Positions 1 through 53,346 of a stretch of DNA of 53,346 nucleotides are shown one piece after another. The translations under genes were made by a program, and so were the position numbers. The notes beneath the pieces are model-generated. The model ran no database searches. It was not told where the DNA came from and saw nothing but the letters and a program-made list of their open reading frames with translations. The stretch spans positions 1-53,346 of IMG/VR virus record IMGVR_UViG_3300048065_000224. One strand, written 5' to 3'. The number at the start of each line of letters is the position of its first letter. Position 1 is the first letter of the stretch. This stretch comes from a virus. Its lineage: Duplodnaviria > Caudoviricetes.

Positions 1-127
1 GCGGTACAAATTATACTGCAGGTGGGTCAAACTTAGTTGGTGCAACTATTGCAACAGATGGCACAACTGCTACTTTAGATTTTACTACTGACTTAGTATT
101 CAGTAACGTAACTGTATCTGCTGATGG
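1..127. repeat. Terminal direct repeat, copy 1 (circular-assembly overlap)
   Basis: Bases 1-127 are identical to 53220-53346, and the repeat lies inside a CDS. Confidence 0.95.
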
Positions 128-269
128 ATGTATTATATACAACACTGCAAACAGTAACTCTGCTATCGCTGTTATTGACTTTGGTGGTACAGTATCTGCT
201 ACTGCAGGTGATTTAACTATAGAGTTCCCAACTGCTGACGCATCAAACGCTATTGTACGTATAGCTTAA
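1..269 (+). CDS. 3' part of virion structural protein spanning the circular junction (starts 53048)
   Basis: Frame continues from ATG 53048 through the overlap to TAA 267-269 (...IEFPTADASNAIVRIA*). Thr/Ala/Gly-rich. Confidence 0.8.
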   Translation, partial: GTNYTAGGSNLVGATIATDGTTATLDFTTDLVFSNVTVSADGCIIYNTANSNSAIAVIDFGGTVSATAGDLTIEFPTADASNAIVRIA

Positions 270-279
270 GGAGTAGAAC

Positions 280-1146
280 ATGGCGTTCTATGATACCGCT
301 GATGCTATTTACGGTACAGGGCAATATGGAGCTGCAAGCTATGGCATTGTAACTCCGAATGTTTCCTTGACAGGTGTGAGTGCAACTGCTCTTACTCGTA
401 CCATACATATAAATGCTTTTGAAGTAGATATCACAGAACCTTTGTATGGTCCTAATGCCCTTACAGGCTCGGTAGGCTCATTAGAGTTTTCTAACACTGT
501 AAGTCTTACAGGAGTAGCAGGCACTGGGCAGATTGGCACAGTTTCACCAAACATTGCTTTTGGTATTACTGGGGTAAGTGCTACAGGTGCTACCAATACT
601 GTAACTGAAAATGTAACTGCAAAACCTACAGGTGTTGTAGGAACATTTACTATTAACGCAGCAGGGCTTAGTATTAGGTCTATTAACCGTGTTCCTGTAA
701 CAGGTTCGCCTATGACAGGTTCTATAGGTACGTTAAGTCCTAATGTAGATGAACCAATTGCTACAGGTGTTCAAGGTACAACAGCATCAGGCTCTGTTCA
801 AGTTAATATTGCTGAAAAAGTATCAGGTGTATCTGCAACAGGTGGCATAGGTTCTTTAGAACATAGTAATACTGTAACACTAACAGGTGTTGAAGGTGTA
901 GGTCAAGTTGGTGAAGTAGAAGATCAACCACTAGAAAGAATAGCTACAGGTGTACAAGCAACAGGTGCAATAGGTTCTGTTACCGTTAACATTGTTGAAG
1001 ATGTTACGGGCGTAGTTGGAACATTCTCAGTGGGTACTCCTACAGTAACAGGCGTCGTTACAACATTCACTGCATCAGCATACGATAGAAGAAATGTAGC
1101 TAATACACTACCCAAACAAACAAGCTCACGAAGGAGGGCTGCTTAA
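280..1146 (+). CDS. Repetitive beta-rich virion fibre/accessory structural protein
   Basis: AAGGAG RBS; ~20-aa periodic TGVSATGxIG repeats; N-terminal YGTGQYG motif. Confidence 0.7.
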   Translation: MAFYDTADAIYGTGQYGAASYGIVTPNVSLTGVSATALTRTIHINAFEVDITEPLYGPNALTGSVGSLEFSNTVSLTGVAGTGQIGTVSPNIAFGITGVSATGATNTVTENVTAKPTGVVGTFTINAAGLSIRSINRVPVTGSPMTGSIGTLSPNVDEPIATGVQGTTASGSVQVNIAEKVSGVSATGGIGSLEHSNTVTLTGVEGVGQVGEVEDQPLERIATGVQATGAIGSVTVNIVEDVTGVVGTFSVGTPTVTGVVTTFTASAYDRRNVANTLPKQTSSRRRAA

Positions 1147-1466
1147 TGGCATTAAAATGGCCCGATAAAGATCCTGACGAACAGTTAGACTATTCAATAA
1201 ACTGGAAACCTGCTCTAGGCACTGATACAATCTCATCAGTTATTTGGAAAATATATGATGCAGATGGTGTATTGCAGACTTGGTCAAACAGTCAAATTGT
1301 AAATGGTTTACAGCTTGTTAGTCGTACAAATACAACCACTGTTGCTACAATATATCTAGGCAGTGGTACTGCTTTCACAACATATAAGATTGTGTGTAGT
1401 GTGACTGCTAGTGATGCTACTGTTCGTGAACAAGAAGTTCGTATAAGAGTCGTGGAGAAAAACTGA
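1146..1466 (+). CDS. Putative fibre/tail adaptor protein
   Basis: KDPDEQLDYSINW N-terminus resembles small phage adaptor proteins; translationally coupled. Confidence 0.6.
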   Translation: MALKWPDKDPDEQLDYSINWKPALGTDTISSVIWKIYDADGVLQTWSNSQIVNGLQLVSRTNTTTVATIYLGSGTAFTTYKIVCSVTASDATVREQEVRIRVVEKN

Positions 1467-2146
1467 TGGCTTACGATTATCTCTCCCTTACAAATGAAGT
1501 TTGTCGCAGACTTAATGAGACAGAACTTACATCTTCTAATTTTGCTACAGCCAATGGGTTTTACTCTCAAGTCAAAGACGCAATCAATGCTGCTATTCGT
1601 GACATAAACCAGAAGCATTTCAGTTGGCCCTTTAATCACAACACAGATGACATAACTCTTACTGCAGGTGAGCTAAGATACCCTCTACCAGAGAACGCAA
1701 AGTACACAGACTTTGATACTGTTCGTATCTTACGCAATGCTTCACTCGATCTCAACGAAGCAAGAAGATTGAAGCAACTGAGTTACGATGAATATGTAGA
1801 CAGATACATAAATCAAGAAGGTGAAACAGATACTACAAAAGGTACAGTTCCTGAATACATAGTTCGATCCCAAGATGGCGATCTTATCGTTGCACCTATG
1901 CCAGATAAAGCGTACACAATCGAGTATGAATTTTTTATGATCCCTGCCGACTTAGATACGTACGATGACGTTCCAACAATACCATTCAGATTCAAGCATG
2001 TAGTTGTGGATGGTGCAATGTATCACTCGTACATGTTCAGAGACAATCTTGAATCAGCTACATTATCTCTCCGTAAGTTTGAAGATGGTCTTAAGCAAAT
2101 GAGAACTTTACTTGTTAATGAAAACGTATACGCAAGGGCGGTTTAA
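1466..2146 (+). CDS. Tail tubular protein A / head-tail adaptor
   Basis: 226 aa; YLSLTNEVCRRLNE start; position before nozzle gene as in podoviruses. Confidence 0.7.
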   Translation: MAYDYLSLTNEVCRRLNETELTSSNFATANGFYSQVKDAINAAIRDINQKHFSWPFNHNTDDITLTAGELRYPLPENAKYTDFDTVRILRNASLDLNEARRLKQLSYDEYVDRYINQEGETDTTKGTVPEYIVRSQDGDLIVAPMPDKAYTIEYEFFMIPADLDTYDDVPTIPFRFKHVVVDGAMYHSYMFRDNLESATLSLRKFEDGLKQMRTLLVNENVYARAV

Positions 2147-3669
2147 TGCCTGATAGGTGGCAGACACATTCGTTTGAATTTAAAGGTGGTTTGATAACCA
2201 ACTTATCCCCGTATCAACAGGGATTTCAAGCTCCCGGATCAGCAAGAATACTCCGTAATTTTGAGCCATCAATATTTGGTGGATACACTCGAATAGAAGG
2301 TTTCACTAAGTTTGATACAAATGAACTTAGTAACACAGGTGTTGTTAGGGGTATACATCGTTACGGTGGGAATGTTTACGCTGTAAGAGGTGATGATCTA
2401 TTTAGATCTGGTGGATCAGGATGGACACAGATAAGTGACAATGCTACGTACAATAGTGCAGGTGTCACAGTAGGTGGAGCAGGCAAGGTACGATTTCTGA
2501 AGTATGACTTTGATGGCACAGAGAAACTCATGCTTGTAGATAGTACGGGTAAGCCTTATAGATTTGACGGTACTACATTTGAACAATTATCTTCTTTACC
2601 GACTGATACATCAGGTTCTAGCTTCATAGTTAATTTTAAGAATCACATTTTTCTCGGAAACGGTAAAAGTCTTGTTTTTTCTGCTCCTTATGACGATACA
2701 GACTTTACAAGTGCGAGTGGTGGTGGTATAATAAACGTAGCTGATACAATAACTGGATTAATTGTTTTCCGTGAAAAACTTATCGTATTTAGTGAAAGTA
2801 GTATAAACGTTCTTAATGGCAACAGTGTAGGTGACTTTCAACTACAACCCGTATCAAGAGACTTAGGGTGTGTTGCTGAAGATACCATTCAAGAGATAGG
2901 TGGCGACGTTATATTCTTAGGTCCTGATGGACTCAGACTTTTCTCTGCTACAGATAAGATTGGTGACTTTAGTCTTGCGGCCGTATCAAAAACAATACAA
3001 GTTGAGATACTTGATTTAATAAGTAGTAGTCCAAATGGCTTTGCAAGTACAGTTATCCGAGAAAAAAGTCAGTACAGAATATTTGGATACAACTCAACAT
3101 ATACCAACGCTTCGGCAAAAGGGATTGGTGCAACTCAATTAGAAACTGGTATAGCATTCAACGATACACGTGGCATAAATGCTTTTGTAACTTACAGTGA
3201 GTATGACGGTTTCGCAGAAAGAATTTACTTCGGTAACGCAGATGGATTCATATATCAAATGGAACAAGGCAATACGTTTGCAGGCACAGATATACCTGCT
3301 ACGTTTGCCACTCCGTTTATCCCATTGGGCGACCCGACTGTACGAAAGACAATATACAAAGGTACAACATATTTAGATGTAAATGGTGACTTTGACCTTG
3401 AGTTTTCTCTCAAGTTTGATTTTGACCAACCCGATAGTATTCAACCTGACTCGATACTATCAAGTGATGCAGCTGCATCAATAACATACGGTTCAGGTAT
3501 TTATGGAACATCTTTGTTTGGGGTAAAACAAAAAGCCACGTACGAAGTACAAACAATAGGTTCAGGATTTACAGTGTCAATACTATATGAAACAACAGGT
3601 GCGAACACAGACGCTGTCTTTACAATAGACGCTGCTACATTGCAGTATTCTACTAACGCTAGGAGATAA
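2146..3669 (+). CDS. Tail tubular protein B / nozzle (stabilisation protein)
   Basis: 507 aa, beta-propeller-like composition (GCVAEDTIQEIGGDVIFLGPDGLR); lies between adaptor and fibre. Confidence 0.7.
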   Translation: MPDRWQTHSFEFKGGLITNLSPYQQGFQAPGSARILRNFEPSIFGGYTRIEGFTKFDTNELSNTGVVRGIHRYGGNVYAVRGDDLFRSGGSGWTQISDNATYNSAGVTVGGAGKVRFLKYDFDGTEKLMLVDSTGKPYRFDGTTFEQLSSLPTDTSGSSFIVNFKNHIFLGNGKSLVFSAPYDDTDFTSASGGGIINVADTITGLIVFREKLIVFSESSINVLNGNSVGDFQLQPVSRDLGCVAEDTIQEIGGDVIFLGPDGLRLFSATDKIGDFSLAAVSKTIQVEILDLISSSPNGFASTVIREKSQYRIFGYNSTYTNASAKGIGATQLETGIAFNDTRGINAFVTYSEYDGFAERIYFGNADGFIYQMEQGNTFAGTDIPATFATPFIPLGDPTVRKTIYKGTTYLDVNGDFDLEFSLKFDFDQPDSIQPDSILSSDAAASITYGSGIYGTSLFGVKQKATYEVQTIGSGFTVSILYETTGANTDAVFTIDAATLQYSTNARR

Positions 3670-3672
3670 AAA

Positions 3673-5661
3673 ATGGGAAACGGATACACCCGTAATGATA
3701 CAGCAAATAACATTGCAGACGGTAACGTAATTAACGCATCCGATCTCGATGGAGAGTTTGATAAACTTCAGACTGCATTTGACGGTACAACAGGACACTC
3801 ACATGACGGTACTACAGGTGAAGGACCACAGATTGATACGACAGGAATAGCCAACGATGCTGTTACAGGAGATAAACTTGCTGATAACATACAAATAGCA
3901 GGTACTCTTGGTGTAACAGGTGAGACCACATTAAGTACGCACCTTAACATGGGGGACAACGATATCATTAAATTAGGTGACAGTGCTGACCTACAGATTT
4001 ATCACGATGGTGTGTCAAATGGTACTTTTATACAAGAGTCTGGAACTGGAAATCTTATTATAGATTCAACTAATTTGAATATTCGTAATGCAACAGGTAC
4101 AAAAGTTTACATGAATGCAACCGATGGTGGTGCAGTAACTTTAAGATATGATGGAGGTATAAGTCTACAAACTACCTCAACAGGTGTTGACGTAACAGGT
4201 GAGCTACAATCTGACAGTCTTGATGTAGATGGTAATGCTGATATCAGTGGTTCACTCACAATGGGTGGCAACATTGATATGCAAGATGATGATGAGTTGC
4301 TGATAGGAACAGGCGATGATTTAAGACTATACCACACTAGTAGTAATAGCTATATAGATTCAAATGGTGCTGGAAATTTATATATTAGACAAAAAAATAA
4401 TGACTATGATGTTATTATAGAATCTGACGATAGTGTTGGAGGAACAACTACATACTTTCAAGCAGATGGCTCTACTGGAGAATCTAGGCTTTTTCACTAT
4501 GGTACTCAAAAACTTAACACCAAATCAGATGGTGTGCTTATTGGTGGTGAACTTGAAGCGACTACCTTAGATATCAATGGCAATGCTGATATTAGTGGTC
4601 AGCTAACTATGCACAATAATGTAAACCTACAAGACAATGACATATTACAATTAGGTTCTAGCCAAGATTTACAGATTTATCATGATGGCACGAACAGTTT
4701 TATAAAGGACAATGGTACTGGTGGTATCTTTATGAGAGCCACAAGTAACATTAAAATGGAGTCTACAGATGGTAACAGAGTTCTAGCAGAATTTGTTGAT
4801 TCAGCAGGAGTAAACCTTTACTATAATAACTCTAATAAATTACAAACCAAATCAGATGGCGTAGATATTACAGGTGAGTTACAGTCAGACAGTCTAGACG
4901 TAGATGGCAATGCTAATATCAGTGGCACACTCACAATGGGTGGTAATATTAATATACAAGATGGTGATACCTTAAGAATAGGTACTGGTGCTGACTTACG
5001 ACTCTACCACGATGGTTCTGATTCATACATAGATGACATTGGTACTGGTGATTTATACATAAGAGCAAACGACCAGTTAAGATTACAAAAGTACACTGGC
5101 GAAAATATGATTATTTGTAATGTTGATAATGCAGTACAGCTATATTATGATAATGCACAAAAAATGCAAACAACATCAGATGGCATCTATGTAACTGGTA
5201 ATGTGCAGTCAACAACTGGTCATTACGAAGGACCGAGTGCAGGTGATTACATGGACATACAGAGTAGTGTTATAGATTTTAACATTAACAGTGCTATTAA
5301 AGTTCGTATAGAATCAGATGGTGACGTTCATGCAGATGGTGACGTAATTGCTTACTCAACGACTGTGCCATCAGACGAAAGACTAAAGACAGACATTGAA
5401 AGGATTGAAAATGCTACAGACAAAGTAAGTCAGCTTAATGGTTACACATTCACATACAAAGCAGATGGTAAGAAATCAGCAGGTGTTATTGCACAAGAAG
5501 TAGAGAAAGTTCTTCCAACCGCAGTAAGTGAAAAAGAGTTGCCATTAAAGATGGATGATGGTGTAGCATATAAGACTGTACAACACGACCAAATCATAGG
5601 TCTTTTAATTGAGTCAATCAAAGAACTTAAGCAAGAAATAAATGAATTAAAAGGAGCTTAG
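3673..5661 (+). CDS. Tail fibre with C-terminal intramolecular chaperone (peptidase S74-like)
   Basis: Internal ~100-aa repeats (GDxxDLQIYHDG...LDVDGNADISG); C-terminal SDERLKTDI...GVIAQEVEKVLP...LLIESIKEL motif. Confidence 0.85.
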   Translation: MGNGYTRNDTANNIADGNVINASDLDGEFDKLQTAFDGTTGHSHDGTTGEGPQIDTTGIANDAVTGDKLADNIQIAGTLGVTGETTLSTHLNMGDNDIIKLGDSADLQIYHDGVSNGTFIQESGTGNLIIDSTNLNIRNATGTKVYMNATDGGAVTLRYDGGISLQTTSTGVDVTGELQSDSLDVDGNADISGSLTMGGNIDMQDDDELLIGTGDDLRLYHTSSNSYIDSNGAGNLYIRQKNNDYDVIIESDDSVGGTTTYFQADGSTGESRLFHYGTQKLNTKSDGVLIGGELEATTLDINGNADISGQLTMHNNVNLQDNDILQLGSSQDLQIYHDGTNSFIKDNGTGGIFMRATSNIKMESTDGNRVLAEFVDSAGVNLYYNNSNKLQTKSDGVDITGELQSDSLDVDGNANISGTLTMGGNINIQDGDTLRIGTGADLRLYHDGSDSYIDDIGTGDLYIRANDQLRLQKYTGENMIICNVDNAVQLYYDNAQKMQTTSDGIYVTGNVQSTTGHYEGPSAGDYMDIQSSVIDFNINSAIKVRIESDGDVHADGDVIAYSTTVPSDERLKTDIERIENATDKVSQLNGYTFTYKADGKKSAGVIAQEVEKVLPTAVSEKELPLKMDDGVAYKTVQHDQIIGLLIESIKELKQEINELKGA

Positions 5662-5664
5662 TAA

Positions 5665-6651
5665 ATGCCACTTCCTAATTCTGGTCAAATTAGTTTATCC
5701 GATATTGCAGCCGAGTTTGGTGGTTCTGCTCCTCATGCACTATCTGAATACTACAGCAAAGGTAATGCACCTGCTTCAGGTGAGATACAGATAGGTGCTG
5801 ACTTTTATGGAACTTCTGCCTCTTATAGCATTAACTTTTTTGTCTTGGCAGGAGGCGGTGGTGGAGGAAATAGATTTGCTGCCTCTGGTGCTGGTGCAGG
5901 GGGATTAAGAACATCTACACAAACAGTAGATGGTGGAACTGTAATTTCAGTTTCAGTTGGTGGAGGAGGCTCTGGAGGAACTACTAATGCTCATGGAGGT
6001 TATGGGGGAACATCCACTATATCAGGCTCTGGTCTAACAACTATTCAAAGTGCAGGTGGTGCAGGTGGAGTGTCCTACGATACAGGTGTTTCACCTGATT
6101 ACTACTCATTTAGTGGTGGTTGTGGGTCAGGTTCTATTCAAGGAAGACCTGCAGGGCAAGGTAACGTACCTAGTGTATCGCCTAGTCAAGGTAACAATGG
6201 GGGTGGTAGTGCAGGAACTACTGGTCCTAACTCTGGTCAAGGCGGTGGTGGCGGAGGCAATGGTAGTGTAGGAGACACAGGAAGTAACTCTAGTGGACAC
6301 GAAGCAGGTGGTGGTAATGGTTCAGTAAGTAATATAACTGGAAGCTCAGTGACTTATGGTGGAGGAGGAGGTGCTGCAGGAAGAGGTGGTACAAGAGAAG
6401 GTCCGGGAGGTTCTGGAGGAGGTGGACCCGCAGGAACAGGAACTGCAGGAACTCCGGGAACAAATGGTCTTGGAGCAGGAGGTGGAGCTACTGACAGTAA
6501 TTCAGGAGGTGGCTCAGGTGGCTCTGGCGTAGTTATATTAAGTTTACCTACATCTAACTACTCAGGTACGACAACTGGCTCACCAACTGTTACAACAAGT
6601 GGAAGTAATACCATTTTAAAGTTTACAGGTTCAGGGAGTTATACTGCGTAA
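5665..6651 (+). CDS. Glycine-rich tail fibre / receptor-binding protein
   Basis: MPLPNSGQISLSDIAAEFGG N-terminal attachment motif followed by poly-Gly repeats ending GGSGVVIL...FTGSGSYTA. Confidence 0.75.
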   Translation: MPLPNSGQISLSDIAAEFGGSAPHALSEYYSKGNAPASGEIQIGADFYGTSASYSINFFVLAGGGGGGNRFAASGAGAGGLRTSTQTVDGGTVISVSVGGGGSGGTTNAHGGYGGTSTISGSGLTTIQSAGGAGGVSYDTGVSPDYYSFSGGCGSGSIQGRPAGQGNVPSVSPSQGNNGGGSAGTTGPNSGQGGGGGGNGSVGDTGSNSSGHEAGGGNGSVSNITGSSVTYGGGGGAAGRGGTREGPGGSGGGGPAGTGTAGTPGTNGLGAGGGATDSNSGGGSGGSGVVILSLPTSNYSGTTTGSPTVTTSGSNTILKFTGSGSYTA

Positions 6652-7118
6652 TGGCACACTTTGCAAAAATAGGAACAGATAATATAGTACAAGATGTAAT
6701 TAAAGTGGCTGATGAAGCTATTATTGACGAAAATGGCGTAGAGCAAGAGCAACTAGGAATAGACTTTTTGGCAAATTTAACTGGGCATACTTACTGGAAA
6801 CAAGTATCTTATAACACAATTGGTGGTGTTTATTGGGAAAGAGATGAACAAGGAAAAGTTACTGTGCCATCCTCAGACCAAAGTAAAGCACTTAGAAAAA
6901 ATTACCCAATAAGAGGTGGGGTATATGATGAAACAAGAGATGCTTTTTATGAAAAGCAAGTTTACGCTTCTTGGACATTAAATGAAACAACATGTATATG
7001 GGAAGCACCTATTCCTAGACCAAGTGATGATAGCAATGAAACTCCCTACACATGGAATGAGGATGCTTATCAAGAAGACAATACACAAGGTTGGGAATTG
7101 CTTGTATTTGATGAGTAA
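6651..7118 (+). CDS. Conserved protein accompanying Gly-rich fibres (probable fibre chaperone/partner)
   Basis: MAHFAKI...WKQVSYN...RKNY...YDETRDAF...SWTLNETTCIWEAPIPRP pattern. Confidence 0.65.
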   Translation: MAHFAKIGTDNIVQDVIKVADEAIIDENGVEQEQLGIDFLANLTGHTYWKQVSYNTIGGVYWERDEQGKVTVPSSDQSKALRKNYPIRGGVYDETRDAFYEKQVYASWTLNETTCIWEAPIPRPSDDSNETPYTWNEDAYQEDNTQGWELLVFDE

Positions 7119-7680
7119 AGATTTCATATTAAGTTGGACTATTCCAGAGTATATATGCGATGAAATAATATATTACTTTAAGAAAAATAAAAATTTACAC
7201 TACAGAGGCGTTGTACAAGGTACAAACAATAATATACAAAATAAAGATTTGAAAGTTTCTACAGATATAAGTATTGATGCTGATAATAATAACAAACCAT
7301 TTTCTGACTATCGTAACGAACTACAAAATTGTTTAAATCTATACGTTGAAACGTACCCACAAGTTAACAATCTATACAGATTTAACGTATTAGAGCCTTA
7401 CAATATACAACATTATAAAAAAGGCGAAGGTTTTAAAGCGGAACATTGTGAAAGAAATGGTTCATTTAATTTAAGTTTGAAAAGATGTTTGGTATTTATG
7501 ACATATTTAAATGATGTAGAAGATGGAGGTACTAAATTCATTTATCAAAATAGAATTGTAAAAGCACAAAAGGGTAAAACAATTATATGGCCCAGTGATT
7601 GGACTCACACGCACTGTGGTCAAATATCAAAAACGCAAGAGAAAACAATCATTACAGGTTGGTTTAGTTATCTCTGGTAA
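7111..7680 (+). CDS. 2OG-Fe(II) oxygenase (HxE type)
   Basis: HCE...FMTYLNDVEDGGT...WPSDWTHTH...K-IITGW. Likely start is ATG 7111, overlapping the upstream stop, not 6982. Confidence 0.85.
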   Translation: MSKDFILSWTIPEYICDEIIYYFKKNKNLHYRGVVQGTNNNIQNKDLKVSTDISIDADNNNKPFSDYRNELQNCLNLYVETYPQVNNLYRFNVLEPYNIQHYKKGEGFKAEHCERNGSFNLSLKRCLVFMTYLNDVEDGGTKFIYQNRIVKAQKGKTIIWPSDWTHTHCGQISKTQEKTIITGWFSYLW

Positions 7681-7694
7681 TTTTACAGATTATG

Positions 7695-7703
7695 TGCTAT
7701 AAT
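7695..7703 (+). promoter_or_regulatory. Extended -10 promoter (TGcTATAAT), probably leaderless transcript
   Basis: TG 7695-96 and TATAAT 7698-7703; ATG at 7709 has no SD. Confidence 0.55.
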
Positions 7704-7708
7704 ATAGT

Positions 7709-8296
7709 ATGGATTTATTTACAACCTATATCCAAAGAGATAAAGACGAAACTATAGCAAATACTATATTACAACCATGCAAAGAAGTTTTGTCTAATGT
7801 GCCTAAAGATGAAAGATATAAATACGGTAAAACATCGTTTTTTAACACTAATATATGGAATGAATATAGCAGTAAGTTTCAAGCATTGTATGATTTTATT
7901 TTTAAAAATGCTTTTGCTTACTGTGAAAAGTTACAAATACAAAATGTAAATAGGGTGTCCATAGAAACTATATGGGTGTCAGAGATGTACAAATATGGTC
8001 AACATAAAGTACATGGACATAATGGATACTGTGATTTAAGTGGTAATTTTTATGTGCATACAGAACCAAACAGTGCAGATATAATTTTTCATAGGCATGA
8101 ATTTATTAATGACCCTAATTCAAGATTCGATTTTAAAGAATATAATAAATATAATTCAAATGAATGGAGATTTCCTGCACAAAAAGGAAATATATTAATA
8201 TGGAAATCAGATTTACCACATTCAGTAGATTTAAATATGAGCAAAAGTAGAATAGCTATATCCTTTAATTTAAAATTAATAACAGAAACAAATTAA
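7709..8296 (+). CDS. Putative 2OG-Fe(II) oxygenase (TIGR02466-like, HxH type)
   Basis: W...HKVHGH...SGNFYV...W-S-L-HSV...RIAISFN. Confidence 0.8.
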   Translation: MDLFTTYIQRDKDETIANTILQPCKEVLSNVPKDERYKYGKTSFFNTNIWNEYSSKFQALYDFIFKNAFAYCEKLQIQNVNRVSIETIWVSEMYKYGQHKVHGHNGYCDLSGNFYVHTEPNSADIIFHRHEFINDPNSRFDFKEYNKYNSNEWRFPAQKGNILIWKSDLPHSVDLNMSKSRIAISFNLKLITETN

Positions 8297-8866
8297 ATGG
8301 GTGATGCACAACACACATATTGGGTTTTTGATAAAGCGTTAGATAAAAAAACATGTAAAAAAATTATTGATTTAGGAAAAGATAAATGGGAAGAAGCAAA
8401 AGTAGGTGTGACCACAGAAAGCAAACTTGATAAAGAAAAAAGAAAAACAGATGTTGCTTGGTCAAACGATGAATGGCTTTTTAATATTTGTTGGGAGTTT
8501 TTACACACTGCAAACAAAAACTCAAACTGGAATTTTGAAATTAGTGCTTGTGAGCCAATGCAAATAACAAAGTACAAAAAAGATGGTCATTACGATTTTC
8601 ACTTTGATGGGGATGGGTTTACAAGATTCAACAATCCAAGCAACAAGTTTCTCCATAGAACGACTAGAAAATTATCAATGACAATAGTACTTAATGAAGA
8701 GTATGAAGGTGGCGAGTTTGAGTTCTTTGAAGATAAGAACTTAATAAAAGAAAAGATGGGAACTGTAATTGTTTTTCCTTCATATATGGTACACAAAGTA
8801 AGACCTGTAACAAGTGGAACAAGATACTCCTTAGTTGCGTGGTTCTGTGGACAACCTTTCAAATAG
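8297..8866 (+). CDS. 2OG-Fe(II) oxygenase (PKHD/prolyl-hydroxylase-like, HxD type)
   Basis: YDFHFD...RKLSMTIVL...YEGGEFEF...FPSYMVHKVRPVTSGTRYSLVAWFCG. Confidence 0.9.
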   Translation: MGDAQHTYWVFDKALDKKTCKKIIDLGKDKWEEAKVGVTTESKLDKEKRKTDVAWSNDEWLFNICWEFLHTANKNSNWNFEISACEPMQITKYKKDGHYDFHFDGDGFTRFNNPSNKFLHRTTRKLSMTIVLNEEYEGGEFEFFEDKNLIKEKMGTVIVFPSYMVHKVRPVTSGTRYSLVAWFCGQPFK

Positions 8867-8876
8867 GAAATAGTAA

Positions 8877-9071
8877 ATGAAACTAGACATGCAACCTGAA
8901 CTCAAAGTACAGATGGAACTAGATGCACACGAAAAAGAGTGTGCCATCCGATACCAAACAGTCAATGACAAGCTCTGTACCCTAGACAAAAGAATGTGGC
9001 GAATAGAAGCTATGTCTATGGTGGGTACACTTGGTGTGGTAGCTTTGGTTGTAGCAATCGTGATGAAATAA
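8877..9071 (+). CDS. Small coiled-coil protein with C-terminal TM helix
   Basis: HEKECAIRY motif, coiled coil, hydrophobic C-terminus. Confidence 0.7.
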   Translation: MKLDMQPELKVQMELDAHEKECAIRYQTVNDKLCTLDKRMWRIEAMSMVGTLGVVALVVAIVMK

Positions 9072-9081
9072 GGATAAAGAT

Positions 9082-10461
9082 ATGGCAGAACAAGATACCA
9101 ATCAACTTTCAGTACTTCCGCCAAATACTGATAAAGACCTGACTGAGCAGGAACAAGTTATAGAACAAAAGTCTGAGCAAGCTCAAAAAAAGGAACTTGC
9201 ACCTGAAGAAACGATAAAATACACTCCTCAACAGGTTGAAGATGAAGAAGTGATGACCACAGAAGGTAAGCTATTATCCGAACCTGAAGACATTACTGCG
9301 ACAAAAATTGACACATCTAAATTTAAGCAAGAAAAACCTACTAAAGAAAAACCTGCCGAAACATACGAAGCTTCTACAGTAGGTGACGTTGGAGAGTTAG
9401 ATGCCGCTGTTGGAGAACTATCTGATGAATCCAAAGTCGTTGCCGCACAAGGAGAGGTTTCGCCCGACGCTTTAGCCGAAGCTGCAACAGCAGAACTTGA
9501 TCCAAGAGCTACTGTAAAATATCAGCTTGCAGATCTATACAAAAGCATTGAAGAAGGAGAAGAATTGCCTGCATGGGCATCTCCTGCTGTTCGTAAAGTA
9601 TCAGCCATTATGGCTCAAAGAGGATTAGGCTCATCGAGCATGGCTTCTGCAGCTATTACGCAAGCATTGATGGAATCAGGTGTTGCTATTGCCCAACAAG
9701 ATGCAAATAAATATGCAACGTTACAATTACAAAACTTAACAAACAGACAGCAGGCTGCTATACAAAACGCAACAGTCGTTGCATCTATGGATATGGCTAA
9801 TCTGAACAATCGACAAGCTGCGGCCGTAAACAACGCAAAAGCTTTCTTATCCATAGACCTTCAAAATTTAACAAACGAACAACAATCAAATACAGTCAAT
9901 TTCCAATCTCAAGTTCAAGCATTACTTTCTGATGCTTCCCAAGAGAATGCGGCCAAACAATTCAATGCAAAATCAGAAAATGAACTTGAGCAGTTTTTTG
10001 CTGAATTAGGGGCCCAGATAGAAACATCTACGTTGAACAGACTATCTGCTCTTGAGGAGTACAACGTTTCTCAAGAAGATGCTGTGCAAATATTCAACAA
10101 TCAACAGAAATCGCAAAGAGAGCAATTCAATACAAATATGAGAGTTGCAATTGATCAGTCAAACACTCAATGGAGAAGACAAATCAATACAGCAAATACT
10201 GCTGCTCAAAATGAAGTTAATAGACAAAATGTATTGACTTTGACAGGTATGAGGCAGCAGGCTTTGAATGACTTGTGGCAATTATACAAAGATCAAGCAT
10301 CATGGACTATGAAAATATCTGAAAACAGAGAAGACAGGGCCCACAACGCTGCGATGCAAGCTTCGGCTATAGCTGATAATGCCGCAAACTATAACGATAA
10401 TTTTAATAAATATCTTGTTTTAAAAACAATAGATAACATATTCAGACCACAAAAAGATTAA
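9082..10461 (+). CDS. Internal virion (ejection) protein
   Basis: Acidic N-terminus, RGLGSSSMA motif, long Q/N/A-rich coiled coil; position after tail genes. Confidence 0.65.
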   Translation: MAEQDTNQLSVLPPNTDKDLTEQEQVIEQKSEQAQKKELAPEETIKYTPQQVEDEEVMTTEGKLLSEPEDITATKIDTSKFKQEKPTKEKPAETYEASTVGDVGELDAAVGELSDESKVVAAQGEVSPDALAEAATAELDPRATVKYQLADLYKSIEEGEELPAWASPAVRKVSAIMAQRGLGSSSMASAAITQALMESGVAIAQQDANKYATLQLQNLTNRQQAAIQNATVVASMDMANLNNRQAAAVNNAKAFLSIDLQNLTNEQQSNTVNFQSQVQALLSDASQENAAKQFNAKSENELEQFFAELGAQIETSTLNRLSALEEYNVSQEDAVQIFNNQQKSQREQFNTNMRVAIDQSNTQWRRQINTANTAAQNEVNRQNVLTLTGMRQQALNDLWQLYKDQASWTMKISENREDRAHNAAMQASAIADNAANYNDNFNKYLVLKTIDNIFRPQKD

Positions 10462-10476
10462 AAAAGGTTGTAATCA

Positions 10477-10965
10477 ATGTTTAGTACTATTTTAACTGCG
10501 TTAGCACCTACAGTTATATCAAAGGGTGCAAAGTATTTATATGAAGCTTCAGGTTTAGGGGATGTAAGTTTTATGGGCAAATCTATAGGAGATTACCTTA
10601 CAAGTGAACAAGTTAGTAAATCCGTCGCAAGTATAACATCAGGAGCTATAGAGCAACGACTATTGCCTAACTTTGCAAACATGCCACAGCAAGCTTCTAT
10701 ACCTGCTAGTCTAGGGCAAGTATCCGTAGGACCTCCGGGGGGATTTAATGTGACATCTGGAGCATCAAATCTATTATACACAGGAAGAACGGGTGCAATA
10801 GAAAATGCCATGAAAAAGACAGGGGTTCAAGACTTTTTTATAAAAAGAATAACTCCAGAAAGAGCAATACAATTTAGAAGATTGCAAAGCAGAAAAATAA
10901 GAACTAAAGGAACAAGTTTGGATTTAGGTTCTTTAAAATCTGGGCAAATAGAAAGGGCGTTATAA
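10477..10965 (+). CDS. Hypothetical virion-module protein
   Basis: ORF in the tightly packed internal-protein operon. Confidence 0.6.
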   Translation: MFSTILTALAPTVISKGAKYLYEASGLGDVSFMGKSIGDYLTSEQVSKSVASITSGAIEQRLLPNFANMPQQASIPASLGQVSVGPPGGFNVTSGASNLLYTGRTGAIENAMKKTGVQDFFIKRITPERAIQFRRLQSRKIRTKGTSLDLGSLKSGQIERAL

Positions 10966-10966
10966 T

Positions 10967-11605
10967 ATGGCACTCGACAAAATACAAGCTTTATCAGGAC
11001 CCCCCGGACATTCACTTACCGATACACCTAAGAAGTGGGCATGGGATCAGTCACCTGAATTTGCAAACCCCGACGATGCACTTGACTACGTAGTCGAGGG
11101 ATTAGAAAAAGCATCGACCAAACAAGACCTCGTGCGAATGATGGCTGCAGGAATCAGTGTGGAAGAGTTGGTTACTCAAATTGGATTTAAAGGATTTATG
11201 GAAGGGTTTTACACACCAGACGTTGCCGAACTAATCAAGCCATCGATAGCAATATACCTTATGGGATTGGCTGAAGATAATGGTTTTACTCCTGTTGTAT
11301 TTACTGGGGGTGTTGATAACGCTGATGAATATGAAGGTCAAGTTGATGATCAAACTTTCTACTCCATAATGAAAGAAAGAAATCCTGAAATGTTTGCTGC
11401 AGTTCTCGAAGAAGCAAATGAAGAAGAAAGAATGCAGGCATACTTGCGACAAACAAACGAAGAGAGTTTGGCTACTCCTGAGATAGAAAGTTCTCAATCT
11501 TTCTTAGATGTTCCTGATAATATACCAATGGAAGCTGAGATTATGAGTGAAGACGTAGAAATGGATATGGACAACGACAACGAATTAGAAGAGGAAATTG
11601 ATTAA
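10967..11605 (+). CDS. Conserved hypothetical virion-module protein
   Basis: PPGHSLT..P..WAW..PEF motif and acidic tail. Confidence 0.65.
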   Translation: MALDKIQALSGPPGHSLTDTPKKWAWDQSPEFANPDDALDYVVEGLEKASTKQDLVRMMAAGISVEELVTQIGFKGFMEGFYTPDVAELIKPSIAIYLMGLAEDNGFTPVVFTGGVDNADEYEGQVDDQTFYSIMKERNPEMFAAVLEEANEEERMQAYLRQTNEESLATPEIESSQSFLDVPDNIPMEAEIMSEDVEMDMDNDNELEEEID

Positions 11606-14600
11606 TGGTAGCAGGAATTGACTCTCTTATATTAGCAGCCTTCTTAGCATCTGAAAAATATGCTGCAGGCAAACGAAACGAAGCTGCTAAAAAAGAGCAA
11701 CTTGAAAATCAACCTCAAGGTGTGTTCTTTGACACTAAAGATAAAAATCAACCCGTAAAGTATGGTAACCAATACAAAACATCTGGCATTCAAATTGGAT
11801 CATATGTTCCAAAAAAGGGCATAGGCAGTGCTAAACTATTTCCAGATGCTGTTTTAAGCCGAATAGTTCCAAAGCAAAAAGATCAAGGTAAAGTTCCGTA
11901 TTACCTGTCTCAAAAAACAGGAACAAAGTATGGGTCTGTATCTGATCTTCAACAAAAAGAAGGTGTAGGCACACCATATAGAACACAAGCTTTTAATAAA
12001 CAGACTGGTGAGTTTGAGTTTCCTTCTAAGGATATATTTGATGCACCTTCTGACAACAAAACTGAACAAAAGACAAATGTTTTTTTAGATGATAATTTCA
12101 AACCCACCAATAAGAAACCTGCGAATGGATACAGGGCAGTCAAAGTAACTAAAAATGGCATAACTAGCTTTGATATCAAAGAGACTTTAAAACCTACAAA
12201 AGTTGAAAAAGATAAACCAGAAGCGTTATCTACAACCACAGAAACTGTGTATTCTTTAAATGGAGAAACTGGCACGTTAAATCAACTTATTCAAAAGGGT
12301 GCAATATCTGAAGAAGAAGCAGGTGATATAACTAATATAGGTGCTGTTCCAATAGGTGAAAGAAATTTTGATATATATAATGATGGAACAAAAAGAGTAA
12401 CAAACACAGTGAGCTACAATAAATCAGCACTTGAAGTTATAGCTCCTGACGTCTTTAAAAAGGAAGAAGAAGAAAAAGAACCCGTACAGTATTATGCAAA
12501 CGTCATAGATCCCCAGACTAAAGATGCTTACCGCATACCTTTACAAGGCGGAGACTGGAAATCTGAAAAACGCAGATTAGAAAATAAAAACTTGAGAGTT
12601 TTAGATGTTTTTGATATTGATCCTGATACTAAGGTGGCAAATTATGTATTCGACGGAGTAGCCAAGAAAAAAGGAGCGACATCAGATGCAGATTCAGATG
12701 TTAGTGTTGTTGCTTCGTTTCAATTTGAAGGGCCGCTTGATCCCCCAACTCAATTTAAAATTCCAAAAAATATTGGTAAACCCGAAGTTAGAATAGAGTA
12801 TATTACACAAGCTAATAATCTGCTAGGTAATATATTAAACGATGAAAAGAAACGTGAAATATTTTACAAAAATCCTGCTTTAGTGAACAAAATAGGAGCA
12901 GGGTTATTAGATAGTATTCTCCGAGACTATACAAAAGAAGGTGTGGCAGGTGTTCCTAGCTTGAAGTTTTACATACCTATGAAAGATTTTGTGGATAGAT
13001 TTCCCTTTTTAAGCGGTATGAAAATGACTGTTGACGGTGTAACAATGGATTACCGAGACTTTTTAGTCAAAAGACAGGCAGGGCAAATAGATTTTGAAAC
13101 CACGAAAAGAATGCTTGGTATTGATCAAGCAAACAAAAAAATTGGTGTTGAAAGTAAAACTTTAGCAACAAAACAGAGTGCAGAGGTGCAAGGTAATAAA
13201 ATTATAATACCAACACTGACAACCTACACAAACCCTGCTCACACAAAAGCTGTTAACACAATTCTAAACTTCGCTAAAACTCAAGAAGAAGTTGATTATT
13301 ACAGTAACATAATACAAAACAAACTTACAGTGTACTCTGATACAATAGACCCAATGACAGGTACACCAGTGCCTAGACTTGAACAACCTCGCTTAGAGTT
13401 TTTTAATGCAATCAGCAGTCAAAAATTTAACAGAAACATTACTGTTGGTGGCACACAAATTCCTGTTAAAGGTTTTCAAATACTTCAGTCAATCTTGAAT
13501 CCCAAGTTTGAAGTCAAGGGATCTCCTTTTGCAAACTTAATAAGTCAAGACGTTAAACGTGATATGGCGAATGAATTAAGAAATGCGTCTGGGGGAGAAT
13601 TGGCTGTGATGGCAGACATATTAGACATAGCTCTTCAACAAGATGCAGGTGCAAATCTTGATATAACCCTGAATAACATTCATAACTTTAGGCAAGGTCA
13701 AGAGCGAGAAGATAAAAACAAACTTGTTGAATCATCATTTGAAATGGCTAAATCAACAAGCCAAGCCATAGCTGAAGCAGATGCCCTTGAAGGAACTTAT
13801 TTTGACAGTGAGGGCAATATGTATCCTGAAGGGTCAGGACTAGCTCAAGCGTACTTATTTGTAAATGAAGGATTGTATGCTTTTGGGTATGTAACTGACA
13901 AACTCAAACAAGGTATAGATACAGTTTTAGGAAGAAATAGTCAAGTCAACCAGTTGAGTACGTATAGCTACGACAAAGTATTTGCTGCGGCCAACAAAAG
14001 AGTAAACGATTTTACTTCTGTTCTTAATGATGATAGGACTGCAGGAAAGTACAAAGGTCAAGAGGAAGCAGAAGCAAAAGCAAGAACTGCTAACAAAGAA
14101 CAGCTAGATAAAATCGTTAGACAGATGAATGCCGTTGATGAAACGGGTAGAGCCAACGAAAAAGAAAGAGCGTTTGCTAGACGTAACTTCCACAAATACA
14201 TGCTTGCTTATCAACTTGCTGCAGCCATACAAGGTGGCACAGGAGGTAGAACCATATCTGACCAAGACGTTCAAAACATTCTTAGAGCATTTAACTTTTC
14301 AATAATAGGCAAGCCAGAAAATGAACTTGCGTCAATACGTGCAGCTAAGACAATGTTACGAAGATTAAACACATACCACACAGCAATTGCTAATCTGTCG
14401 GGCGTCGGTGGGGAAGATCCTGCTATAAAAAGACAAGCAAGACTTGTGATAGAAGCCGACAAGATGCTTTCAATATCCAAGAGTTACAGCATGAGAGATA
14501 TGACCAGTGATGACATCAGAAGCTTTATACGAGACAAAGGAAAAGCGGTAGGTGCAAACAGACCATCAGGTAATCGTGGTGGTGGCGGTGGACTCACACC

Positions 14601-14670
14601 TGCTTCAGAAGGAATACAGCAACAATTTAATTTCACTAACAAAGTTATAGACTCATTAGGAGGTAATTAA
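11605..14670 (+). CDS. Large internal virion (ejection) protein
   Basis: 1021 aa; C-terminal GGRTISDQDV motif; position typical of T7 gp15-like genes. Confidence 0.6.
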   Translation: MVAGIDSLILAAFLASEKYAAGKRNEAAKKEQLENQPQGVFFDTKDKNQPVKYGNQYKTSGIQIGSYVPKKGIGSAKLFPDAVLSRIVPKQKDQGKVPYYLSQKTGTKYGSVSDLQQKEGVGTPYRTQAFNKQTGEFEFPSKDIFDAPSDNKTEQKTNVFLDDNFKPTNKKPANGYRAVKVTKNGITSFDIKETLKPTKVEKDKPEALSTTTETVYSLNGETGTLNQLIQKGAISEEEAGDITNIGAVPIGERNFDIYNDGTKRVTNTVSYNKSALEVIAPDVFKKEEEEKEPVQYYANVIDPQTKDAYRIPLQGGDWKSEKRRLENKNLRVLDVFDIDPDTKVANYVFDGVAKKKGATSDADSDVSVVASFQFEGPLDPPTQFKIPKNIGKPEVRIEYITQANNLLGNILNDEKKREIFYKNPALVNKIGAGLLDSILRDYTKEGVAGVPSLKFYIPMKDFVDRFPFLSGMKMTVDGVTMDYRDFLVKRQAGQIDFETTKRMLGIDQANKKIGVESKTLATKQSAEVQGNKIIIPTLTTYTNPAHTKAVNTILNFAKTQEEVDYYSNIIQNKLTVYSDTIDPMTGTPVPRLEQPRLEFFNAISSQKFNRNITVGGTQIPVKGFQILQSILNPKFEVKGSPFANLISQDVKRDMANELRNASGGELAVMADILDIALQQDAGANLDITLNNIHNFRQGQEREDKNKLVESSFEMAKSTSQAIAEADALEGTYFDSEGNMYPEGSGLAQAYLFVNEGLYAFGYVTDKLKQGIDTVLGRNSQVNQLSTYSYDKVFAAANKRVNDFTSVLNDDRTAGKYKGQEEAEAKARTANKEQLDKIVRQMNAVDETGRANEKERAFARRNFHKYMLAYQLAAAIQGGTGGRTISDQDVQNILRAFNFSIIGKPENELASIRAAKTMLRRLNTYHTAIANLSGVGGEDPAIKRQARLVIEADKMLSISKSYSMRDMTSDDIRSFIRDKGKAVGANRPSGNRGGGGGLTPASEGIQQQFNFTNKVIDSLGGN

Positions 14671-17600
14671 TGTCTGAACCCCAAATAGAAGCCATTGCAC
14701 CCGAAAAAGAACTTACGGATGCGGAGAAGCTAGGTTTCAAAAAGCTACCTACCGACACTGACGAAACTGTTATAAAGACCACTCCCAAAGAGAGCTTGGA
14801 CATTAGGCAAAAGGCATCAGGTCTTCAGCCAAAATCCGTTGAAAAGGTCGTTGAAAAGTTCACTCCCAGTATCATTCCCGGAGTCATGGATAAGGTAGAT
14901 AGAAAAGTATTTGTGGATCAAAGAAAAGTTGCTCCGTACATAGACGTTCGTTCCGTGTTAAATCCCACAGACAATACTGAAATAAAAGAAGCGATCATGT
15001 CTCTAAAAGGGTATAAAAGTGAAAGTCCTAACGCTCCAAAAGGAACGTATTTACCCTTTGTTGCAAAAGACTACGATGGAAGAATAGCTGAAATGAACAA
15101 GGGTCAAGCAACTCATTTGATTGACTCACAAGATCAAGCCGAACCTATACCATTTGAAATAGGACTGGCACAATATTTAAAAGCTCCAAAAGACTATGAG
15201 CCTTTGACTGTTTTCGGGATACCTGTTGCACAGAAGATACAGGAGTTAACAGGCTTTCCGCTAGACGAGGTAGGAGGTAAACTTGTATACATCAACAGAC
15301 TTAACAAAAAATTAAAAGACTTAGGCGTAAGCACAAGAAGTAGATATGGTATAATAAAGTACAGACTTCAAAAAGAGCCGGGAGCTTTTGACAGTAAAGT
15401 TCTTGAGCCTGCATTCAATGACTACGCCAATGCAAGAGGTTACATCAGAAATGGTGTACGCAGTGTTATAGAAGCTCCGTTATTCATAGCGGGAGAAGTT
15501 TTTGATGCAGTTAATCAAGAGTACGACAAGACTAATTTGTCTCCGATCGGCGAAGGTTTTGAGATAGAAGACCCGCTTGGAGAAACGTTGATTGAAAGTT
15601 CCGAAGGGCGAGATGAGTTGTTGGAAGATTTTTTACCTGCTCAGTCTTCTGTAATCCAAGATCATTTTGCAGCACTTGGGATTGTTGTTGATTTACCAAC
15701 TTCTCAAGCTTTAGCTTCTGATTTTTCTAACTTACCTACACGGGGTTTTGGTGTTGCAGGTGAAATGTTGATACCTGCATCGTATCTTACAAAGGTTGAA
15801 AAACTTTACGGAAAAGCAGAGATAGCTAACTTCAGACACTTCTCTGTAAAAGAAAAAAGGTTAAATCCTAAAATCACTCCAGATGACATATTAGACAAAT
15901 ACCAGACCATGAGATCAAAACAGGTAGCAGGATTTGATTTGGTCAGCCCTGTGTTTGAATTGCCTTTCGTAGGAGGCGTAGGTAAAAAGATAAATGGATA
16001 CATAAACGCAGGCAGACTAGCATCTGGCATGGACATACGGCAAGCAGGTATGGCTATGAGAGGTAGGAATCCTGCAATTTTAGAAAATAGCAAACGTATT
16101 GAGCAACAAAAACAAGATATAATATCATTTAAAGCCAGTCGCCCTGATATGTCGTACCAAGACACCAAGAAACTAGAGCTAATGGAAGCCGACCTAGAAA
16201 AAGAAATCATCGATCACAGAGCCTTAGTTCACAGAGAACATATTCCTAAGTTTATAAGAGACATAGCAGGACAAAACAAGTATATGATAATCGGTGCTGC
16301 TGCAGGAGGACAACTGGCAGAAAACACAGACTCCGATGCTAAAATATTTGAACTCGTTGGTTTGGCTACAGGTCTTGTGTACGGACAAACACGAACCTTC
16401 AGAGGAACTATGAATTGGTTCAAACAAAATATAAGGATGGGCAGGGCAGATGGAGCAACAGACAGAGCTAAAACATTTGATCTTGCAGAACAGATGGCTC
16501 GTAACATAAATACATTTTCTCCTGAATTTAGAGATGCTCTTCTCTCTCGTATAAGATACTTTGGAGATATGCAGCAACGACTCATAAGAGCAGGAGTCAG
16601 TGAAGATCTTGTTAAAAGAAGTTTTTCTAGAATAACTGGATTGACAGTTTTACAAACCTTAGAAGAAGCCGAAAGACTTAACATAAATACAAAAGACTTA
16701 AGAACCTTTTCTAATTTACAAAATCTACAAGAACTATCGAAGGAAAAGGAAGCTTTGATAGCAGAGTTACGAAGTGCGTCTATATCTGTATCCAATCTAC
16801 CTGCGGGTACACAATCTGAGAAGGTAGTAGAAGAGTTTTACAACATAGTAAAAACAGCTACAGATATGGCAGACGGTAGGCTAAAAAAACTACAAGCCGA
16901 CACTGAAACTGTAGAAAAGTTGTTGCCAATCAGAGTCAATGCTATGATAAAAGAAAACAACGGAACTTACTTGGCAGGTAGTGGGGATGAAAAACTACAG
17001 CTTAAAGATGCGTTAGAATATCTATATGACAACGGAGTGAAAGAAGTAGACTTAGAAAACGTTGCCAACAGCACCAAAAAGATAATGGACACGTCAGACA
17101 CTGTATCAACTGCTGTCAATACTGCTATCAAAAAAATAAACGGAGAGTACAACCTACAAGATGCTTTGGCTCAAACAAAAAAGGTTGTTACAGGAGTAGA
17201 TAAAAGAGTGAAGATAGTAGGTGAGCAAAAGGGTATACCTACGTTTAAAAGAGCGGGTAACTTGACTGCTGTGCTGTTAGAAAACTCTAAGAACAGAAGT
17301 TACAACTTAGCACGTGCCAATTACAAGATACTAGACAAAGCAGAGTTTGTTACTAAAAATGGATTACCTGCAGGTAGAAACGCAAAGACTTCAGCAAACG
17401 AGATTGTAAGCTCTTTATTCGAAAACATGGATGTAATTGACATTCAAGATTTTGGAGACAAGGGTATAGGTCGTTCTAAAAGAGCAAGACTATTGAACGC
17501 TCTCGAAGGCATAGGTGACTCTACGTTTCAAAGAATACAACAAGGAACGGGTGCTGAAAGTATAAGTGAAGTTGTGGAAAGTGTGTTGGCAATGGCTAGA

Positions 17601-19409
17601 AACGATAAAAACTTTACATTTAAAAAAGGTCTTTCAGAAAAAATGCAAGCTTTGCAATACATAAGTGAAACGAAAAATGTTAGCACAATAGACGTCAACT
17701 TTGACCAGCTTAACGAACTAAAACACAGCGTCAATAGATTATTGTACAAAGCTAAGAACAGTGGGGATGCAACAAGAGAAGCAGCCTTTGCAGGTCTTAT
17801 GAGAAATGTAAAAGAAAGATTTGATTTTTTCAGAACAGAAGATGGCAAGAGCATTGGTCAACTCTACATAAAAGATGGTGACAGAAGAGTTCCTGTTAAA
17901 GCTTTCTTGGCTGAAGGCGATGCCAAGTACAGTGATCATATGGACAGATACTACGGCAACGACGTCATAGCAGGTTGGCTCGGACTTGGTAAAAAGGATG
18001 GTCGAAAAAACAGAGTACCTAATCAAGATTTTCCTGTAGGTGTTAAGTATGCAAAAAATCCCGTAACATGGTTGGACATGGATCAAATAGCAAACATGGA
18101 TCGTGCAACTAAAGGTCTTGACTTTAATCAAAAGATTAATCAAGGGTTCGGAACATTCAACGAAAAGCTTGGAGTGCATCGTATTGACATAAGCACAGAG
18201 GATGGTAAAGCCGTACAGAAGGCTTTTGAGCTTAAAGGTGCAGAGTGGTTAATCGGTGAATATCGAAAAGGAAACTTAAACTACAATGAACTAAAAGACA
18301 AGATTGATAACATACAAGCCAACTTAAAAGGTGTTGATGCTAACGGAAAAGAAGTATCATTGATTAATCTTAATAAGATAATAGATGATAAATTAGGATA
18401 TGCACCTTCTAATATCAAAAAAGAAATCTATACTGAAGGGGAAGCCATAGCAGATAGGTTTGTGGAAAAACAAGTTTCTGTAGTGAAAGTACAAAGTAAA
18501 GATGTCCAAAAGGGAATTACTGCGGCCACAAATATTATCAAGACATTTACAGCCAATAATATAGACTCAAAGAGTATACTTGAAGGTCTGTTAGGCGGTG
18601 GTACTATGAGACTGAACTCAATAAAAAATTCCTTGATCAAAAACGGTATAGCTAAAGAGAAAGTAGATGAAGTATTAGAGAACTTACTTTTGACTCAACT
18701 TGACAATACTGTTTTTGAAAAGACTGGTAGAATGTCTCTGATAGGGGGTGCAAAGAATGCAAAAATGATCCCCGAATATAACATGAACGTAGATCAACTA
18801 AAAGACTTAGTTGGTTTTTCAGACCCAACAAAAGCAGACGCAGTAAAAGGAATAATTGGAGAAAGCAAATACCAATTCTACACAGACATGATCGGATTCT
18901 TAGAAAACGAAAGTATAAGGACTATTAAAAACGCAAACTTTACTGGAGTTCCCAAGAACCTATCTATAGAAAGTTACATCAGTAGATTCTATTCTATAAA
19001 CAGAGGGGTTATATCTGCACGATATGTTGGAACTGAAGCCGTGCTGCAACAGTTCAGACTTAAAAATCACAGTATGTTTAAGGCGTTGTTGCTAGACAGA
19101 GAAGCAGGTGACTTGTTTCTGAAGATGGTCAAATCAGGAAAACCACTTGAACTAAACGACGAAAAAAGATTTTTTAATCTTATGGGTACAGCTTTGGCTA
19201 AAGCAATTAACACTAACGAAGAGCAAGCTAGTAAGGTAACCATAGATCTAGGAAACTCACACCAGTTTGGTATAACCGAATACCAACTTGCAAGAGATCC
19301 TAGAATACAATCTGCATACGAAGGTATCAGAGATCCACTCAAAGAGAGACTTCAAGAAAAACAATTCCTATTTGACGAGCAAGGCAGACAAATAGTGGAT
19401 GGAAGATAA
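14670..19409 (+). CDS. Very large internal virion (ejection) protein
   Basis: 1579 aa, helical composition, GGAGG RBS; last large gene of the late operon. Confidence 0.6.
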   Translation: MSEPQIEAIAPEKELTDAEKLGFKKLPTDTDETVIKTTPKESLDIRQKASGLQPKSVEKVVEKFTPSIIPGVMDKVDRKVFVDQRKVAPYIDVRSVLNPTDNTEIKEAIMSLKGYKSESPNAPKGTYLPFVAKDYDGRIAEMNKGQATHLIDSQDQAEPIPFEIGLAQYLKAPKDYEPLTVFGIPVAQKIQELTGFPLDEVGGKLVYINRLNKKLKDLGVSTRSRYGIIKYRLQKEPGAFDSKVLEPAFNDYANARGYIRNGVRSVIEAPLFIAGEVFDAVNQEYDKTNLSPIGEGFEIEDPLGETLIESSEGRDELLEDFLPAQSSVIQDHFAALGIVVDLPTSQALASDFSNLPTRGFGVAGEMLIPASYLTKVEKLYGKAEIANFRHFSVKEKRLNPKITPDDILDKYQTMRSKQVAGFDLVSPVFELPFVGGVGKKINGYINAGRLASGMDIRQAGMAMRGRNPAILENSKRIEQQKQDIISFKASRPDMSYQDTKKLELMEADLEKEIIDHRALVHREHIPKFIRDIAGQNKYMIIGAAAGGQLAENTDSDAKIFELVGLATGLVYGQTRTFRGTMNWFKQNIRMGRADGATDRAKTFDLAEQMARNINTFSPEFRDALLSRIRYFGDMQQRLIRAGVSEDLVKRSFSRITGLTVLQTLEEAERLNINTKDLRTFSNLQNLQELSKEKEALIAELRSASISVSNLPAGTQSEKVVEEFYNIVKTATDMADGRLKKLQADTETVEKLLPIRVNAMIKENNGTYLAGSGDEKLQLKDALEYLYDNGVKEVDLENVANSTKKIMDTSDTVSTAVNTAIKKINGEYNLQDALAQTKKVVTGVDKRVKIVGEQKGIPTFKRAGNLTAVLLENSKNRSYNLARANYKILDKAEFVTKNGLPAGRNAKTSANEIVSSLFENMDVIDIQDFGDKGIGRSKRARLLNALEGIGDSTFQRIQQGTGAESISEVVESVLAMARNDKNFTFKKGLSEKMQALQYISETKNVSTIDVNFDQLNELKHSVNRLLYKAKNSGDATREAAFAGLMRNVKERFDFFRTEDGKSIGQLYIKDGDRRVPVKAFLAEGDAKYSDHMDRYYGNDVIAGWLGLGKKDGRKNRVPNQDFPVGVKYAKNPVTWLDMDQIANMDRATKGLDFNQKINQGFGTFNEKLGVHRIDISTEDGKAVQKAFELKGAEWLIGEYRKGNLNYNELKDKIDNIQANLKGVDANGKEVSLINLNKIIDDKLGYAPSNIKKEIYTEGEAIADRFVEKQVSVVKVQSKDVQKGITAATNIIKTFTANNIDSKSILEGLLGGGTMRLNSIKNSLIKNGIAKEKVDEVLENLLLTQLDNTVFEKTGRMSLIGGAKNAKMIPEYNMNVDQLKDLVGFSDPTKADAVKGIIGESKYQFYTDMIGFLENESIRTIKNANFTGVPKNLSIESYISRFYSINRGVISARYVGTEAVLQQFRLKNHSMFKALLLDREAGDLFLKMVKSGKPLELNDEKRFFNLMGTALAKAINTNEEQASKVTIDLGNSHQFGITEYQLARDPRIQSAYEGIRDPLKERLQEKQFLFDEQGRQIVDGR

Positions 19410-19433
19410 TTTTTAACTACGGAGAAACAACTA

Positions 19434-19703
19434 ATGAAAATGTACAATAATGGACAACGCCAATCAAAAATGTACGGCGGTGGAATGGCTACAAGAAAAC
19501 CCATGATGTATGGCGGTACAGCCATGAAGAAGAAAAAGATGCAGATGGGTGGCATGATGGAAAAGAACATAAAGCCTAATCAATCAAACACTATGAATAT
19601 GATGAACCCTATGGGCATGATGTATGGTGGTCAGAGCAAACTAGACAAGAACAAAGATGGTAAAATATCAGGTAAAGACTTCAAAATGATGAGAAAAGGT
19701 TAG
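19434..19703 (+). CDS. Met/Lys-rich small protein with MYGG repeats and C-terminal EF-hand-like loop
   Basis: Four M(Y/M)GG motifs; DKNKDGKISGKDF; GGAGA RBS. Confidence 0.7.
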   Translation: MKMYNNGQRQSKMYGGGMATRKPMMYGGTAMKKKKMQMGGMMEKNIKPNQSNTMNMMNPMGMMYGGQSKLDKNKDGKISGKDFKMMRKG

Positions 19704-19921
19704 ATATAATTACCTGAACCATTCATAATATCATCACCAGATTTCCTTAAGTAACGAAGAAGAGATGCAACTTGGCTTGTTCCACTATACATGGGCAGAC
19801 CAATGTTCATCTCTTTTTCAAATGTATCAGGATTAAGCGTTTCGTAATTCATTTCGACATTTCCGTCTTTATTTAAAAACACTTCTAATGAAAATAGCTT
19901 TGCTTTAGTTTTTGATTTCAT
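19700..19921 (-). CDS. Hypothetical protein
   Basis: Last ORF of the - strand replication operon, coupled to the upstream gene. Confidence 0.65.
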   Translation of the reverse strand: MKSKTKAKLFSLEVFLNKDGNVEMNYETLNPDTFEKEMNIGLPMYSGTSQVASLLRYLRKSGDDIMNGSGNYI

Positions 19922-20390
19922 GGACAGGACTCAACTTATCTATCTTTAGATTGTAACAATCAGCTTTGAACTTAAAACCGTTGTCCGAATCAATATCCCC
20001 TTTTCTGTACAGAGTGGCTTCTTTGTAAAAACTTTGCTTAGATATGCCACCAAGAATCCAAGCCTTACTTAAATCAGTTAGTATGCGAACAAACACATAC
20101 GCATCACAATCCTGTTTAGTTCCATGCAACGCTACAGAACAATCGTAATTAGGTAGGGGTCTAGTGTTGCAACGCTTAGTCTTAACATCTATCCTCACCC
20201 CATCCTTTACAAGATCGTAATCGTATGTATTTATCTGCTTTGCTTCAATACTATCAGCAACGATTATCTCGCCTATCGCACCCACGACGTTGCTAGTGCC
20301 ACCTGTAATACTTCCCTGCAATATGCCCACAGTAGAAGCTTTTTCCCTCGCACGACGCATATAATCTTTGTTGATCGATATCTCTATCAT
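19905..20390 (-). CDS. Putative PD-(D/E)xK-fold nuclease-like protein
   Basis: GAIGE...YDYDL...IDVKTK pattern. Confidence 0.55.
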   Translation of the reverse strand: MIEISINKDYMRRAREKASTVGILQGSITGGTSNVVGAIGEIIVADSIEAKQINTYDYDLVKDGVRIDVKTKRCNTRPLPNYDCSVALHGTKQDCDAYVFVRILTDLSKAWILGGISKQSFYKEATLYRKGDIDSDNGFKFKADCYNLKIDKLSPVHEIKN

Positions 20391-22318
20391 TAGTTTGCAC
20401 TTAAGTCCACGACTTCACAGGCATCTGCAGTGCAAGCCAATTCACGAGATCCACTTGTATTGTCTTCCTTTTCATACATAGAGAACTTAGTCCAGTCGAG
20501 TGATGTTGGCACACGCCCATTCCATTCGAGATATTCATCCGCATCTATGTCCTGATAAGGAGCTTGTTGGTAGGTATGATCAGCAAACGGTAAGAACGAT
20601 ACACCTGACGCAATATCAAAGTTATCGTACAACCATGCTCCTACTTCCATCCACTCTTGTTCTTTTACAGAAATAGTAACAGATGGTTTGTGTTCACACC
20701 AATTAAGTGCATAGATCTTCCAAAGTTCTAGTTGTTCTATAGCACTCATCTCAGTTCTAGTGATAGCACCACTAGGAGATTTCATAGGAAAAGAGAAGAC
20801 AGTAACGCTATCAGGCTTAGTAATATCAGCTTCAAACGGTACACCTTCCTCTTTCATAAACTTTGTGAGTGGGTCTTTGTTATCACCACGTACAGTTCGT
20901 ATATAAAATGGATTGTGTCTAGCATGTATACCCGATGCTGAATCAGTAAGCTGAGACACAGTACCACTTGGCTTCACACATGTGATAGCCGTACTTCTAG
21001 GTATGCCTATCTTATCTGCATACTCTCTGTTTGTTTTTATTGCTACTTGTTTCATCTCTTGTAACCAAATCTTTGAATCAGTTGTCTTAGCCAGTACATA
21101 ATGATCCATGATACCAGTTAATGAGACGCCAAGCAAGCGTTCTTCTTCAGTGTTTGTTTTCCATATCCTACGTAGGTACTTCAGATCTGTAAGAGTAGAT
21201 TGAAATGTACCTAAGATTGTAGCAACACGTACCTTAGATTGTAATGAAAGTAGATCATCATTCTCTCGTACAACTACCTCAGATAGATTACAGAATTGAT
21301 AAGGTCGAAGTATGATCTCACTACACGGATTAGTACCCCACATATGACCCGTCTGCCTTCTACCACTCTTAGACACTTGATCGTCAGCAGCCTTACGATT
21401 GAACATGCCACGCTCACCCGATTTAGACTCGTACAGAGCTAACCATTCTCTCATGTAAGTTTCCATATCAGGCTTGCCTTTGTAAGCAACAGAGTTATTT
21501 GCCAATGCTCTTTGACCATTTGCATTCCACCACTCGCCTGATTTAGCGTGAGCCATTTGGCTGTCGTTTAAGTTAGACAAGCTGATCAGAGCAGATCGTC
21601 TGACACCACCCACTACAACAACCTCACCTACCTTGCACATAATATCGTGACACTCAACAGGGTATAGCTTTCTTCCCTTTGCACTTTTGAATTTATCTAT
21701 AGTAAACTTAAATAGGTTGACCAACGGATCAGCACCTGATGCTCTTCCGCCCATAACCTTTAGCCTTGCACCTGCAGGTCGCACCTTCGATACATCCCAA
21801 GATGGTATCATTCCTGAATAGAGCAGTGCAACAAGTTCACGATACGCTTTTGCCCACCCTGCTTTGCTATCATCAACAACAATAACAACATCAGACTCTT
21901 GCATGTTCTCACTTACAACAGGTAGCTTATCAACATTCTCTCTTTCCACAGAGAAACCTACACCTGTACCACACATAAGAATATACATAGCTTCGTCGAA
22001 ACTACGAGGACTATCTACGGGTAGATAACTACAGTTGTAGCCACAGACATTATCTCTTTTCAACGCAGGTCCTGCTGTCATCATAGCTCTCATAGACGGC
22101 ATAACATTCAAGTTAAGTATGTACTCTTGTATTATTTCTTTATCGACTTTATCCATCTTATAGTTGTGCTTTTCTAAAAGAGCTTCTTCCATAAAATTAA
22201 CATATCTTGAGACTGTTTCATCCCAGTTCTCTCTTCTTCCTTCTTCTTCAAGCCAACGAGCATACCTCGATTTATGTATAAACTCTTGATATGAAGTTGG
22301 TAGCATATTAGACGCCAT
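20390..22318 (-). CDS. nrdJ: Class II (B12-dependent) ribonucleotide reductase
   Basis: PSMRAMMTAG, YNCSY, GGVRRSA, TNPCSEI, TCVKPSGTVSQL and C-terminal CTADAC; no beta-subunit gene. GGAG RBS supports start 22318. Confidence 0.92.
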   Translation of the reverse strand: MASNMLPTSYQEFIHKSRYARWLEEEGRRENWDETVSRYVNFMEEALLEKHNYKMDKVDKEIIQEYILNLNVMPSMRAMMTAGPALKRDNVCGYNCSYLPVDSPRSFDEAMYILMCGTGVGFSVERENVDKLPVVSENMQESDVVIVVDDSKAGWAKAYRELVALLYSGMIPSWDVSKVRPAGARLKVMGGRASGADPLVNLFKFTIDKFKSAKGRKLYPVECHDIMCKVGEVVVVGGVRRSALISLSNLNDSQMAHAKSGEWWNANGQRALANNSVAYKGKPDMETYMREWLALYESKSGERGMFNRKAADDQVSKSGRRQTGHMWGTNPCSEIILRPYQFCNLSEVVVRENDDLLSLQSKVRVATILGTFQSTLTDLKYLRRIWKTNTEEERLLGVSLTGIMDHYVLAKTTDSKIWLQEMKQVAIKTNREYADKIGIPRSTAITCVKPSGTVSQLTDSASGIHARHNPFYIRTVRGDNKDPLTKFMKEEGVPFEADITKPDSVTVFSFPMKSPSGAITRTEMSAIEQLELWKIYALNWCEHKPSVTISVKEQEWMEVGAWLYDNFDIASGVSFLPFADHTYQQAPYQDIDADEYLEWNGRVPTSLDWTKFSMYEKEDNTSGSRELACTADACEVVDLSAN

Positions 22319-22577
22319 TATACTCTTCTCCTGTAACTGTTTCAATTAAACGGTTTAAATACCATCTCGCCTTTTCTAAATCTTCTGTGCCATTTTTATA
22401 CTTATATCTACATATGTATTTTAAAATGTTACCTTGAAGATAACTTTCAAATCCATCTCCCGTGACAGATTCAATTATGTCTATAGTTTCGATGCCTGCT
22501 TTGTTGTAGTGGGCAGGATTGTTTACCATATCCTCTTTTTCTAATCTTTTTAACATATAATCATAATACCTTATCAA
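22308..22577 (-). CDS. DUF3310 / T7 gp1.7-like nucleotide kinase family protein
   Basis: DMVNNPAHY...IETID...GNILKY..RY..KNG.EDLEKARWYL. Confidence 0.85.
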   Translation of the reverse strand: MIRYYDYMLKRLEKEDMVNNPAHYNKAGIETIDIIESVTGDGFESYLQGNILKYICRYKYKNGTEDLEKARWYLNRLIETVTGEEYNGV

Positions 22578-22921
22578 TGCTTACTACCAAAATCAACTTT
22601 AATTATGTTATCTTTGTATTCTATCTTTTCACCTGTTTCATCAAGTATCTCACCAAACATTCGCCTAGTTGAATAATTGAAAGCAACTTCAGACATACCA
22701 AAATTAAATAACTCTTCAGGCTTACCTGTTATCAAACCAACAAGTCCTTCATGTATAACAGATGCTACAGAATGGTCAAGCTCACTTTCATATTTTTTTC
22801 CAGTTGTATCGTAGGCGTTCATTTTAAATTTATCATCGCCTACATCCTCAAGTATGATATAGTAGTAATTCTTTTGCAGATTCATCTGCTCCATAAATTT
22901 TTTTATTTCTTTATCTTTCAT
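22574..22921 (-). CDS. Hypothetical protein
   Basis: Coupled ORF ending NIIKVDF. Confidence 0.7.
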   Translation of the reverse strand: MKDKEIKKFMEQMNLQKNYYYIILEDVGDDKFKMNAYDTTGKKYESELDHSVASVIHEGLVGLITGKPEELFNFGMSEVAFNYSTRRMFGEILDETGEKIEYKDNIIKVDFGSKH

Positions 22922-23286
22922 TTTTTAAACCACTCCGCAGGTATTGTTTTTTCTGCCCAACGAAAATCGTGCTTGTTGCACCAATCAGCGTAGGTTGTTT
23001 TACTACCTTTGTAAATCTTATTTCGTGCATTCATAAAAACAAATCTTATATCAAGATCTTTATGTTGTTGCTTTACTAGTGCCATCTTTACTCTATCTGC
23101 TTTATCAAGATGACCTTTTGCTTCTACATAGATACCACTCTCGACTATATAGAAATCAGGTGTGTACGTTCGGGGTTTAGGTATGTAGATAAACTTCTTT
23201 GACTCGTACTCAAACTTGACTTTGTTTGCGGCCAAGTTTTTTGCAAGGTGCAATTCAAACTGTGATCTGTACTTGGATCTTCTCAT
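22918..23286 (-). CDS. T7 gp3-like endonuclease I (Holliday junction resolvase)
   Basis: YRSQFE...FEYE...YTPDF...VEAKG...DIRFVF...YADWC; GAGG RBS before ATG 23286. Confidence 0.88.
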   Translation of the reverse strand: MRRSKYRSQFELHLAKNLAANKVKFEYESKKFIYIPKPRTYTPDFYIVESGIYVEAKGHLDKADRVKMALVKQQHKDLDIRFVFMNARNKIYKGSKTTYADWCNKHDFRWAEKTIPAEWFKK

Positions 23287-23669
23287 ATGTTCATCCTCAA
23301 TCCTAATGACTGTATTCGTTTGTTTATGTACCCTGCCAGTTTGGGGGATTGTTTTTCTATGGTAATAAGTTCGTTTGTTAACTGGTATATCGGAAGGCAT
23401 ATTACTTTGTCCTGATTAGTTACATAGTGTATAGCTTGGAATTGGTTTTCTACTTTGAGTATGTCTCGCTTTTCAGTTGCAGAGGTAAGAGAGCCATTGT
23501 TTGAAAAGTTTTCACGAAGAGTCAGGGGAATACCTCTTTCATGTTGACGTAAAAAAACAATGTCTCTCCCACCCCCAGTCTCCGTATGGGAGTCTATATA
23601 AACGTGGTACAAGTCCTCGTTTAATTCCATAAGATTTCTTTGATATTCACGGACATATATAACTGACAT
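23283..23669 (-). CDS. Hypothetical protein
   Basis: Coupled ORF; ATG 23669 overlaps the upstream stop. Confidence 0.65.
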   Translation of the reverse strand: MSVIYVREYQRNLMELNEDLYHVYIDSHTETGGGRDIVFLRQHERGIPLTLRENFSNNGSLTSATEKRDILKVENQFQAIHYVTNQDKVICLPIYQLTNELITIEKQSPKLAGYINKRIQSLGLRMNI

Positions 23670-24559
23670 CACAATGCTTTCTTTTTTAACTTGGAGTACC
23701 ACGCTTGAGGTGGCTGTTTAGCTTTCGATGTTATCCTATCATGCAACACGGCATCTTTCCAACAGTGTGCTTTGAACCCGCACATTGTACAAGGCTTGGG
23801 CAACAGTTTGTTTCCCGTTCTGATCTCTTGTCCATCCTTCTTGTATGTTTCAAATATATCCTTAAACGGTACTTTAAATTCAAGGGAATCATCTGTAAGT
23901 AACTTAATTCTTTTCTCAGCGTCTTTCAGATATTCTTTTCGATCGTCATTCTGCCAATCAGGTGCTTCAACGACAGCTACCTCACCACTTGATTTGTTTA
24001 CAACAATCCACCCACCAAACGGCAACCCCGTTGCTTCTCCGTATAGATGACCTTGCATTATGTAGCCAAACGGATCGTCTTCTTTTATCTTCTCGTATCC
24101 ACCGAAACCTGTGTATTTAAATTTAAATGCCCACTCACTTGCAGACTTTATATCCCAAACCTTTTCTTGTCCTAGTTCATCACGTATTATTAAATCTAAT
24201 GTGCCAGTTATTTTTGTGTCGCCTATATTAACACTGACCTGCTTTTGTTTCTCTACAATATCTACGCCTGCCTGCTCAAGAACAAGTACAGCTATGGACT
24301 CCACAAGATCTCCAAACAGAAATCTAAATAGCATGTTGTATTGTACTTCTTGCTCTACACCCTTTTTCTCAAGAAGTTGTTGGCAGATAGGTCTACCAAG
24401 ACCCGACATTCGGATCTTGTACTCTCGTTGTTTATTTAGCTGAGTATCGACAGAGTCTCTGCACGAATTAGCAAAGTCTGTAATGTCTTCGGGGAGAATA
24501 GACACTTCTCCCCTACTAGCACGTTCCATATAGTCTTGGATTTTAAACAGCAACAGCAT
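23669..24559 (-). CDS. Cas4/RecB-like PD-(D/E)xK exonuclease
   Basis: RMSGLGRPIC...GTLDL...DIKSAS...Q..LY and C-terminal CxxC...C cluster. Confidence 0.8.
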   Translation of the reverse strand: MLLLFKIQDYMERASRGEVSILPEDITDFANSCRDSVDTQLNKQREYKIRMSGLGRPICQQLLEKKGVEQEVQYNMLFRFLFGDLVESIAVLVLEQAGVDIVEKQKQVSVNIGDTKITGTLDLIIRDELGQEKVWDIKSASEWAFKFKYTGFGGYEKIKEDDPFGYIMQGHLYGEATGLPFGGWIVVNKSSGEVAVVEAPDWQNDDRKEYLKDAEKRIKLLTDDSLEFKVPFKDIFETYKKDGQEIRTGNKLLPKPCTMCGFKAHCWKDAVLHDRITSKAKQPPQAWYSKLKKKAL

Positions 24560-25397
24560 TGAAATCGTCTGCTAAACTGTCATCGTTAGTGTCAGGAACT
24601 AACTTGACAGACTCTCTGCTCTGTTCAAGCACGTTTTGATTGTGTGCTTTCACAGTATCTGCAAACTTTTTCATCAAAGCCTTATCTTCTTCAGATATTG
24701 TTGTTTCACTATGTAAGGTAGGTACGGGTATCCAATACTGTACTGAACCTTTCTTTTGCTTAGAAGTTGACATAGATATGTTGCACTTCTGCATAATCTT
24801 TTTTTGCTTGGTTAGGCTATCAATAAAATTTCTGATAGGTACAAACCCTGACTTCTTGAAGTAAGCAACGACTGGATGATTTTCTACTTTGACAGCATCC
24901 CCATTACCTTTCTTGAAATCACCTGATATTACAGAATACAAAACTTGGTTGCAAACTGCAGAACGTGATCTTAACTTCATCGGATCATCGTCTTTAAGTT
25001 TTTCTTCATCTGCCATAGATAAGCGACCACATTTGTTGCCACCCTCTGTATCAGGAAATTCACCTGATAACGAAGGCTTCTGTACAGATTTGCACGAAAA
25101 GCTATTCTGATCAGGATCAAACACACTCCACTCAAATGTTCTTAAGATTGGTCTAATGATAACGGTTTTGGCATATACCATCTCACCTTCGTACATCATC
25201 TTCCAATCGCCACGAGTGAGCGTTTGACCATCTTCTGTCTCAACATCGTAGTTAATGTTTATTCTTGATAAACCTTGCGATACTTTAGGTGCTTTTCCTT
25301 GTCCAGAAAGTTGCATAAAAGCATCTGTGTCGTCACTGTCGAAAGAGCTAACAATGTTATCCATTTCATCAGTCATAGTTTGTAAGTTATTTTCCAT
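24543..25397 (-). CDS. Putative single-stranded DNA-binding protein
   Basis: Lies between polymerase and exonuclease; acidic C-terminus (DDSLADDF). Confidence 0.55.
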   Translation of the reverse strand: MENNLQTMTDEMDNIVSSFDSDDTDAFMQLSGQGKAPKVSQGLSRININYDVETEDGQTLTRGDWKMMYEGEMVYAKTVIIRPILRTFEWSVFDPDQNSFSCKSVQKPSLSGEFPDTEGGNKCGRLSMADEEKLKDDDPMKLRSRSAVCNQVLYSVISGDFKKGNGDAVKVENHPVVAYFKKSGFVPIRNFIDSLTKQKKIMQKCNISMSTSKQKKGSVQYWIPVPTLHSETTISEEDKALMKKFADTVKAHNQNVLEQSRESVKLVPDTNDDSLADDFNAVAV

Positions 25398-25442
25398 AAA
25401 ATTTTCCTTTTTCTGTTTATTTAAGGTTAACGTAATTGGAGG

Positions 25443-26972
25443 TTACAAATTAACTTCAGACAAGTCAAGCCAATTTTTACCTATTTTTAATTCTATGCCG
25501 ACTGGCATATCGTATTTGACGCCATACCTACGTTTTGTCTCACTTGGCAAACACAACATTGCCTTTGATAAAACGTCAATACACTGCTGTTCTTCACTTG
25601 GATGAACGTCAAGAACAATTGAGTCATGTACTGTGTTGCAAATCACAGACTTCATATTCAGTTTTCTCATCTCTTTATCGAGCATAACAAGGGCAATAGG
25701 CAATAGATCAGCCGTAGCAAACCCCTGAACAGGGTAATTACATATAGCAGTACGATTAGTAGCTGAACCCCACTCTGTCCATCTAGCGTCAGGAAAAGAG
25801 TATTCACGCCCTGATGGTAGTTTTATGACCTTTGTTGATACAGCCTGCTTCTCTAGCTCTTTGTGCCACTCAGTTACCTGTTCGTACTTCTCTTTGAACT
25901 TCTGATAGTACTGCTGTTGACTACGAGTACCACTCACACCACCATACAAAGGCTTGAATGTGTGTGCCTTTGCATCCTGTCTAGAGCAGCCTATGATAGA
26001 TGCCGTATAACTATGCACATCTGTACCTTTTATAACATCTGCATAGACATTACTATCTTTGGCAAGAAAGCCTGCCACTCGGAACTCCAACTGTGAATAA
26101 TCGCCCTCAAGTATCTTGCCACCCTGAAATCTACTTTCCACAACCTTACGTATGGCAAACGTTGAACCACGTGGCATGTTTTGAAAGTTGGGATTGCGAC
26201 TGGATAGCCTGCCCGTTGCCGTCACACATTGCATGAACTCAGGATGTATGAAATCGTTTTCATCAACGTTGTTTTTCATTCCCTCGACAAATGTCGATAA
26301 GTAAGTACGAAGAGCATTGTATCGTACATACGCTTCACAAAACTCACGTGCATCACCATCTAGTTCAGATAGCCTATCTTCAAGAGTAACCTTGTCTGTC
26401 TTGAAACCTGCTGATGCAGTATCTTTGGGAGTACGTGGTATGAGCTTGAAGCCTGCCACCTCTCCAGTAGATGTGTAGACTACGCCTTTACCTATGCAAG
26501 TTTTGCATATCCGTTTCGCTTTGCCTACACTTCCATCTTTTCTCAAAGGTGTTATCCTACCTGACCCCCGACAAGTTTCACATTGTCTGCCTATTGTCTT
26601 GTACACAATGTCAGTCATTCGTCTCACACATTGCACAAAGTCTTTGTTCTTCATGCGTGTTCTCATCTTAGGCTTGATTGTGTTGCCACGCATCTCGTGA
26701 CCTAGATTGAATGTGATTGACCAAAGTGATTTGTCTTTTACTTTTCTTGAGTAAAGCAACACACTTTTGTCGTCAGGACTGGCAAGGTTGATAGGTGTAT
26801 CGCCCATTGCATTCTTGGCTAGTCTGTTTAGCTTGTTTTCCAACACGGTCATCTCATCCATGTATTCTTTTTCTATCTCATCAAGAGTTGTCTTGTTAAT
26901 CTTTAGTCCGTTTGATTCTATCCTAGATAGGACATTCGTCATTTCAAATGACAGCTTCAGAGTCTGTTTCAT
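25443..26972 (-). CDS. polA: Family A DNA polymerase, polymerase domain with DnaJ-like zinc-finger insert
   Basis: TATGRLSS, motif A DYSQLEFR, motif B RQDAKAHTFKPLYG, motif C VHDS; two CxxCxGxG motifs at 26484-26582; GAGGA RBS before ATG 26972. Confidence 0.92.
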   Translation of the reverse strand: MKQTLKLSFEMTNVLSRIESNGLKINKTTLDEIEKEYMDEMTVLENKLNRLAKNAMGDTPINLASPDDKSVLLYSRKVKDKSLWSITFNLGHEMRGNTIKPKMRTRMKNKDFVQCVRRMTDIVYKTIGRQCETCRGSGRITPLRKDGSVGKAKRICKTCIGKGVVYTSTGEVAGFKLIPRTPKDTASAGFKTDKVTLEDRLSELDGDAREFCEAYVRYNALRTYLSTFVEGMKNNVDENDFIHPEFMQCVTATGRLSSRNPNFQNMPRGSTFAIRKVVESRFQGGKILEGDYSQLEFRVAGFLAKDSNVYADVIKGTDVHSYTASIIGCSRQDAKAHTFKPLYGGVSGTRSQQQYYQKFKEKYEQVTEWHKELEKQAVSTKVIKLPSGREYSFPDARWTEWGSATNRTAICNYPVQGFATADLLPIALVMLDKEMRKLNMKSVICNTVHDSIVLDVHPSEEQQCIDVLSKAMLCLPSETKRRYGVKYDMPVGIELKIGKNWLDLSEVNL

Positions 26973-27513
26973 ATATTTCCTCAAATGTTAAGCCAAAGGC
27001 TTCTAGTTGTTTTACTGCAACCTCTTCGGTTGCGACTACATCGGCAATGCCGTATTCTTCGACTATCTCTGCAGGTATTTCGTAGAAGGTTTTGCCTTCC
27101 TTAATATACGGTGCAACCAAGTCCTTTTCTTTTTGGGTAACGTTATAACGTTTTGCGAGAGCATCAAGTGCCAAAGACCAACGTCTTCCCTTTGACCTAA
27201 TATATTCTGCAACCATCGTATCATACAAAACTCCATCATATTTAAATCCACATGAACGCAACCACATTATGTCAAACTTTATATTTTGTCCAACAAGAAT
27301 GTCAGCCTTGTCCAAGTCACTTTGTAGATGCTCCTTTGTTCCATCGACGTAAGTTTTTTCTTTGTGATAGAAAAATTCATATTTAACATCTTGGTTTAAC
27401 AACCACTTCCAACCCACTGATACTAAACGATTATTAAAGTAGGGCAACGCTGTAGTACCCCCACCTTGTTTATCTCGATGTGTTGTTTCTACGTCTAAAG
27501 TTAACACGTTCAT
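26944..27513 (-). CDS. 3'-5' proofreading exonuclease domain of PolA, encoded as a separate ORF
   Basis: ExoI LDVET, ExoII GQNIKFD, YDTM, ExoIII YGIADV; start ATG 27513 coupled to the helicase stop. Confidence 0.88.
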   Translation of the reverse strand: MNVLTLDVETTHRDKQGGGTTALPYFNNRLVSVGWKWLLNQDVKYEFFYHKEKTYVDGTKEHLQSDLDKADILVGQNIKFDIMWLRSCGFKYDGVLYDTMVAEYIRSKGRRWSLALDALAKRYNVTQKEKDLVAPYIKEGKTFYEIPAEIVEEYGIADVVATEEVAVKQLEAFGLTFEEIYETDSEAVI

Positions 27514-28739
27514 TAATAATATACCCCCCTTGTGATATCTATTTGGGCATTGATCATACCATGCCATCCGTTGATTTTATTTTTGGATATACAGATGTGT
27601 CTGACTATGTTGTCAATCTCACTTGAACCAGTCTTGCCTATGCCTATGATGATGTCAGCTTCTCCTGCCTTTCCTGTCTTGGAATTGTCAAGCATGGCAT
27701 AGTCAATAAATTGACGGTCATGGGCATCGTAACTTGCTTGGCTTACTGCCCACACAAGACACACATTTCGCTTGGCTATCTCCCTTGCAGATACATAAGT
27801 TTCTTTTAGTCGCTCATCTCCACGATTGTACTCGCCTTTTATTCTGAACTTGTCTAACTGGTCACAGAACATCACGTCAGGCTTGTTTAACTTGGCGTAT
27901 TCATCAACCTCTTCGATTGATGTACCTACTGAATCCATGATTGTTAGGTAAGGTTCTATTTCTTTGACGTATCTATCTAGCAACTCAAACCTTTTATCGA
28001 CCATCTCTTCTTTTGTCAGTTCAAAGTACGACTGAATTATTCTTAACTTGATACGTTTGGCAGGCTCTTCATTTGCCCAGTACACAACCTGAAAACCTTG
28101 TCGTATGTACGATGCAGCCAAAAAGCAACAGAACGTTGTTTTGCCCACTTCAGGTCTTGCAAACAAGATACCTAAGTTACCTCGATCTAAACCTTTTATT
28201 CTTTCGTTTATCAGATTGAATGCGAATGGAAAGTCATTGTCTCCCGCTTCTTCTGACAACAGTTCATTCAAGTCTTTGTCAACGATAGTATAAGTTGTCT
28301 TGTCACCTATTCTTCCGTCGTCTACACTTTCGATAAGTTTCTTGAGTTCTCCAAACTCGTCACTATCTCCAGTAAATATGTCAAGTGCCTTTTCTCCAAT
28401 CTGTCTAGCTTTGTCACGTAACCACAGATTGTTTACAATGTCAGTATGTAGTTCGTCACTTTCTTTTGGTGCAATGAGTTGTGCTATCATATCTTGCACA
28501 CGATTCCTAGATGAATCAGGCATGGCAGGATTACGATCGTTGAATATTGTGGATAACTCTGCTACAGATAGACTACGCTCATACTTTGTGTGTGAGTACA
28601 CTATCGTATCGAATATGTCTTTGAGTTCATTGTCGAACATAGTCCGATCAATTTTATTTTTTACTTTGTTGAAAAAATCGATGTTAAGACAAAAGCCTAA
28701 CACTTGTCTGTCAATCGATATAACGCCTGATGAAGTCAT
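27513..28739 (-). CDS. SF4 (DnaB/T7 gp4-like) replicative helicase
   Basis: Walker A ARPEVGKT, Walker B FCDQLD, VSQA, EADIIIGIG, KNK. Confidence 0.9.
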   Translation of the reverse strand: MTSSGVISIDRQVLGFCLNIDFFNKVKNKIDRTMFDNELKDIFDTIVYSHTKYERSLSVAELSTIFNDRNPAMPDSSRNRVQDMIAQLIAPKESDELHTDIVNNLWLRDKARQIGEKALDIFTGDSDEFGELKKLIESVDDGRIGDKTTYTIVDKDLNELLSEEAGDNDFPFAFNLINERIKGLDRGNLGILFARPEVGKTTFCCFLAASYIRQGFQVVYWANEEPAKRIKLRIIQSYFELTKEEMVDKRFELLDRYVKEIEPYLTIMDSVGTSIEEVDEYAKLNKPDVMFCDQLDKFRIKGEYNRGDERLKETYVSAREIAKRNVCLVWAVSQASYDAHDRQFIDYAMLDNSKTGKAGEADIIIGIGKTGSSEIDNIVRHICISKNKINGWHGMINAQIDITRGVYY

Positions 28740-29502
28740 TTCTTTCCCCTATTTCCATATCTTTTAAATCTTTGTTCAAAACAATTAACTTAGTTGGAAC
28801 GTAGTTCCTTAATTTCCTTACCATCATGTATGCCTTAGAAGTTGCATCTTTGTCAAGTGCAACGTATGCCTTTCTGAATTTTTTTATTACATCAATGTGG
28901 TCATCAAGTAATGTCGTTCCCATCAATGCTAGTCCAGTAGCTACATTGGAAACTGAACAGGCTGAAGGGCAATCTTCCACAACCAAACAGTTGTCACTAT
29001 TACCACACACAAAAGGATATTTACTTGTGCCATATCTTCTCCACTTAGGTTTGCGACCATCAAGGCTTCGACCAGTTCCATCTACCACTTTGTTGTCATG
29101 CTTTACTAGATAGACAACCCTATCTTGTTGCAAGTCATATCTTATGTCAGCCATTCCATCTAGGTAGGCGTTATACGATCCTACTCTTTTTACATAGGCT
29201 TCTGCTTCTTTGCTACGAGATAGTGATACAAATGTGTCAGGAACAACAAAGTCAGCATTGATTGTCTGTTTTGTCACTCGTTCTTTAAATGCAACCTTTG
29301 AGTTTTCTTTTGTAAGTTGCACGCCAGTAGAACCTTTGGTGTGGCAATCTGCATGAAAGCAGTACCACAATCTTTCAAATCCAGTATCCGTTACGCTAAA
29401 GGTATTCTGTCTAGCACATAGAGGGCAATCACCCCTATACCGCCCGTAAGATACAACATGTAAGTTTCCCACATAATTCTTTATCCATTCAGGATTTGTC
29501 AT
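28711..29502 (-). CDS. DNA primase (Zn finger + TOPRIM)
   Basis: CPLC...CFHADC zinc finger; VVED and ALDKDA TOPRIM motifs; GAAAGGAAA RBS before ATG 29502. Confidence 0.88.
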   Translation of the reverse strand: MTNPEWIKNYVGNLHVVSYGRYRGDCPLCARQNTFSVTDTGFERLWYCFHADCHTKGSTGVQLTKENSKVAFKERVTKQTINADFVVPDTFVSLSRSKEAEAYVKRVGSYNAYLDGMADIRYDLQQDRVVYLVKHDNKVVDGTGRSLDGRKPKWRRYGTSKYPFVCGNSDNCLVVEDCPSACSVSNVATGLALMGTTLLDDHIDVIKKFRKAYVALDKDATSKAYMMVRKLRNYVPTKLIVLNKDLKDMEIGERNDFIRRYID

Positions 29503-29524
29503 CACGGTTTCCTTTCGACTAAAA

Positions 29525-29595
29525 CCGTTACTACGCAACAAAAATATTGTCAACATAAAAAATAATTTGACATGATTTTAAATCCGTGATATTTG
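29525..29595. promoter_or_regulatory. Divergent sigma70-type promoters between replication and early modules
   Basis: Back-to-back TTGACA boxes: - strand 29548-53 (17 nt to TAACGG) and + strand 29567-72 (17 nt to TATTTG). Both -10 boxes are weak. Confidence 0.55.
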
Positions 29596-29624
29596 TGTGT
29601 CAACCCGTTGGGAGATATATACCT

Positions 29625-29837
29625 ATGACTAGACCAAATAAGATATTCCAAGATACAACATCGTACAATCTTACGATAGAAAAAAAAGATTACGAAGAGC
29701 TTAAAAAGTTCTCGACAAAAGAATCAAATACATATAACATGCAAGTTAGTATTGCAGATTTGATTCGTACTTCTGTTAAACTTTACTTAGAGGATTTACG
29801 TATTGAGTATGGAAAAGAAAAAACAAACCAAGACTGA
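29625..29837 (+). CDS. Ribbon-helix-helix (CopG/Arc-like) transcription regulator
   Basis: SYNLTI strand, KKDYEELKK helix, SIADLIRTSVKLYL helix; first gene after the divergent promoters. Confidence 0.6.
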   Translation: MTRPNKIFQDTTSYNLTIEKKDYEELKKFSTKESNTYNMQVSIADLIRTSVKLYLEDLRIEYGKEKTNQD

Positions 29838-30084
29838 TATAACACAACGTAGAGACGGTATGTGGATTGTCGATGCGAAGTTGTCAGCAGTAAGAATAGG
29901 CGTACAAGATAAAGAATTTGTCAAGCGTGGACACAACATAGATTACAGAGTTTGGGTAACATGTTTTGTCGCTAAGACACAAAAGGCTTGTATTGATTGG
30001 CTAAGAGACAATATGGCTATGCTAGATAAGCGAAGCCAGAAGTACTCCGTTAATGTCAATCAGTATAAGGAAAGCATCGGCTAA
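29809..30084 (+). CDS. Hypothetical protein
   Basis: GAGGA RBS; followed by hairpin and terminator. Confidence 0.7.
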   Translation: MEKKKQTKTDITQRRDGMWIVDAKLSAVRIGVQDKEFVKRGHNIDYRVWVTCFVAKTQKACIDWLRDNMAMLDKRSQKYSVNVNQYKESIG

Positions 30085-30174
30085 CTTTTCCTTTCATAAG
30101 CTGATGCTTTCGCTATTTCCTCCTATACGTTGAAGAGGGGAGTGACCATAAAAAGTCACTCCTCTTTTTTTTTT
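30070..30174 (+). ncRNA. Candidate anti-Shine-Dalgarno small RNA (3'UTR-derived)
   Basis: 13-bp stem 30070-82/30099-111 with loop AACUUUUCCUUUCAUA, then UUCCUCCU, then an intrinsic terminator. Confidence 0.5.
30133..30174 (+). terminator. Rho-independent terminator
   Basis: AAGAGGGGAGTGAC-loop-GTCACTCCTCTT followed by a long T tract. Confidence 0.9.
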
Positions 30175-30175
30175 G

Positions 30176-30205
30176 TTGACAGATGTTTTTAGTTAGTTGT
30201 ATAAG
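30176..30205 (+). promoter_or_regulatory. Sigma70-type promoter for early operon
   Basis: TTGACA-18 nt-TATAAG; small palindrome GAGTG-N5-CACTC at 30213-27. Confidence 0.7.
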
Positions 30206-30263
30206 TTTCCCTGAGTGATATACACTCTCTATACTAAGAACAGTTAATTGAAAGGAAAATAGT

Positions 30264-31436
30264 ATGAATTGGCTTAATTTATGTAGTGGTGGCGAAACTG
30301 GTAGGCAATCTGTAAAGGAGCTTGGATTACCAGTATCTAATTGGTTTACATCTGAGATAGATAAATTTGCTATGAAAGTAGCAGATGATAATCACGATGA
30401 TCTTGTCCATCTAGGAGATATACGAACTGTAATAGACAAAACAAAAAACATTCCCATAGATGTTATTCTGTGTGGATCACCTTGTCAGGGATTTTCTGTA
30501 GCGGGGAAAGGTTTAAACTTTGAACACCCTCAATCGAAGTTGTTCTTTGAGTTTCTTGAAATATACAAATACCACTATGAGCGTTTCCCTCAATGCAAAT
30601 TGCTTTTTGAGAATGTCCGTATGAAAAAGGAATGGCAAGATATGATCTTTGATATGTTACGTGAAATCAATCCAAAACTTAAATTGTACATAATCAATTC
30701 ATCGCTTGTATCTGCACAGAATAGAGTACGTATGTACATAACTGATTTTGAATTTGATATACCTAAAGATCGAAATATCAAGTTAAGAGATATTGTCGAG
30801 TGTGGTTGTGTAGATAGAGAGAAGTCATACTGTCTAGATGCAAACTATTGGAAAGGTGGTAACCTTAAAATGTACTTTGAGAAGTCACGTAGACAATTAG
30901 TATTCAAAAATCACAATGTAGAGAAAAGTGACACTAATTGTATTCAGGTTGGAGTAGCTGATCTGAATGGACACGATATCTTAAAGCGTGTTTATTCTGT
31001 CGAGGGAAAGTCGCCTACATTAAATACGTGTGGTGGTGGCAATCGAGAACCAAAGATACTTTGTAAATCTGCGTCAATTACTGGGCGTAGACTAGATAGA
31101 AATGGAGTGCGAAAGGATAACGATTTGTCAATTCCAATTACACAAGCTTTAGAAGTATCTGATTCGGACAAGTCACGTTGTCTATCTACAATAACAAAGG
31201 ATACCGTTGTATCGCCTTTGCCAGTTGGTCGCTATCCAAACGCCTATACAGATAGTGCTTTACAATGGAGAAAACTTACTGTAAAGGAATGTTGTAGGTT
31301 ACAAACATTGCCTGATGATTATTGTAAAGCAGTAAGTAACAGTCAGGCTTACAAGATACTTGGCAATGGTTGGACTAACGAAGTCATTAAGTTTATTTTG
31401 AAAGGAAAACAACATGGCAATGATCGAACCAATTAG
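30264..31436 (+). CDS. C5-cytosine DNA methyltransferase
   Basis: GSPCQGFS (IV), ENV (VI), QNRVR (VIII), RLQT, GNGW (X); motif I is atypical (LCSGGETG). Confidence 0.9.
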   Translation: MNWLNLCSGGETGRQSVKELGLPVSNWFTSEIDKFAMKVADDNHDDLVHLGDIRTVIDKTKNIPIDVILCGSPCQGFSVAGKGLNFEHPQSKLFFEFLEIYKYHYERFPQCKLLFENVRMKKEWQDMIFDMLREINPKLKLYIINSSLVSAQNRVRMYITDFEFDIPKDRNIKLRDIVECGCVDREKSYCLDANYWKGGNLKMYFEKSRRQLVFKNHNVEKSDTNCIQVGVADLNGHDILKRVYSVEGKSPTLNTCGGGNREPKILCKSASITGRRLDRNGVRKDNDLSIPITQALEVSDSDKSRCLSTITKDTVVSPLPVGRYPNAYTDSALQWRKLTVKECCRLQTLPDDYCKAVSNSQAYKILGNGWTNEVIKFILKGKQHGNDRTN

Positions 31437-31605
31437 TCTAGATAAGCATCTTGTGGATTGTGTATCTGAATACAAAAAGATACGCCAGTTACAATATGAT
31501 TGTGAATGGAATGGACAAACTGAACAAGCTAGTCTATACAGAACTCAAAGTGTACGCCTAAAGAAGTTAATCAAAGATGGCGTACTTTATCAACCAAAGT
31601 TTTAG
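31414..31605 (+). CDS. Hypothetical early protein
   Basis: GAAAGGAAA RBS. Confidence 0.7.
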   Translation: MAMIEPISLDKHLVDCVSEYKKIRQLQYDCEWNGQTEQASLYRTQSVRLKKLIKDGVLYQPKF

Positions 31606-31619
31606 TGAAAGGGGAAAAC

Positions 31620-32444
31620 ATGACTAAATACTTTTCGGAAAACCACCAACGATGGTTAAATATAGCAAACATGACAGATCAACATGTCAGGAATGCTTTT
31701 GTCAAAATGTGTAACAGAAATAAGGATATAACAACACAAGATGCTTTGTATGCTCAAGAGCAAGAGAAAAGAGCAGATAGGCTACAAGATAGAGTGCTTA
31801 GTTTAGAAAAGACAATACGTAAGCTAAACAGTCAACCTACTGTAACGGCTGAAGCTTACGACGTTGCTTGGAAAAAGATCGAGTCACTTCAAGAGGAAAA
31901 TGTCAGGCTTGTTGCCCAGTTAGAAAACGACGAACACAATGTTGGGCATTTAGATGGGAAGATGAAGAGGTTAGCCTATCTAGAAAAGTTACTTCAAGCC
32001 AAGAACTATGTATTTTCTGATATACCAAACACGCCTGAGAATATGGAGATGATCAAACTACTTAAGAAACATGTTAACAAAGATATGTACAGAGTAAGAT
32101 GGAGAGGTCAATATCTTGTCGAAGGGGAAGATTGGAGAAAGTATGTCGATGGTCAACCTTTGTCAAAGTCTAAATGTATCCGTGTCTATATAGATAATTT
32201 GTCAACACATAACACTGTGGAAGGATTCAATCTAGATGAGATAGGAATCATTCTAGATGGATTAGAAAAGGTCGAAGAACAAGGTGAAGAGTTTATAAGG
32301 AGCTTTGATATTGAGGGTGAAAACGACGAAGATGTCAATGCTGAAAAGTTGTTACTTCAAAAGTCAAAAGTGCTTACAAACTATTTTGAACAGATGAGGT
32401 TTCACATCGAAGAATGTCAACAGAAAATGTCGGAGATAGAATAA
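31620..32444 (+). CDS. Coiled-coil hypothetical early protein
   Basis: GAAAGGGGAAA RBS before ATG 31620. Confidence 0.75.
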   Translation: MTKYFSENHQRWLNIANMTDQHVRNAFVKMCNRNKDITTQDALYAQEQEKRADRLQDRVLSLEKTIRKLNSQPTVTAEAYDVAWKKIESLQEENVRLVAQLENDEHNVGHLDGKMKRLAYLEKLLQAKNYVFSDIPNTPENMEMIKLLKKHVNKDMYRVRWRGQYLVEGEDWRKYVDGQPLSKSKCIRVYIDNLSTHNTVEGFNLDEIGIILDGLEKVEEQGEEFIRSFDIEGENDEDVNAEKLLLQKSKVLTNYFEQMRFHIEECQQKMSEIE

Positions 32445-32638
32445 TGTCACACCCAATGAACGATAACGTATTCGATTTTGTCAACGATAGATGGAGCGAA
32501 ATGAGTGTTGATGATTTCAAAGATTGGCTAAGAACACATAGAGAAACTGATATGGTTGCAAAAGTTGTTCACGATAATCTAGATAGTTTAGAACAGAAAT
32601 GGAAACAAGAAATGTTTGACAGTTATCCATCTATTTGA
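32444..32638 (+). CDS. Hypothetical early protein
   Basis: GGAG RBS; TAATG coupling. Confidence 0.65.
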   Translation: MSHPMNDNVFDFVNDRWSEMSVDDFKDWLRTHRETDMVAKVVHDNLDSLEQKWKQEMFDSYPSI

Positions 32639-32676
32639 TAAGGATATAATCTGAACAGACAAGGAAAGGAAATTAG

Positions 32677-33240
32677 ATGTCTAGCACAGATAGAATACGA
32701 GCTTACTACAACCTACATAAGAAATGCTTTTCTGTACAAGATTACAAAACTGGTAAAGTTGTGGAGCATACAAACAAACTCTATTTAAGTAACGCTTTGT
32801 TTGTTGTCAGGAAGTCAGGCAACGAAAGAGTAAAGAAAGAGGGAAGAAAGAATGTCCACGCTTTTGTCAATGGTATCCGCCATAGTAATTCTGAAGATGC
32901 ACCTTTGGGGTCAAGCTATCAGGTAAGCTACAATCCTCACACAATGGATTACTTTCACTACTGTAGGCATGTTGTTGGCTTTCCTCAATGGCTACCAGTT
33001 GATAGGCATTGGATAGGTAACGTTTGGTTGTACATGTTTGATGGCAAGCCAGTAATTTATGCAGATATCGATAAGTTGTCAGGCGAAAAGTTGTCAGCCG
33101 ATGCTCTTGATGTTGAACCAAGTATGACTATTAAAGGTAAAACTTTTGAAAAGCTTGTGTATCCAAATGGAAATGTAAGCATGAAATTTTTGGAGCAAAA
33201 AAGAAAAATAATCAAAAATAAAAAAGGTGTTGCAATCTAA
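32677..33240 (+). CDS. Conserved phage hypothetical protein
   Basis: YYNLHKKCFSVQ...RKNVHAFV...SYNP motif; GAAAGGAAA RBS. Confidence 0.75.
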   Translation: MSSTDRIRAYYNLHKKCFSVQDYKTGKVVEHTNKLYLSNALFVVRKSGNERVKKEGRKNVHAFVNGIRHSNSEDAPLGSSYQVSYNPHTMDYFHYCRHVVGFPQWLPVDRHWIGNVWLYMFDGKPVIYADIDKLSGEKLSADALDVEPSMTIKGKTFEKLVYPNGNVSMKFLEQKRKIIKNKKGVAI

Positions 33241-33299
33241 TCTAGATAGTTTAGAAAAGAATTAAGTTCAATTTTAATCAATTATGAAAGGAAACAAAA

Positions 33300-34313
33300 A
33301 TGAACTATATAGCTACAAAATTTGAAAACGAAGTAAAAACCCATACTGATTTTAGAGATGTTAGTTTTTATGAAGACAATTCAAAAATACAAAAGGTTGA
33401 TCTTCAGGCTTTAATACCAGTTGGGATAAAAACCAATCATGATTATGCAGAAGTTTTGGAGACTAAAAAACTTGATGGATATTTTGGTTTGTACAATTCT
33501 AGTCTAGATAAGTTATTACGAACTCGACCAGTTAGCGATACTTATCAGCTTGTTGCTCATCATGAATTATTTGCTGAACAAGCTAAAATTTTAGGTCAAT
33601 CTGATTTGCCTTTAGAAAATATAACTGTAACAGATAAGCTTTACAAAGATGGCTTGCAAGCTCATAGAACAATTTACTTTCATGATCTTGAAACGACAGT
33701 AAGCAACAATAAAGATAAGGTTTTATCTAGAATAGATATCTTCAATAGTTGTGATATGTCTTGGTCATTCCAAGTTTTTAGCGGAGCTTATAGAGATCTA
33801 TGTAGAAATACTTTGGTCTTTGGTGGTCAAAAAGCTTATCATCAGCAAGCCAAACATACTAGGAATTTATCGACTACTGCTCTTATGACAAAGGCAAGTA
33901 TTGGTTTGGAGTTTTGGAACAATCAAAAGGAAACCATGCTTAACTGGCGTGCAAAGGATATGTCTTTGGAACAGTTTGGCGAGATACTTAAACAAACTAT
34001 CTGTAAAAAGAAAAGTAAATCTGCGGAGTTAAATTTAACTAATCCAGTTAACGAAACTAAGCTTAATTATCTATTGGATAGATTTGAAAAAGAAACGCCT
34101 GATCTAGGTAAAACTATGTGGGCGGGATACAATGCTTTAACACATTGGGCAACACATACTGATCAAACTATCGAAAAAGAAATAGATAATAAGATCGTAA
34201 AAATAAGATCAGGTAAATCTACTGCTGATACGCCAAGCGTACAAAGAACAAGAAATGACGAAGTAAGAAATGTTATTGAATGTGATGCGTGGAAAAGTAT
34301 GGAGGTTGCATAA
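33300..34313 (+). CDS. DUF932/DUF945-like early protein
   Basis: NSCDMSW...AYRDLCRNTLV...KHT...WAGYNALTHWATH pattern. Confidence 0.7.
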   Translation: MNYIATKFENEVKTHTDFRDVSFYEDNSKIQKVDLQALIPVGIKTNHDYAEVLETKKLDGYFGLYNSSLDKLLRTRPVSDTYQLVAHHELFAEQAKILGQSDLPLENITVTDKLYKDGLQAHRTIYFHDLETTVSNNKDKVLSRIDIFNSCDMSWSFQVFSGAYRDLCRNTLVFGGQKAYHQQAKHTRNLSTTALMTKASIGLEFWNNQKETMLNWRAKDMSLEQFGEILKQTICKKKSKSAELNLTNPVNETKLNYLLDRFEKETPDLGKTMWAGYNALTHWATHTDQTIEKEIDNKIVKIRSGKSTADTPSVQRTRNDEVRNVIECDAWKSMEVA

Positions 34314-34394
34314 TTGACTGATCTAATTGCAACAATTTATAAGGTGGTCATGATTATTTTTTTAATCATGATCATTGGTTTAATCATAGGATAA
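34314..34394 (+). CDS. 26-aa hydrophobic membrane peptide (not in ORF track)
   Basis: GGAGGT RBS, TTG start, LIATIYKVVMIIFLIMIIGLIIG. Confidence 0.5.
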   Translation: MTDLIATIYKVVMIIFLIMIIGLIIG

Positions 34395-34407
34395 GGAAAG
34401 GAAAATC

Positions 34408-34761
34408 ATGAAAACATTATCTGATATAGGCAACACAATTGACGCCTTAAAAGACGTGTCAACAAATGCTTTGTCAAAACATGGATATAGTCGTAGCCGT
34501 TTAAGAATGAAACAATTGTCTGTCAATCTTAGTCAAGCTTGGGATATGTACAAAATTAAACATGGCAATACCTATAGAACTGAACTTTGTCTATTTGTCA
34601 TTAAAAATTCATCAAGCGGATTAAAATTTCCATCAATTAAAAAACGAACTGGTTTTAATCAATCACAAGTTAAAGCTTCTCTTGACTGGTTAATAGATAA
34701 AAATATCATTCAATGTAAAATAAAAGATAAGTTTGCAATTTATAGCTATAAAAAAAAATAA
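34408..34761 (+). CDS. Putative winged-helix DNA-binding protein
   Basis: IKKRTGFNQSQVKASLDWLIDKNII resembles a wHTH; GAAAGGAAA RBS. Confidence 0.5.
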   Translation: MKTLSDIGNTIDALKDVSTNALSKHGYSRSRLRMKQLSVNLSQAWDMYKIKHGNTYRTELCLFVIKNSSSGLKFPSIKKRTGFNQSQVKASLDWLIDKNIIQCKIKDKFAIYSYKKK

Positions 34762-34762
34762 C

Positions 34763-34792
34763 TTGCATTAAATAAAATTATCGAATTATAAT
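34763..34792 (+). promoter_or_regulatory. Sigma70-type early promoter
   Basis: TTGCAT-18 nt-TATAAT followed by hairpin GGCTAGGTT...AATCTAGCC. Confidence 0.65.
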
Positions 34793-34846
34793 TGGGCTAG
34801 GTTAGAAATTAATCTAGCCTTTTTAAATGTGAAAGGAATTCCAACA

Positions 34847-35230
34847 ATGGAAACAAAACAATATTTAATAAAAAGCGAATACGATTTTAATAAAAAGAAA
34901 TTTAACGCAGTTAATAATTGTGAATTAACTTTACAATTTAAAGTAATGGATAGTTGCTGTTTAGTTGAAATTATTGGTCGTTATAATGGTCGCACCAATG
35001 AAGAATTTAAACATCAAATTTTTTGCCATAAAGACCAAATGTTAAAAATCTTACCTAATGTGAATGATCAAGTTGCAAAGGTTGATGAACCAGTTAGCAA
35101 AGATAGGGTTTTAATTGATCAAAATATTGGTGTTATTTTTGAAGAGGAACAAAAGCAAAAGGAATACCAGTTAGGTTTGCACGGTCAAATAGATCTTGAA
35201 GAATTAATTGATGAAAAGAAAGGAAACTAA
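34847..35230 (+). CDS. Hypothetical early protein
   Basis: GAAAGGAA RBS before ATG 34847. Confidence 0.7.
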   Translation: METKQYLIKSEYDFNKKKFNAVNNCELTLQFKVMDSCCLVEIIGRYNGRTNEEFKHQIFCHKDQMLKILPNVNDQVAKVDEPVSKDRVLIDQNIGVIFEEEQKQKEYQLGLHGQIDLEELIDEKKGN

Positions 35231-35231
35231 T

Positions 35232-35354
35232 ATGGCTTACTTTTTAAAAGAACTTTTAGATTTGTTTAAGTGGATTTGTTGTGGCTTTACTCTTGCTTAT
35301 TGCTTGGCTAGTTATCATGGTTTAGATACTAGCTTTTCTAGTTTGTGGGGTTGA
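35232..35354 (+). CDS. 40-aa hydrophobic peptide (not in ORF track)
   Basis: GAAAGGAAA RBS; MAYFLKELLDLFKWICCGFTLAYCLA... Confidence 0.55.
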   Translation: MAYFLKELLDLFKWICCGFTLAYCLASYHGLDTSFSSLWG

Positions 35355-35356
35355 TC

Positions 35357-35524
35357 ATGGCTTACTATTTTGAATGTAAAGATTGCGGAAAGAAAGAAAC
35401 TTTCCCTAAAAGAAAAATGTATGATGAATCAAAGGAAGGTAAAAAACAAGAATATGAAACTGTACTCTGTGTTTCTTGCGTTTCTAATAAGGTTCGTCTA
35501 AAAGGTAATCTAATAATTATTTAA
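35357..35524 (+). CDS. 55-aa CxxC-CxxC zinc-ribbon protein (not in ORF track)
   Basis: CKDC...CVSC; fills the gap between neighbouring genes. Confidence 0.55.
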   Translation: MAYYFECKDCGKKETFPKRKMYDESKEGKKQEYETVLCVSCVSNKVRLKGNLIII

Positions 35525-35542
35525 TGAAAGGAAACTAAAAAG

Positions 35543-35863
35543 ATGACTATTATTTATGAAAACATGCCCAAGCGATCTATGGGATTAACAAACGTTGCAA
35601 AGGTCGAGAACTTCAAAAGCTTTAGGTCTGGCAATCCTATTGCGAACCAGTTCAGGATTACTTTGCAAAATGGAACTGAAGTGTTTCAAAGTTATTCTTC
35701 TGTAATTGCAATAAAGGTTAATGAACAGACTTTTCTTGATCGTACTTGCTGGAACTATTCAAATACAACTTCAAGATACAGAAAAGAATTCTTGAATGAA
35801 GATACCAAAACGACTAAAGAAAAGATTAAAAACGGTGTTTATGTTATGATGGATTTAAACTAA
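35543..35863 (+). CDS. Conserved phage hypothetical early protein
   Basis: NQF...FQSYSSVIA...WNYSNTTSRYR..FL; GAAAGGAAA RBS. Confidence 0.75.
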   Translation: MTIIYENMPKRSMGLTNVAKVENFKSFRSGNPIANQFRITLQNGTEVFQSYSSVIAIKVNEQTFLDRTCWNYSNTTSRYRKEFLNEDTKTTKEKIKNGVYVMMDLN

Positions 35864-35889
35864 TAAAACTTTAAAGAATACCTTTAACG

Positions 35890-35924
35890 AACGCCTTAGA
35901 TTAGTTTCTAGGGCGTTTTTCTTT
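35890..35924 (+). terminator. Rho-independent terminator ending early operon
   Basis: AACGCCTTAGA-loop-TCTAGGGCGTT followed by TTTCTTT. Confidence 0.8.
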
Positions 35925-36253
35925 GCTTAACTCTAATAAATACCTAAACGGTTGTAATTGCTAGGTTTGTTTCTTTGGTATTGTTTTGGTATATGCTCGC
36001 AATCATACTACCAAACGCAGACTTTAAGGTTAAGTTATACAACTTATAAAAATGTCAATGGCAGTTTGTGTGCGTGCATACACGAAAGGTATACATCAAA
36101 GGTTAAACTTTTGGGAGTTTGTAAGTTGTCTATGCTAGCCTTTGGAAATCTGTTACAGGTATAAGGGTTGGCAAGTGCCACCGGGGGGTACTGGGTACTT
36201 GTATGCAATGTCGGCATATTTTTACCCAAAATGGTTACTTGTACAACTTACGG

Positions 36254-36321
36254 TGCAACGCATTACGTACAACCCTATTTGCAACGCATTACGTACAACC
36301 CTATTTGCAACGTATTATGTA
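36254..36321. repeat. 26-bp tandem repeat, about 2.6 copies
   Basis: TGCAACGCATTACGTACAACCCTATT at 36254 and 36280; degenerate partial copy at 36306. Confidence 0.92.
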
Positions 36322-36367
36322 GACGTGGTGGGGGTATACGTTGTATTTCCCCGGAGGATCTACTCCG

Positions 36368-36396
36368 ATTGTATCCATCAGATCCACTTTTGTCAA
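36368..36396 (-). promoter_or_regulatory. Near-consensus leftward promoter into the non-coding repeat region
   Basis: - strand TTGACA-17 nt-TACAAT. Confidence 0.7.
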
Positions 36397-36413
36397 TAAA
36401 ATAATTATTTTTC

Positions 36414-36442
36414 TTGACGTATGCGTGCTAAGTTCCTATTAT
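36414..36442 (+). promoter_or_regulatory. Promoter of packaging operon
   Basis: TTGACG-17 nt-TATTAT. Confidence 0.75.
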
Positions 36443-36552
36443 ATAGGTAACAAAGCATCATTTAAAGCGTATGCAACCAATCATATCACATCTAAACCAG
36501 TGCATTTTGGCTTTATTTGAAATGATCCTTTGTTTTTATCTAAGGAAACTCC

Positions 36553-36774
36553 ATGTTTGAAGCATTTGTACTGATTTGTTTAGTAGGACAGCCTACTATG
36601 AATGCAAATTGTGAAGAACTTATGGATACACGAGGCCCGTACAAGACTCACGACAAGTGTTTATCACGAGTATACGAGATCCAAAGGGAATTACCCTTGT
36701 ACAAACCTCACATGGAAGCAAGAGCATACCGTTGTGACGAATTTACTCCCGAAACAAAGAAGCAAAGAGCGTGA
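36553..36774 (+). CDS. Small Cys-containing protein with hydrophobic N-terminus
   Basis: AAGGA RBS; MFEAFVLICL...C...C...C. Confidence 0.7.
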   Translation: MFEAFVLICLVGQPTMNANCEELMDTRGPYKTHDKCLSRVYEIQRELPLYKPHMEARAYRCDEFTPETKKQRA

Positions 36775-37144
36775 AATAAGCCCTCAACAAGAGGAATTTC
36801 TCGATCATCTCTTTGAAAATGGTGGCAATGTCACCGATGCAGCCCTAAAAGCAGGTTATGCAAAGGGGTCTGTGACATGGCTACGCAATAGTTTAGCAGA
36901 TGAGATCATCCGACGCACCCAAAACGTGCTGTCTATGAACGCATTTAAGGCGGCTACACGCCTTGTAACGACAATTGACAACCCAGTACCCGAAAGAGGT
37001 GACGACCTACGCTTCAGGGCGGCAGAATCGCTGTTAAACAGGGTCGGACTGGGTAAACAAGAAACAACTAACGTAAATGTACAGGCAGTACACGGTATTG
37101 TCCTGTTGCCACCCAAGAAAGACGTAGTCATCGATGGAAATTGA
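36734..37144 (+). CDS. terS: Terminase small subunit
   Basis: QQEEFLDHL..NGGNVTDAALKAGY HTH; upstream of TerL. Start uncertain (GTG 36734 chosen). Confidence 0.8.
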   Translation: MTNLLPKQRSKEREISPQQEEFLDHLFENGGNVTDAALKAGYAKGSVTWLRNSLADEIIRRTQNVLSMNAFKAATRLVTTIDNPVPERGDDLRFRAAESLLNRVGLGKQETTNVNVQAVHGIVLLPPKKDVVIDGN

Positions 37145-37250
37145 GTGGTGGCAAGCACTCTTGGTTACAATGGTATCGATTAACACAACAATCAACCTTA
37201 TTGTGTTCTTTAGAGGTAGGAAAATAATGAAAAGGGAACGTAATGGCTGA
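37134..37250 (+). CDS. 38-aa single-TM peptide (not in ORF track)
   Basis: MEIEWWQALLVTMVSINTTINLIVFFRGRK..., overlapping both neighbours. Confidence 0.5.
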   Translation: MEIEWWQALLVTMVSINTTINLIVFFRGRKIMKRERNG

Positions 37251-38928
37251 TACACCCAAGCGTGGTCGCCCAAAGAAAGACCCCAACGCTCCTAAATCCA
37301 GATATTATTACAGTCCAGAAGTCAAAGCACGTAAGCAAACACAACGCAGACTATCTGAAGCAAAGAAACGAGCAGCAAAGGTAACGCAACAGGCTGAAAG
37401 CAAACGACGTTACGCACGAAAGCTTGAAGAAAAAATAACCAAAATAGATAAGGCTCTGAACAGCAATGAAACTACCGTCATTGATAAAAAAGATCTTGAC
37501 CAACTTCCAGATGTCGTTGAACAACTGGTGGATGGGCGTGAAATTATTTTTAAGCCAAACGAAGGACCTCAAGAAGAATTTCTTTCCTCAAGTGAAAGAG
37601 ATGTTCTGTACGGTGGTTCAGCAGGTGGAGGAAAAAGCTTTGCCCTTCTTGCAGACCCGTTACGGTATTGCCACAATAGCAACCATCGTGGGCTTCTTCT
37701 TAGGCGTACTCTGGATGAGCTAACAGAACTTATTGACAAATCTCGGCAGTTGTACCCACGGGCGTACCCCGGTGCAAAGTTCAGAGAGTCAAAGTCAACA
37801 TGGCACTTTCCGTCAGGTGCAACGATTTGGTTTACGTATCTTGACAAAGACAAAGACGTAACACGATTTCAGGGTCAGTCCTTTAACTGGATAGGCATTG
37901 ATGAGATAACCCAATATCCCTCGCCTTATGTTTGGGATTATCTCCGTTCACGACTTAGAGCAACTGATCCTGAACTACAAAAAAATCTGTACATGCGTTG
38001 TACAGCGAACCCCGGAGGGGTCGGAGGTTGGTGGGTAAAAAAGATGTATATTGACCCATCACAATATGGTTCGACTTTTCCTGCAATGGATATCGAAACA
38101 GGCAGACCTTTTGTATGGCCCAAAGGGCATGAGAAGGAAGGTGAACCCCTGTTTTATCGTAGGTTCATACCTGCACGTCTAACAGACAACCCATACTTGT
38201 TGGCTGACGGACAATACGAAGCGATGTTGCGTTCGCTACCCGAAGTCGAGCGTAAGCGACTTCTTGAAGGCGATTGGGAAGTAACGGAAGGTGCAGCCTT
38301 CCCAGAGTTCAGTAGAAGTAAACATGTTACACCGTATTTTGACCTTCCGCCAAACTTCCCACGAATACGAGCAGCCGACTACGGCTATGCAAGTCCTTCT
38401 TGCGTTCTTTGGGCTGCTATTGATTGGGATAATAATATCTGGGTTTATAGGGAGTTATACGTAAAACAGTTGACAGCAGAAGAGTTAGCTGATAGAATAC
38501 TAGAAGTAGAACAAGAAGACCCGACTCCCCACTATACAGTACTTGACTCATCGTGTTGGAACAAAACAGGCTTTGGTCCTTCCATAGCCGAAACAATGAT
38601 GAGATGTGGAGTGCGTTGGACACCCTCAGACAGAAACAGACTTCAAGGTAAAATGGAAATACATCGTAGGCTTGCTGATGACCCTCGAACAAACGAACCT
38701 AGACTACGAATATTTCCGAACTGTGTCAATCTTATCAAGCAGCTATCAGGCATACCTCTTAGCAAAACAAATGCAGAAGATGTGGACACAAAGGCAGAAG
38801 ATCACGCATACGATGCACTGCGATATATGTTAATGACAAGGATGACAGGATATGTGTCGATTCATAAAACGCTTGGTGGTATCAAGAATCAGGTCTACCA
38901 AATGCAAGACCAAACATTTGGGTATTAA
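37243..38928 (+). CDS. terL: Terminase large subunit
   Basis: YGGSAGGGKS Walker A, IGIDE Walker B, TANPGG, DYG, and DHAYDALRY nuclease motif. Confidence 0.95.
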   Translation: MADTPKRGRPKKDPNAPKSRYYYSPEVKARKQTQRRLSEAKKRAAKVTQQAESKRRYARKLEEKITKIDKALNSNETTVIDKKDLDQLPDVVEQLVDGREIIFKPNEGPQEEFLSSSERDVLYGGSAGGGKSFALLADPLRYCHNSNHRGLLLRRTLDELTELIDKSRQLYPRAYPGAKFRESKSTWHFPSGATIWFTYLDKDKDVTRFQGQSFNWIGIDEITQYPSPYVWDYLRSRLRATDPELQKNLYMRCTANPGGVGGWWVKKMYIDPSQYGSTFPAMDIETGRPFVWPKGHEKEGEPLFYRRFIPARLTDNPYLLADGQYEAMLRSLPEVERKRLLEGDWEVTEGAAFPEFSRSKHVTPYFDLPPNFPRIRAADYGYASPSCVLWAAIDWDNNIWVYRELYVKQLTAEELADRILEVEQEDPTPHYTVLDSSCWNKTGFGPSIAETMMRCGVRWTPSDRNRLQGKMEIHRRLADDPRTNEPRLRIFPNCVNLIKQLSGIPLSKTNAEDVDTKAEDHAYDALRYMLMTRMTGYVSIHKTLGGIKNQVYQMQDQTFGY

Positions 38929-38932
38929 GTAA

Positions 38933-40909
38933 ATGGCAAAAGGTATTACATTTGAACCACAATTTGAAGCTATTCTATCTGATAAGGGTAGAATAAGAGG
39001 GGAGTCTCTTAAGACTACTCCTATAGGTCAAATATTCAGTAACACAACTGATAGAAAAAATCTTGCAAAACTTCTTACAAAAGCAGGATTAGAAAAATAC
39101 ACTATAGATGATATTTTTGGGAAGAATACACGAAAGTTTGTAGAAGAGTTAGTTTACACTAAAAAATTAACTAACGCTCAAAAGAAAGATTTAATAGGCC
39201 CATTCAAACCACTTCTTGCTGAAGTTGGTATATCTGCACAAGGAACAACAAACCCACTTCGTTCACACATGACAAATGTCGTGGGTGATTCTGTAATGAA
39301 GTCACAAGGATTTGGTACTGATCCTTTAAGACTTATACCTGCAAACTATCCATCACAAGCTTATCAAGCTTTAAAAAACTTAGCAGCAAAATATAATGCA
39401 GCAGGAAGACAAGAAGAGAAAACATTTCTACTTATGTTGATGTTGGGTGGTTACAGACCTTCCGATTTTAAAAATATAAAATTTGAAAACATTGATTTTG
39501 AAACAGGCTTAGTACAAGACGTAAAATTAAAGACAGACACAGCAGGTACAATTAACTTAGCATATATGCCTGAAGCTCAAAGAGATATTATAAAATCTTA
39601 CATGGAAAGCACGGGAAGAACAAAAGGTTTGGTTTTTCAAAAAGTAAATTCTCTTGTTGATAATATAAATGAAGATTTAACTAAAACAAATGTAAACATA
39701 AAATACTTAGTCCAATCAAAGAAAGAGCTTGAATCAAGACCTATGTCTATCTATGATTTAAGAAGAATAAAAGAAAGTGACTATACAGCAGCAGGCTACG
39801 ATCCTAACAGTTACATTAGAAAGTTAGCAACGTGGCGACCTAAAAAAGGTAACGTAGAACAATACATAGCAGGTGTTACAGTTGGTGGACAAATAGAAGA
39901 TGCTAACGCAAAAGCTTTTGCACCTTACGTTCTATTAACAGAAGGCAACCTAACACAAGACGGCACAAAAAATCCTGCACAGTTCTTAGAAGATGTGGGC
40001 GTTAAAACAACTGAATATACTCAGCAGTATATGACAACAAAAAAGTCTTTTAAAAGTCTTCCTACATTTAAACAAAAGGAAGTTGTAAAGTTTTTTCCAA
40101 ATGTAGCATACCCAGACGAAGTAGACGGTATGTCTATATCTGACCCACAAGACATCAAAATTTTAAGTCCTGAAAATGCTGAGTTAAATCAACAAAAAGC
40201 AGGTCTGCAATTACAAAAAGAAATTGCACAATCAGGATCAGAACTTATTGCAGCAAAACAACAATACTTAATGGATTTACAACAGGCAGGCGACGTTGAC
40301 GAACAGATATCTTCTGAACAAGATAAACAAGCTGCCCAGAAAAAACAAAGTAAACTTAATCAAGCTTTAGAAAAAGGCAACAAGTTTTTAGATTGGGCAG
40401 GTAACAATCTTAAAAGTATAACTGGTACTAGCTTAACAGCTTTAGGAGCTTTTGGACTCGCAGAAGAAGCCAAGTCAGACTTTTTAAAGTATAAGGAGCG
40501 TGGATTTAGTGACGTGGGTGCAGGATTAGGTGCAGGTGTAGAAACAATAAGAGATGTTGCAATTGACACAGTAGTGGGTCTTAACGTTCCAAGAAATATT
40601 GCACAGCTTAGTCTTATAGGTAGTCCTGCGAGTGAGGGTGCAGATATTTTACCTGCAGGTGAACCTAAAAGAATGGGCATGGAGTCCGAGTCTGCAGAAT
40701 TTTTGAATCAGATGCAAACTAGTTTTCAACCTCCAGAAGAAGGAGGATCACAAGCTTTGAATATAATCGAACAGGATACCAACGTAGGTGACAGAATGAG
40801 TACATTTGGCAGAACGCCTGATGTATCTCCGGGGTTTGTTACCCCACCTTCTCGATCAGAACTAGCTGACGAGACACAACGGCAACAAAACTTTATGGGA
40901 GTAACTTAA
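38933..40909 (+). CDS. Tyrosine-recombinase-fold domain fused to virion-protein-like C-terminus
   Basis: GYR175PSDF, K200, Y274DLR277R, W301, Y311; Q-rich coiled coil and Gly/Ala hydrophobic helices in the C-terminal half. Confidence 0.6.
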   Translation: MAKGITFEPQFEAILSDKGRIRGESLKTTPIGQIFSNTTDRKNLAKLLTKAGLEKYTIDDIFGKNTRKFVEELVYTKKLTNAQKKDLIGPFKPLLAEVGISAQGTTNPLRSHMTNVVGDSVMKSQGFGTDPLRLIPANYPSQAYQALKNLAAKYNAAGRQEEKTFLLMLMLGGYRPSDFKNIKFENIDFETGLVQDVKLKTDTAGTINLAYMPEAQRDIIKSYMESTGRTKGLVFQKVNSLVDNINEDLTKTNVNIKYLVQSKKELESRPMSIYDLRRIKESDYTAAGYDPNSYIRKLATWRPKKGNVEQYIAGVTVGGQIEDANAKAFAPYVLLTEGNLTQDGTKNPAQFLEDVGVKTTEYTQQYMTTKKSFKSLPTFKQKEVVKFFPNVAYPDEVDGMSISDPQDIKILSPENAELNQQKAGLQLQKEIAQSGSELIAAKQQYLMDLQQAGDVDEQISSEQDKQAAQKKQSKLNQALEKGNKFLDWAGNNLKSITGTSLTALGAFGLAEEAKSDFLKYKERGFSDVGAGLGAGVETIRDVAIDTVVGLNVPRNIAQLSLIGSPASEGADILPAGEPKRMGMESESAEFLNQMQTSFQPPEEGGSQALNIIEQDTNVGDRMSTFGRTPDVSPGFVTPPSRSELADETQRQQNFMGVT

Positions 40910-40910
40910 T

Positions 40911-41129
40911 ATGCCTAACAATAACTATAATTATGGTGCAGCTTATATTATGGGATCAGATAAGACATCTGTAAACGATGATATGGGTTCTAAGCAACTA
41001 TACAGAGAAGGTCTTGAATTTACTACAGCAGTAGACCAAGATGCTTTACAGGTTGACATGCCAAAGAAGCAAACTAAACCTACAGTCGAAGCTTCTTTAT
41101 TTAAAATGGCTGAAGAAAGAGACTATTAA
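40911..41129 (+). CDS. Hypothetical protein
   Basis: GGAG RBS; lies between recombinase-like gene and portal. Confidence 0.7.
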   Translation: MPNNNYNYGAAYIMGSDKTSVNDDMGSKQLYREGLEFTTAVDQDALQVDMPKKQTKPTVEASLFKMAEERDY

Positions 41130-41146
41130 TAACACATAGGTAAATC

Positions 41147-43279
41147 ATGGCTGATGAAAACTTTCTTCAACCTGCTGATGATACTGCAATACCTGTAGAA
41201 AATCCTAGCGAACAGATGCCCGGATTAGCAGGGTATATCAAAAGCAAATTTGAAGATTCAGAAAATGGCAGACGCAGTTATGAACTACGTTGGTTGCAAG
41301 CCTTTAAAAACTACAGAGGTATTTATGATTCGTCTACTCAGTATAGAGATTCGGAACGTTCTCGTGTATTTATAAAGGTAACTAAAACAAAAGTTCTTGC
41401 TGCATATGGGCAAATAATCGATATACTTTTTTCTAACAAGAAGTTTCCGATAGTTGTTGAGCCAACTCCAGTACCAGAAGGTATTGCAGAGTTTGCACAT
41501 CAAACAACACCTCTAGATGAAATAGTAGAACAAGATCCATACGGTTTTGAAGGAGACGGGAGAGATTTACCTCCCGGTGCTACGGAAGCAAGCAAAAAAG
41601 ATTTAGACTTTTTAGGTGGGCTGCAAGGTAGATACGCTAACGCTAACTTGTCTCCCGGACCTTCTCTTGGTGGCGAACCACAAATAAGTCCTGCACAAAA
41701 AACAGCACTTAATTTAGAAAAACTTATACACGATCAACTAACAGATACTGACGCTGTTACCGTCTTACGTGATGCTATTTTTGAATCTTGTTTACTTGGA
41801 ACAGGGATAGTAAAAGGTCCGTTTAATTCTTACAAACGAGTTCATAAATGGGATAGAGATGATAATGGAGAAAAAACTTATGCTCCATATGAAAAGATTG
41901 TACCAAGAATTGAGTATGTGTCTTTATGGGATTTTCATCCTGATCCATCAGCAACAAGCATAGAAGATTGTGAATACGTCATACAAAGACATCGTATGAA
42001 CAGACAACAGCTTCGTGCTTTAATAAACAGACCTTATTTTTACAAAGATGCCATAGAAGAGTGTCTAGCTAAAGGTCCTAACTACGAAGACAAGTACTAC
42101 GAAGATACTATCAGAGAAGACGACACCGAGCCATACTTTCAAGAAAACAGGTATGAAGTACTTGAGTATTGGGGTGTTATTGACAAAAAACACGCCGATG
42201 AAATCGGTATGGATGGTATAGAGGAGATATCTGAGTTAGAACAAATCCAAGTTAATGTTTGGACTTGTGGCAACATGATACTTCGCTGCGTCCTTAATCC
42301 GTTTATGCCTGCACGAATACCATACCAAGCATTTCCATACGAGACTAATCCATACCAGTTGTGGGGAGTTGGCGTAGCAGAAAACATGGAGTTTTCTCAA
42401 AAGTTAATGAATGGTCACTATCGTATGGCTATTGATAACTTAGCACTTGCAGGTAATCTAGTATTTGACATTGACGAAGCAAGCTTAGTTCCCGGACAAA
42501 ACATGGATATATTCCCCGGTAAGATATTTAGACGACAGTCGGGTGTAACTGGCACAGCAATCAACGGATTAAAGTTTCCAAACACTGCACCTGAAAACAT
42601 ACAAATGTACCAAATATCTCGACAACTTGCAGACGAAGATACAGGAATACCATCTATATTACATGGGCAAACAGGTGTGACAGGCACGGGTAGAACAGCA
42701 TCAGGTTTATCTATGTTGCTTGGTGGTGCAAGCTTATCTTTAAAAACTGTTATAAAGAATATAGATGACCACTTGTTGAAACCGATGGGTGAAGCATACT
42801 TTCAGTGGAATATGCAGTTTACTGATAACGTACCCGAAATAGAAGGCGATCTTGAGATCAAACCTCGTGGTACTGCAGCAGTGATGCAAAAAGAGGTACG
42901 TAGTCAAAGACTAACAACCCTGTTGCAAACTGCAAGTAACCCAATGCTTGCACCTTTTGTAAAGATACCAAACCTTATGAGAGAGCTTGCGATAGCACAA
43001 GATATAGATCCAGATAGTTTGGTTAACGACGTAAGCGAAGCACAGATATTCGCAGAAATACTTAGAGGACTTCAAAATGCTCAACAAGAAGCAAGCCAAC
43101 AACCTCAATCCCCTGATCAACAACAGTCAGGCATGGAACAGTCTGGAGGAGTACCTGCAGGAGCTAACCCAAGTGACGATTCAGGCGTTGGTGGCGGCAC
43201 GATCGGAACTGGAAGTGTTCCAACTGCAGGGGAAACTGGCTTTACTGGAACAGATCAAGAAACTCAAGGACAATCATAA
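41147..43279 (+). CDS. Portal protein
   Basis: 710 aa; KTKVLAAYGQI, GTGIVKGP, DFHPDP, WGVGVAENM, TASGLSML; position after TerL. Confidence 0.88.
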   Translation: MADENFLQPADDTAIPVENPSEQMPGLAGYIKSKFEDSENGRRSYELRWLQAFKNYRGIYDSSTQYRDSERSRVFIKVTKTKVLAAYGQIIDILFSNKKFPIVVEPTPVPEGIAEFAHQTTPLDEIVEQDPYGFEGDGRDLPPGATEASKKDLDFLGGLQGRYANANLSPGPSLGGEPQISPAQKTALNLEKLIHDQLTDTDAVTVLRDAIFESCLLGTGIVKGPFNSYKRVHKWDRDDNGEKTYAPYEKIVPRIEYVSLWDFHPDPSATSIEDCEYVIQRHRMNRQQLRALINRPYFYKDAIEECLAKGPNYEDKYYEDTIREDDTEPYFQENRYEVLEYWGVIDKKHADEIGMDGIEEISELEQIQVNVWTCGNMILRCVLNPFMPARIPYQAFPYETNPYQLWGVGVAENMEFSQKLMNGHYRMAIDNLALAGNLVFDIDEASLVPGQNMDIFPGKIFRRQSGVTGTAINGLKFPNTAPENIQMYQISRQLADEDTGIPSILHGQTGVTGTGRTASGLSMLLGGASLSLKTVIKNIDDHLLKPMGEAYFQWNMQFTDNVPEIEGDLEIKPRGTAAVMQKEVRSQRLTTLLQTASNPMLAPFVKIPNLMRELAIAQDIDPDSLVNDVSEAQIFAEILRGLQNAQQEASQQPQSPDQQQSGMEQSGGVPAGANPSDDSGVGGGTIGTGSVPTAGETGFTGTDQETQGQS

Positions 43280-43301
43280 ATCCGTTACACAGATGAAGTA
43301 A
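43077..43301 (+). CDS. Small helical protein overlapping portal 3' end
   Basis: GAGGA RBS; amphipathic helices (FQLQGKLALLEQIKKLKD); stop abuts the next ATG. Confidence 0.65.
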   Translation: MLNKKQANNLNPLINNSQAWNSLEEYLQELTQVTIQALVAARSELEVFQLQGKLALLEQIKKLKDNHKSVTQMK

Positions 43302-45635
43302 ATGGCTAATATACTTGAAAGATATATAAATAATTTATTTGAAAGAGAATTAGGTCTAGGAAAGGCTATAGCTCCGTACGTTCCAATTCCTGCAATTCCG
43401 TTTGCACCTAATGTTCCAAGTCCGTTTGACTTTGATACTAGACGAAGAACTAGTTTTCCTGTATATGGAAGATCTCCTACGACTCCAACTCCTGATTTAG
43501 ATATATTTGATGAGCCTGATGGTTCTGAAGCACCTCCAGAAATAACAATAGAAACTATAACAGGAGATTTATCTAGTTATATTAATCAACCTACAACTCC
43601 ACAAAGTTTTGTAGATAAACAGTTGGGTCTTGAGGTTAGTAAAGAATTAGCTTCTGGGCAAGACAGAGTCACGGGTATGGGAGGTGCATTGACTCAATTT
43701 GCAAGTCTAACAGGTTTATCAGCATCTATGATCGATGCAATCGGCGAAAAGTCAAAGCAAAATCTTGAATCAATCGTTGCTAATGCAGCACTAGGTATTC
43801 CCGGATACGGAATAGGCAGAGTTAACAATCAAACTGTAGGTATATCTCCGGGAGGTAGAATATCTGGAACTGTACCAACTAATCTAACAACTGAGCAAAT
43901 GAATCAAATACAAGATGTTTTGGGAGGTAAATCTGGAGCATTAGGACCTGCTATGCAAGAATATTCGGTAGCAGGCGGTAGACTTGATATGGGCAAACCT
44001 CAAACGCAAGCCATGTTAGATTTTGAAAAAACTGTAATAGATGCAAAAGGTTTATCAATTGAGCAAAAAGCAGGTCTATTAGGGTATGACAGATTAACTA
44101 ATCCGTTTGAACGTTCTCGAATGACGCAAAATTACTACACAATGACTCCGCTCCAAGAAATTCTGGAGAACAAACAAAAAACAGCAGAAAATAGAGAGGG
44201 TATGAGTTCTACATCAGGATCTATGTCTATGGGTCTTGAGACAGATATAGACGCACAGCAGAGTCAAAAAAATCCTATGGGAATAAACATTGGTATTGAT
44301 ATGGCAAATATAACAGGGCCCACTACAACTGTAGATTCACAAGGTTATGATTTAGGTGGCGGTTATGGAGGACCTACAGGAGGACCTAGTGGCTTAGATG
44401 TATCCTCAGAAGTTAGTTCTGGTGGTTATTCTGACAATGAAGCAGGCGACAATCAAGACGGTGGCTTTGGTGGTGGTGGTTGGACTGCATATGGTGGCAA
44501 AATAGGAAATTCTGACAAAGGATTTGTATCAAAGACTCAGACAATAAAAGGTGTAGGTCTTATTAAGCCTGAAGAAACTTTTGTTGAAACTGATATGGTT
44601 AGAGACAGATTTGAATTTGATGCAGCAGATGGAGACTACGTTGTTAACGGTCCTGCTTCAAAAGAAAATGAAGGTGAGATAATCGGTCTTGTAAATTCTG
44701 CTATAAACGAATTAAAAAAAGAAGGGGTTGACATACGTGTAGGAAATCCTAAAATAAAAGATAAGAACAAAGTTCCGTTAATTGTAGCTTCCTCAGAAAT
44801 ATACATACCTAAAGTGGTAGCTGAGAAAATAGGTTATCCTATACTAGACAAAATAAATGAGTCTGGCAAAGCTGAAGTAACTCGCTTAAAGAATGAGCTT
44901 GGAAATAATTCTCCAGATGACGATCGACAAGAAGCTTATGAAGGAATGCGTGTAAGAAACCCTCAACAAGGATTTTTGTTTCGACGACCTGAACTTAATC
45001 TAACTAATCCTAATACTGATAAACCCCAAGAAGATGCTTTTGTTCCGGGAATATCTGACGAACCAGTAGAAATGACTCTAGATCAACAAAGATTTTTTAA
45101 TGACTACGAGTTTGGGGATATTAAAAAAGCAATTAAAAAAACAGAGATACAAGGCTTTGAAAAAAATCCGTTTATATTTACAGGCGTAAAGGCTAAGAAG
45201 GGTAAAAGTAGTTCTGCATTTGGTCCTATGCAAATAACCAAAAGTTTAATAGAGGACTTTGAAAGCAGAAGTCCTGATTATAAAACTCTAAGTAACGAAG
45301 AAAAAAAATACTTACAAGCTTTAAAATTACAAGGTGAAGACAAGATAAACAAAGAACTGTACGGTGTTCTTAAACGTGGTCCTAAAGAGATGAGACGAGA
45401 CGTTGATGCAAAAAAAGTATATGGCAAAAAAGCACAAGGATTGAAGCCTTACGGAAAAGGCACTATTGATCCTGAGATGCACAAAAAGTATTACGATAAA
45501 ATTGCTGATGTCATTCTTCTTCACAAATTAAAAGATCACAAAACTATAGAAGACGCACTTGCATCTTACGGAGAAGGTGCAGGCTACGGAGAAAAAGTCT
45601 TAAATGATTTATTGGATATTATACAGATAAAATAA
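43302..45635 (+). CDS. Internal virion protein with C-terminal lysozyme-like/lytic transglycosylase domain
   Basis: AIKKTE...SSAFGPMQIT...ALASYGEG...YGEKV resembles SLT motifs. Confidence 0.6.
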   Translation: MANILERYINNLFERELGLGKAIAPYVPIPAIPFAPNVPSPFDFDTRRRTSFPVYGRSPTTPTPDLDIFDEPDGSEAPPEITIETITGDLSSYINQPTTPQSFVDKQLGLEVSKELASGQDRVTGMGGALTQFASLTGLSASMIDAIGEKSKQNLESIVANAALGIPGYGIGRVNNQTVGISPGGRISGTVPTNLTTEQMNQIQDVLGGKSGALGPAMQEYSVAGGRLDMGKPQTQAMLDFEKTVIDAKGLSIEQKAGLLGYDRLTNPFERSRMTQNYYTMTPLQEILENKQKTAENREGMSSTSGSMSMGLETDIDAQQSQKNPMGINIGIDMANITGPTTTVDSQGYDLGGGYGGPTGGPSGLDVSSEVSSGGYSDNEAGDNQDGGFGGGGWTAYGGKIGNSDKGFVSKTQTIKGVGLIKPEETFVETDMVRDRFEFDAADGDYVVNGPASKENEGEIIGLVNSAINELKKEGVDIRVGNPKIKDKNKVPLIVASSEIYIPKVVAEKIGYPILDKINESGKAEVTRLKNELGNNSPDDDRQEAYEGMRVRNPQQGFLFRRPELNLTNPNTDKPQEDAFVPGISDEPVEMTLDQQRFFNDYEFGDIKKAIKKTEIQGFEKNPFIFTGVKAKKGKSSSAFGPMQITKSLIEDFESRSPDYKTLSNEEKKYLQALKLQGEDKINKELYGVLKRGPKEMRRDVDAKKVYGKKAQGLKPYGKGTIDPEMHKKYYDKIADVILLHKLKDHKTIEDALASYGEGAGYGEKVLNDLLDIIQIK
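44728..44755 (+). promoter_or_regulatory. Possible internal promoter feeding scaffold/capsid genes
   Basis: TTGACA-16 nt-TAAAAT inside the CDS. Confidence 0.35.
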
Positions 45636-45651
45636 TATCTAAATAAAATTA

Positions 45652-45714
45652 GTCAGCTACCCACAAATGTGGCCCTGACAGACCGAAGCAGCTACCCACA
45701 GCCAGTGGCACTGC
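45652..45714 (+). promoter_or_regulatory. Twin RNA hairpins upstream of scaffold gene
   Basis: GTCAG-CTAC-CCAC-loop-GTGG-CC-CTGAC and GCAG-CTAC-CCAC-loop-GTGG-CA-CTGC. Confidence 0.65.
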
Positions 45715-45732
45715 AAGAATGAGGTAAAAACT

Positions 45733-46623
45733 ATGGCAAAACAACAAGTTCGTGGCGTAAGAGCCAACAAACCAAATGACTCAGACGGAGTTATAAACAA
45801 TCCTAATCTTTATCGTGGTAAGTATCGTGACGACGTTTACAAAGATGATGAAGAAGAGCAGACTCAAGACCCCACTTTAGAAGTGGCTACTCAAGAGGAA
45901 CAAGAGGAGACTTTCGTATCTGCAAAGAAAGAAGAGACTGCCCAAGAGCATGATTACAAGAAACGGTATGATGATCTGAAGCGTCACTACGATCAAAAGA
46001 TACAGGAGTTTAAAACAAAAGAACAGCAACTAGAAAGTGCAATGCAACAATCTAATGTTAATGTTCCTTTACCTAAAACTCCAGAAGAACTAGAAAAGTT
46101 TAGAAGTGAATATCCTGATGTTTATGACGTTATGCAAACGATAGCTTCAGAAAAAGCTAATCAGCAAGCTGAACAACTTCAGCAGGAACTTAAAACTTTA
46201 AAAGCTCGTGAGAAAGAAAATTTGGTTAAGGTCGCCTACCGTGAACTTAAAACTTTGCATCCTGACTTTGAAGAAATAAAAGAAGATGAAAAGTTTATCC
46301 AATGGTTAGAAGAACAACCCGCCACTATTAGTGATGGTGTGTTAAAAAACAACACAAATGCTCGACTAGCCGCAAGGGTTATTGATCTCTACAAAGCAGA
46401 CGCAGGGATCACAACCAAAAAACAACAGAGCAAAAAACCAAACGTTTCTGCTGCAATGGCTGTTACATCTCCTAGAGCAAAAGAGATACAGACAGACGCA
46501 AATGCAAACAAGAAAGTTTGGAAAGGCTCTGACATCGCCAGACTTAAACCGTGGGAATTTGAAAAGGTGGAAGCCGAACTCGATTTAGCACGGCAAGAAG
46601 GGCGAATTGACATGAACAGCTAA
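45733..46623 (+). CDS. Capsid scaffolding protein
   Basis: DYKKRYDDLKRHY coiled coil, C-terminal ARQEGRI; directly before the MCP. Confidence 0.8.
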   Translation: MAKQQVRGVRANKPNDSDGVINNPNLYRGKYRDDVYKDDEEEQTQDPTLEVATQEEQEETFVSAKKEETAQEHDYKKRYDDLKRHYDQKIQEFKTKEQQLESAMQQSNVNVPLPKTPEELEKFRSEYPDVYDVMQTIASEKANQQAEQLQQELKTLKAREKENLVKVAYRELKTLHPDFEEIKEDEKFIQWLEEQPATISDGVLKNNTNARLAARVIDLYKADAGITTKKQQSKKPNVSAAMAVTSPRAKEIQTDANANKKVWKGSDIARLKPWEFEKVEAELDLARQEGRIDMNS

Positions 46624-46646
46624 AACCTCAAAAAAGGAGAGAGAAA

Positions 46647-47624
46647 ATGGCTTTCGATTCCGCTTCTGGGTACAATAATTTACCGTCAGGTAATTTTGCT
46701 CCTCAGATATTTAGCCAAAAAGTTCTCAAGTTCTTCAGACGTGCTTCGGTTGCAGAAGATATTACGAATACCGATTACACTGGTGAAATTGAAAACTTTG
46801 GTGACACTGTAAATATTATCAAAGAACCAACAATAACTGTATCTAGTTATTCAAGAGGTTCTGTGGTAAACACTCAAGACTTGGCAGACGATCAAATTAC
46901 ATTGACCGTTGACCAAGCTAACGCATTTGCATTTAAAATCGATGACATCGAGGAAAGACACTCGCATGTCAACTTTGAAGCATTAGCAACTTCATCAGGT
47001 GCTTTTTCTTTGAAGAGAAAATATGATGCAAACGTGCTACAATCATTAGCAAACGGTGCAGGTATTGCAGGTGCTGATGATGCAAGTGTTTCAGGTGGTT
47101 TAACAACTACTGAGTCAACTTTAGGTACAGCTTCTGCTCCTATTAACGTAGAAGCCGACGATGCAGGTATCAATCTTATGCTGTTAATGGCAAGATTGAT
47201 GGATGATCAGTCTGTACCAGAAGAGAACAGATGGTTTGTTGCTCCTCCGATCTTCTACGAGAAGATGTTTCAAGCAGGTAACAAGATTGCTGAAGTACAG
47301 GTAACTGGCGATGCAACTTCTAACCTAAGAAACGGACTTGCAACTCCCGGTACACTTGCAGGCTTCAGATGCTACAAGTCTACTGCACTAAACAGCACAG
47401 CAGGCACAGACCAAGTAACAATGACAGGACTAGCAACAGATGGTTCTGAAAATCTTGTTATGGCAGGTCATATTTCTGCTGCAGCTACAGCGTCTCACAT
47501 CGCAAAGACTGAAGTGGTACGTTCAACTGAATCATTCTCTGACGTTGTTAGAGGGTTACATGTCTTCGGAAGAAAAGTCCTTAGACCTGAAGCTCTTGTA
47601 CGTGGCGTCATTGACTTCGCTTAA
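46647..47624 (+). CDS. Major capsid protein
   Basis: NFAPQIFSQKVLKFFR, GDTVNII, F-FKIDDIE, VRGLHVFGRKVLRPEAL. Confidence 0.92.
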   Translation: MAFDSASGYNNLPSGNFAPQIFSQKVLKFFRRASVAEDITNTDYTGEIENFGDTVNIIKEPTITVSSYSRGSVVNTQDLADDQITLTVDQANAFAFKIDDIEERHSHVNFEALATSSGAFSLKRKYDANVLQSLANGAGIAGADDASVSGGLTTTESTLGTASAPINVEADDAGINLMLLMARLMDDQSVPEENRWFVAPPIFYEKMFQAGNKIAEVQVTGDATSNLRNGLATPGTLAGFRCYKSTALNSTAGTDQVTMTGLATDGSENLVMAGHISAAATASHIAKTEVVRSTESFSDVVRGLHVFGRKVLRPEALVRGVIDFA

Positions 47625-47639
47625 TAGGAGGACTAGATA

Positions 47640-48056
47640 ATGCCAGATTATACTATTACAGGTGCTGTCGCAGGTGTTCCTATCGGTGTCAAACCTCAGA
47701 TTGTTGAAGTGGTTTTAGACTTCTCATCAACAAGCCTAACTACATCAGACTCAGTAGAAGTTTTTGAACTTCCTGCTAACAGTTTGGTTCTTATGGCAGG
47801 TCTTGAGGTTCTTACTTTAGCATCAACTGGTTCTCCAGTTCTTGACTTAGGTGACGACGCTGACGATGATATCTATGCAGCCGCAGTTGCAGGTCATACT
47901 GCTTTAGCTTCAGGTACAACAAGTGTAGGTAAATTCTACACTGCAGCTGACACTATCGACTTAATTGCTAACACAGCAACTTTTGACGGTAAGGTTAGAG
48001 TGTACGCAGTTATCGCAGAGCTTGGTACTGCAGAAACTGCAGCATCTTTTGCGTAA
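47640..48056 (+). CDS. Probable capsid decoration/cement protein
   Basis: AGGAGG RBS; beta-rich 138 aa directly after the MCP. Confidence 0.6.
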   Translation: MPDYTITGAVAGVPIGVKPQIVEVVLDFSSTSLTTSDSVEVFELPANSLVLMAGLEVLTLASTGSPVLDLGDDADDDIYAAAVAGHTALASGTTSVGKFYTAADTIDLIANTATFDGKVRVYAVIAELGTAETAASFA

Positions 48057-48066
48057 ATAACTAACT

Positions 48067-48094
48067 CAGGAGGGCAGGGCAACTTGCCCTCTTG
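48067..48094 (+). terminator. GC-rich hairpin with GCAA tetraloop after capsid genes (terminator or stabiliser)
   Basis: CAGGAGGGCAGG-GCAA-CTTGCCCTCTTG; no U tract. Confidence 0.5.
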
Positions 48095-48112
48095 GCAACA
48101 ATGAGGTAGCGT

Positions 48113-48400
48113 ATGTCTGAGAAAGGTACAATGAAAGGTCACACCATCAAAGGTGGTCACAAACGCCCAACTAAAAAGGGTGCAGGTATGACTAAGAAAG
48201 GTGTTGCTAAGTATCGAAGGGATAATCCCGGATCAAAACTCAAGACAGCAGTAACTGGCAAAGTCAAGCCGGGGAGCAAAGCTGCCAAACGTAGAAAGTC
48301 CTACTGTGCAAGAAGTGCAGGGCAAATGAAAAAGTTTCCTAAAGCAGCAAAAGATCCGAATAGCCGTCTAAGACAGGCTAGAAAGAGATGGAAATGTTAA
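48113..48400 (+). CDS. Small basic protein
   Basis: GAGMTKKGVAKYRRDNPGSKLK...RRKSYCARS...ARKRWKC. Confidence 0.75.
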   Translation: MSEKGTMKGHTIKGGHKRPTKKGAGMTKKGVAKYRRDNPGSKLKTAVTGKVKPGSKAAKRRKSYCARSAGQMKKFPKAAKDPNSRLRQARKRWKC

Positions 48401-48498
48401 TTTCAATTAATTTCACACTATTTAAATTTTTTAATACCATAGCCACTAAGTTTTACAATCGTTACGTGCGAATGTTACACAAGTCACAAGGTAGATAA
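48394..48498 (+). CDS. 34-aa peptide (not in ORF track)
   Basis: Overlaps both neighbours (TAATG coupling). Confidence 0.35.
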   Translation: MLISINFTLFKFFNTIATKFYNRYVRMLHKSQGR

Positions 48499-48707
48499 TG
48501 GTCACAGTTGAGCAGTTTCTGAAATGGAAGATACTCCCAAGATGTATGATGCTTGCAAGCACAGTCATGTCTTGGAGATGTGCTGAGTGGTTCATGGATT
48601 TAGATGCACCCACAGCAGCTCAATCAGCATTTGTATCCGTTGTTATGGGCGTGATGACAGGTGTATTTGGTATTTGGATGGGTCACGAACACAAGGAGCA
48701 TAAGTAA
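48498..48707 (+). CDS. Small two-TM membrane protein (holin-like)
   Basis: Two hydrophobic segments; located in the lysis region. Confidence 0.6.
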   Translation: MVTVEQFLKWKILPRCMMLASTVMSWRCAEWFMDLDAPTAAQSAFVSVVMGVMTGVFGIWMGHEHKEHK

Positions 48708-49099
48708 TGTTAACAGCGTTAATAGGTCCTATTGCTAATCTTGCAGGTTCGTGGATGGAAAGCAAGGTAGAGAAAGTCAAGGCTGATGGTCAAGCTAAAG
48801 TAGCACAAGCCAAAGCTAAAGCAGTCGTCGCAGAAAAAGTAGCAGCAGGAGAAGTTGCTTGGGAGAAGTCTATGGCAGATGCCACAGATGGATCGTGGAA
48901 AGACGAGTTTGCACTTATTGTCCTTCTACTACCTGCTATATTAGTCTTCATTCCTAGCATGACAGAATATGTACGAGCAGGGTTTGAAGTTTTGAATACG
49001 TTACCAGATTGGTATCAGTATCTTTTATTTATAGCCGTTAGTTCTTCTTTTGGAATTAAGGGTGTTGGTCAAGCGATGAAACTGATGGGGAAAAAGTGA
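48707..49099 (+). CDS. Putative holin
   Basis: SWKDEF-TM...LPDWYQY-TM-SSFG pattern, upstream of the lysozyme. Confidence 0.6.
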   Translation: MLTALIGPIANLAGSWMESKVEKVKADGQAKVAQAKAKAVVAEKVAAGEVAWEKSMADATDGSWKDEFALIVLLLPAILVFIPSMTEYVRAGFEVLNTLPDWYQYLLFIAVSSSFGIKGVGQAMKLMGKK

Positions 49100-49341
49100 T
49101 GTCAAACATAATTGAAACAAACTTCGGTACATTAATTAATCCTGCGAGAGTAGCAAATGGAAGTGCTTCTAGTATTGTAAAGAAGGGAGCTTTCTACATA
49201 TTCTCACTCAAGATAAGCAACGATGATATAAGAGAGTATTCTTTTACTGACAGACAAAGAGCAGAAAAGATGAGAAAGATTCTTGTAAGCCACTTAGAAC
49301 ACATGATTAGTGATACAGCGAGGAAAGCAAATGGCAGCTAA
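49099..49341 (+). CDS. Hypothetical protein
   Basis: Coupled ORF. Confidence 0.65.
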   Translation: MSNIIETNFGTLINPARVANGSASSIVKKGAFYIFSLKISNDDIREYSFTDRQRAEKMRKILVSHLEHMISDTARKANGS

Positions 49342-49495
49342 GAAAAAGAAAAGCAGTAGTCCTAAACCAAAGAACCCAAAGCTCTATGCTTCAGTAAAAG
49401 CTGCGGCCAAGAAGAAATTCAAGGTGTACCCGTCAGCATATGCAAATGCTTGGTTAGTACGTGAGTACAAGAAGCGTGGAGGTACATACGCATAA
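49331..49495 (+). CDS. Small basic protein
   Basis: PKNPKLY...KFKVYPSAYANAWLVREYKKRGGTY. Confidence 0.7.
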   Translation: MAAKKKKSSSPKPKNPKLYASVKAAAKKKFKVYPSAYANAWLVREYKKRGGTYA

Positions 49496-49767
49496 TGGCT
49501 AAACCTAAAGGCGGATTGACTAAGTGGTTTAAAGAGGATTGGCGGGATGTCAAGACAGGCGAAAAGTGTGGTAGGTCTGGTAAAGAAAAGAAGTCTCGAC
49601 CGTATCCTGCATGTAGACCTAAAGCAGTAGCCAGTAGAATAACTAAACAAGAAGCAAAGAAAAAGACAGGACCTGCGAAGGTAAAATGGTCTGTTACTGC
49701 ATCAGGTAAGCAAAGAAAAGCATGTGGGGGTAAAGTACACAGAGGAAGAAAGGCACAAATGGCATGA
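49495..49767 (+). CDS. Small basic protein
   Basis: GLTKWFKEDW.DVKTG..CGRS...YPACRP. Confidence 0.7.
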   Translation: MAKPKGGLTKWFKEDWRDVKTGEKCGRSGKEKKSRPYPACRPKAVASRITKQEAKKKTGPAKVKWSVTASGKQRKACGGKVHRGRKAQMA

Positions 49768-50249
49768 AGTATGAACGCAGTGAATTAGTTAAGATGATAG
49801 CTTTACACGAGGGACTTCGATTACAAGTCTATCAGGACCATTTAGGCATAGATACGATTGGAATCGGTCGTAACTTGGAAGACAGGGGTATTACAGACGG
49901 TGAGCTATCTTTCATAAACAAAACTATGAAAGATGTTTACGAGACAGGTCTTACCGAAGAAGAAGCGTACTATCTCTGCATGAATGACATAGCAATTGTA
50001 GAAAAAGAGCTACTAGAACGAAAGCCTATTGTAAATCAACTTAACGATGTACGACAAATGGTGCTTGTAGACATGGCATTTAATATGGGTGTTCCTCGTC
50101 TTATGAAATTTAAGAACATGTGGATGGCGATAGAAAAAGTAAACTATCCTTTAGCTTGTGAAGAGATGATTGATTCGAGATGGGCTAATCAAGTAGGCAA
50201 CAGAGCTATGAAGTTATCCCTAGCTATGAAAAATGGAGAGTGGATATGA
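49764..50249 (+). CDS. Endolysin, T4-type lysozyme (GH24)
   Basis: HEGLRLQVYQDHLGIDTIGIGRNL (E-x8-D-x5-T triad), MAFNMG, SRWANQVGNRA. Confidence 0.9.
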   Translation: MKYERSELVKMIALHEGLRLQVYQDHLGIDTIGIGRNLEDRGITDGELSFINKTMKDVYETGLTEEEAYYLCMNDIAIVEKELLERKPIVNQLNDVRQMVLVDMAFNMGVPRLMKFKNMWMAIEKVNYPLACEEMIDSRWANQVGNRAMKLSLAMKNGEWI

Positions 50250-50521
50250 CTGAAAAAAATAAAAGAATTGATAGAGGGGTAGTATCTGATAAAATGCGTA
50301 AAAGATATCAAGTTCCGAGATCTGCACAACAAGACAATAATGTGTTTAATGACGATCGAACAAAACGAAAAGTCTACAGTCATTACACAGGAATGGTAGT
50401 ATCTGATAAAAAACCTGAAACTTACAAAATTAGAAATATTGCCGTAGAAAAAATAAAAACAGAAACTAAAGAAGCGATAGAAAAAAGAATGTTCGGAGGA
50501 AAACGTGGAACAAAAGCGTAG
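50246..50521 (+). CDS. Hypothetical basic protein
   Basis: GGAG RBS; ends RMFGGKRGTKA. Confidence 0.6.
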   Translation: MTEKNKRIDRGVVSDKMRKRYQVPRSAQQDNNVFNDDRTKRKVYSHYTGMVVSDKKPETYKIRNIAVEKIKTETKEAIEKRMFGGKRGTKA

Positions 50522-50621
50522 ATGCGAAACATGTGAATGTTACGAGTGTGACTGCGAAGAGTGCAATTGCGAATGCCACACAGAAAAAAAGAATGAGGAG
50601 GTACAAGGAGTACCAGTGTGA
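50505..50621 (+). CDS. 38-aa Cys-rich metallothionein-like peptide (not in ORF track)
   Basis: GGAGG RBS, GTG start, CETCECYECDCEECNCECH. Confidence 0.6.
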   Translation: MEQKRRCETCECYECDCEECNCECHTEKKNEEVQGVPV

Positions 50622-50800
50622 TTGAGTTCGTACTAGTGGTTATGATGGGATTAAAGATAATAGACCAAACACAAACCTTCGATAACATAGATAGATGTTT
50701 GTACTTTGCAGTAAGATTAAATGATCAAGCATCTATACCACAAAGGGAAGGACCTAACTTACAAATAACAGCGTATTGTAAACCAACAAGAAAGAAGTGA
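50618..50800 (+). CDS. Small protein with hydrophobic N-terminus
   Basis: AAGGAG RBS; FVLVVMM...C...AYCKP. Confidence 0.65.
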
Positions 50801-50801
50801 C

Positions 50802-50936
50802 ATGCCACTAAAGAAGGGTAAATCTAAAAAGACAATCTCTGCAAACATACGAACAGAGATAAGAAGCGGCAAGCCACAAAAGCAAGCTGTTGCTATAGCA
50901 CTATCCAAAGCAGGTAAAAGTAAGAGGAAAAAGTAA
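50802..50936 (+). CDS. 44-aa basic protein (not in ORF track)
   Basis: [16 protein letters not shown]...[16 protein letters not shown], a pattern common in phage small proteins. Confidence 0.7.
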
Positions 50937-51380
50937 GTGTTAGCAGAATTAGCCGCAGCAAATGCCGCCTTTTCGGTTATTAAGCAGTTTGTGTCCAACG
51001 GGAAAGAACTGAGTGGATGTGCGAAACATATAAGTGATTTTGTATTTTCAAAGGAAGCAATAGAAAAGAACCTTAAAAAGAAAAAGGCTAAAGGTGTAGG
51101 AGGTTCAGACTTAGAAGAGTTCATGGCTCTTGAGCAGATAAAAGAAAAAGAAGAAGAACTCAAGAAAATGATGATCTATTTAGGTCGACCCGGATTGTGG
51201 CAAGATTGGCAAGCCTTTCAAGCTGAAGCTCGTAAATCTAGACGTTACCAAGAAAAAATGGAAGAGAAGCGTAGAGAAGAGTTGATGGAATACGTAGGCT
51301 ACGGAATAGCCTTTATAGTTGTATTATTCTTTGCAGGATTGATGGCATGGTTTGCAGGCAAGTGGATGGGAAGATTTTGA
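50937..51380 (+). CDS. Coiled-coil protein with C-terminal TM helix
   Basis: MLAELAAANAAF... with hydrophobic C-terminus. Confidence 0.7.
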   Translation: MLAELAAANAAFSVIKQFVSNGKELSGCAKHISDFVFSKEAIEKNLKKKKAKGVGGSDLEEFMALEQIKEKEEELKKMMIYLGRPGLWQDWQAFQAEARKSRRYQEKMEEKRREELMEYVGYGIAFIVVLFFAGLMAWFAGKWMGRF

Positions 51381-51493
51381 GTCCGTGCGTGGGTGTCTGT
51401 ACGTTGAAAGACAATGTGTGCATAGGCTGTAAGCGAACTATAGAAGAAATTAAAAAGGCGTACGAAGATACAAAGAGATTGACATTTAGCTAA
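51362..51493 (+). CDS. DUF1289-like Cys-rich small protein (not in ORF track)
   Basis: SPCVGVCTL...VCIGCKRTIEEI; start uncertain (51362 or 51377). Confidence 0.65.
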   Translation: MDGKILSPCVGVCTLKDNVCIGCKRTIEEIKKAYEDTKRLTFS

Positions 51494-51507
51494 TCTATCT
51501 GTATAAT
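51479..51507 (+). promoter_or_regulatory. Perfect sigma70 consensus promoter
   Basis: TTGACA-17 nt-TATAAT, followed by AAGGAG RBS. Confidence 0.85.
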
Positions 51508-51526
51508 CCCTAAAAGGAGTACACCT

Positions 51527-51730
51527 ATGAAGAAACTAGCCGCACAAGCTTTAGCTTTTCAATATCAACTACAAATAGAAAATGCACAAGCAATACTTAA
51601 CGCCAATAATACAACATTAGACACAATAGATAAAGCATTAAAAGATATTATTGAAATAAATCAAAAATTACAAATGATAAACGGTATGATGGCAGATGCT
51701 GTCAAGGAAACAGAAAAAGAAACTTCATAG
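51527..51730 (+). CDS. Small coiled-coil protein
   Basis: AAGGAG RBS directly after the consensus promoter. Confidence 0.75.
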   Translation: MKKLAAQALAFQYQLQIENAQAILNANNTTLDTIDKALKDIIEINQKLQMINGMMADAVKETEKETS

Positions 51731-51936
51731 CAACGTGTACAAAGTACTTAAAACAAAAAAAAAATTTAAAGATACTTATACCAGTTAACGCTAAACCTAT
51801 CAGATTTCTTACACAAAGACAAATAGAAAACATAGATAGGTATTTAAGAAATCCATTTAGAGTAAGTAAGATACGTGAACATTATAGACGTATTAGCAAA
51901 CTCAAAGAGAAACTTAAAGTAGAAAAAATAAAATAA
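51696..51936 (+). pseudogene. Basic small gene interrupted by a frameshift at an A10 tract
   Basis: ATG 51696 frame stops at 51788. Removing one A from 51755-64 joins it to an open frame ending TAA 51936. Confidence 0.4.
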
Positions 51937-52686
51937 ATGTCCATCACTTCATACCCAAATGTAATTACTTTTAGTGGTGGTGTAGGATCATACCCTTACT
52001 TCTTACAAGTATCTCGTGGTCTTATTGAGGGACACAAGCGTGTATTTAAGTTTGGATACAACGGCGTAATACAAAACGTAGAAGAGACTATTTGGGATGT
52101 AGGTGGTTTATATGCTTACCCATCTAGTGCTGTAACAATGACAGCGACAAGTAGTTCAGGTGCTACAGACGAAAACGTACAAGTTACGATTCAAGGTTTA
52201 GATGCAAGTTACAACGAATTATCTGAAACAGTAACACTAAACGCATCAGGAACTGCAACAACAACAGGTAGCTTCTTACGTGTGTATCGTGGTTTTGTAG
52301 CAAGTGGTACAGCATCGGCAGGTAACATCACAATTGCAAATGGTGGAACAACCTATGCGTATCTGTCATCTGCTGACCAACAGACTTTGATGGCACTATG
52401 GACTGTGCCTGCAGGTTATACAGCTTATTTGTTTCAGATAGATACAACAGCATTTACAGTACAGAACAATAAAGTTGCTACGATAAGAATGTTAACAAGA
52501 GAATTGAATGGCGTATTTCGTACTCAAAATAAGTTTGATTTGTTTGAAGGCTCGTATCATCAAGACATTACCTGCCCACAGCCGATACCTGAAAAAACAG
52601 ATATTGAGTTTCGTGCGATAGCGGATAGTTCAAATGCTGACTTACGAGTTGCTGCGACTTTTGATATTATTTATATAGAGAACTAA
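51937..52686 (+). CDS. Beta-rich virion structural protein
   Basis: VFKFGYN...ETIWD.GG.Y...QTLMALWTVPAGYTAY...PIPEKTDIEFRA. Confidence 0.65.
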   Translation: MSITSYPNVITFSGGVGSYPYFLQVSRGLIEGHKRVFKFGYNGVIQNVEETIWDVGGLYAYPSSAVTMTATSSSGATDENVQVTIQGLDASYNELSETVTLNASGTATTTGSFLRVYRGFVASGTASAGNITIANGGTTYAYLSSADQQTLMALWTVPAGYTAYLFQIDTTAFTVQNNKVATIRMLTRELNGVFRTQNKFDLFEGSYHQDITCPQPIPEKTDIEFRAIADSSNADLRVAATFDIIYIEN

Positions 52687-52688
52687 GC

Positions 52689-53027
52689 ATGGCTGAACGT
52701 AAAAAAAGAACCGTTGCTTTAGAACTAACAACAGCCAACCAAGATATTTACACAGTGCCTGCACGATTTACAACCGAAGTAAACAGCATATATATTAACA
52801 ATGCTTCTAGTTCTTTGGTTACATTTAGTTTAGATTGGTACGATGCAGCATCAACAACGTTCTATACTTTAGCTGAACTTGTTGAACTACCTGCAAATTC
52901 ACTACTACAGATTACAGATTATCCTTTGTATTTGATTGGTAGTGATAAGATACGAGGTCTTGCAAGTGCAAACAGTGCTGTAAATATAACAGTATCCCTA
53001 GAGGAGTTCTTTCAGACTTCTCTATAA
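52689..53027 (+). CDS. Small virion structural protein
   Basis: IYTVP...SIYINN...L...DKIRG beta-sandwich pattern. Confidence 0.6.
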   Translation: MAERKKRTVALELTTANQDIYTVPARFTTEVNSIYINNASSSLVTFSLDWYDAASTTFYTLAELVELPANSLLQITDYPLYLIGSDKIRGLASANSAVNITVSLEEFFQTSL

Positions 53028-53047
53028 TTAAGCCGAAGGAGAGATAA

Positions 53048-53346
53048 ATGGCTATTACAACTGCGATGTGTACTAGTTTTAAATCAGAGTTATTAGGTGG
53101 TTTACACGACCTTGATACTGATACACTTAAACTAGCACTTATTAAAGCATCCCCATCAGGTACATATGGTGCTGCTACAACTAACTATTCTGACGTAACA
53201 GGTAACTCTGACGAAGCAAGCGGTACAAATTATACTGCAGGTGGGTCAAACTTAGTTGGTGCAACTATTGCAACAGATGGCACAACTGCTACTTTAGATT
53301 TTACTACTGACTTAGTATTCAGTAACGTAACTGTATCTGCTGATGG
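53048..53346 (+). CDS. 5' part of virion structural protein (continues to 269)
   Basis: AAGGAGAG RBS; MAITTAMCTSFKSELLGGLHDLDTDTLKLAL... Confidence 0.8.
   Translation, partial: MAITTAMCTSFKSELLGGLHDLDTDTLKLALIKASPSGTYGAATTNYSDVTGNSDEASGTNYTAGGSNLVGATIATDGTTATLDFTTDLVFSNVTVSAD
53220..53346. repeat. Terminal direct repeat, copy 2
   Basis: Identical to bases 1-127. Confidence 0.95.

Follow-up and report, generated by a model that had tools for sequence, protein, structure and literature searches.

Genetic context of the element

The 53,346-bp stretch of DNA analyzed here (the window) is the whole genome of a marine podophage, whose terminase is ~50% identical to those of HMO-2011-type phages. 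It carries a regulator operon of two small genes, ORF1 and ORF2, and the region at 30070-30174 is predicted to form the structured, non-coding 3' end of their transcript. The features of the locus are as follows:

29567..29595, + strand: putative regulator-operon promoter (TTGACA and TATTTG with a 17-nt spacer), identified by eye
29603-29575, - strand: divergent promoter-like site from a consensus scan, overlapping the regulator-operon promoter and facing the primase operon
29625..29837, + strand: ORF1, a small conserved protein of 70 aa
29803..30084, + strand: ORF2, a conserved protein of 91-93 aa with no family assigned, whose last codons and stop form the 5' arm of the hairpin
30070..30111, + strand: RNA hairpin with a 13-bp stem (one G-U) around a 16-nt loop, from folding and covariation
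30083..30098, + strand: loop AACUUUUCCUUUCAUA (DNA letters AACTTTTCCTTTCATA), whose core UUUUCCUUUC is exactly complementary to the ribosome binding site (RBS) of early genes, GAAAGGAAAA
30112..30131, + strand: single-stranded linker with a U/C tract, UUUCCUCCU (letters TTTCCTCCT, 30116-30124), unpaired in the centroid fold
30132..30174, + strand: intrinsic terminator, with a 15-bp stem (30132-30169) and a run of 10 T to 30174
30176..30205, + strand: promoter-like site for the early operon (TTGACA and TATAAG with an 18-nt spacer), directly 3' of the terminator

The putative regulator-operon promoter is kept in relatives in the form TTGAC(A/G)-17-TAT(T/G)TG. The promoter-like site behind the terminator is kept in all relatives that reach that far, and probably serves as the promoter of the early operon.

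ORF1 shares 75-94% identity across 12 aligned relatives. It gave no Pfam match (E <= 0.01), no PHROG match and no PDB match, whether searched as a single sequence or as a profile, and its predicted fold (pLDDT 59, two helices, no confident strand) is too weak for a fold search. The preliminary description of this DNA had called it an 'RHH' regulator; these results lend that label no support, and an RHH protein is plausible at most. ORF2 is 74-85% identical among relatives and has no family match: a protein atlas led to unnamed viral clusters only, a named phage collection held no match to the protein, and the predicted fold is likewise of low confidence and too weak for a fold search. The label 'SSB' given to the ORF at 24543-25397 (start 25397, - strand) also finds no support, with no PHROG or Pfam match. 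A PHROGs scan of 30 window ORFs revealed no RNA polymerase, and several large ORFs were without any match.

A conserved RNA structure ends the regulator operon

When the sequence at 30070-30174 is folded, the 13-bp stem, the loop, the second anti-Shine-Dalgarno (anti-SD) tract and the strong terminator that the preliminary description had proposed are all borne out. The stem joins the 5' arm at 30070-30082 (GAAAGCATCGGCT) to the 3' arm at 30099-30111 (AGCTGATGCTTTC), its single G-U pair being 30079-30102. The ORF2 stop codon (30082-30084) lies at the top of the 5' arm, and the terminator is shared with this upstream coding gene. The MFE and centroid folds agree in leaving the 16-nt loop single-stranded. 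Folding of 30060-30180 yields -42.9 kcal/mol (z = -5.7), and none of 200 shuffles was as good.

Comparison of 28 distinct clade A relatives points to selection on this structure. Helix 1 is paired in 100% of cells in these sequences; 8 of its 12 pairs vary, 5 of the 12 have changes on both sides, and the set contains 40 G-U cells and no other mismatch. Slid controls are only 44-64% paired. The terminator stem shows covariation at 2 pairs in relatives. The 10-nt loop core TTTTCCTTTC is invariant in all 28 distinct sequences amid a stem and loop flanks that vary; as the loop lies 3' of the stop codon, coding cannot explain this invariance. Stem covariation around a conserved loop, which had been proposed as a check on the element, is thus what the relatives display. 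Because G-U pairs work only in + strand RNA, the structure is one of + strand RNA, and a selected RNA structure on this strand is supported by the alignments.

A U/C tract persists in clades B and C as well as in clade A. It is the only part of the element in clades B and C, and clade D is without hairpin, U/C tract and terminator. Judging by these genomes the element is dispensable, with clade D lacking every part of it and clades B and C the loop hairpin.

Metatranscriptome contigs, which can derive from DNA and in which gaps in cover are uninformative, cover 29770-30122 and 30084-30174; they show presence in RNA libraries, but neither ends nor strand. One 91-nt contig (run X19) is identical to 30084-30174 and others stop at 30122 (run X20) and 30120 (run X21), all of these being assembly units and not transcript ends. 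By eye, no conserved internal promoter was found in the 3' part of ORF2, where the consensus scan gave none either; a small RNA distinct from the mRNA would therefore have to be released by processing.

No Rfam family matched at its gathering threshold across the whole window. The best sub-threshold matches (13-24 bits, against gathering scores of 40-115) fell in the terminator region only, and the named phage collection held no DNA match. A covariance model of the element (R1) scored it at 122 bits in the window and the next match at 21 bits, with no second copy. On the strength of the sequence comparisons, 30070-30174 is a new conserved phage RNA motif, structured and well supported whatever its function.

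Two other readings of the region were considered and rejected. The reverse complements of the loop and linker could be read as RBSs on the minus strand, but the ORFs behind them (2-13 codons) are unconserved between clades, and the G-U pairs place the structure on the + strand. An anti-terminator pairing between the U/C tract and the purine-rich 5' arm of the terminator would reach at most ~6 bp, wobbles included, against the 15-bp terminator, and is absent from the folds.

The loop matches a ribosome binding site confined to early and replication genes

The 9-mer GAAAGGAAA occurs exactly nine times when both strands of the window are counted, against 0.95 expected, and none of 100 shuffles reaches nine. 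All nine copies lie within 29508-35534, where eight are RBSs of early or replication genes and one is the complement of the loop. The RBSs that match the loop are:

30250..30258, + strand: GAAAGGAAA, RBS of the C5 DNA methyltransferase gene (start 30264), loop match 11 nt
31400..31408, + strand: GAAAGGAAA, start 31414, loop match 11 nt
32664..32672, + strand: GAAAGGAAA, start 32677, loop match 9 nt
33286..33294, + strand: GAAAGGAAA, start 33300, loop match 12 nt, the longest
34396..34404, + strand: GAAAGGAAA, start 34408, loop match 10 nt
34831..34837, + strand: GAAAGGA(AT), start 34847, loop match 9 nt
35218..35226, + strand: GAAAGGAAA, start 35232, loop match 9 nt
35526..35534, + strand: GAAAGGAAA, start 35543, loop match 11 nt
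29508..29516, - strand: GAAAGGAAA, RBS of the primase gene (start 29502), loop match 9 nt

The motif is spaced 2-8 nt from the start codons. The start at 25397 (- strand) has a 9-nt match to the loop complement, and that at 31620 just 7 nt; match lengths at the ten starts named earlier are thus 9-12 nt and 31620 is imperfect, as claimed. The primase-gene copy is limited to the subgroup of relatives that includes the window.

Among 68 genes whose starts were picked by hand (11 early-operon, 13 replication, 42 late and 2 regulator genes), GAAAGGA lies upstream of 8/11 early-operon and 1/13 replication genes, and of none of the late (0/42) or regulator (0/2) genes. GGAG or GAGG precedes 22 of the 42 late genes versus 1 of the 11 early-operon genes, which agrees with the earlier statement that late genes mostly use RBSs of this type. 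No late gene (0/42) has a loop-complement match of at least 8 nt. An RBS motif equally common before late genes had been named among the observations that would refute the proposed RNA; the motif precedes none of the 42.

The match also exceeds what composition alone would give. Predicted pairing of the loop with early-operon start regions averages -11.37 kcal/mol, compared with -5.63 +/- 1.07 for composition-matched shuffles, none of 300 being as good, and the early-minus-late pairing difference of the loop beats all 300 shuffles. RNAcofold, run on the 105-nt RNA and the start regions, was uninformative for the loop: the program has no way to model pairing between a loop and a linear strand and paired the linker in its place. 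A comparison of anti-SD pairing over gene starts relied on a generic 16S tail, and its values are only indicative.

Loop and motif among relatives

Three (near-)complete relatives share the arrangement seen in the window, with one reverse copy of the motif in the loop and forward copies within ~6 kb downstream. All 7 copies in a 51-kb relative are accounted for by the loop and 6 forward copies (<=6 kb downstream), as are all 6 in a 45-kb relative by the loop and 5 forward copies; a 56-kb relative has the loop and 4 forward copies, plus one inside the primase coding sequence. Within clade A the motif is present downstream in 26 of 27 de-duplicated loci (68 matches in 74.3 kb). Clades B and D, which lack the loop hairpin, had none, in 10.6 kb from four clade B loci and in 3.9 kb from clade D. 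At the orthologous RBS behind the methyltransferase gene, clade A carries GAAAGGAAAA where B and D both carry GAAAGGGGAAAA.

The correspondence is looser at finer scale. Other clade A genomes have the motif at only ~2-4 of the 5-8 early-operon genes in the first 3 kb. RBS matches of 13-15 nt to the cognate loop, a length reached by at most 1 of 200 shuffles, occur in the window, in loci L047 and L059 and in the clade C locus L054; the longest cognate match in most loci is 10-12 nt and individually non-significant. No co-variation was seen between loop flanks and RBS flanks across relatives, and the length of the loop U-run follows that of the RBS A-run as a weak trend only. When cognate and non-cognate pairings are compared, a clade preference appears for the clade A loop only, and none for the clade B and C tracts. 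Another clade C locus, L055, has the RBS GAAAGGAAAGGAAAA without the loop hairpin. A pattern search for clade C in viral contigs returned nothing.

By lineage, loop and motif are both present in clade A and both absent from clades B and D; L055 has the motif only, and L079, a record of an unrelated phage, has the loop without the motif class. Independent lineages are few. The co-occurrence of loop and motif could reflect shared descent, amounting to about one evolutionary event. On co-evolution of the loop with the early RBS, another check proposed earlier, the observations point both ways: the loop-less clades B and D are without the motif, but the flanks do not co-vary, and L055 is a counter-example.

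Proposed function and alternatives

We suggest, with a probability of about 0.5, that 30070-30174 is a base-pairing anti-RBS riboregulator. The hairpin would present the single-stranded core UUUUCCUUUC, which would pair over 9-12 nt with the neighboring early operon's GAAAGGAAA(A) RBSs; the RBSs of the primase gene and of the ORF starting at 25397 would be further partners in this phage. Such pairing would cover the Shine-Dalgarno (SD) region and lower 30S binding. A stable 3' end would come from the U-rich tract together with the terminator hairpin and a tail of 8-10 U, a layout that we take to resemble an Hfq-type binding module. The active species might be the 3' end of a ~600-nt mRNA or a processed fragment of ~105 nt. 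Pairing in the cell, a stable RNA, repression as opposed to activation and any role in timing, the 'temporal switch' of the preliminary description, are inferences. The parts of that interpretation that stand are the RNA structure, the loop-RBS match and the class-restricted motif; set against it are the second tract, which favors late RBSs, and the L055 and L079 exceptions.

More tentatively, this family of abundant marine phages may tag its early genes with a private RBS 'address', GAAAGGAAA, which the loop of the regulator-operon RNA would read, switching the class up or down post-transcriptionally in a virus that relies on host RNA polymerase. An identical loop beside tRNA genes in the unrelated phage L079 hints at a mobile class of RNAs mimicking the 16S rRNA 3' end. 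Most of the temporal control known in phages acts on transcription, through RNA polymerases, sigma factors, anti-terminators and repressors, or relies on translational repressor proteins. If confirmed, the element would be a phage RNA that governs an entire class of operon genes by recognizing the RBS they share, giving these widespread but uncultured marine podophages a compact way of switching genes after transcription. It would also account in concrete terms for start-associated motifs that mark particular gene classes in phages.

The alternative that survives best, although we consider it unlikely, is a general SD sponge that mimics the 3' end of 16S rRNA. Here CCUUUC in the loop and CCUCC in the linker would bind SDs broadly, of host or phage, for example to damp or redirect translation, and the match to early RBSs would be a by-product of both fitting the host ribosome. 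Where the 3' tail of the 16S rRNA is U-rich, GAAAGGA should make a good SD, and any rRNA-like pyrimidine tract would then match it. The linker tract, a canonical anti-SD-like sequence, pairs best with late GGAG-type RBSs (5/300 shuffles as good; down to -17 kcal/mol for single RBSs), which means that the complete RNA is not specific to one class. It and the clade B tract, both generic anti-SD sequences, pair equally well with the RBSs of the element-less clade D and those of their own clade. The transcribed strand of the genome is almost free of anti-SD-like heptamers, and both rare copies are inside the element, TTCCTCC and TCCTCCT being found on that strand in the linker only, a uniqueness that would also fit a sponge.

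The same 16-nt loop is found in L079, a 68-kb record with only one other GAAAGGAAA and no such class nearby, where the hairpin lies downstream of tRNA genes with no ORF upstream. In a search with the rRNA-like tract of L079, the other matches were reverse complements of ordinary minus-strand gene starts, and the first tract of L079 is ambiguous because it may likewise be one. A sponge would leave unexplained both the confinement of the 9-mer to one operon in four genomes and the absence of the motif RBS from loop-less lineages, and the matches run past the SD into the A-rich spacer and the 5' flank, up to 12-15 nt.

We regard as improbable a cis-acting 3'UTR element of the regulator mRNA, which would stabilize the transcript or fold back on the ORF1 and ORF2 SDs for autoregulation, in the way that the icaR 3'UTR of Staphylococcus aureus folds back on the SD of its own mRNA. 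The element is always at the 3' end of the ORF1-ORF2 transcript, overlapping the ORF2 stop codon, and the commonest clade A tract, UUUUCUCCUU, can by eye form 6-7 bp with the conserved ORF1 SD, GGGAGA(A). However, the window's tract fits this SD worse than the relatives' tract does. Its linker pairs with the ORF1 and ORF2 start regions at -11.0 and -8.8 kcal/mol, no better than the all-gene average (-7 to -10), and the loop pairs with them poorly (-6.3 and -5.9 kcal/mol). A pure stability role needs no invariant loop, and L079 has the same hairpin without an upstream ORF.

Nor do we give much credence to an RNA that binds a protein (ORF2, S1 or an Hfq-like protein) or aids termination, with its RBS complementarity incidental. 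ORF2 is always adjacent and has no family match, and pyrimidine-rich single strands are common protein ligands; the low-confidence fold of ORF2 gives no support for RNA binding. On this account an invariant 10-nt loop would by chance be the complement of the genome's most over-represented 9-mer (9 copies vs 0.95 expected), which is unlikely, and the loop is the only copy of GAAAGGAAA that is not an RBS. A strong terminator, moreover, needs no helper.

It is very improbable that GAAAGGAAA is a DNA-level site, such as a stoperator-like protein site or a cassette recombination linker with the inverted repeat as operator: the motif does lie at the borders of mosaic gene cassettes, the first gene after the promoter differs among relatives, the primase start is remodeled with an inserted motif in the window's subgroup, and ORF1 and ORF2 may be DNA-binding proteins, but the 40 G-U cells with no other mismatch in helix 1 argue for selection on + strand RNA and not on a DNA palindrome, the motif contains a usable SD at a fixed spacing of 2-8 nt from start codons, and a DNA site gives no reason for the loop of a covarying RNA hairpin to contain a reverse copy.

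Comparison with known systems

If the anti-RBS riboregulator is the correct reading, its seed has bacterial counterparts. Anti-SD seeds occur in the C-rich loops of S. aureus RNAIII and the Rsa RNAs, in B. subtilis RoxS and in enterobacterial CyaR. These small RNAs share with the element a pyrimidine-rich loop seed directed at the SDs of several mRNAs and an intrinsic terminator with a long U tail. Unlike them, the element is phage-encoded, sits at the end of an mRNA in place of having its own gene, has predicted targets defined by one shared 9-mer RBS in the phage's own operon, and has no Rfam match. The 3'UTR-derived RNAs CpxQ, DapZ and SroC similarly use the terminator of an upstream coding gene and carry the seed just after the stop codon; the element differs from them in that the 5' arm of its hairpin is inside the coding sequence and in that no internal promoter was found in the 3' part of ORF2. 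A search of a limited literature collection found no description of the element or of a phage anti-SD small RNA regulon.

The phage RNA c4 has one target (icd/ant) and belongs to the immunity circuit of a temperate phage. It resembles the candidate element as a phage RNA that controls the translation of phage genes by pairing with an RBS region, as is predicted here, and that originates in the regulatory region of its own target. The candidate differs from c4 in having 8-10 dispersed predicted targets that share one RBS, and the two have no sequence or Rfam similarity. The c4 antisense RNA is described from phages P1 and P7 (PMC8201110).

The Start-Associated Sequences (SAS) of Cluster K mycobacteriophages are 13 bp long (GGGATAGGAGCCC) and asymmetric, contain an SD core and lie 3-7 bp before the start codons of non-structural genes only; several genomes contain just one inverted copy, and the 2011 study did not decide between RNA and protein as their binding partner (PMC3203893). 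They resemble the motif here as short, asymmetric, SD-containing, class-restricted sequences with a lone opposite-orientation copy. The sequence and the host phylum are different, and the available sections of that paper report no complementary RNA hairpin for SAS. As GAAAGGAAA differs from the SAS consensus, the window motif is an analogue and not a member. A protein counterpart to the proposed role is T4 RegA, a translational repressor that shuts off early phage mRNAs post-transcriptionally at the RBS; the role proposed for the element would be the same, carried out by an RNA.

Genome organization

At 53,346 bp the window is a complete virus record, and its large terminase shares ~50% identity with its counterparts in marine podophages of the HMO-2011 type (phages of Roseobacter, Pelagibacter, and Puniceispirillum); DNA identical to the window is present in seawater metagenomes. 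The genome is laid out as follows, with the label "early" for the 30264-35863 operon assigned from its position and host-type promoter.

Main features of the genome
1-19703 and 36600-53346, + strand: structural and lysis genes
19905-29556, - strand: replication module (ribonucleotide reductase, resolvase, Cas4-like exonuclease, split family-A polymerase, DnaB-like helicase, primase)
29625-29837, + strand: ORF1 of the small regulator operon, a candidate RHH protein
29803-30084, + strand: ORF2 of the small regulator operon
30176-30205, + strand: promoter-like site of the early operon, TTGACA-18-TATAAG
30264-35863, + strand: early operon of small genes, mostly without known function, with a C5 DNA methyltransferase first

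The family-A DNA polymerase is encoded by two overlapping minus-strand ORFs (25443-27567), an exonuclease part (26944-27567) and a polymerase part (25443-26984). An ORF of 658 aa (38933-40909), flanked by the terminase and portal genes, weakly matches the tyrosine integrase family phrog_1 over residues 151-342 (E = 4.9e-6). The ~740 bp at 35863-36600, which lie between the terminator of the early operon (35889-35918) and the packaging genes, hold no convincing ORF, have a raised G+C content (0.425), and show several sigma-70-like matches, some on each strand; this stretch could house a late promoter, an origin, or the ends of the genome. At 29567-29603, two promoter-like sites overlap face to face, one directed at the regulator operon (+) and the other at the primase/replication operon (-); the arrangement is conserved in relatives and marks a likely operator region for ORF1 or ORF2.

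Structure and conservation of the hairpin element

The element at the 3′ end of the regulator operon (30070-30174, + strand) has the architecture ascribed to it in the preliminary description: a 13-bp stem with one G-U pair, a loop of 16 nt, the TTTCCTCCT tract, and a terminator all lie where they had been placed. Shuffled versions fold far less well than the native region (z = -5.7), and a genome-wide search with a covariance model of the element returns one copy only. Relatives comprised ~60 loci from viral and metagenome contigs, recruited via ORF2 relatives (74-90% identical), and include clade A, with the long loop hairpin, clades B and C, with a U/C tract only, and clade D, with no element. 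Among the 28 distinct clade A sequences, all 336 cells of helix 1 form standard pairs, with changes on both sides in 5 of the 12 pairs and 40 G-U cells; when the partner columns are slid as a control, pairing falls to 44-64%. The terminator stem covaries too, at two pairs. The ten-base loop core TTTTCCTTTC, located 3′ of the ORF2 stop codon, never changes in these sequences while the loop flanks vary, and the last codons of ORF2 change together with the stem, so that RNA constraint outweighs protein constraint there. Because a G-U pair is A-C on the opposite strand, the selected structure is the plus-strand RNA, and both a DNA palindrome and a minus-strand transcript are ruled out. On this comparative evidence, the element is an RNA structure under selection.

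A class of ribosome-binding sites complementary to the loop

Ten start codons, among them that of a putative SSB gene, had been described as directly preceded by 9-12 nt complementary to the loop; all ten are, and 7 nt match before 31620. Counting both strands of the 53 kb, there are nine exact copies of the 9-mer GAAAGGAAA (0.95 expected): seven copies are early-operon RBSs, one precedes the primase gene, and the ninth is the loop on the opposite strand, with no copy elsewhere in the window. The proposed contrast between gene classes is likewise borne out, as GAAAGGA lies upstream of 8/11 early-operon genes vs 0/42 late genes, whereas GGAG or GAGG precedes 22/42 late genes and 1/11 early-operon genes (68 genes, with start codons chosen by hand and SD-near starts preferred, a bias that could inflate general SD counts but cannot produce the difference between classes). 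Across the window, the transcribed strand is strongly depleted of pyrimidine-rich anti-SD-like words (TTCCTTT, 2 sense vs 27 antisense; CCTTTC, 4 vs 26), and the single transcribed-strand occurrences of TTCCTCC and TCCTCCT both fall inside the element.

Pairing of the loop with the early-operon start regions is predicted at a mean of -11.4 kcal/mol, compared with -5.6 ± 1.1 for composition-matched shuffles, and none of 300 shuffles reaches either this value or the early-minus-late difference. Loop and motif also occur together in relatives. In three (near-)complete clade A genomes, the 9-mer is found once in reverse in the loop and four to six times forward within the 4-6 kb downstream, the sole exception being one copy within a primase coding region; the motif lies downstream in 26/27 de-duplicated clade A loci (68 copies, 74 kb). 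Clade B (four loci) keeps ORF2, the promoter, and the operon, carries a 6-bp hairpin in place of the long one, and has no GAAAGGA in 10.6 kb. Hairpin, U/C tract, terminator, and GAAAGGA are all absent in clade D, where the regulator operon, having no terminator, would read through into the early operon. In clade D (L064:10700-10900, L070) the early-operon promoter lies directly 3′ of the ORF2 stop. The orthologous site 3′ of the methyltransferase gene reads GAAAGGAAAA in clade A vs GAAAGGGGAAAA in clades B and D. In the window, in L047 and L059, and in L054 of clade C, single-stranded parts of the element match an RBS of their own genome exactly over 13-15 nt, lengths reached by at most 1/200 shuffles; L054 has a different tract, AUUUUUUCCUCUCUU, perfectly complementary to its equally unusual methyltransferase RBS.

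Proposed mechanism and alternatives

We propose, at a probability of about 0.5, that the 3′ end of the regulator transcript, either still attached to the mRNA or released from it by processing as a fragment of ~105 nt, pairs via its loop with the GAAAGGAAA start regions and thereby reduces the binding of ribosomes to the early operon. The analysis establishes structure, conservation, complementarity, and distribution; that the RNA is stable, that it pairs in vivo, the sign of its effect, and any role in timing are inferred. Contigs from four metatranscriptome libraries, which may hold DNA, cover 29770-30122 and 30084-30174; they place the sequence in RNA libraries and are uninformative on strand, ends, and abundance.

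The strongest competitor, though an unlikely one, is that the RNA soaks up SD sequences in general as a sponge, or mimics the 16S 3′ end. Both the linker tract and the single tract remaining in clade B are generic anti-SD sequences that pair best with GGAG-type RBSs, those of element-free clade D included; values computed against a generic 16S tail are indicative only. Several further results run against a strict class-specific switch. Elsewhere in clade A the motif serves some genes of the operon and not others, its primase copy is confined to the window's subgroup (window, L018, L021, L044), and in clade C, L055 combines a GAAAGGAAAGGAAAA RBS with the absence of a loop hairpin. In most loci the longest match spans 10-12 nt, a length attained in 5-30% of shuffles, and the flanks of the loop vary independently of those of the RBS. 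The clade contrast amounts in effect to one or two evolutionary events, so shared descent may explain the co-occurrence of loop and motif. The 16-nt loop also recurs unchanged (AACTTTTCCTTTCATA), within an imperfect hairpin, in L079, a larger and unrelated phage record (68 kb, completeness estimated at 40%) with just one other GAAAGGAAA; the hairpin lies in a non-coding stretch (6790-7080, locus minus strand) after tRNA-Met, tRNA-Leu, tRNA-Ser, and a tmRNA-like gene, and is followed by a different terminator and a consensus TTGACA-17-TATAAT promoter. About 70 nt upstream of it, a predicted A-U stem displays a 10-nt loop resembling the 16S rRNA 3′ end; read on the opposite strand, this tract is a perfect RBS with an ORF of 6 codons behind it, which leaves it ambiguous.

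It is less probable still that the element acts in cis as a 3′UTR element of the regulator mRNA, in which its hairpin overlaps the ORF2 stop codon. Slightly more doubtful again is a protein-binding or termination-accessory RNA with incidental complementarity. A DNA-level site, against which the G-U evidence speaks, is highly improbable.

Comparison with known systems

None of the Rfam families matches the element, which, being in no curated RNA family, is a new motif; it probably works in an already known way. Its design matches that of bacterial anti-SD sRNAs and 3′UTR-derived sRNAs, and its U-rich tract, hairpin, and long U tail resemble the module that stabilizes base-pairing sRNAs and recruits Hfq-type chaperones. 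The closest phage likeness in function is the T4 RegA protein, and the closest in spirit is the c4 antisense RNA of P1/P7. A striking analogue of the class-restricted, start-associated motif is SAS of Cluster K mycobacteriophages, which is start-associated, is confined to non-structural genes, and has a single opposite-orientation copy in several genomes, its authors leaving open the binding partner ("RNA or protein") (PMC3203893).

Variation of start regions among relatives

In the window's subgroup the primase start is remodelled (29473-29520), through insertion of a GAAAGGAAA RBS and the addition of about five codons at the N terminus; in other clade A and clade B relatives, primase begins with a conserved MEW/MNW, and its start has hardly any SD or none. 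Close relatives also differ in the gene that comes first downstream of the conserved promoter and leader (30206-30263), which is the methyltransferase, a 77-aa MAKKxEWEIERDK protein, or others. The junctions lie at or beside the RBS motif, a pattern suggestive of cassettes being shuffled there.

Follow-up and report, generated by a model that had tools for sequence, protein, structure and literature searches.

In the sea, phages of the HMO-2011 type rank among the most abundant viruses. Portal-adjacent head proteins of the MuF/SPP1 gp7 type carry effector domains that can be swapped, and in poxviruses the type IB topoisomerase is packaged in the virion. Podovirus proteins can bring enzyme 'passenger' domains into the cell, as stated in the available part of Hardies et al. 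(2016, PMC4819975). The HMO-2011-type subgroups without an ordinary integrase are said, in the available part of PMC9038755, to have 'no identifiable lysogeny-related genes', and these subgroups have been read as strictly lytic. The locus analyzed here codes for an enzyme of a known kind, a tyrosine recombinase, in a new variant form. Judged from sequence comparison, what is new is that one recombinase-type ORF is fixed at the spot between terL and portal and exists there in ~44 divergent enzyme classes; also new are the inheritance of the C-terminal end with the phage backbone and the purifying selection on the enzyme part. No published account of such a locus was found in the literature, and the supplementary tables of PMC9038755 may list the orthogroup.

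The stretch of DNA that was analyzed (the window; 53,346 nucleotides) is the complete genome of an HMO-2011-type marine podophage, and its clade probably corresponds to subgroup X of PMC9038755, going by its G+C content of ~38%, its RNR gene and the similarity of its portal. The ORF call, PF00589 and phrog_1 matches and the structure model define a recombinase-type ORF of 658 aa with a long C-terminal extension (38933..40909; this ORF and all genes, codons and protein segments given below are on the plus strand). The gene is co-oriented with the terminase genes and tightly packed inside the late block: terL (37243..38928; phrog_979 E 2.2e-61, PF03237 E 2.1e-9) precedes it with a gap of 4 nt, and a gap of 1 nt leads to a 72-aa ORF with no function assigned (40911..41129), which by synteny always separates it from the portal gene (41147..43279; PF23899 E 5.5e-28, phrog_332 E 1.9e-78) and whose last 21 residues match the ORF immediately 5' of portal in HTVC033P. 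A preliminary description of this DNA had placed the gene in the packaging and head block rather than in a lysogeny module, and this is true across the clade. terL lies directly upstream in all 42 family loci that have upstream sequence, and the 72-aa ORF or portal directly downstream in all 39 that have downstream sequence. Among TerL-seeded IMG/VR loci containing both terL and portal, 54/55 have a single ORF of 542-759 aa in a terL-portal gap of 1.9-2.5 kb (the ORF is split in the other one), and an ORF of 519-738 aa occupies the same spot in 45 of the 46 metagenome loci with at least 2.6 kb of downstream sequence. A single-gene mobile insertion was ruled out because one ORF is found in 99/101 spanning loci (split in 2) and no site is empty. 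In cultured phages the arrangement is different: terL adjoins portal in HMO-2011, only small ORFs are found at this spot in HTVC033P and HTVC104P, and a tblastn search with the window protein gave zero matches in 50,697 phage records, the gene being absent from the cultured phages compared. Large ORFs that resemble the usual internal virion proteins in size and position are located at 11605-19409, away from the recombinase-type gene, which has neither homology to such proteins nor a place in a block downstream of the tail tube genes. A further variable ORF, of 777 aa and downstream of portal, gave a model with a mean pLDDT of 47.8, too low for a structure search.

At the sequence level the similarity to known recombinases is low. 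PF00589 matches aa 156-291 of the window protein with an E of 4.5e-4 and 20.5 bits, under the curated cut-off of 27.1 bits, although one relative reaches 27.5 bits when neighbouring stretches are included; the same family is matched at E≤0.01 in 13/39 allele representatives, and phrog_1 ('integrase') matches the window protein with an E of 4.9e-6. Searching the PDB sequences with a profile of 23 relatives gave zero matches at E≤10, and hhalign against Cre and lambda Int gave probabilities of 0.6% and 1.9%. The top matches of the AlphaFold2 model (pLDDT 69-96 per 10-residue block over aa 1-430) are exclusively tyrosine recombinases, and the tyrosine recombinase domain proposed in the preliminary description is borne out by the fold together with the conserved residues and the purifying selection described below. 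In VIA-align, the first 44 of the 50 matches listed were all tyrosine recombinases or recombinase-fold proteins, with Z up to 12.4 for Brujita Int (5vfz; model residues 28-334 with Int 19-288, both domains covered), followed by XerA 4a8e (Z 11.0, rmsd 3.2 Å over 166 residues, model 131-333) and the lambda Int core (Z 9.6, 149 residues); Cre and XerD/XerH were matched at Z 7.8-9.1. The alignments with Cre (model 20-305 with Cre 20-317) and Tn1549 Int (model 29-399) also cover a clamp of two domains. Additionally, the first four Foldseek matches in the PDB at E≤1e-3 were XerA chains (best E 1.8e-4), and the top 42 rows of a BFVD search were integrases, Tyr-recombinase-domain proteins or unnamed entries. 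The model thus predicts that residues ~20-340 adopt the two-domain tyrosine recombinase fold: a helical N-terminal domain (aa 1-130; 38933..39322), aligned by structure with the core-binding domain of Cre, lambda Int and Brujita Int, in which R22, G99, N107, P108 and R110 are invariant in A1, and a catalytic domain (aa 131-340; 39323..39952) that contains the XerA and PF00589 matches.

The ORF and the six residues named in the preliminary description (R175, K200, Y274, R277, W301 and Y311) are all present in the window translation, and comparison with relatives upholds four of them as a conserved catalytic set and amends the other two. R175 (39455..39457), the putative Arg I within GGYRPSDF, is invariant (64/64; 39/39 distant alleles; 120/120), and a hhalign of low probability pairs it with the R in 'TGQRVGD' of lambda Int. 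K200 (39530..39532), the candidate beta-hairpin Lys, is kept in 64/64 and in 22/39 distant alleles, where this column is unreliable. R277 (39761..39763), the likely Arg II of the HxxR box, is kept in 63/63 sequences with a residue in this column, in 39/39 distant alleles and in 116/120, the other four being gaps. Y311 (39863..39865), the presumed nucleophile, is kept in 63/63 and in 29/39 in the shaky alignment of distant alleles, and a Tyr lies 8-21 residues past the H/R in 13 of the 14 allele types listed (L108, with no aligned Arg II row match, was omitted). The His/Trp-III position appears to be R302 (39836..39838), nine residues ahead of Y311, and not W301: R302 is kept in 63/63 and aligns with R in 20 and H in 19 of 39 other alleles, whereas position 301 varies among the 64 sequences, with W (35), L (24), F (2) or A (1). 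Position 274, that of the first His of the box, is likewise variable (Y 37, E 20, K 4, Q 1 and H 1 among 64), and the distant member P0076 has H there. D178 (64/64) and E281, R296 and T300 (63/63 present) are also kept at identities down to 24-30%. An ordered set of Arg I, Lys, xxArg II, position III and Tyr, with the first His replaced by Y, E, K, Q or H, therefore seems to be in place, as judged from the order and spacing of the motifs, the PF00589 match and a single hhalign of low probability.

These data bear on two of the alternative explanations. The fold could be non-catalytic, in a protein that regulates by binding DNA, as do the repressors YopR of SPbeta and SroF of phi3T, or that has only a structural role in the head; YopR and SroF are indeed among the structure matches (Z 6.5-7.8), but they rank under every true recombinase listed, and retention of the catalytic set, tyrosine included, in 63-64 of 64 sequences under purifying selection makes this very unlikely. 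The protein could also form hairpin ends as a protelomerase, or relax DNA non-specifically during packaging or ejection as a swivel of the type IB topoisomerase kind. TelN and TelK are similar in length to the 658-aa protein, type IB topoisomerases have a lysine at the position equivalent to 274, as do 4/64 of the relatives, and the structure matches include TelA (Z 6.3) and vaccinia topoisomerase (Z 6.4). However, those folds rank under 44 recombinase-type rows, and, as set out below, neither the DNA of the window nor the diversity of the enzymes fits this explanation.

The recombinase-type gene is the most variable gene of the packaging block. Between the window and other loci, a nucleotide identity of 95-97% ends at 38938, five bases into the ORF, and returns at 40464, at 40663-40673 or at 40746 (blastn), which together with junction alignments defines an exchanged cassette (38938..40746) with a 3' edge that varies from 40464 to 40746; in L015, L027, L029 and L034 the 5' edge is at 38968. 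In L007-L017, TerL is 94-99% identical, the tail 60-85% and the enzyme part only 27-35%. Altogether, 141 alleles gave 120 distinct sequences, which clustering at 50% identity divides into 44 groups; the TerL proteins of the backbones concerned are 72-99% identical. In run X4, assembled contigs aligned to the window gave a depth of ~300-660 on the flanks and of ~1-2 across 39076-39943. Two contig joints (38309>41354 and 38817>41100) have sides of only 22-23 letters and were set aside as unreliable, and contigs of two RNA libraries that overlap parts of the gene were not taken as transcription. Coding-sequence comparison inside allele classes shows purifying selection on the enzyme part: over aa 1-410, dN/dS is 0.04-0.21 across 9 within-class pairs, and one pair gives 0.12 for terL. 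Two special exchange mechanisms were ruled out: homology at the 5' edge stops past the conserved terL end plus ATGGCA, without an inverted repeat that would mark a site-specific junction, and the window has just five weak, distant inverted pairs, which speaks against an invertible segment.

The C-terminal part of the protein corresponds to the preliminary description; the ~250 extra residues include an 80-residue helix, Gly/Ala-rich helices and an acidic tail. Directly past the catalytic domain is a conserved stretch (aa 341-410; 39953..40162; pLDDT 65-94 per block) in which Q350, G356 and Y366 are invariant in A1, and structure alignments with Flp extend to model residue 411. It is followed by a single long Q-rich helix, probably a coiled coil (aa 411-495, 15 Q in 85 residues; 40163..40417; model helix 413-492, of low to middling confidence), and by Gly/Ala-rich, moderately hydrophobic helices (aa 496-560; 40418..40612; model helices 508-522 and 527-546), whose 19-residue Kyte-Doolittle maxima of 0.8-1.0 (0.7-1.7 in relatives) are mostly under the value typical of a membrane helix. 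The last segment (aa 561-658; 40613..40906) is an acidic, disordered, low-confidence tail with a conserved end (FGRTPDVSPGFVTPPS...QQNFMGVT), and its identity is 60-93% in comparisons in which the enzyme part reaches only 27-35%. Identity and blastn comparisons thus indicate that the last ~100 residues follow the phage backbone while the enzyme part is swapped. A profile of the C-terminal part gave zero matches to all other ORFs of the window, where no targeting peptide common to other proteins was found, and aa 400-658 matched only unnamed viral clusters in the ESM Atlas (best score 0.85). A predicted complex of tail aa 561-658 with portal and the 72-aa ORF scored 0.02 against a mark of 0.32, which counts neither way.

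The explanation that we tentatively favour is that the locus codes for a catalytically competent recombinase clamp, which is swapped as a cassette and tethered by its tail to a partner in the head or packaging machinery. The gene would be a fixed part of the terminase-portal block in one subclade of HMO-2011-type marine podophages, with the N-terminal ~340 residues of its product forming the usual two-domain DNA clamp. R175, K200, R277 and R302 would activate the scissile phosphate and Y311 would attack it, giving a covalent 3'-phosphotyrosyl intermediate that is later religated or exchanged. The clamp would also set DNA specificity. Homologous recombination, within the terL end on one side and the tail-coding end on the other, both of them conserved, would let phages trade it as a cassette, so that near-identical phages come to hold enzymes that differ widely in specificity. 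With its long helix, Gly/Ala-rich helices and acidic tail, the C-terminal extension of ~250 residues may oligomerise the enzyme and tie it to a backbone-encoded partner. Such a partner would most likely belong to the head or packaging machinery, in which case we propose that the enzyme is made late and is delivered with, or acts on, the packaged DNA. Indirect support for the ejection-protein-like, co-injected role raised in the preliminary description comes only from the last ~100 residues, which follow the backbone while the enzyme part is swapped. Points against the favoured explanation are the low sequence similarity to known recombinases, the failure to find a candidate recombination site, the location of the presumed internal virion proteins elsewhere in the genome and the low hydrophobicity of most of the Gly/Ala-rich helices.

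It is also possible, if somewhat unlikely, that the gene is a lysogeny integrase displaced into the late operon, with allele classes that correspond to different bacterial attachment sites and an attP inside the coding sequence. Phage and transposon integrases and Xer proteins are the nearest structural matches, and the 658-aa ORF contains the only PF00589-like stretch of the whole window (six-frame search, 23.2 bits); 10 large related records have 0 or 1 such match each, always within a frame of 557-658 aa, so that it is the sole recombinase in these genomes. The many divergent alleles at one locus also resemble integrase modules: those of temperate phages likewise show allele diversity at a fixed spot, which counts against the tethered clamp, and SSV-type archaeal viruses have attP within the int gene. 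Furthermore, the available part of PMC9038755 reports ordinary integrases in HMO-2011-type subgroups I and III and integration of CRP-3; the same part describes subgroups IV-X as being without identifiable lysogeny genes, which is unfavourable to an integrase here. A non-coding attP has no room because the flanking ORFs abut. Neither tRNA genes (ARAGORN) nor tRNA-like fragments were found in the window, no Rfam family reached its gathering score there (two chance-level matches were obtained for 35800-41200 at E≤10), and no repressor, antirepressor or excisionase family was present among the 38 ORFs scanned with Pfam and PHROGs, many small ORFs being family-less. A short-peptide-pattern search of one genome per species found no relative in the genomes of 185,579 species, which is a weak absence, and close TerL sequences occurred on only 2 MAG contigs: L057, with phage genes only among those searched, and L058, a 4.2-kb fragment that ends inside terL. 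Among the best 80 TerL matches, from IMG/VR or metagenomes, no contig was longer than 56.8 kb. Co-orientation and packing inside the late block also speak against an integrase, as does the extension of ~250 aa that is kept in all alleles and is not, to our knowledge, a feature of known integrases.

The search for target sites was most relevant to a Cre/Xer-like recombinase acting on the phage's own site, either to circularise terminally redundant genomes after entry or to resolve multimers before packaging. The co-oriented position beside the terminase genes, the structure matches to Cre and XerD/XerH and the 127-nt overlap shared by the contig ends, as in a circular or permuted assembly, are in line with such a role, and the P1 record annotates both lox and cre. 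The P1 cre-lox system is reportedly located near pac. Nevertheless, the window contains no inverted repeat of at least 18 nt within 60 nt, and no lox-like inverted repeat was found. The upstream intergenic region 35864-36550, which had been put forward as a substrate, does not co-vary with the enzyme: the window and L044 share ~90% identity there, against only ~31% between their enzymes. An embedded DNA site in the nucleotide-conserved island within the gene (39446-39537) was ruled out, because synonymous positions vary freely among 25 distinct sequences. In addition, ~44 divergent classes would be unexpected for a housekeeping resolvase, and we consider this explanation doubtful. The earlier idea of a protelomerase fares worse, since the longest perfect palindrome in the window is 16 nt (3465-3480) and no hairpin-type inverted repeat or long palindromic resolution site was found; moreover, a non-specific swivel would give no reason for swapping the clamp among ~44 classes. 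A protelomerase or topoisomerase-like function is thus extremely unlikely.

Returning to the tethered clamp, a bolder form of it, which we regard as unlikely, is that the backbone-specific tail serves to load the enzyme into the capsid, and that enzyme and genome are injected together. The protein would then be the first virion-delivered site-specific tyrosine recombinase of a tailed phage, with dozens of DNA-recognition forms kept by frequency-dependent selection among co-circulating, near-identical phages. If so, a late-expressed gene would act immediate-early, in integration, in circularisation or in an attack on the DNA of a rival or of the host. A recombinase-type enzyme is carried by every member examined of a clade described as being without lysogeny genes. 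Should this enzyme prove to be an integrase, the clade's assigned lifestyle would have to be reconsidered; should it be linked to the virion or to packaging, it would represent a new use of the tyrosine recombinase family. Under either reading, the locus offers a natural library in which one scaffold carries ~44 divergent recombinase modules.

Compared with known systems, the window protein is closest to Brujita Int (5vfz), XerA (4a8e/5hxy), Cre, the lambda Int core and Tn1549 Int. It is predicted to have the same two-domain clamp fold (Z 8.5-12.4), the same Arg - Lys - xxR - H/R - Tyr order and the same nine-residue spacing of the last two, and the arm-binding domain is likewise absent. In contrast to these enzymes, it is ~250-300 residues longer at the C-terminus and below the Pfam cut-off, its first His is not conserved, its allele family has Arg instead of His/Trp at position III, and its gene lies inside the terminase-portal block without an adjacent non-coding site. 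The catalytic fold superfamily also includes the protelomerases TelK, TelN and TelA and poxvirus topoisomerase IB, with lower Z (6.3-6.4), and no palindromic target of the protelomerase kind was found in the window genome. The integrases of HMO-2011-type subgroups I and III, such as that of roseophage CRP-3, belong to the same phage group and enzyme superfamily, but the available part of PMC9038755 locates their genes 5' of the replication module and reports that CRP-3 integrates, whereas the window gene is beside portal. Lastly, podovirus ejection proteins with passenger domains (PMC4819975, available part) and MuF/SPP1 gp7-type proteins have no sequence or fold match to the window protein, whose gene is outside the presumed internal-virion-protein block. 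As in these two groups, however, the gene is late and portal-adjacent and pairs an enzyme module with a helical or disordered module, with one end conserved with the backbone and the other variable.

The gene between terL and portal (38933-40909, plus strand; 658 aa) starts 4 nt past terL and ends 1 nt before a 72-aa ORF, which portal follows. Sequence comparisons gave weak but real support for its identity as a recombinase: the protein matched PF00589 at E 4.5e-4 and 20.5 bits, a score under the curated cut-off of 27.1 bits, phrog_1 'integrase' at E 4.9e-6, and XerA (4a8e) in phmmer at E 0.16. The family sequence profile had no match at E<=10 among PDB chains, and its hhalign comparisons with the single Cre and lambda Int sequences were non-significant. 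An AlphaFold2 model, based on an alignment of 23 relatives, had a mean pLDDT of 68.9, with 69-96 per ten-residue block over aa 1-430 and values below 50 at 485-518 and 524-658. Foldseek placed XerA, Tn1549 Int, Brujita Int, Cre, XerH, lambda Int and Flp at the top of the PDB structures (best E 1.8e-4), in agreement with the recombinase fold expected in the preliminary description, and a structure search of a viral library also returned integrases. VIA-align gave Z 12.4 for Brujita Int (model 28-334), Z 11.0 for XerA (166 residues at rmsd 3.2 A, model 131-333) and Z 8.1-9.2 for Cre and lambda Int, with both domains spanned. Recombinases and proteins of recombinase fold took all of rows 1-44 of its 50, ahead of vaccinia topoisomerase (Z 6.4) and TelA (Z 6.3). 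The latter two bear on a protelomerase or topoisomerase role, which we regard as a minor alternative. That the gene encodes an intact enzyme of tyrosine-recombinase type is among the points that we consider solid.

Relatives at E<=1e-3, 39 in a set of 5.8 billion proteins and 40 in one of 1.84 billion representatives, all came from metagenomes, many of them marine. The proposed catalytic residues R175, K200, Y274, R277, W301 and Y311 were all found at their places, but only part of this set is conserved. In an alignment of 64 sequences R175, D178 and K200 were present in 64/64, and R277, E281, R296, T300, R302 and Y311 in 63/63 residues present, so that R175, K200, R277 and Y311 are kept in 63-64 of the 64, whereas positions 274 (Y 37, E 20, K 4, Q 1, H 1) and 301 (W 35, L 24, F 2, A 1) vary. 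R302 lies nine residues before Y311, the same spacing as H270-Y279 in XerD and W315-Y324 in Cre, and 39 representatives of other alleles carried R (20) or H (19) at this position; together with its conservation, this points to R302, not W301, as the His/Trp-III position. Across the same representatives R175 and R277 aligned in 39/39, and over 120 distinct sequences in 120/120 and 116/120, respectively. PF00589 was detected at E<=0.01 in 13/39 and no other enzyme family recurred among them. Among 14 allele types inspected, the 13 with an aligned row all showed an xxR box, GH or GR about 20-25 residues on and a Tyr after 8-21 more; the strict 8-9-residue pattern fitted just 67/120 distinct alleles, indicating that the H/R-to-Tyr spacing varies. 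A non-catalytic role is another minor alternative.

The placement between terL and portal emphasized in the preliminary description was kept in relatives. In the 45 IMG/VR loci that clearly matched the family, terL lay directly 5' of the gene in 42/42 having upstream sequence, and the 72-aa ORF or portal followed in 39/39 having downstream sequence. Loci seeded with TerL (best 80 of 587 IMG/VR matches, identity 74-98%) had a terL-portal gap of 1.9-2.5 kb in all 55 holding both genes, filled in 54 of them by a single ORF of 542-759 aa plus a small ORF; the family profile detected the gene in only 21 of the 80. Of 46 metagenome loci extending 2.6 kb or more downstream, 45 had the same arrangement. 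The sole exceptions to one long ORF among 101 spanning loci were L124, where the gene is split (1569-3393; 275 + 399 aa), and L159, with an ORF of 424 aa (2717-3991); they may reflect frameshifts, errors of assembly or gene copies in decay. We also consider it solid that the gene is fixed in the terminase-portal block of the whole clade. The 72-aa ORF (40911-41129) always lies between this gene and portal, with 50.7-100% identity across loci where it was found, and its final 21 residues resemble a small ORF directly 5' of portal in HTVC033P.

This universal locus is hypervariable: 141 pooled alleles comprised 120 distinct sequences and 44 clusters (50% identity, first 430 aa). Nucleotide identity of 95-97% between the window and related loci stops at 38938, or at 38968 for L015, L027, L029 and L034, and returns at 40464 (L007-L009), 40663-40673 (L004, L010-L013) or 40746 (L015-L017). 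In backbones with TerL 94-99% identical to that of the window, aa 1-410 showed 82-97% identity in L003-L006 and 22-35% in L007-L017, L043, L044 and L047, and the last 98 residues 60-93% throughout; backbones further off (TerL 72-79%) carry a different tail type (10-25% identity). It is likewise solid that the DNA-binding and catalytic clamp is exchanged as a cassette and that the tail follows the backbone. The 5' junction consists of the conserved terL end plus ATGGCA and has no repeat, so homologous recombination in the flanks suffices for the exchange. Within allele classes dN/dS was 0.04-0.21 for aa 1-410, 0.14-0.57 for aa 411-end and 0.12 for terL. In sequencing run X4, depth was about 300-660 in the flanks and only about 1-2 over 39076-39943, which indicates that other alleles dominate there. 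The 777-aa ORF directly after portal (43302-45635), with no family in Pfam or PHROG, is also mosaic among close relatives (78% identity in L004, 56% in L013, 48% in L007, and pieces at 34% and 50-73% in L006 and L016; portal 90-98%). Two variable large genes thus flank portal.

The main rival reading, a displaced integrase, is somewhat less likely than the one favoured here. According to Qin et al. 2022 (PMC9038755), the integrases of HMO-2011-type subgroups I-III lie upstream of the replication module, and no lysogeny genes are identifiable in subgroups IV-X. Neither the window nor any of 10 large related records held a second PF00589 match. The window ORFs scanned showed no family of repressors or excisionases, and a short-pattern search of 185,579 species, each represented by a single genome, found no relatives. 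Close TerL sequences in MAGs occurred in two contigs only, one with phage genes alone among those searched (L057) and one a 4.2-kb fragment (L058), and the longest contig among the best TerL matches was at most 56.8 kb. As to a DNA target, the window contained no tRNA, Rfam family or invertible-segment pattern, its longest palindrome was 16 nt and its close inverted repeats were all <18 nt. The lysogeny and target negatives are weak, since the hosts are not known and the searches used short patterns.

The 690-nt intergenic region 5' of terS (35864-36550), put forward earlier as the substrate, is unlikely to be the cognate site, because it is ~90% conserved with respect to L044, a related locus whose enzyme is ~31% identical, and because three 26-nt tandem repeats within it (36241-36321) occur in 1-3 copies in relatives regardless of allele. 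It holds a terminator-like hairpin (about 35890-35920), a strongly conserved block (about 36150-36400) and a promoter-like TTGACG-17 nt-TATTAT (about 36414-36445), matches no Rfam family, and may be a late promoter, pac region or unidentified RNA. Cre/Xer-like action on phage DNA appears improbable.

The window is a complete IMG/VR virus record of 53,346 bp. Its gene layout is HMO-2011-type, with portal 54% identical to that of Pelagibacter phage HTVC033P and 47.5% to that of Puniceispirillum phage HMO-2011, and the ends of the record share a 127-nt overlap, as for a circular or permuted assembly. The minus strand carries the replication block (primase, DnaB-like helicase, split family-A polymerase, Cas4-like nuclease, class II RNR) and the plus strand the packaging and head block (terS, terL, portal, scaffold-like protein, capsid), which runs on into tail genes. 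The polymerase (25443-27567, minus strand) comprises exonuclease (207 aa) and polymerase (513 aa) ORFs, the latter with a weak zinc-ribbon-like PF15777 match at aa 123-175, consistent with the partial DnaJ-type insert reported for HMO-2011-type polymerases in PMC9038755. Additionally, the early plus-strand block contains a C-5 cytosine DNA methyltransferase (30264-31436; PF00145, E 7e-34), and a tail-fibre-like ORF (3673-5661) carries an intramolecular chaperone domain at its C-terminus (PF13884, E 3e-18) and, at 3955-5201, internal direct repeats of 56-229 nt.

In the reading that we tentatively favour, the enzyme would be made late, and its tail would tether it to a partner encoded by the backbone, for which the head or the packaging machinery is the likeliest candidate. 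Podovirus internal proteins deliver enzymatic 'passenger' domains, according to Hardies et al. (PMC4819975), and by analogy this precedent would make a delivered enzyme plausible. The available text of Qin et al. 2022 (PMC9038755) does not mention a terL-portal recombinase locus, and literature listings on HMO-2011-type integrases or hypervariable genes, virion recombinases and terminase-portal integrases yielded no description of it. Furthermore, tblastn of the protein against 50,697 phage records gave zero matches. The gene is absent from cultured relatives: nothing lies at the corresponding spot in Vibrio phage CHOED, terL adjoins portal in HMO-2011, and HTVC033P and HTVC104P carry three or four small ORFs in its place.
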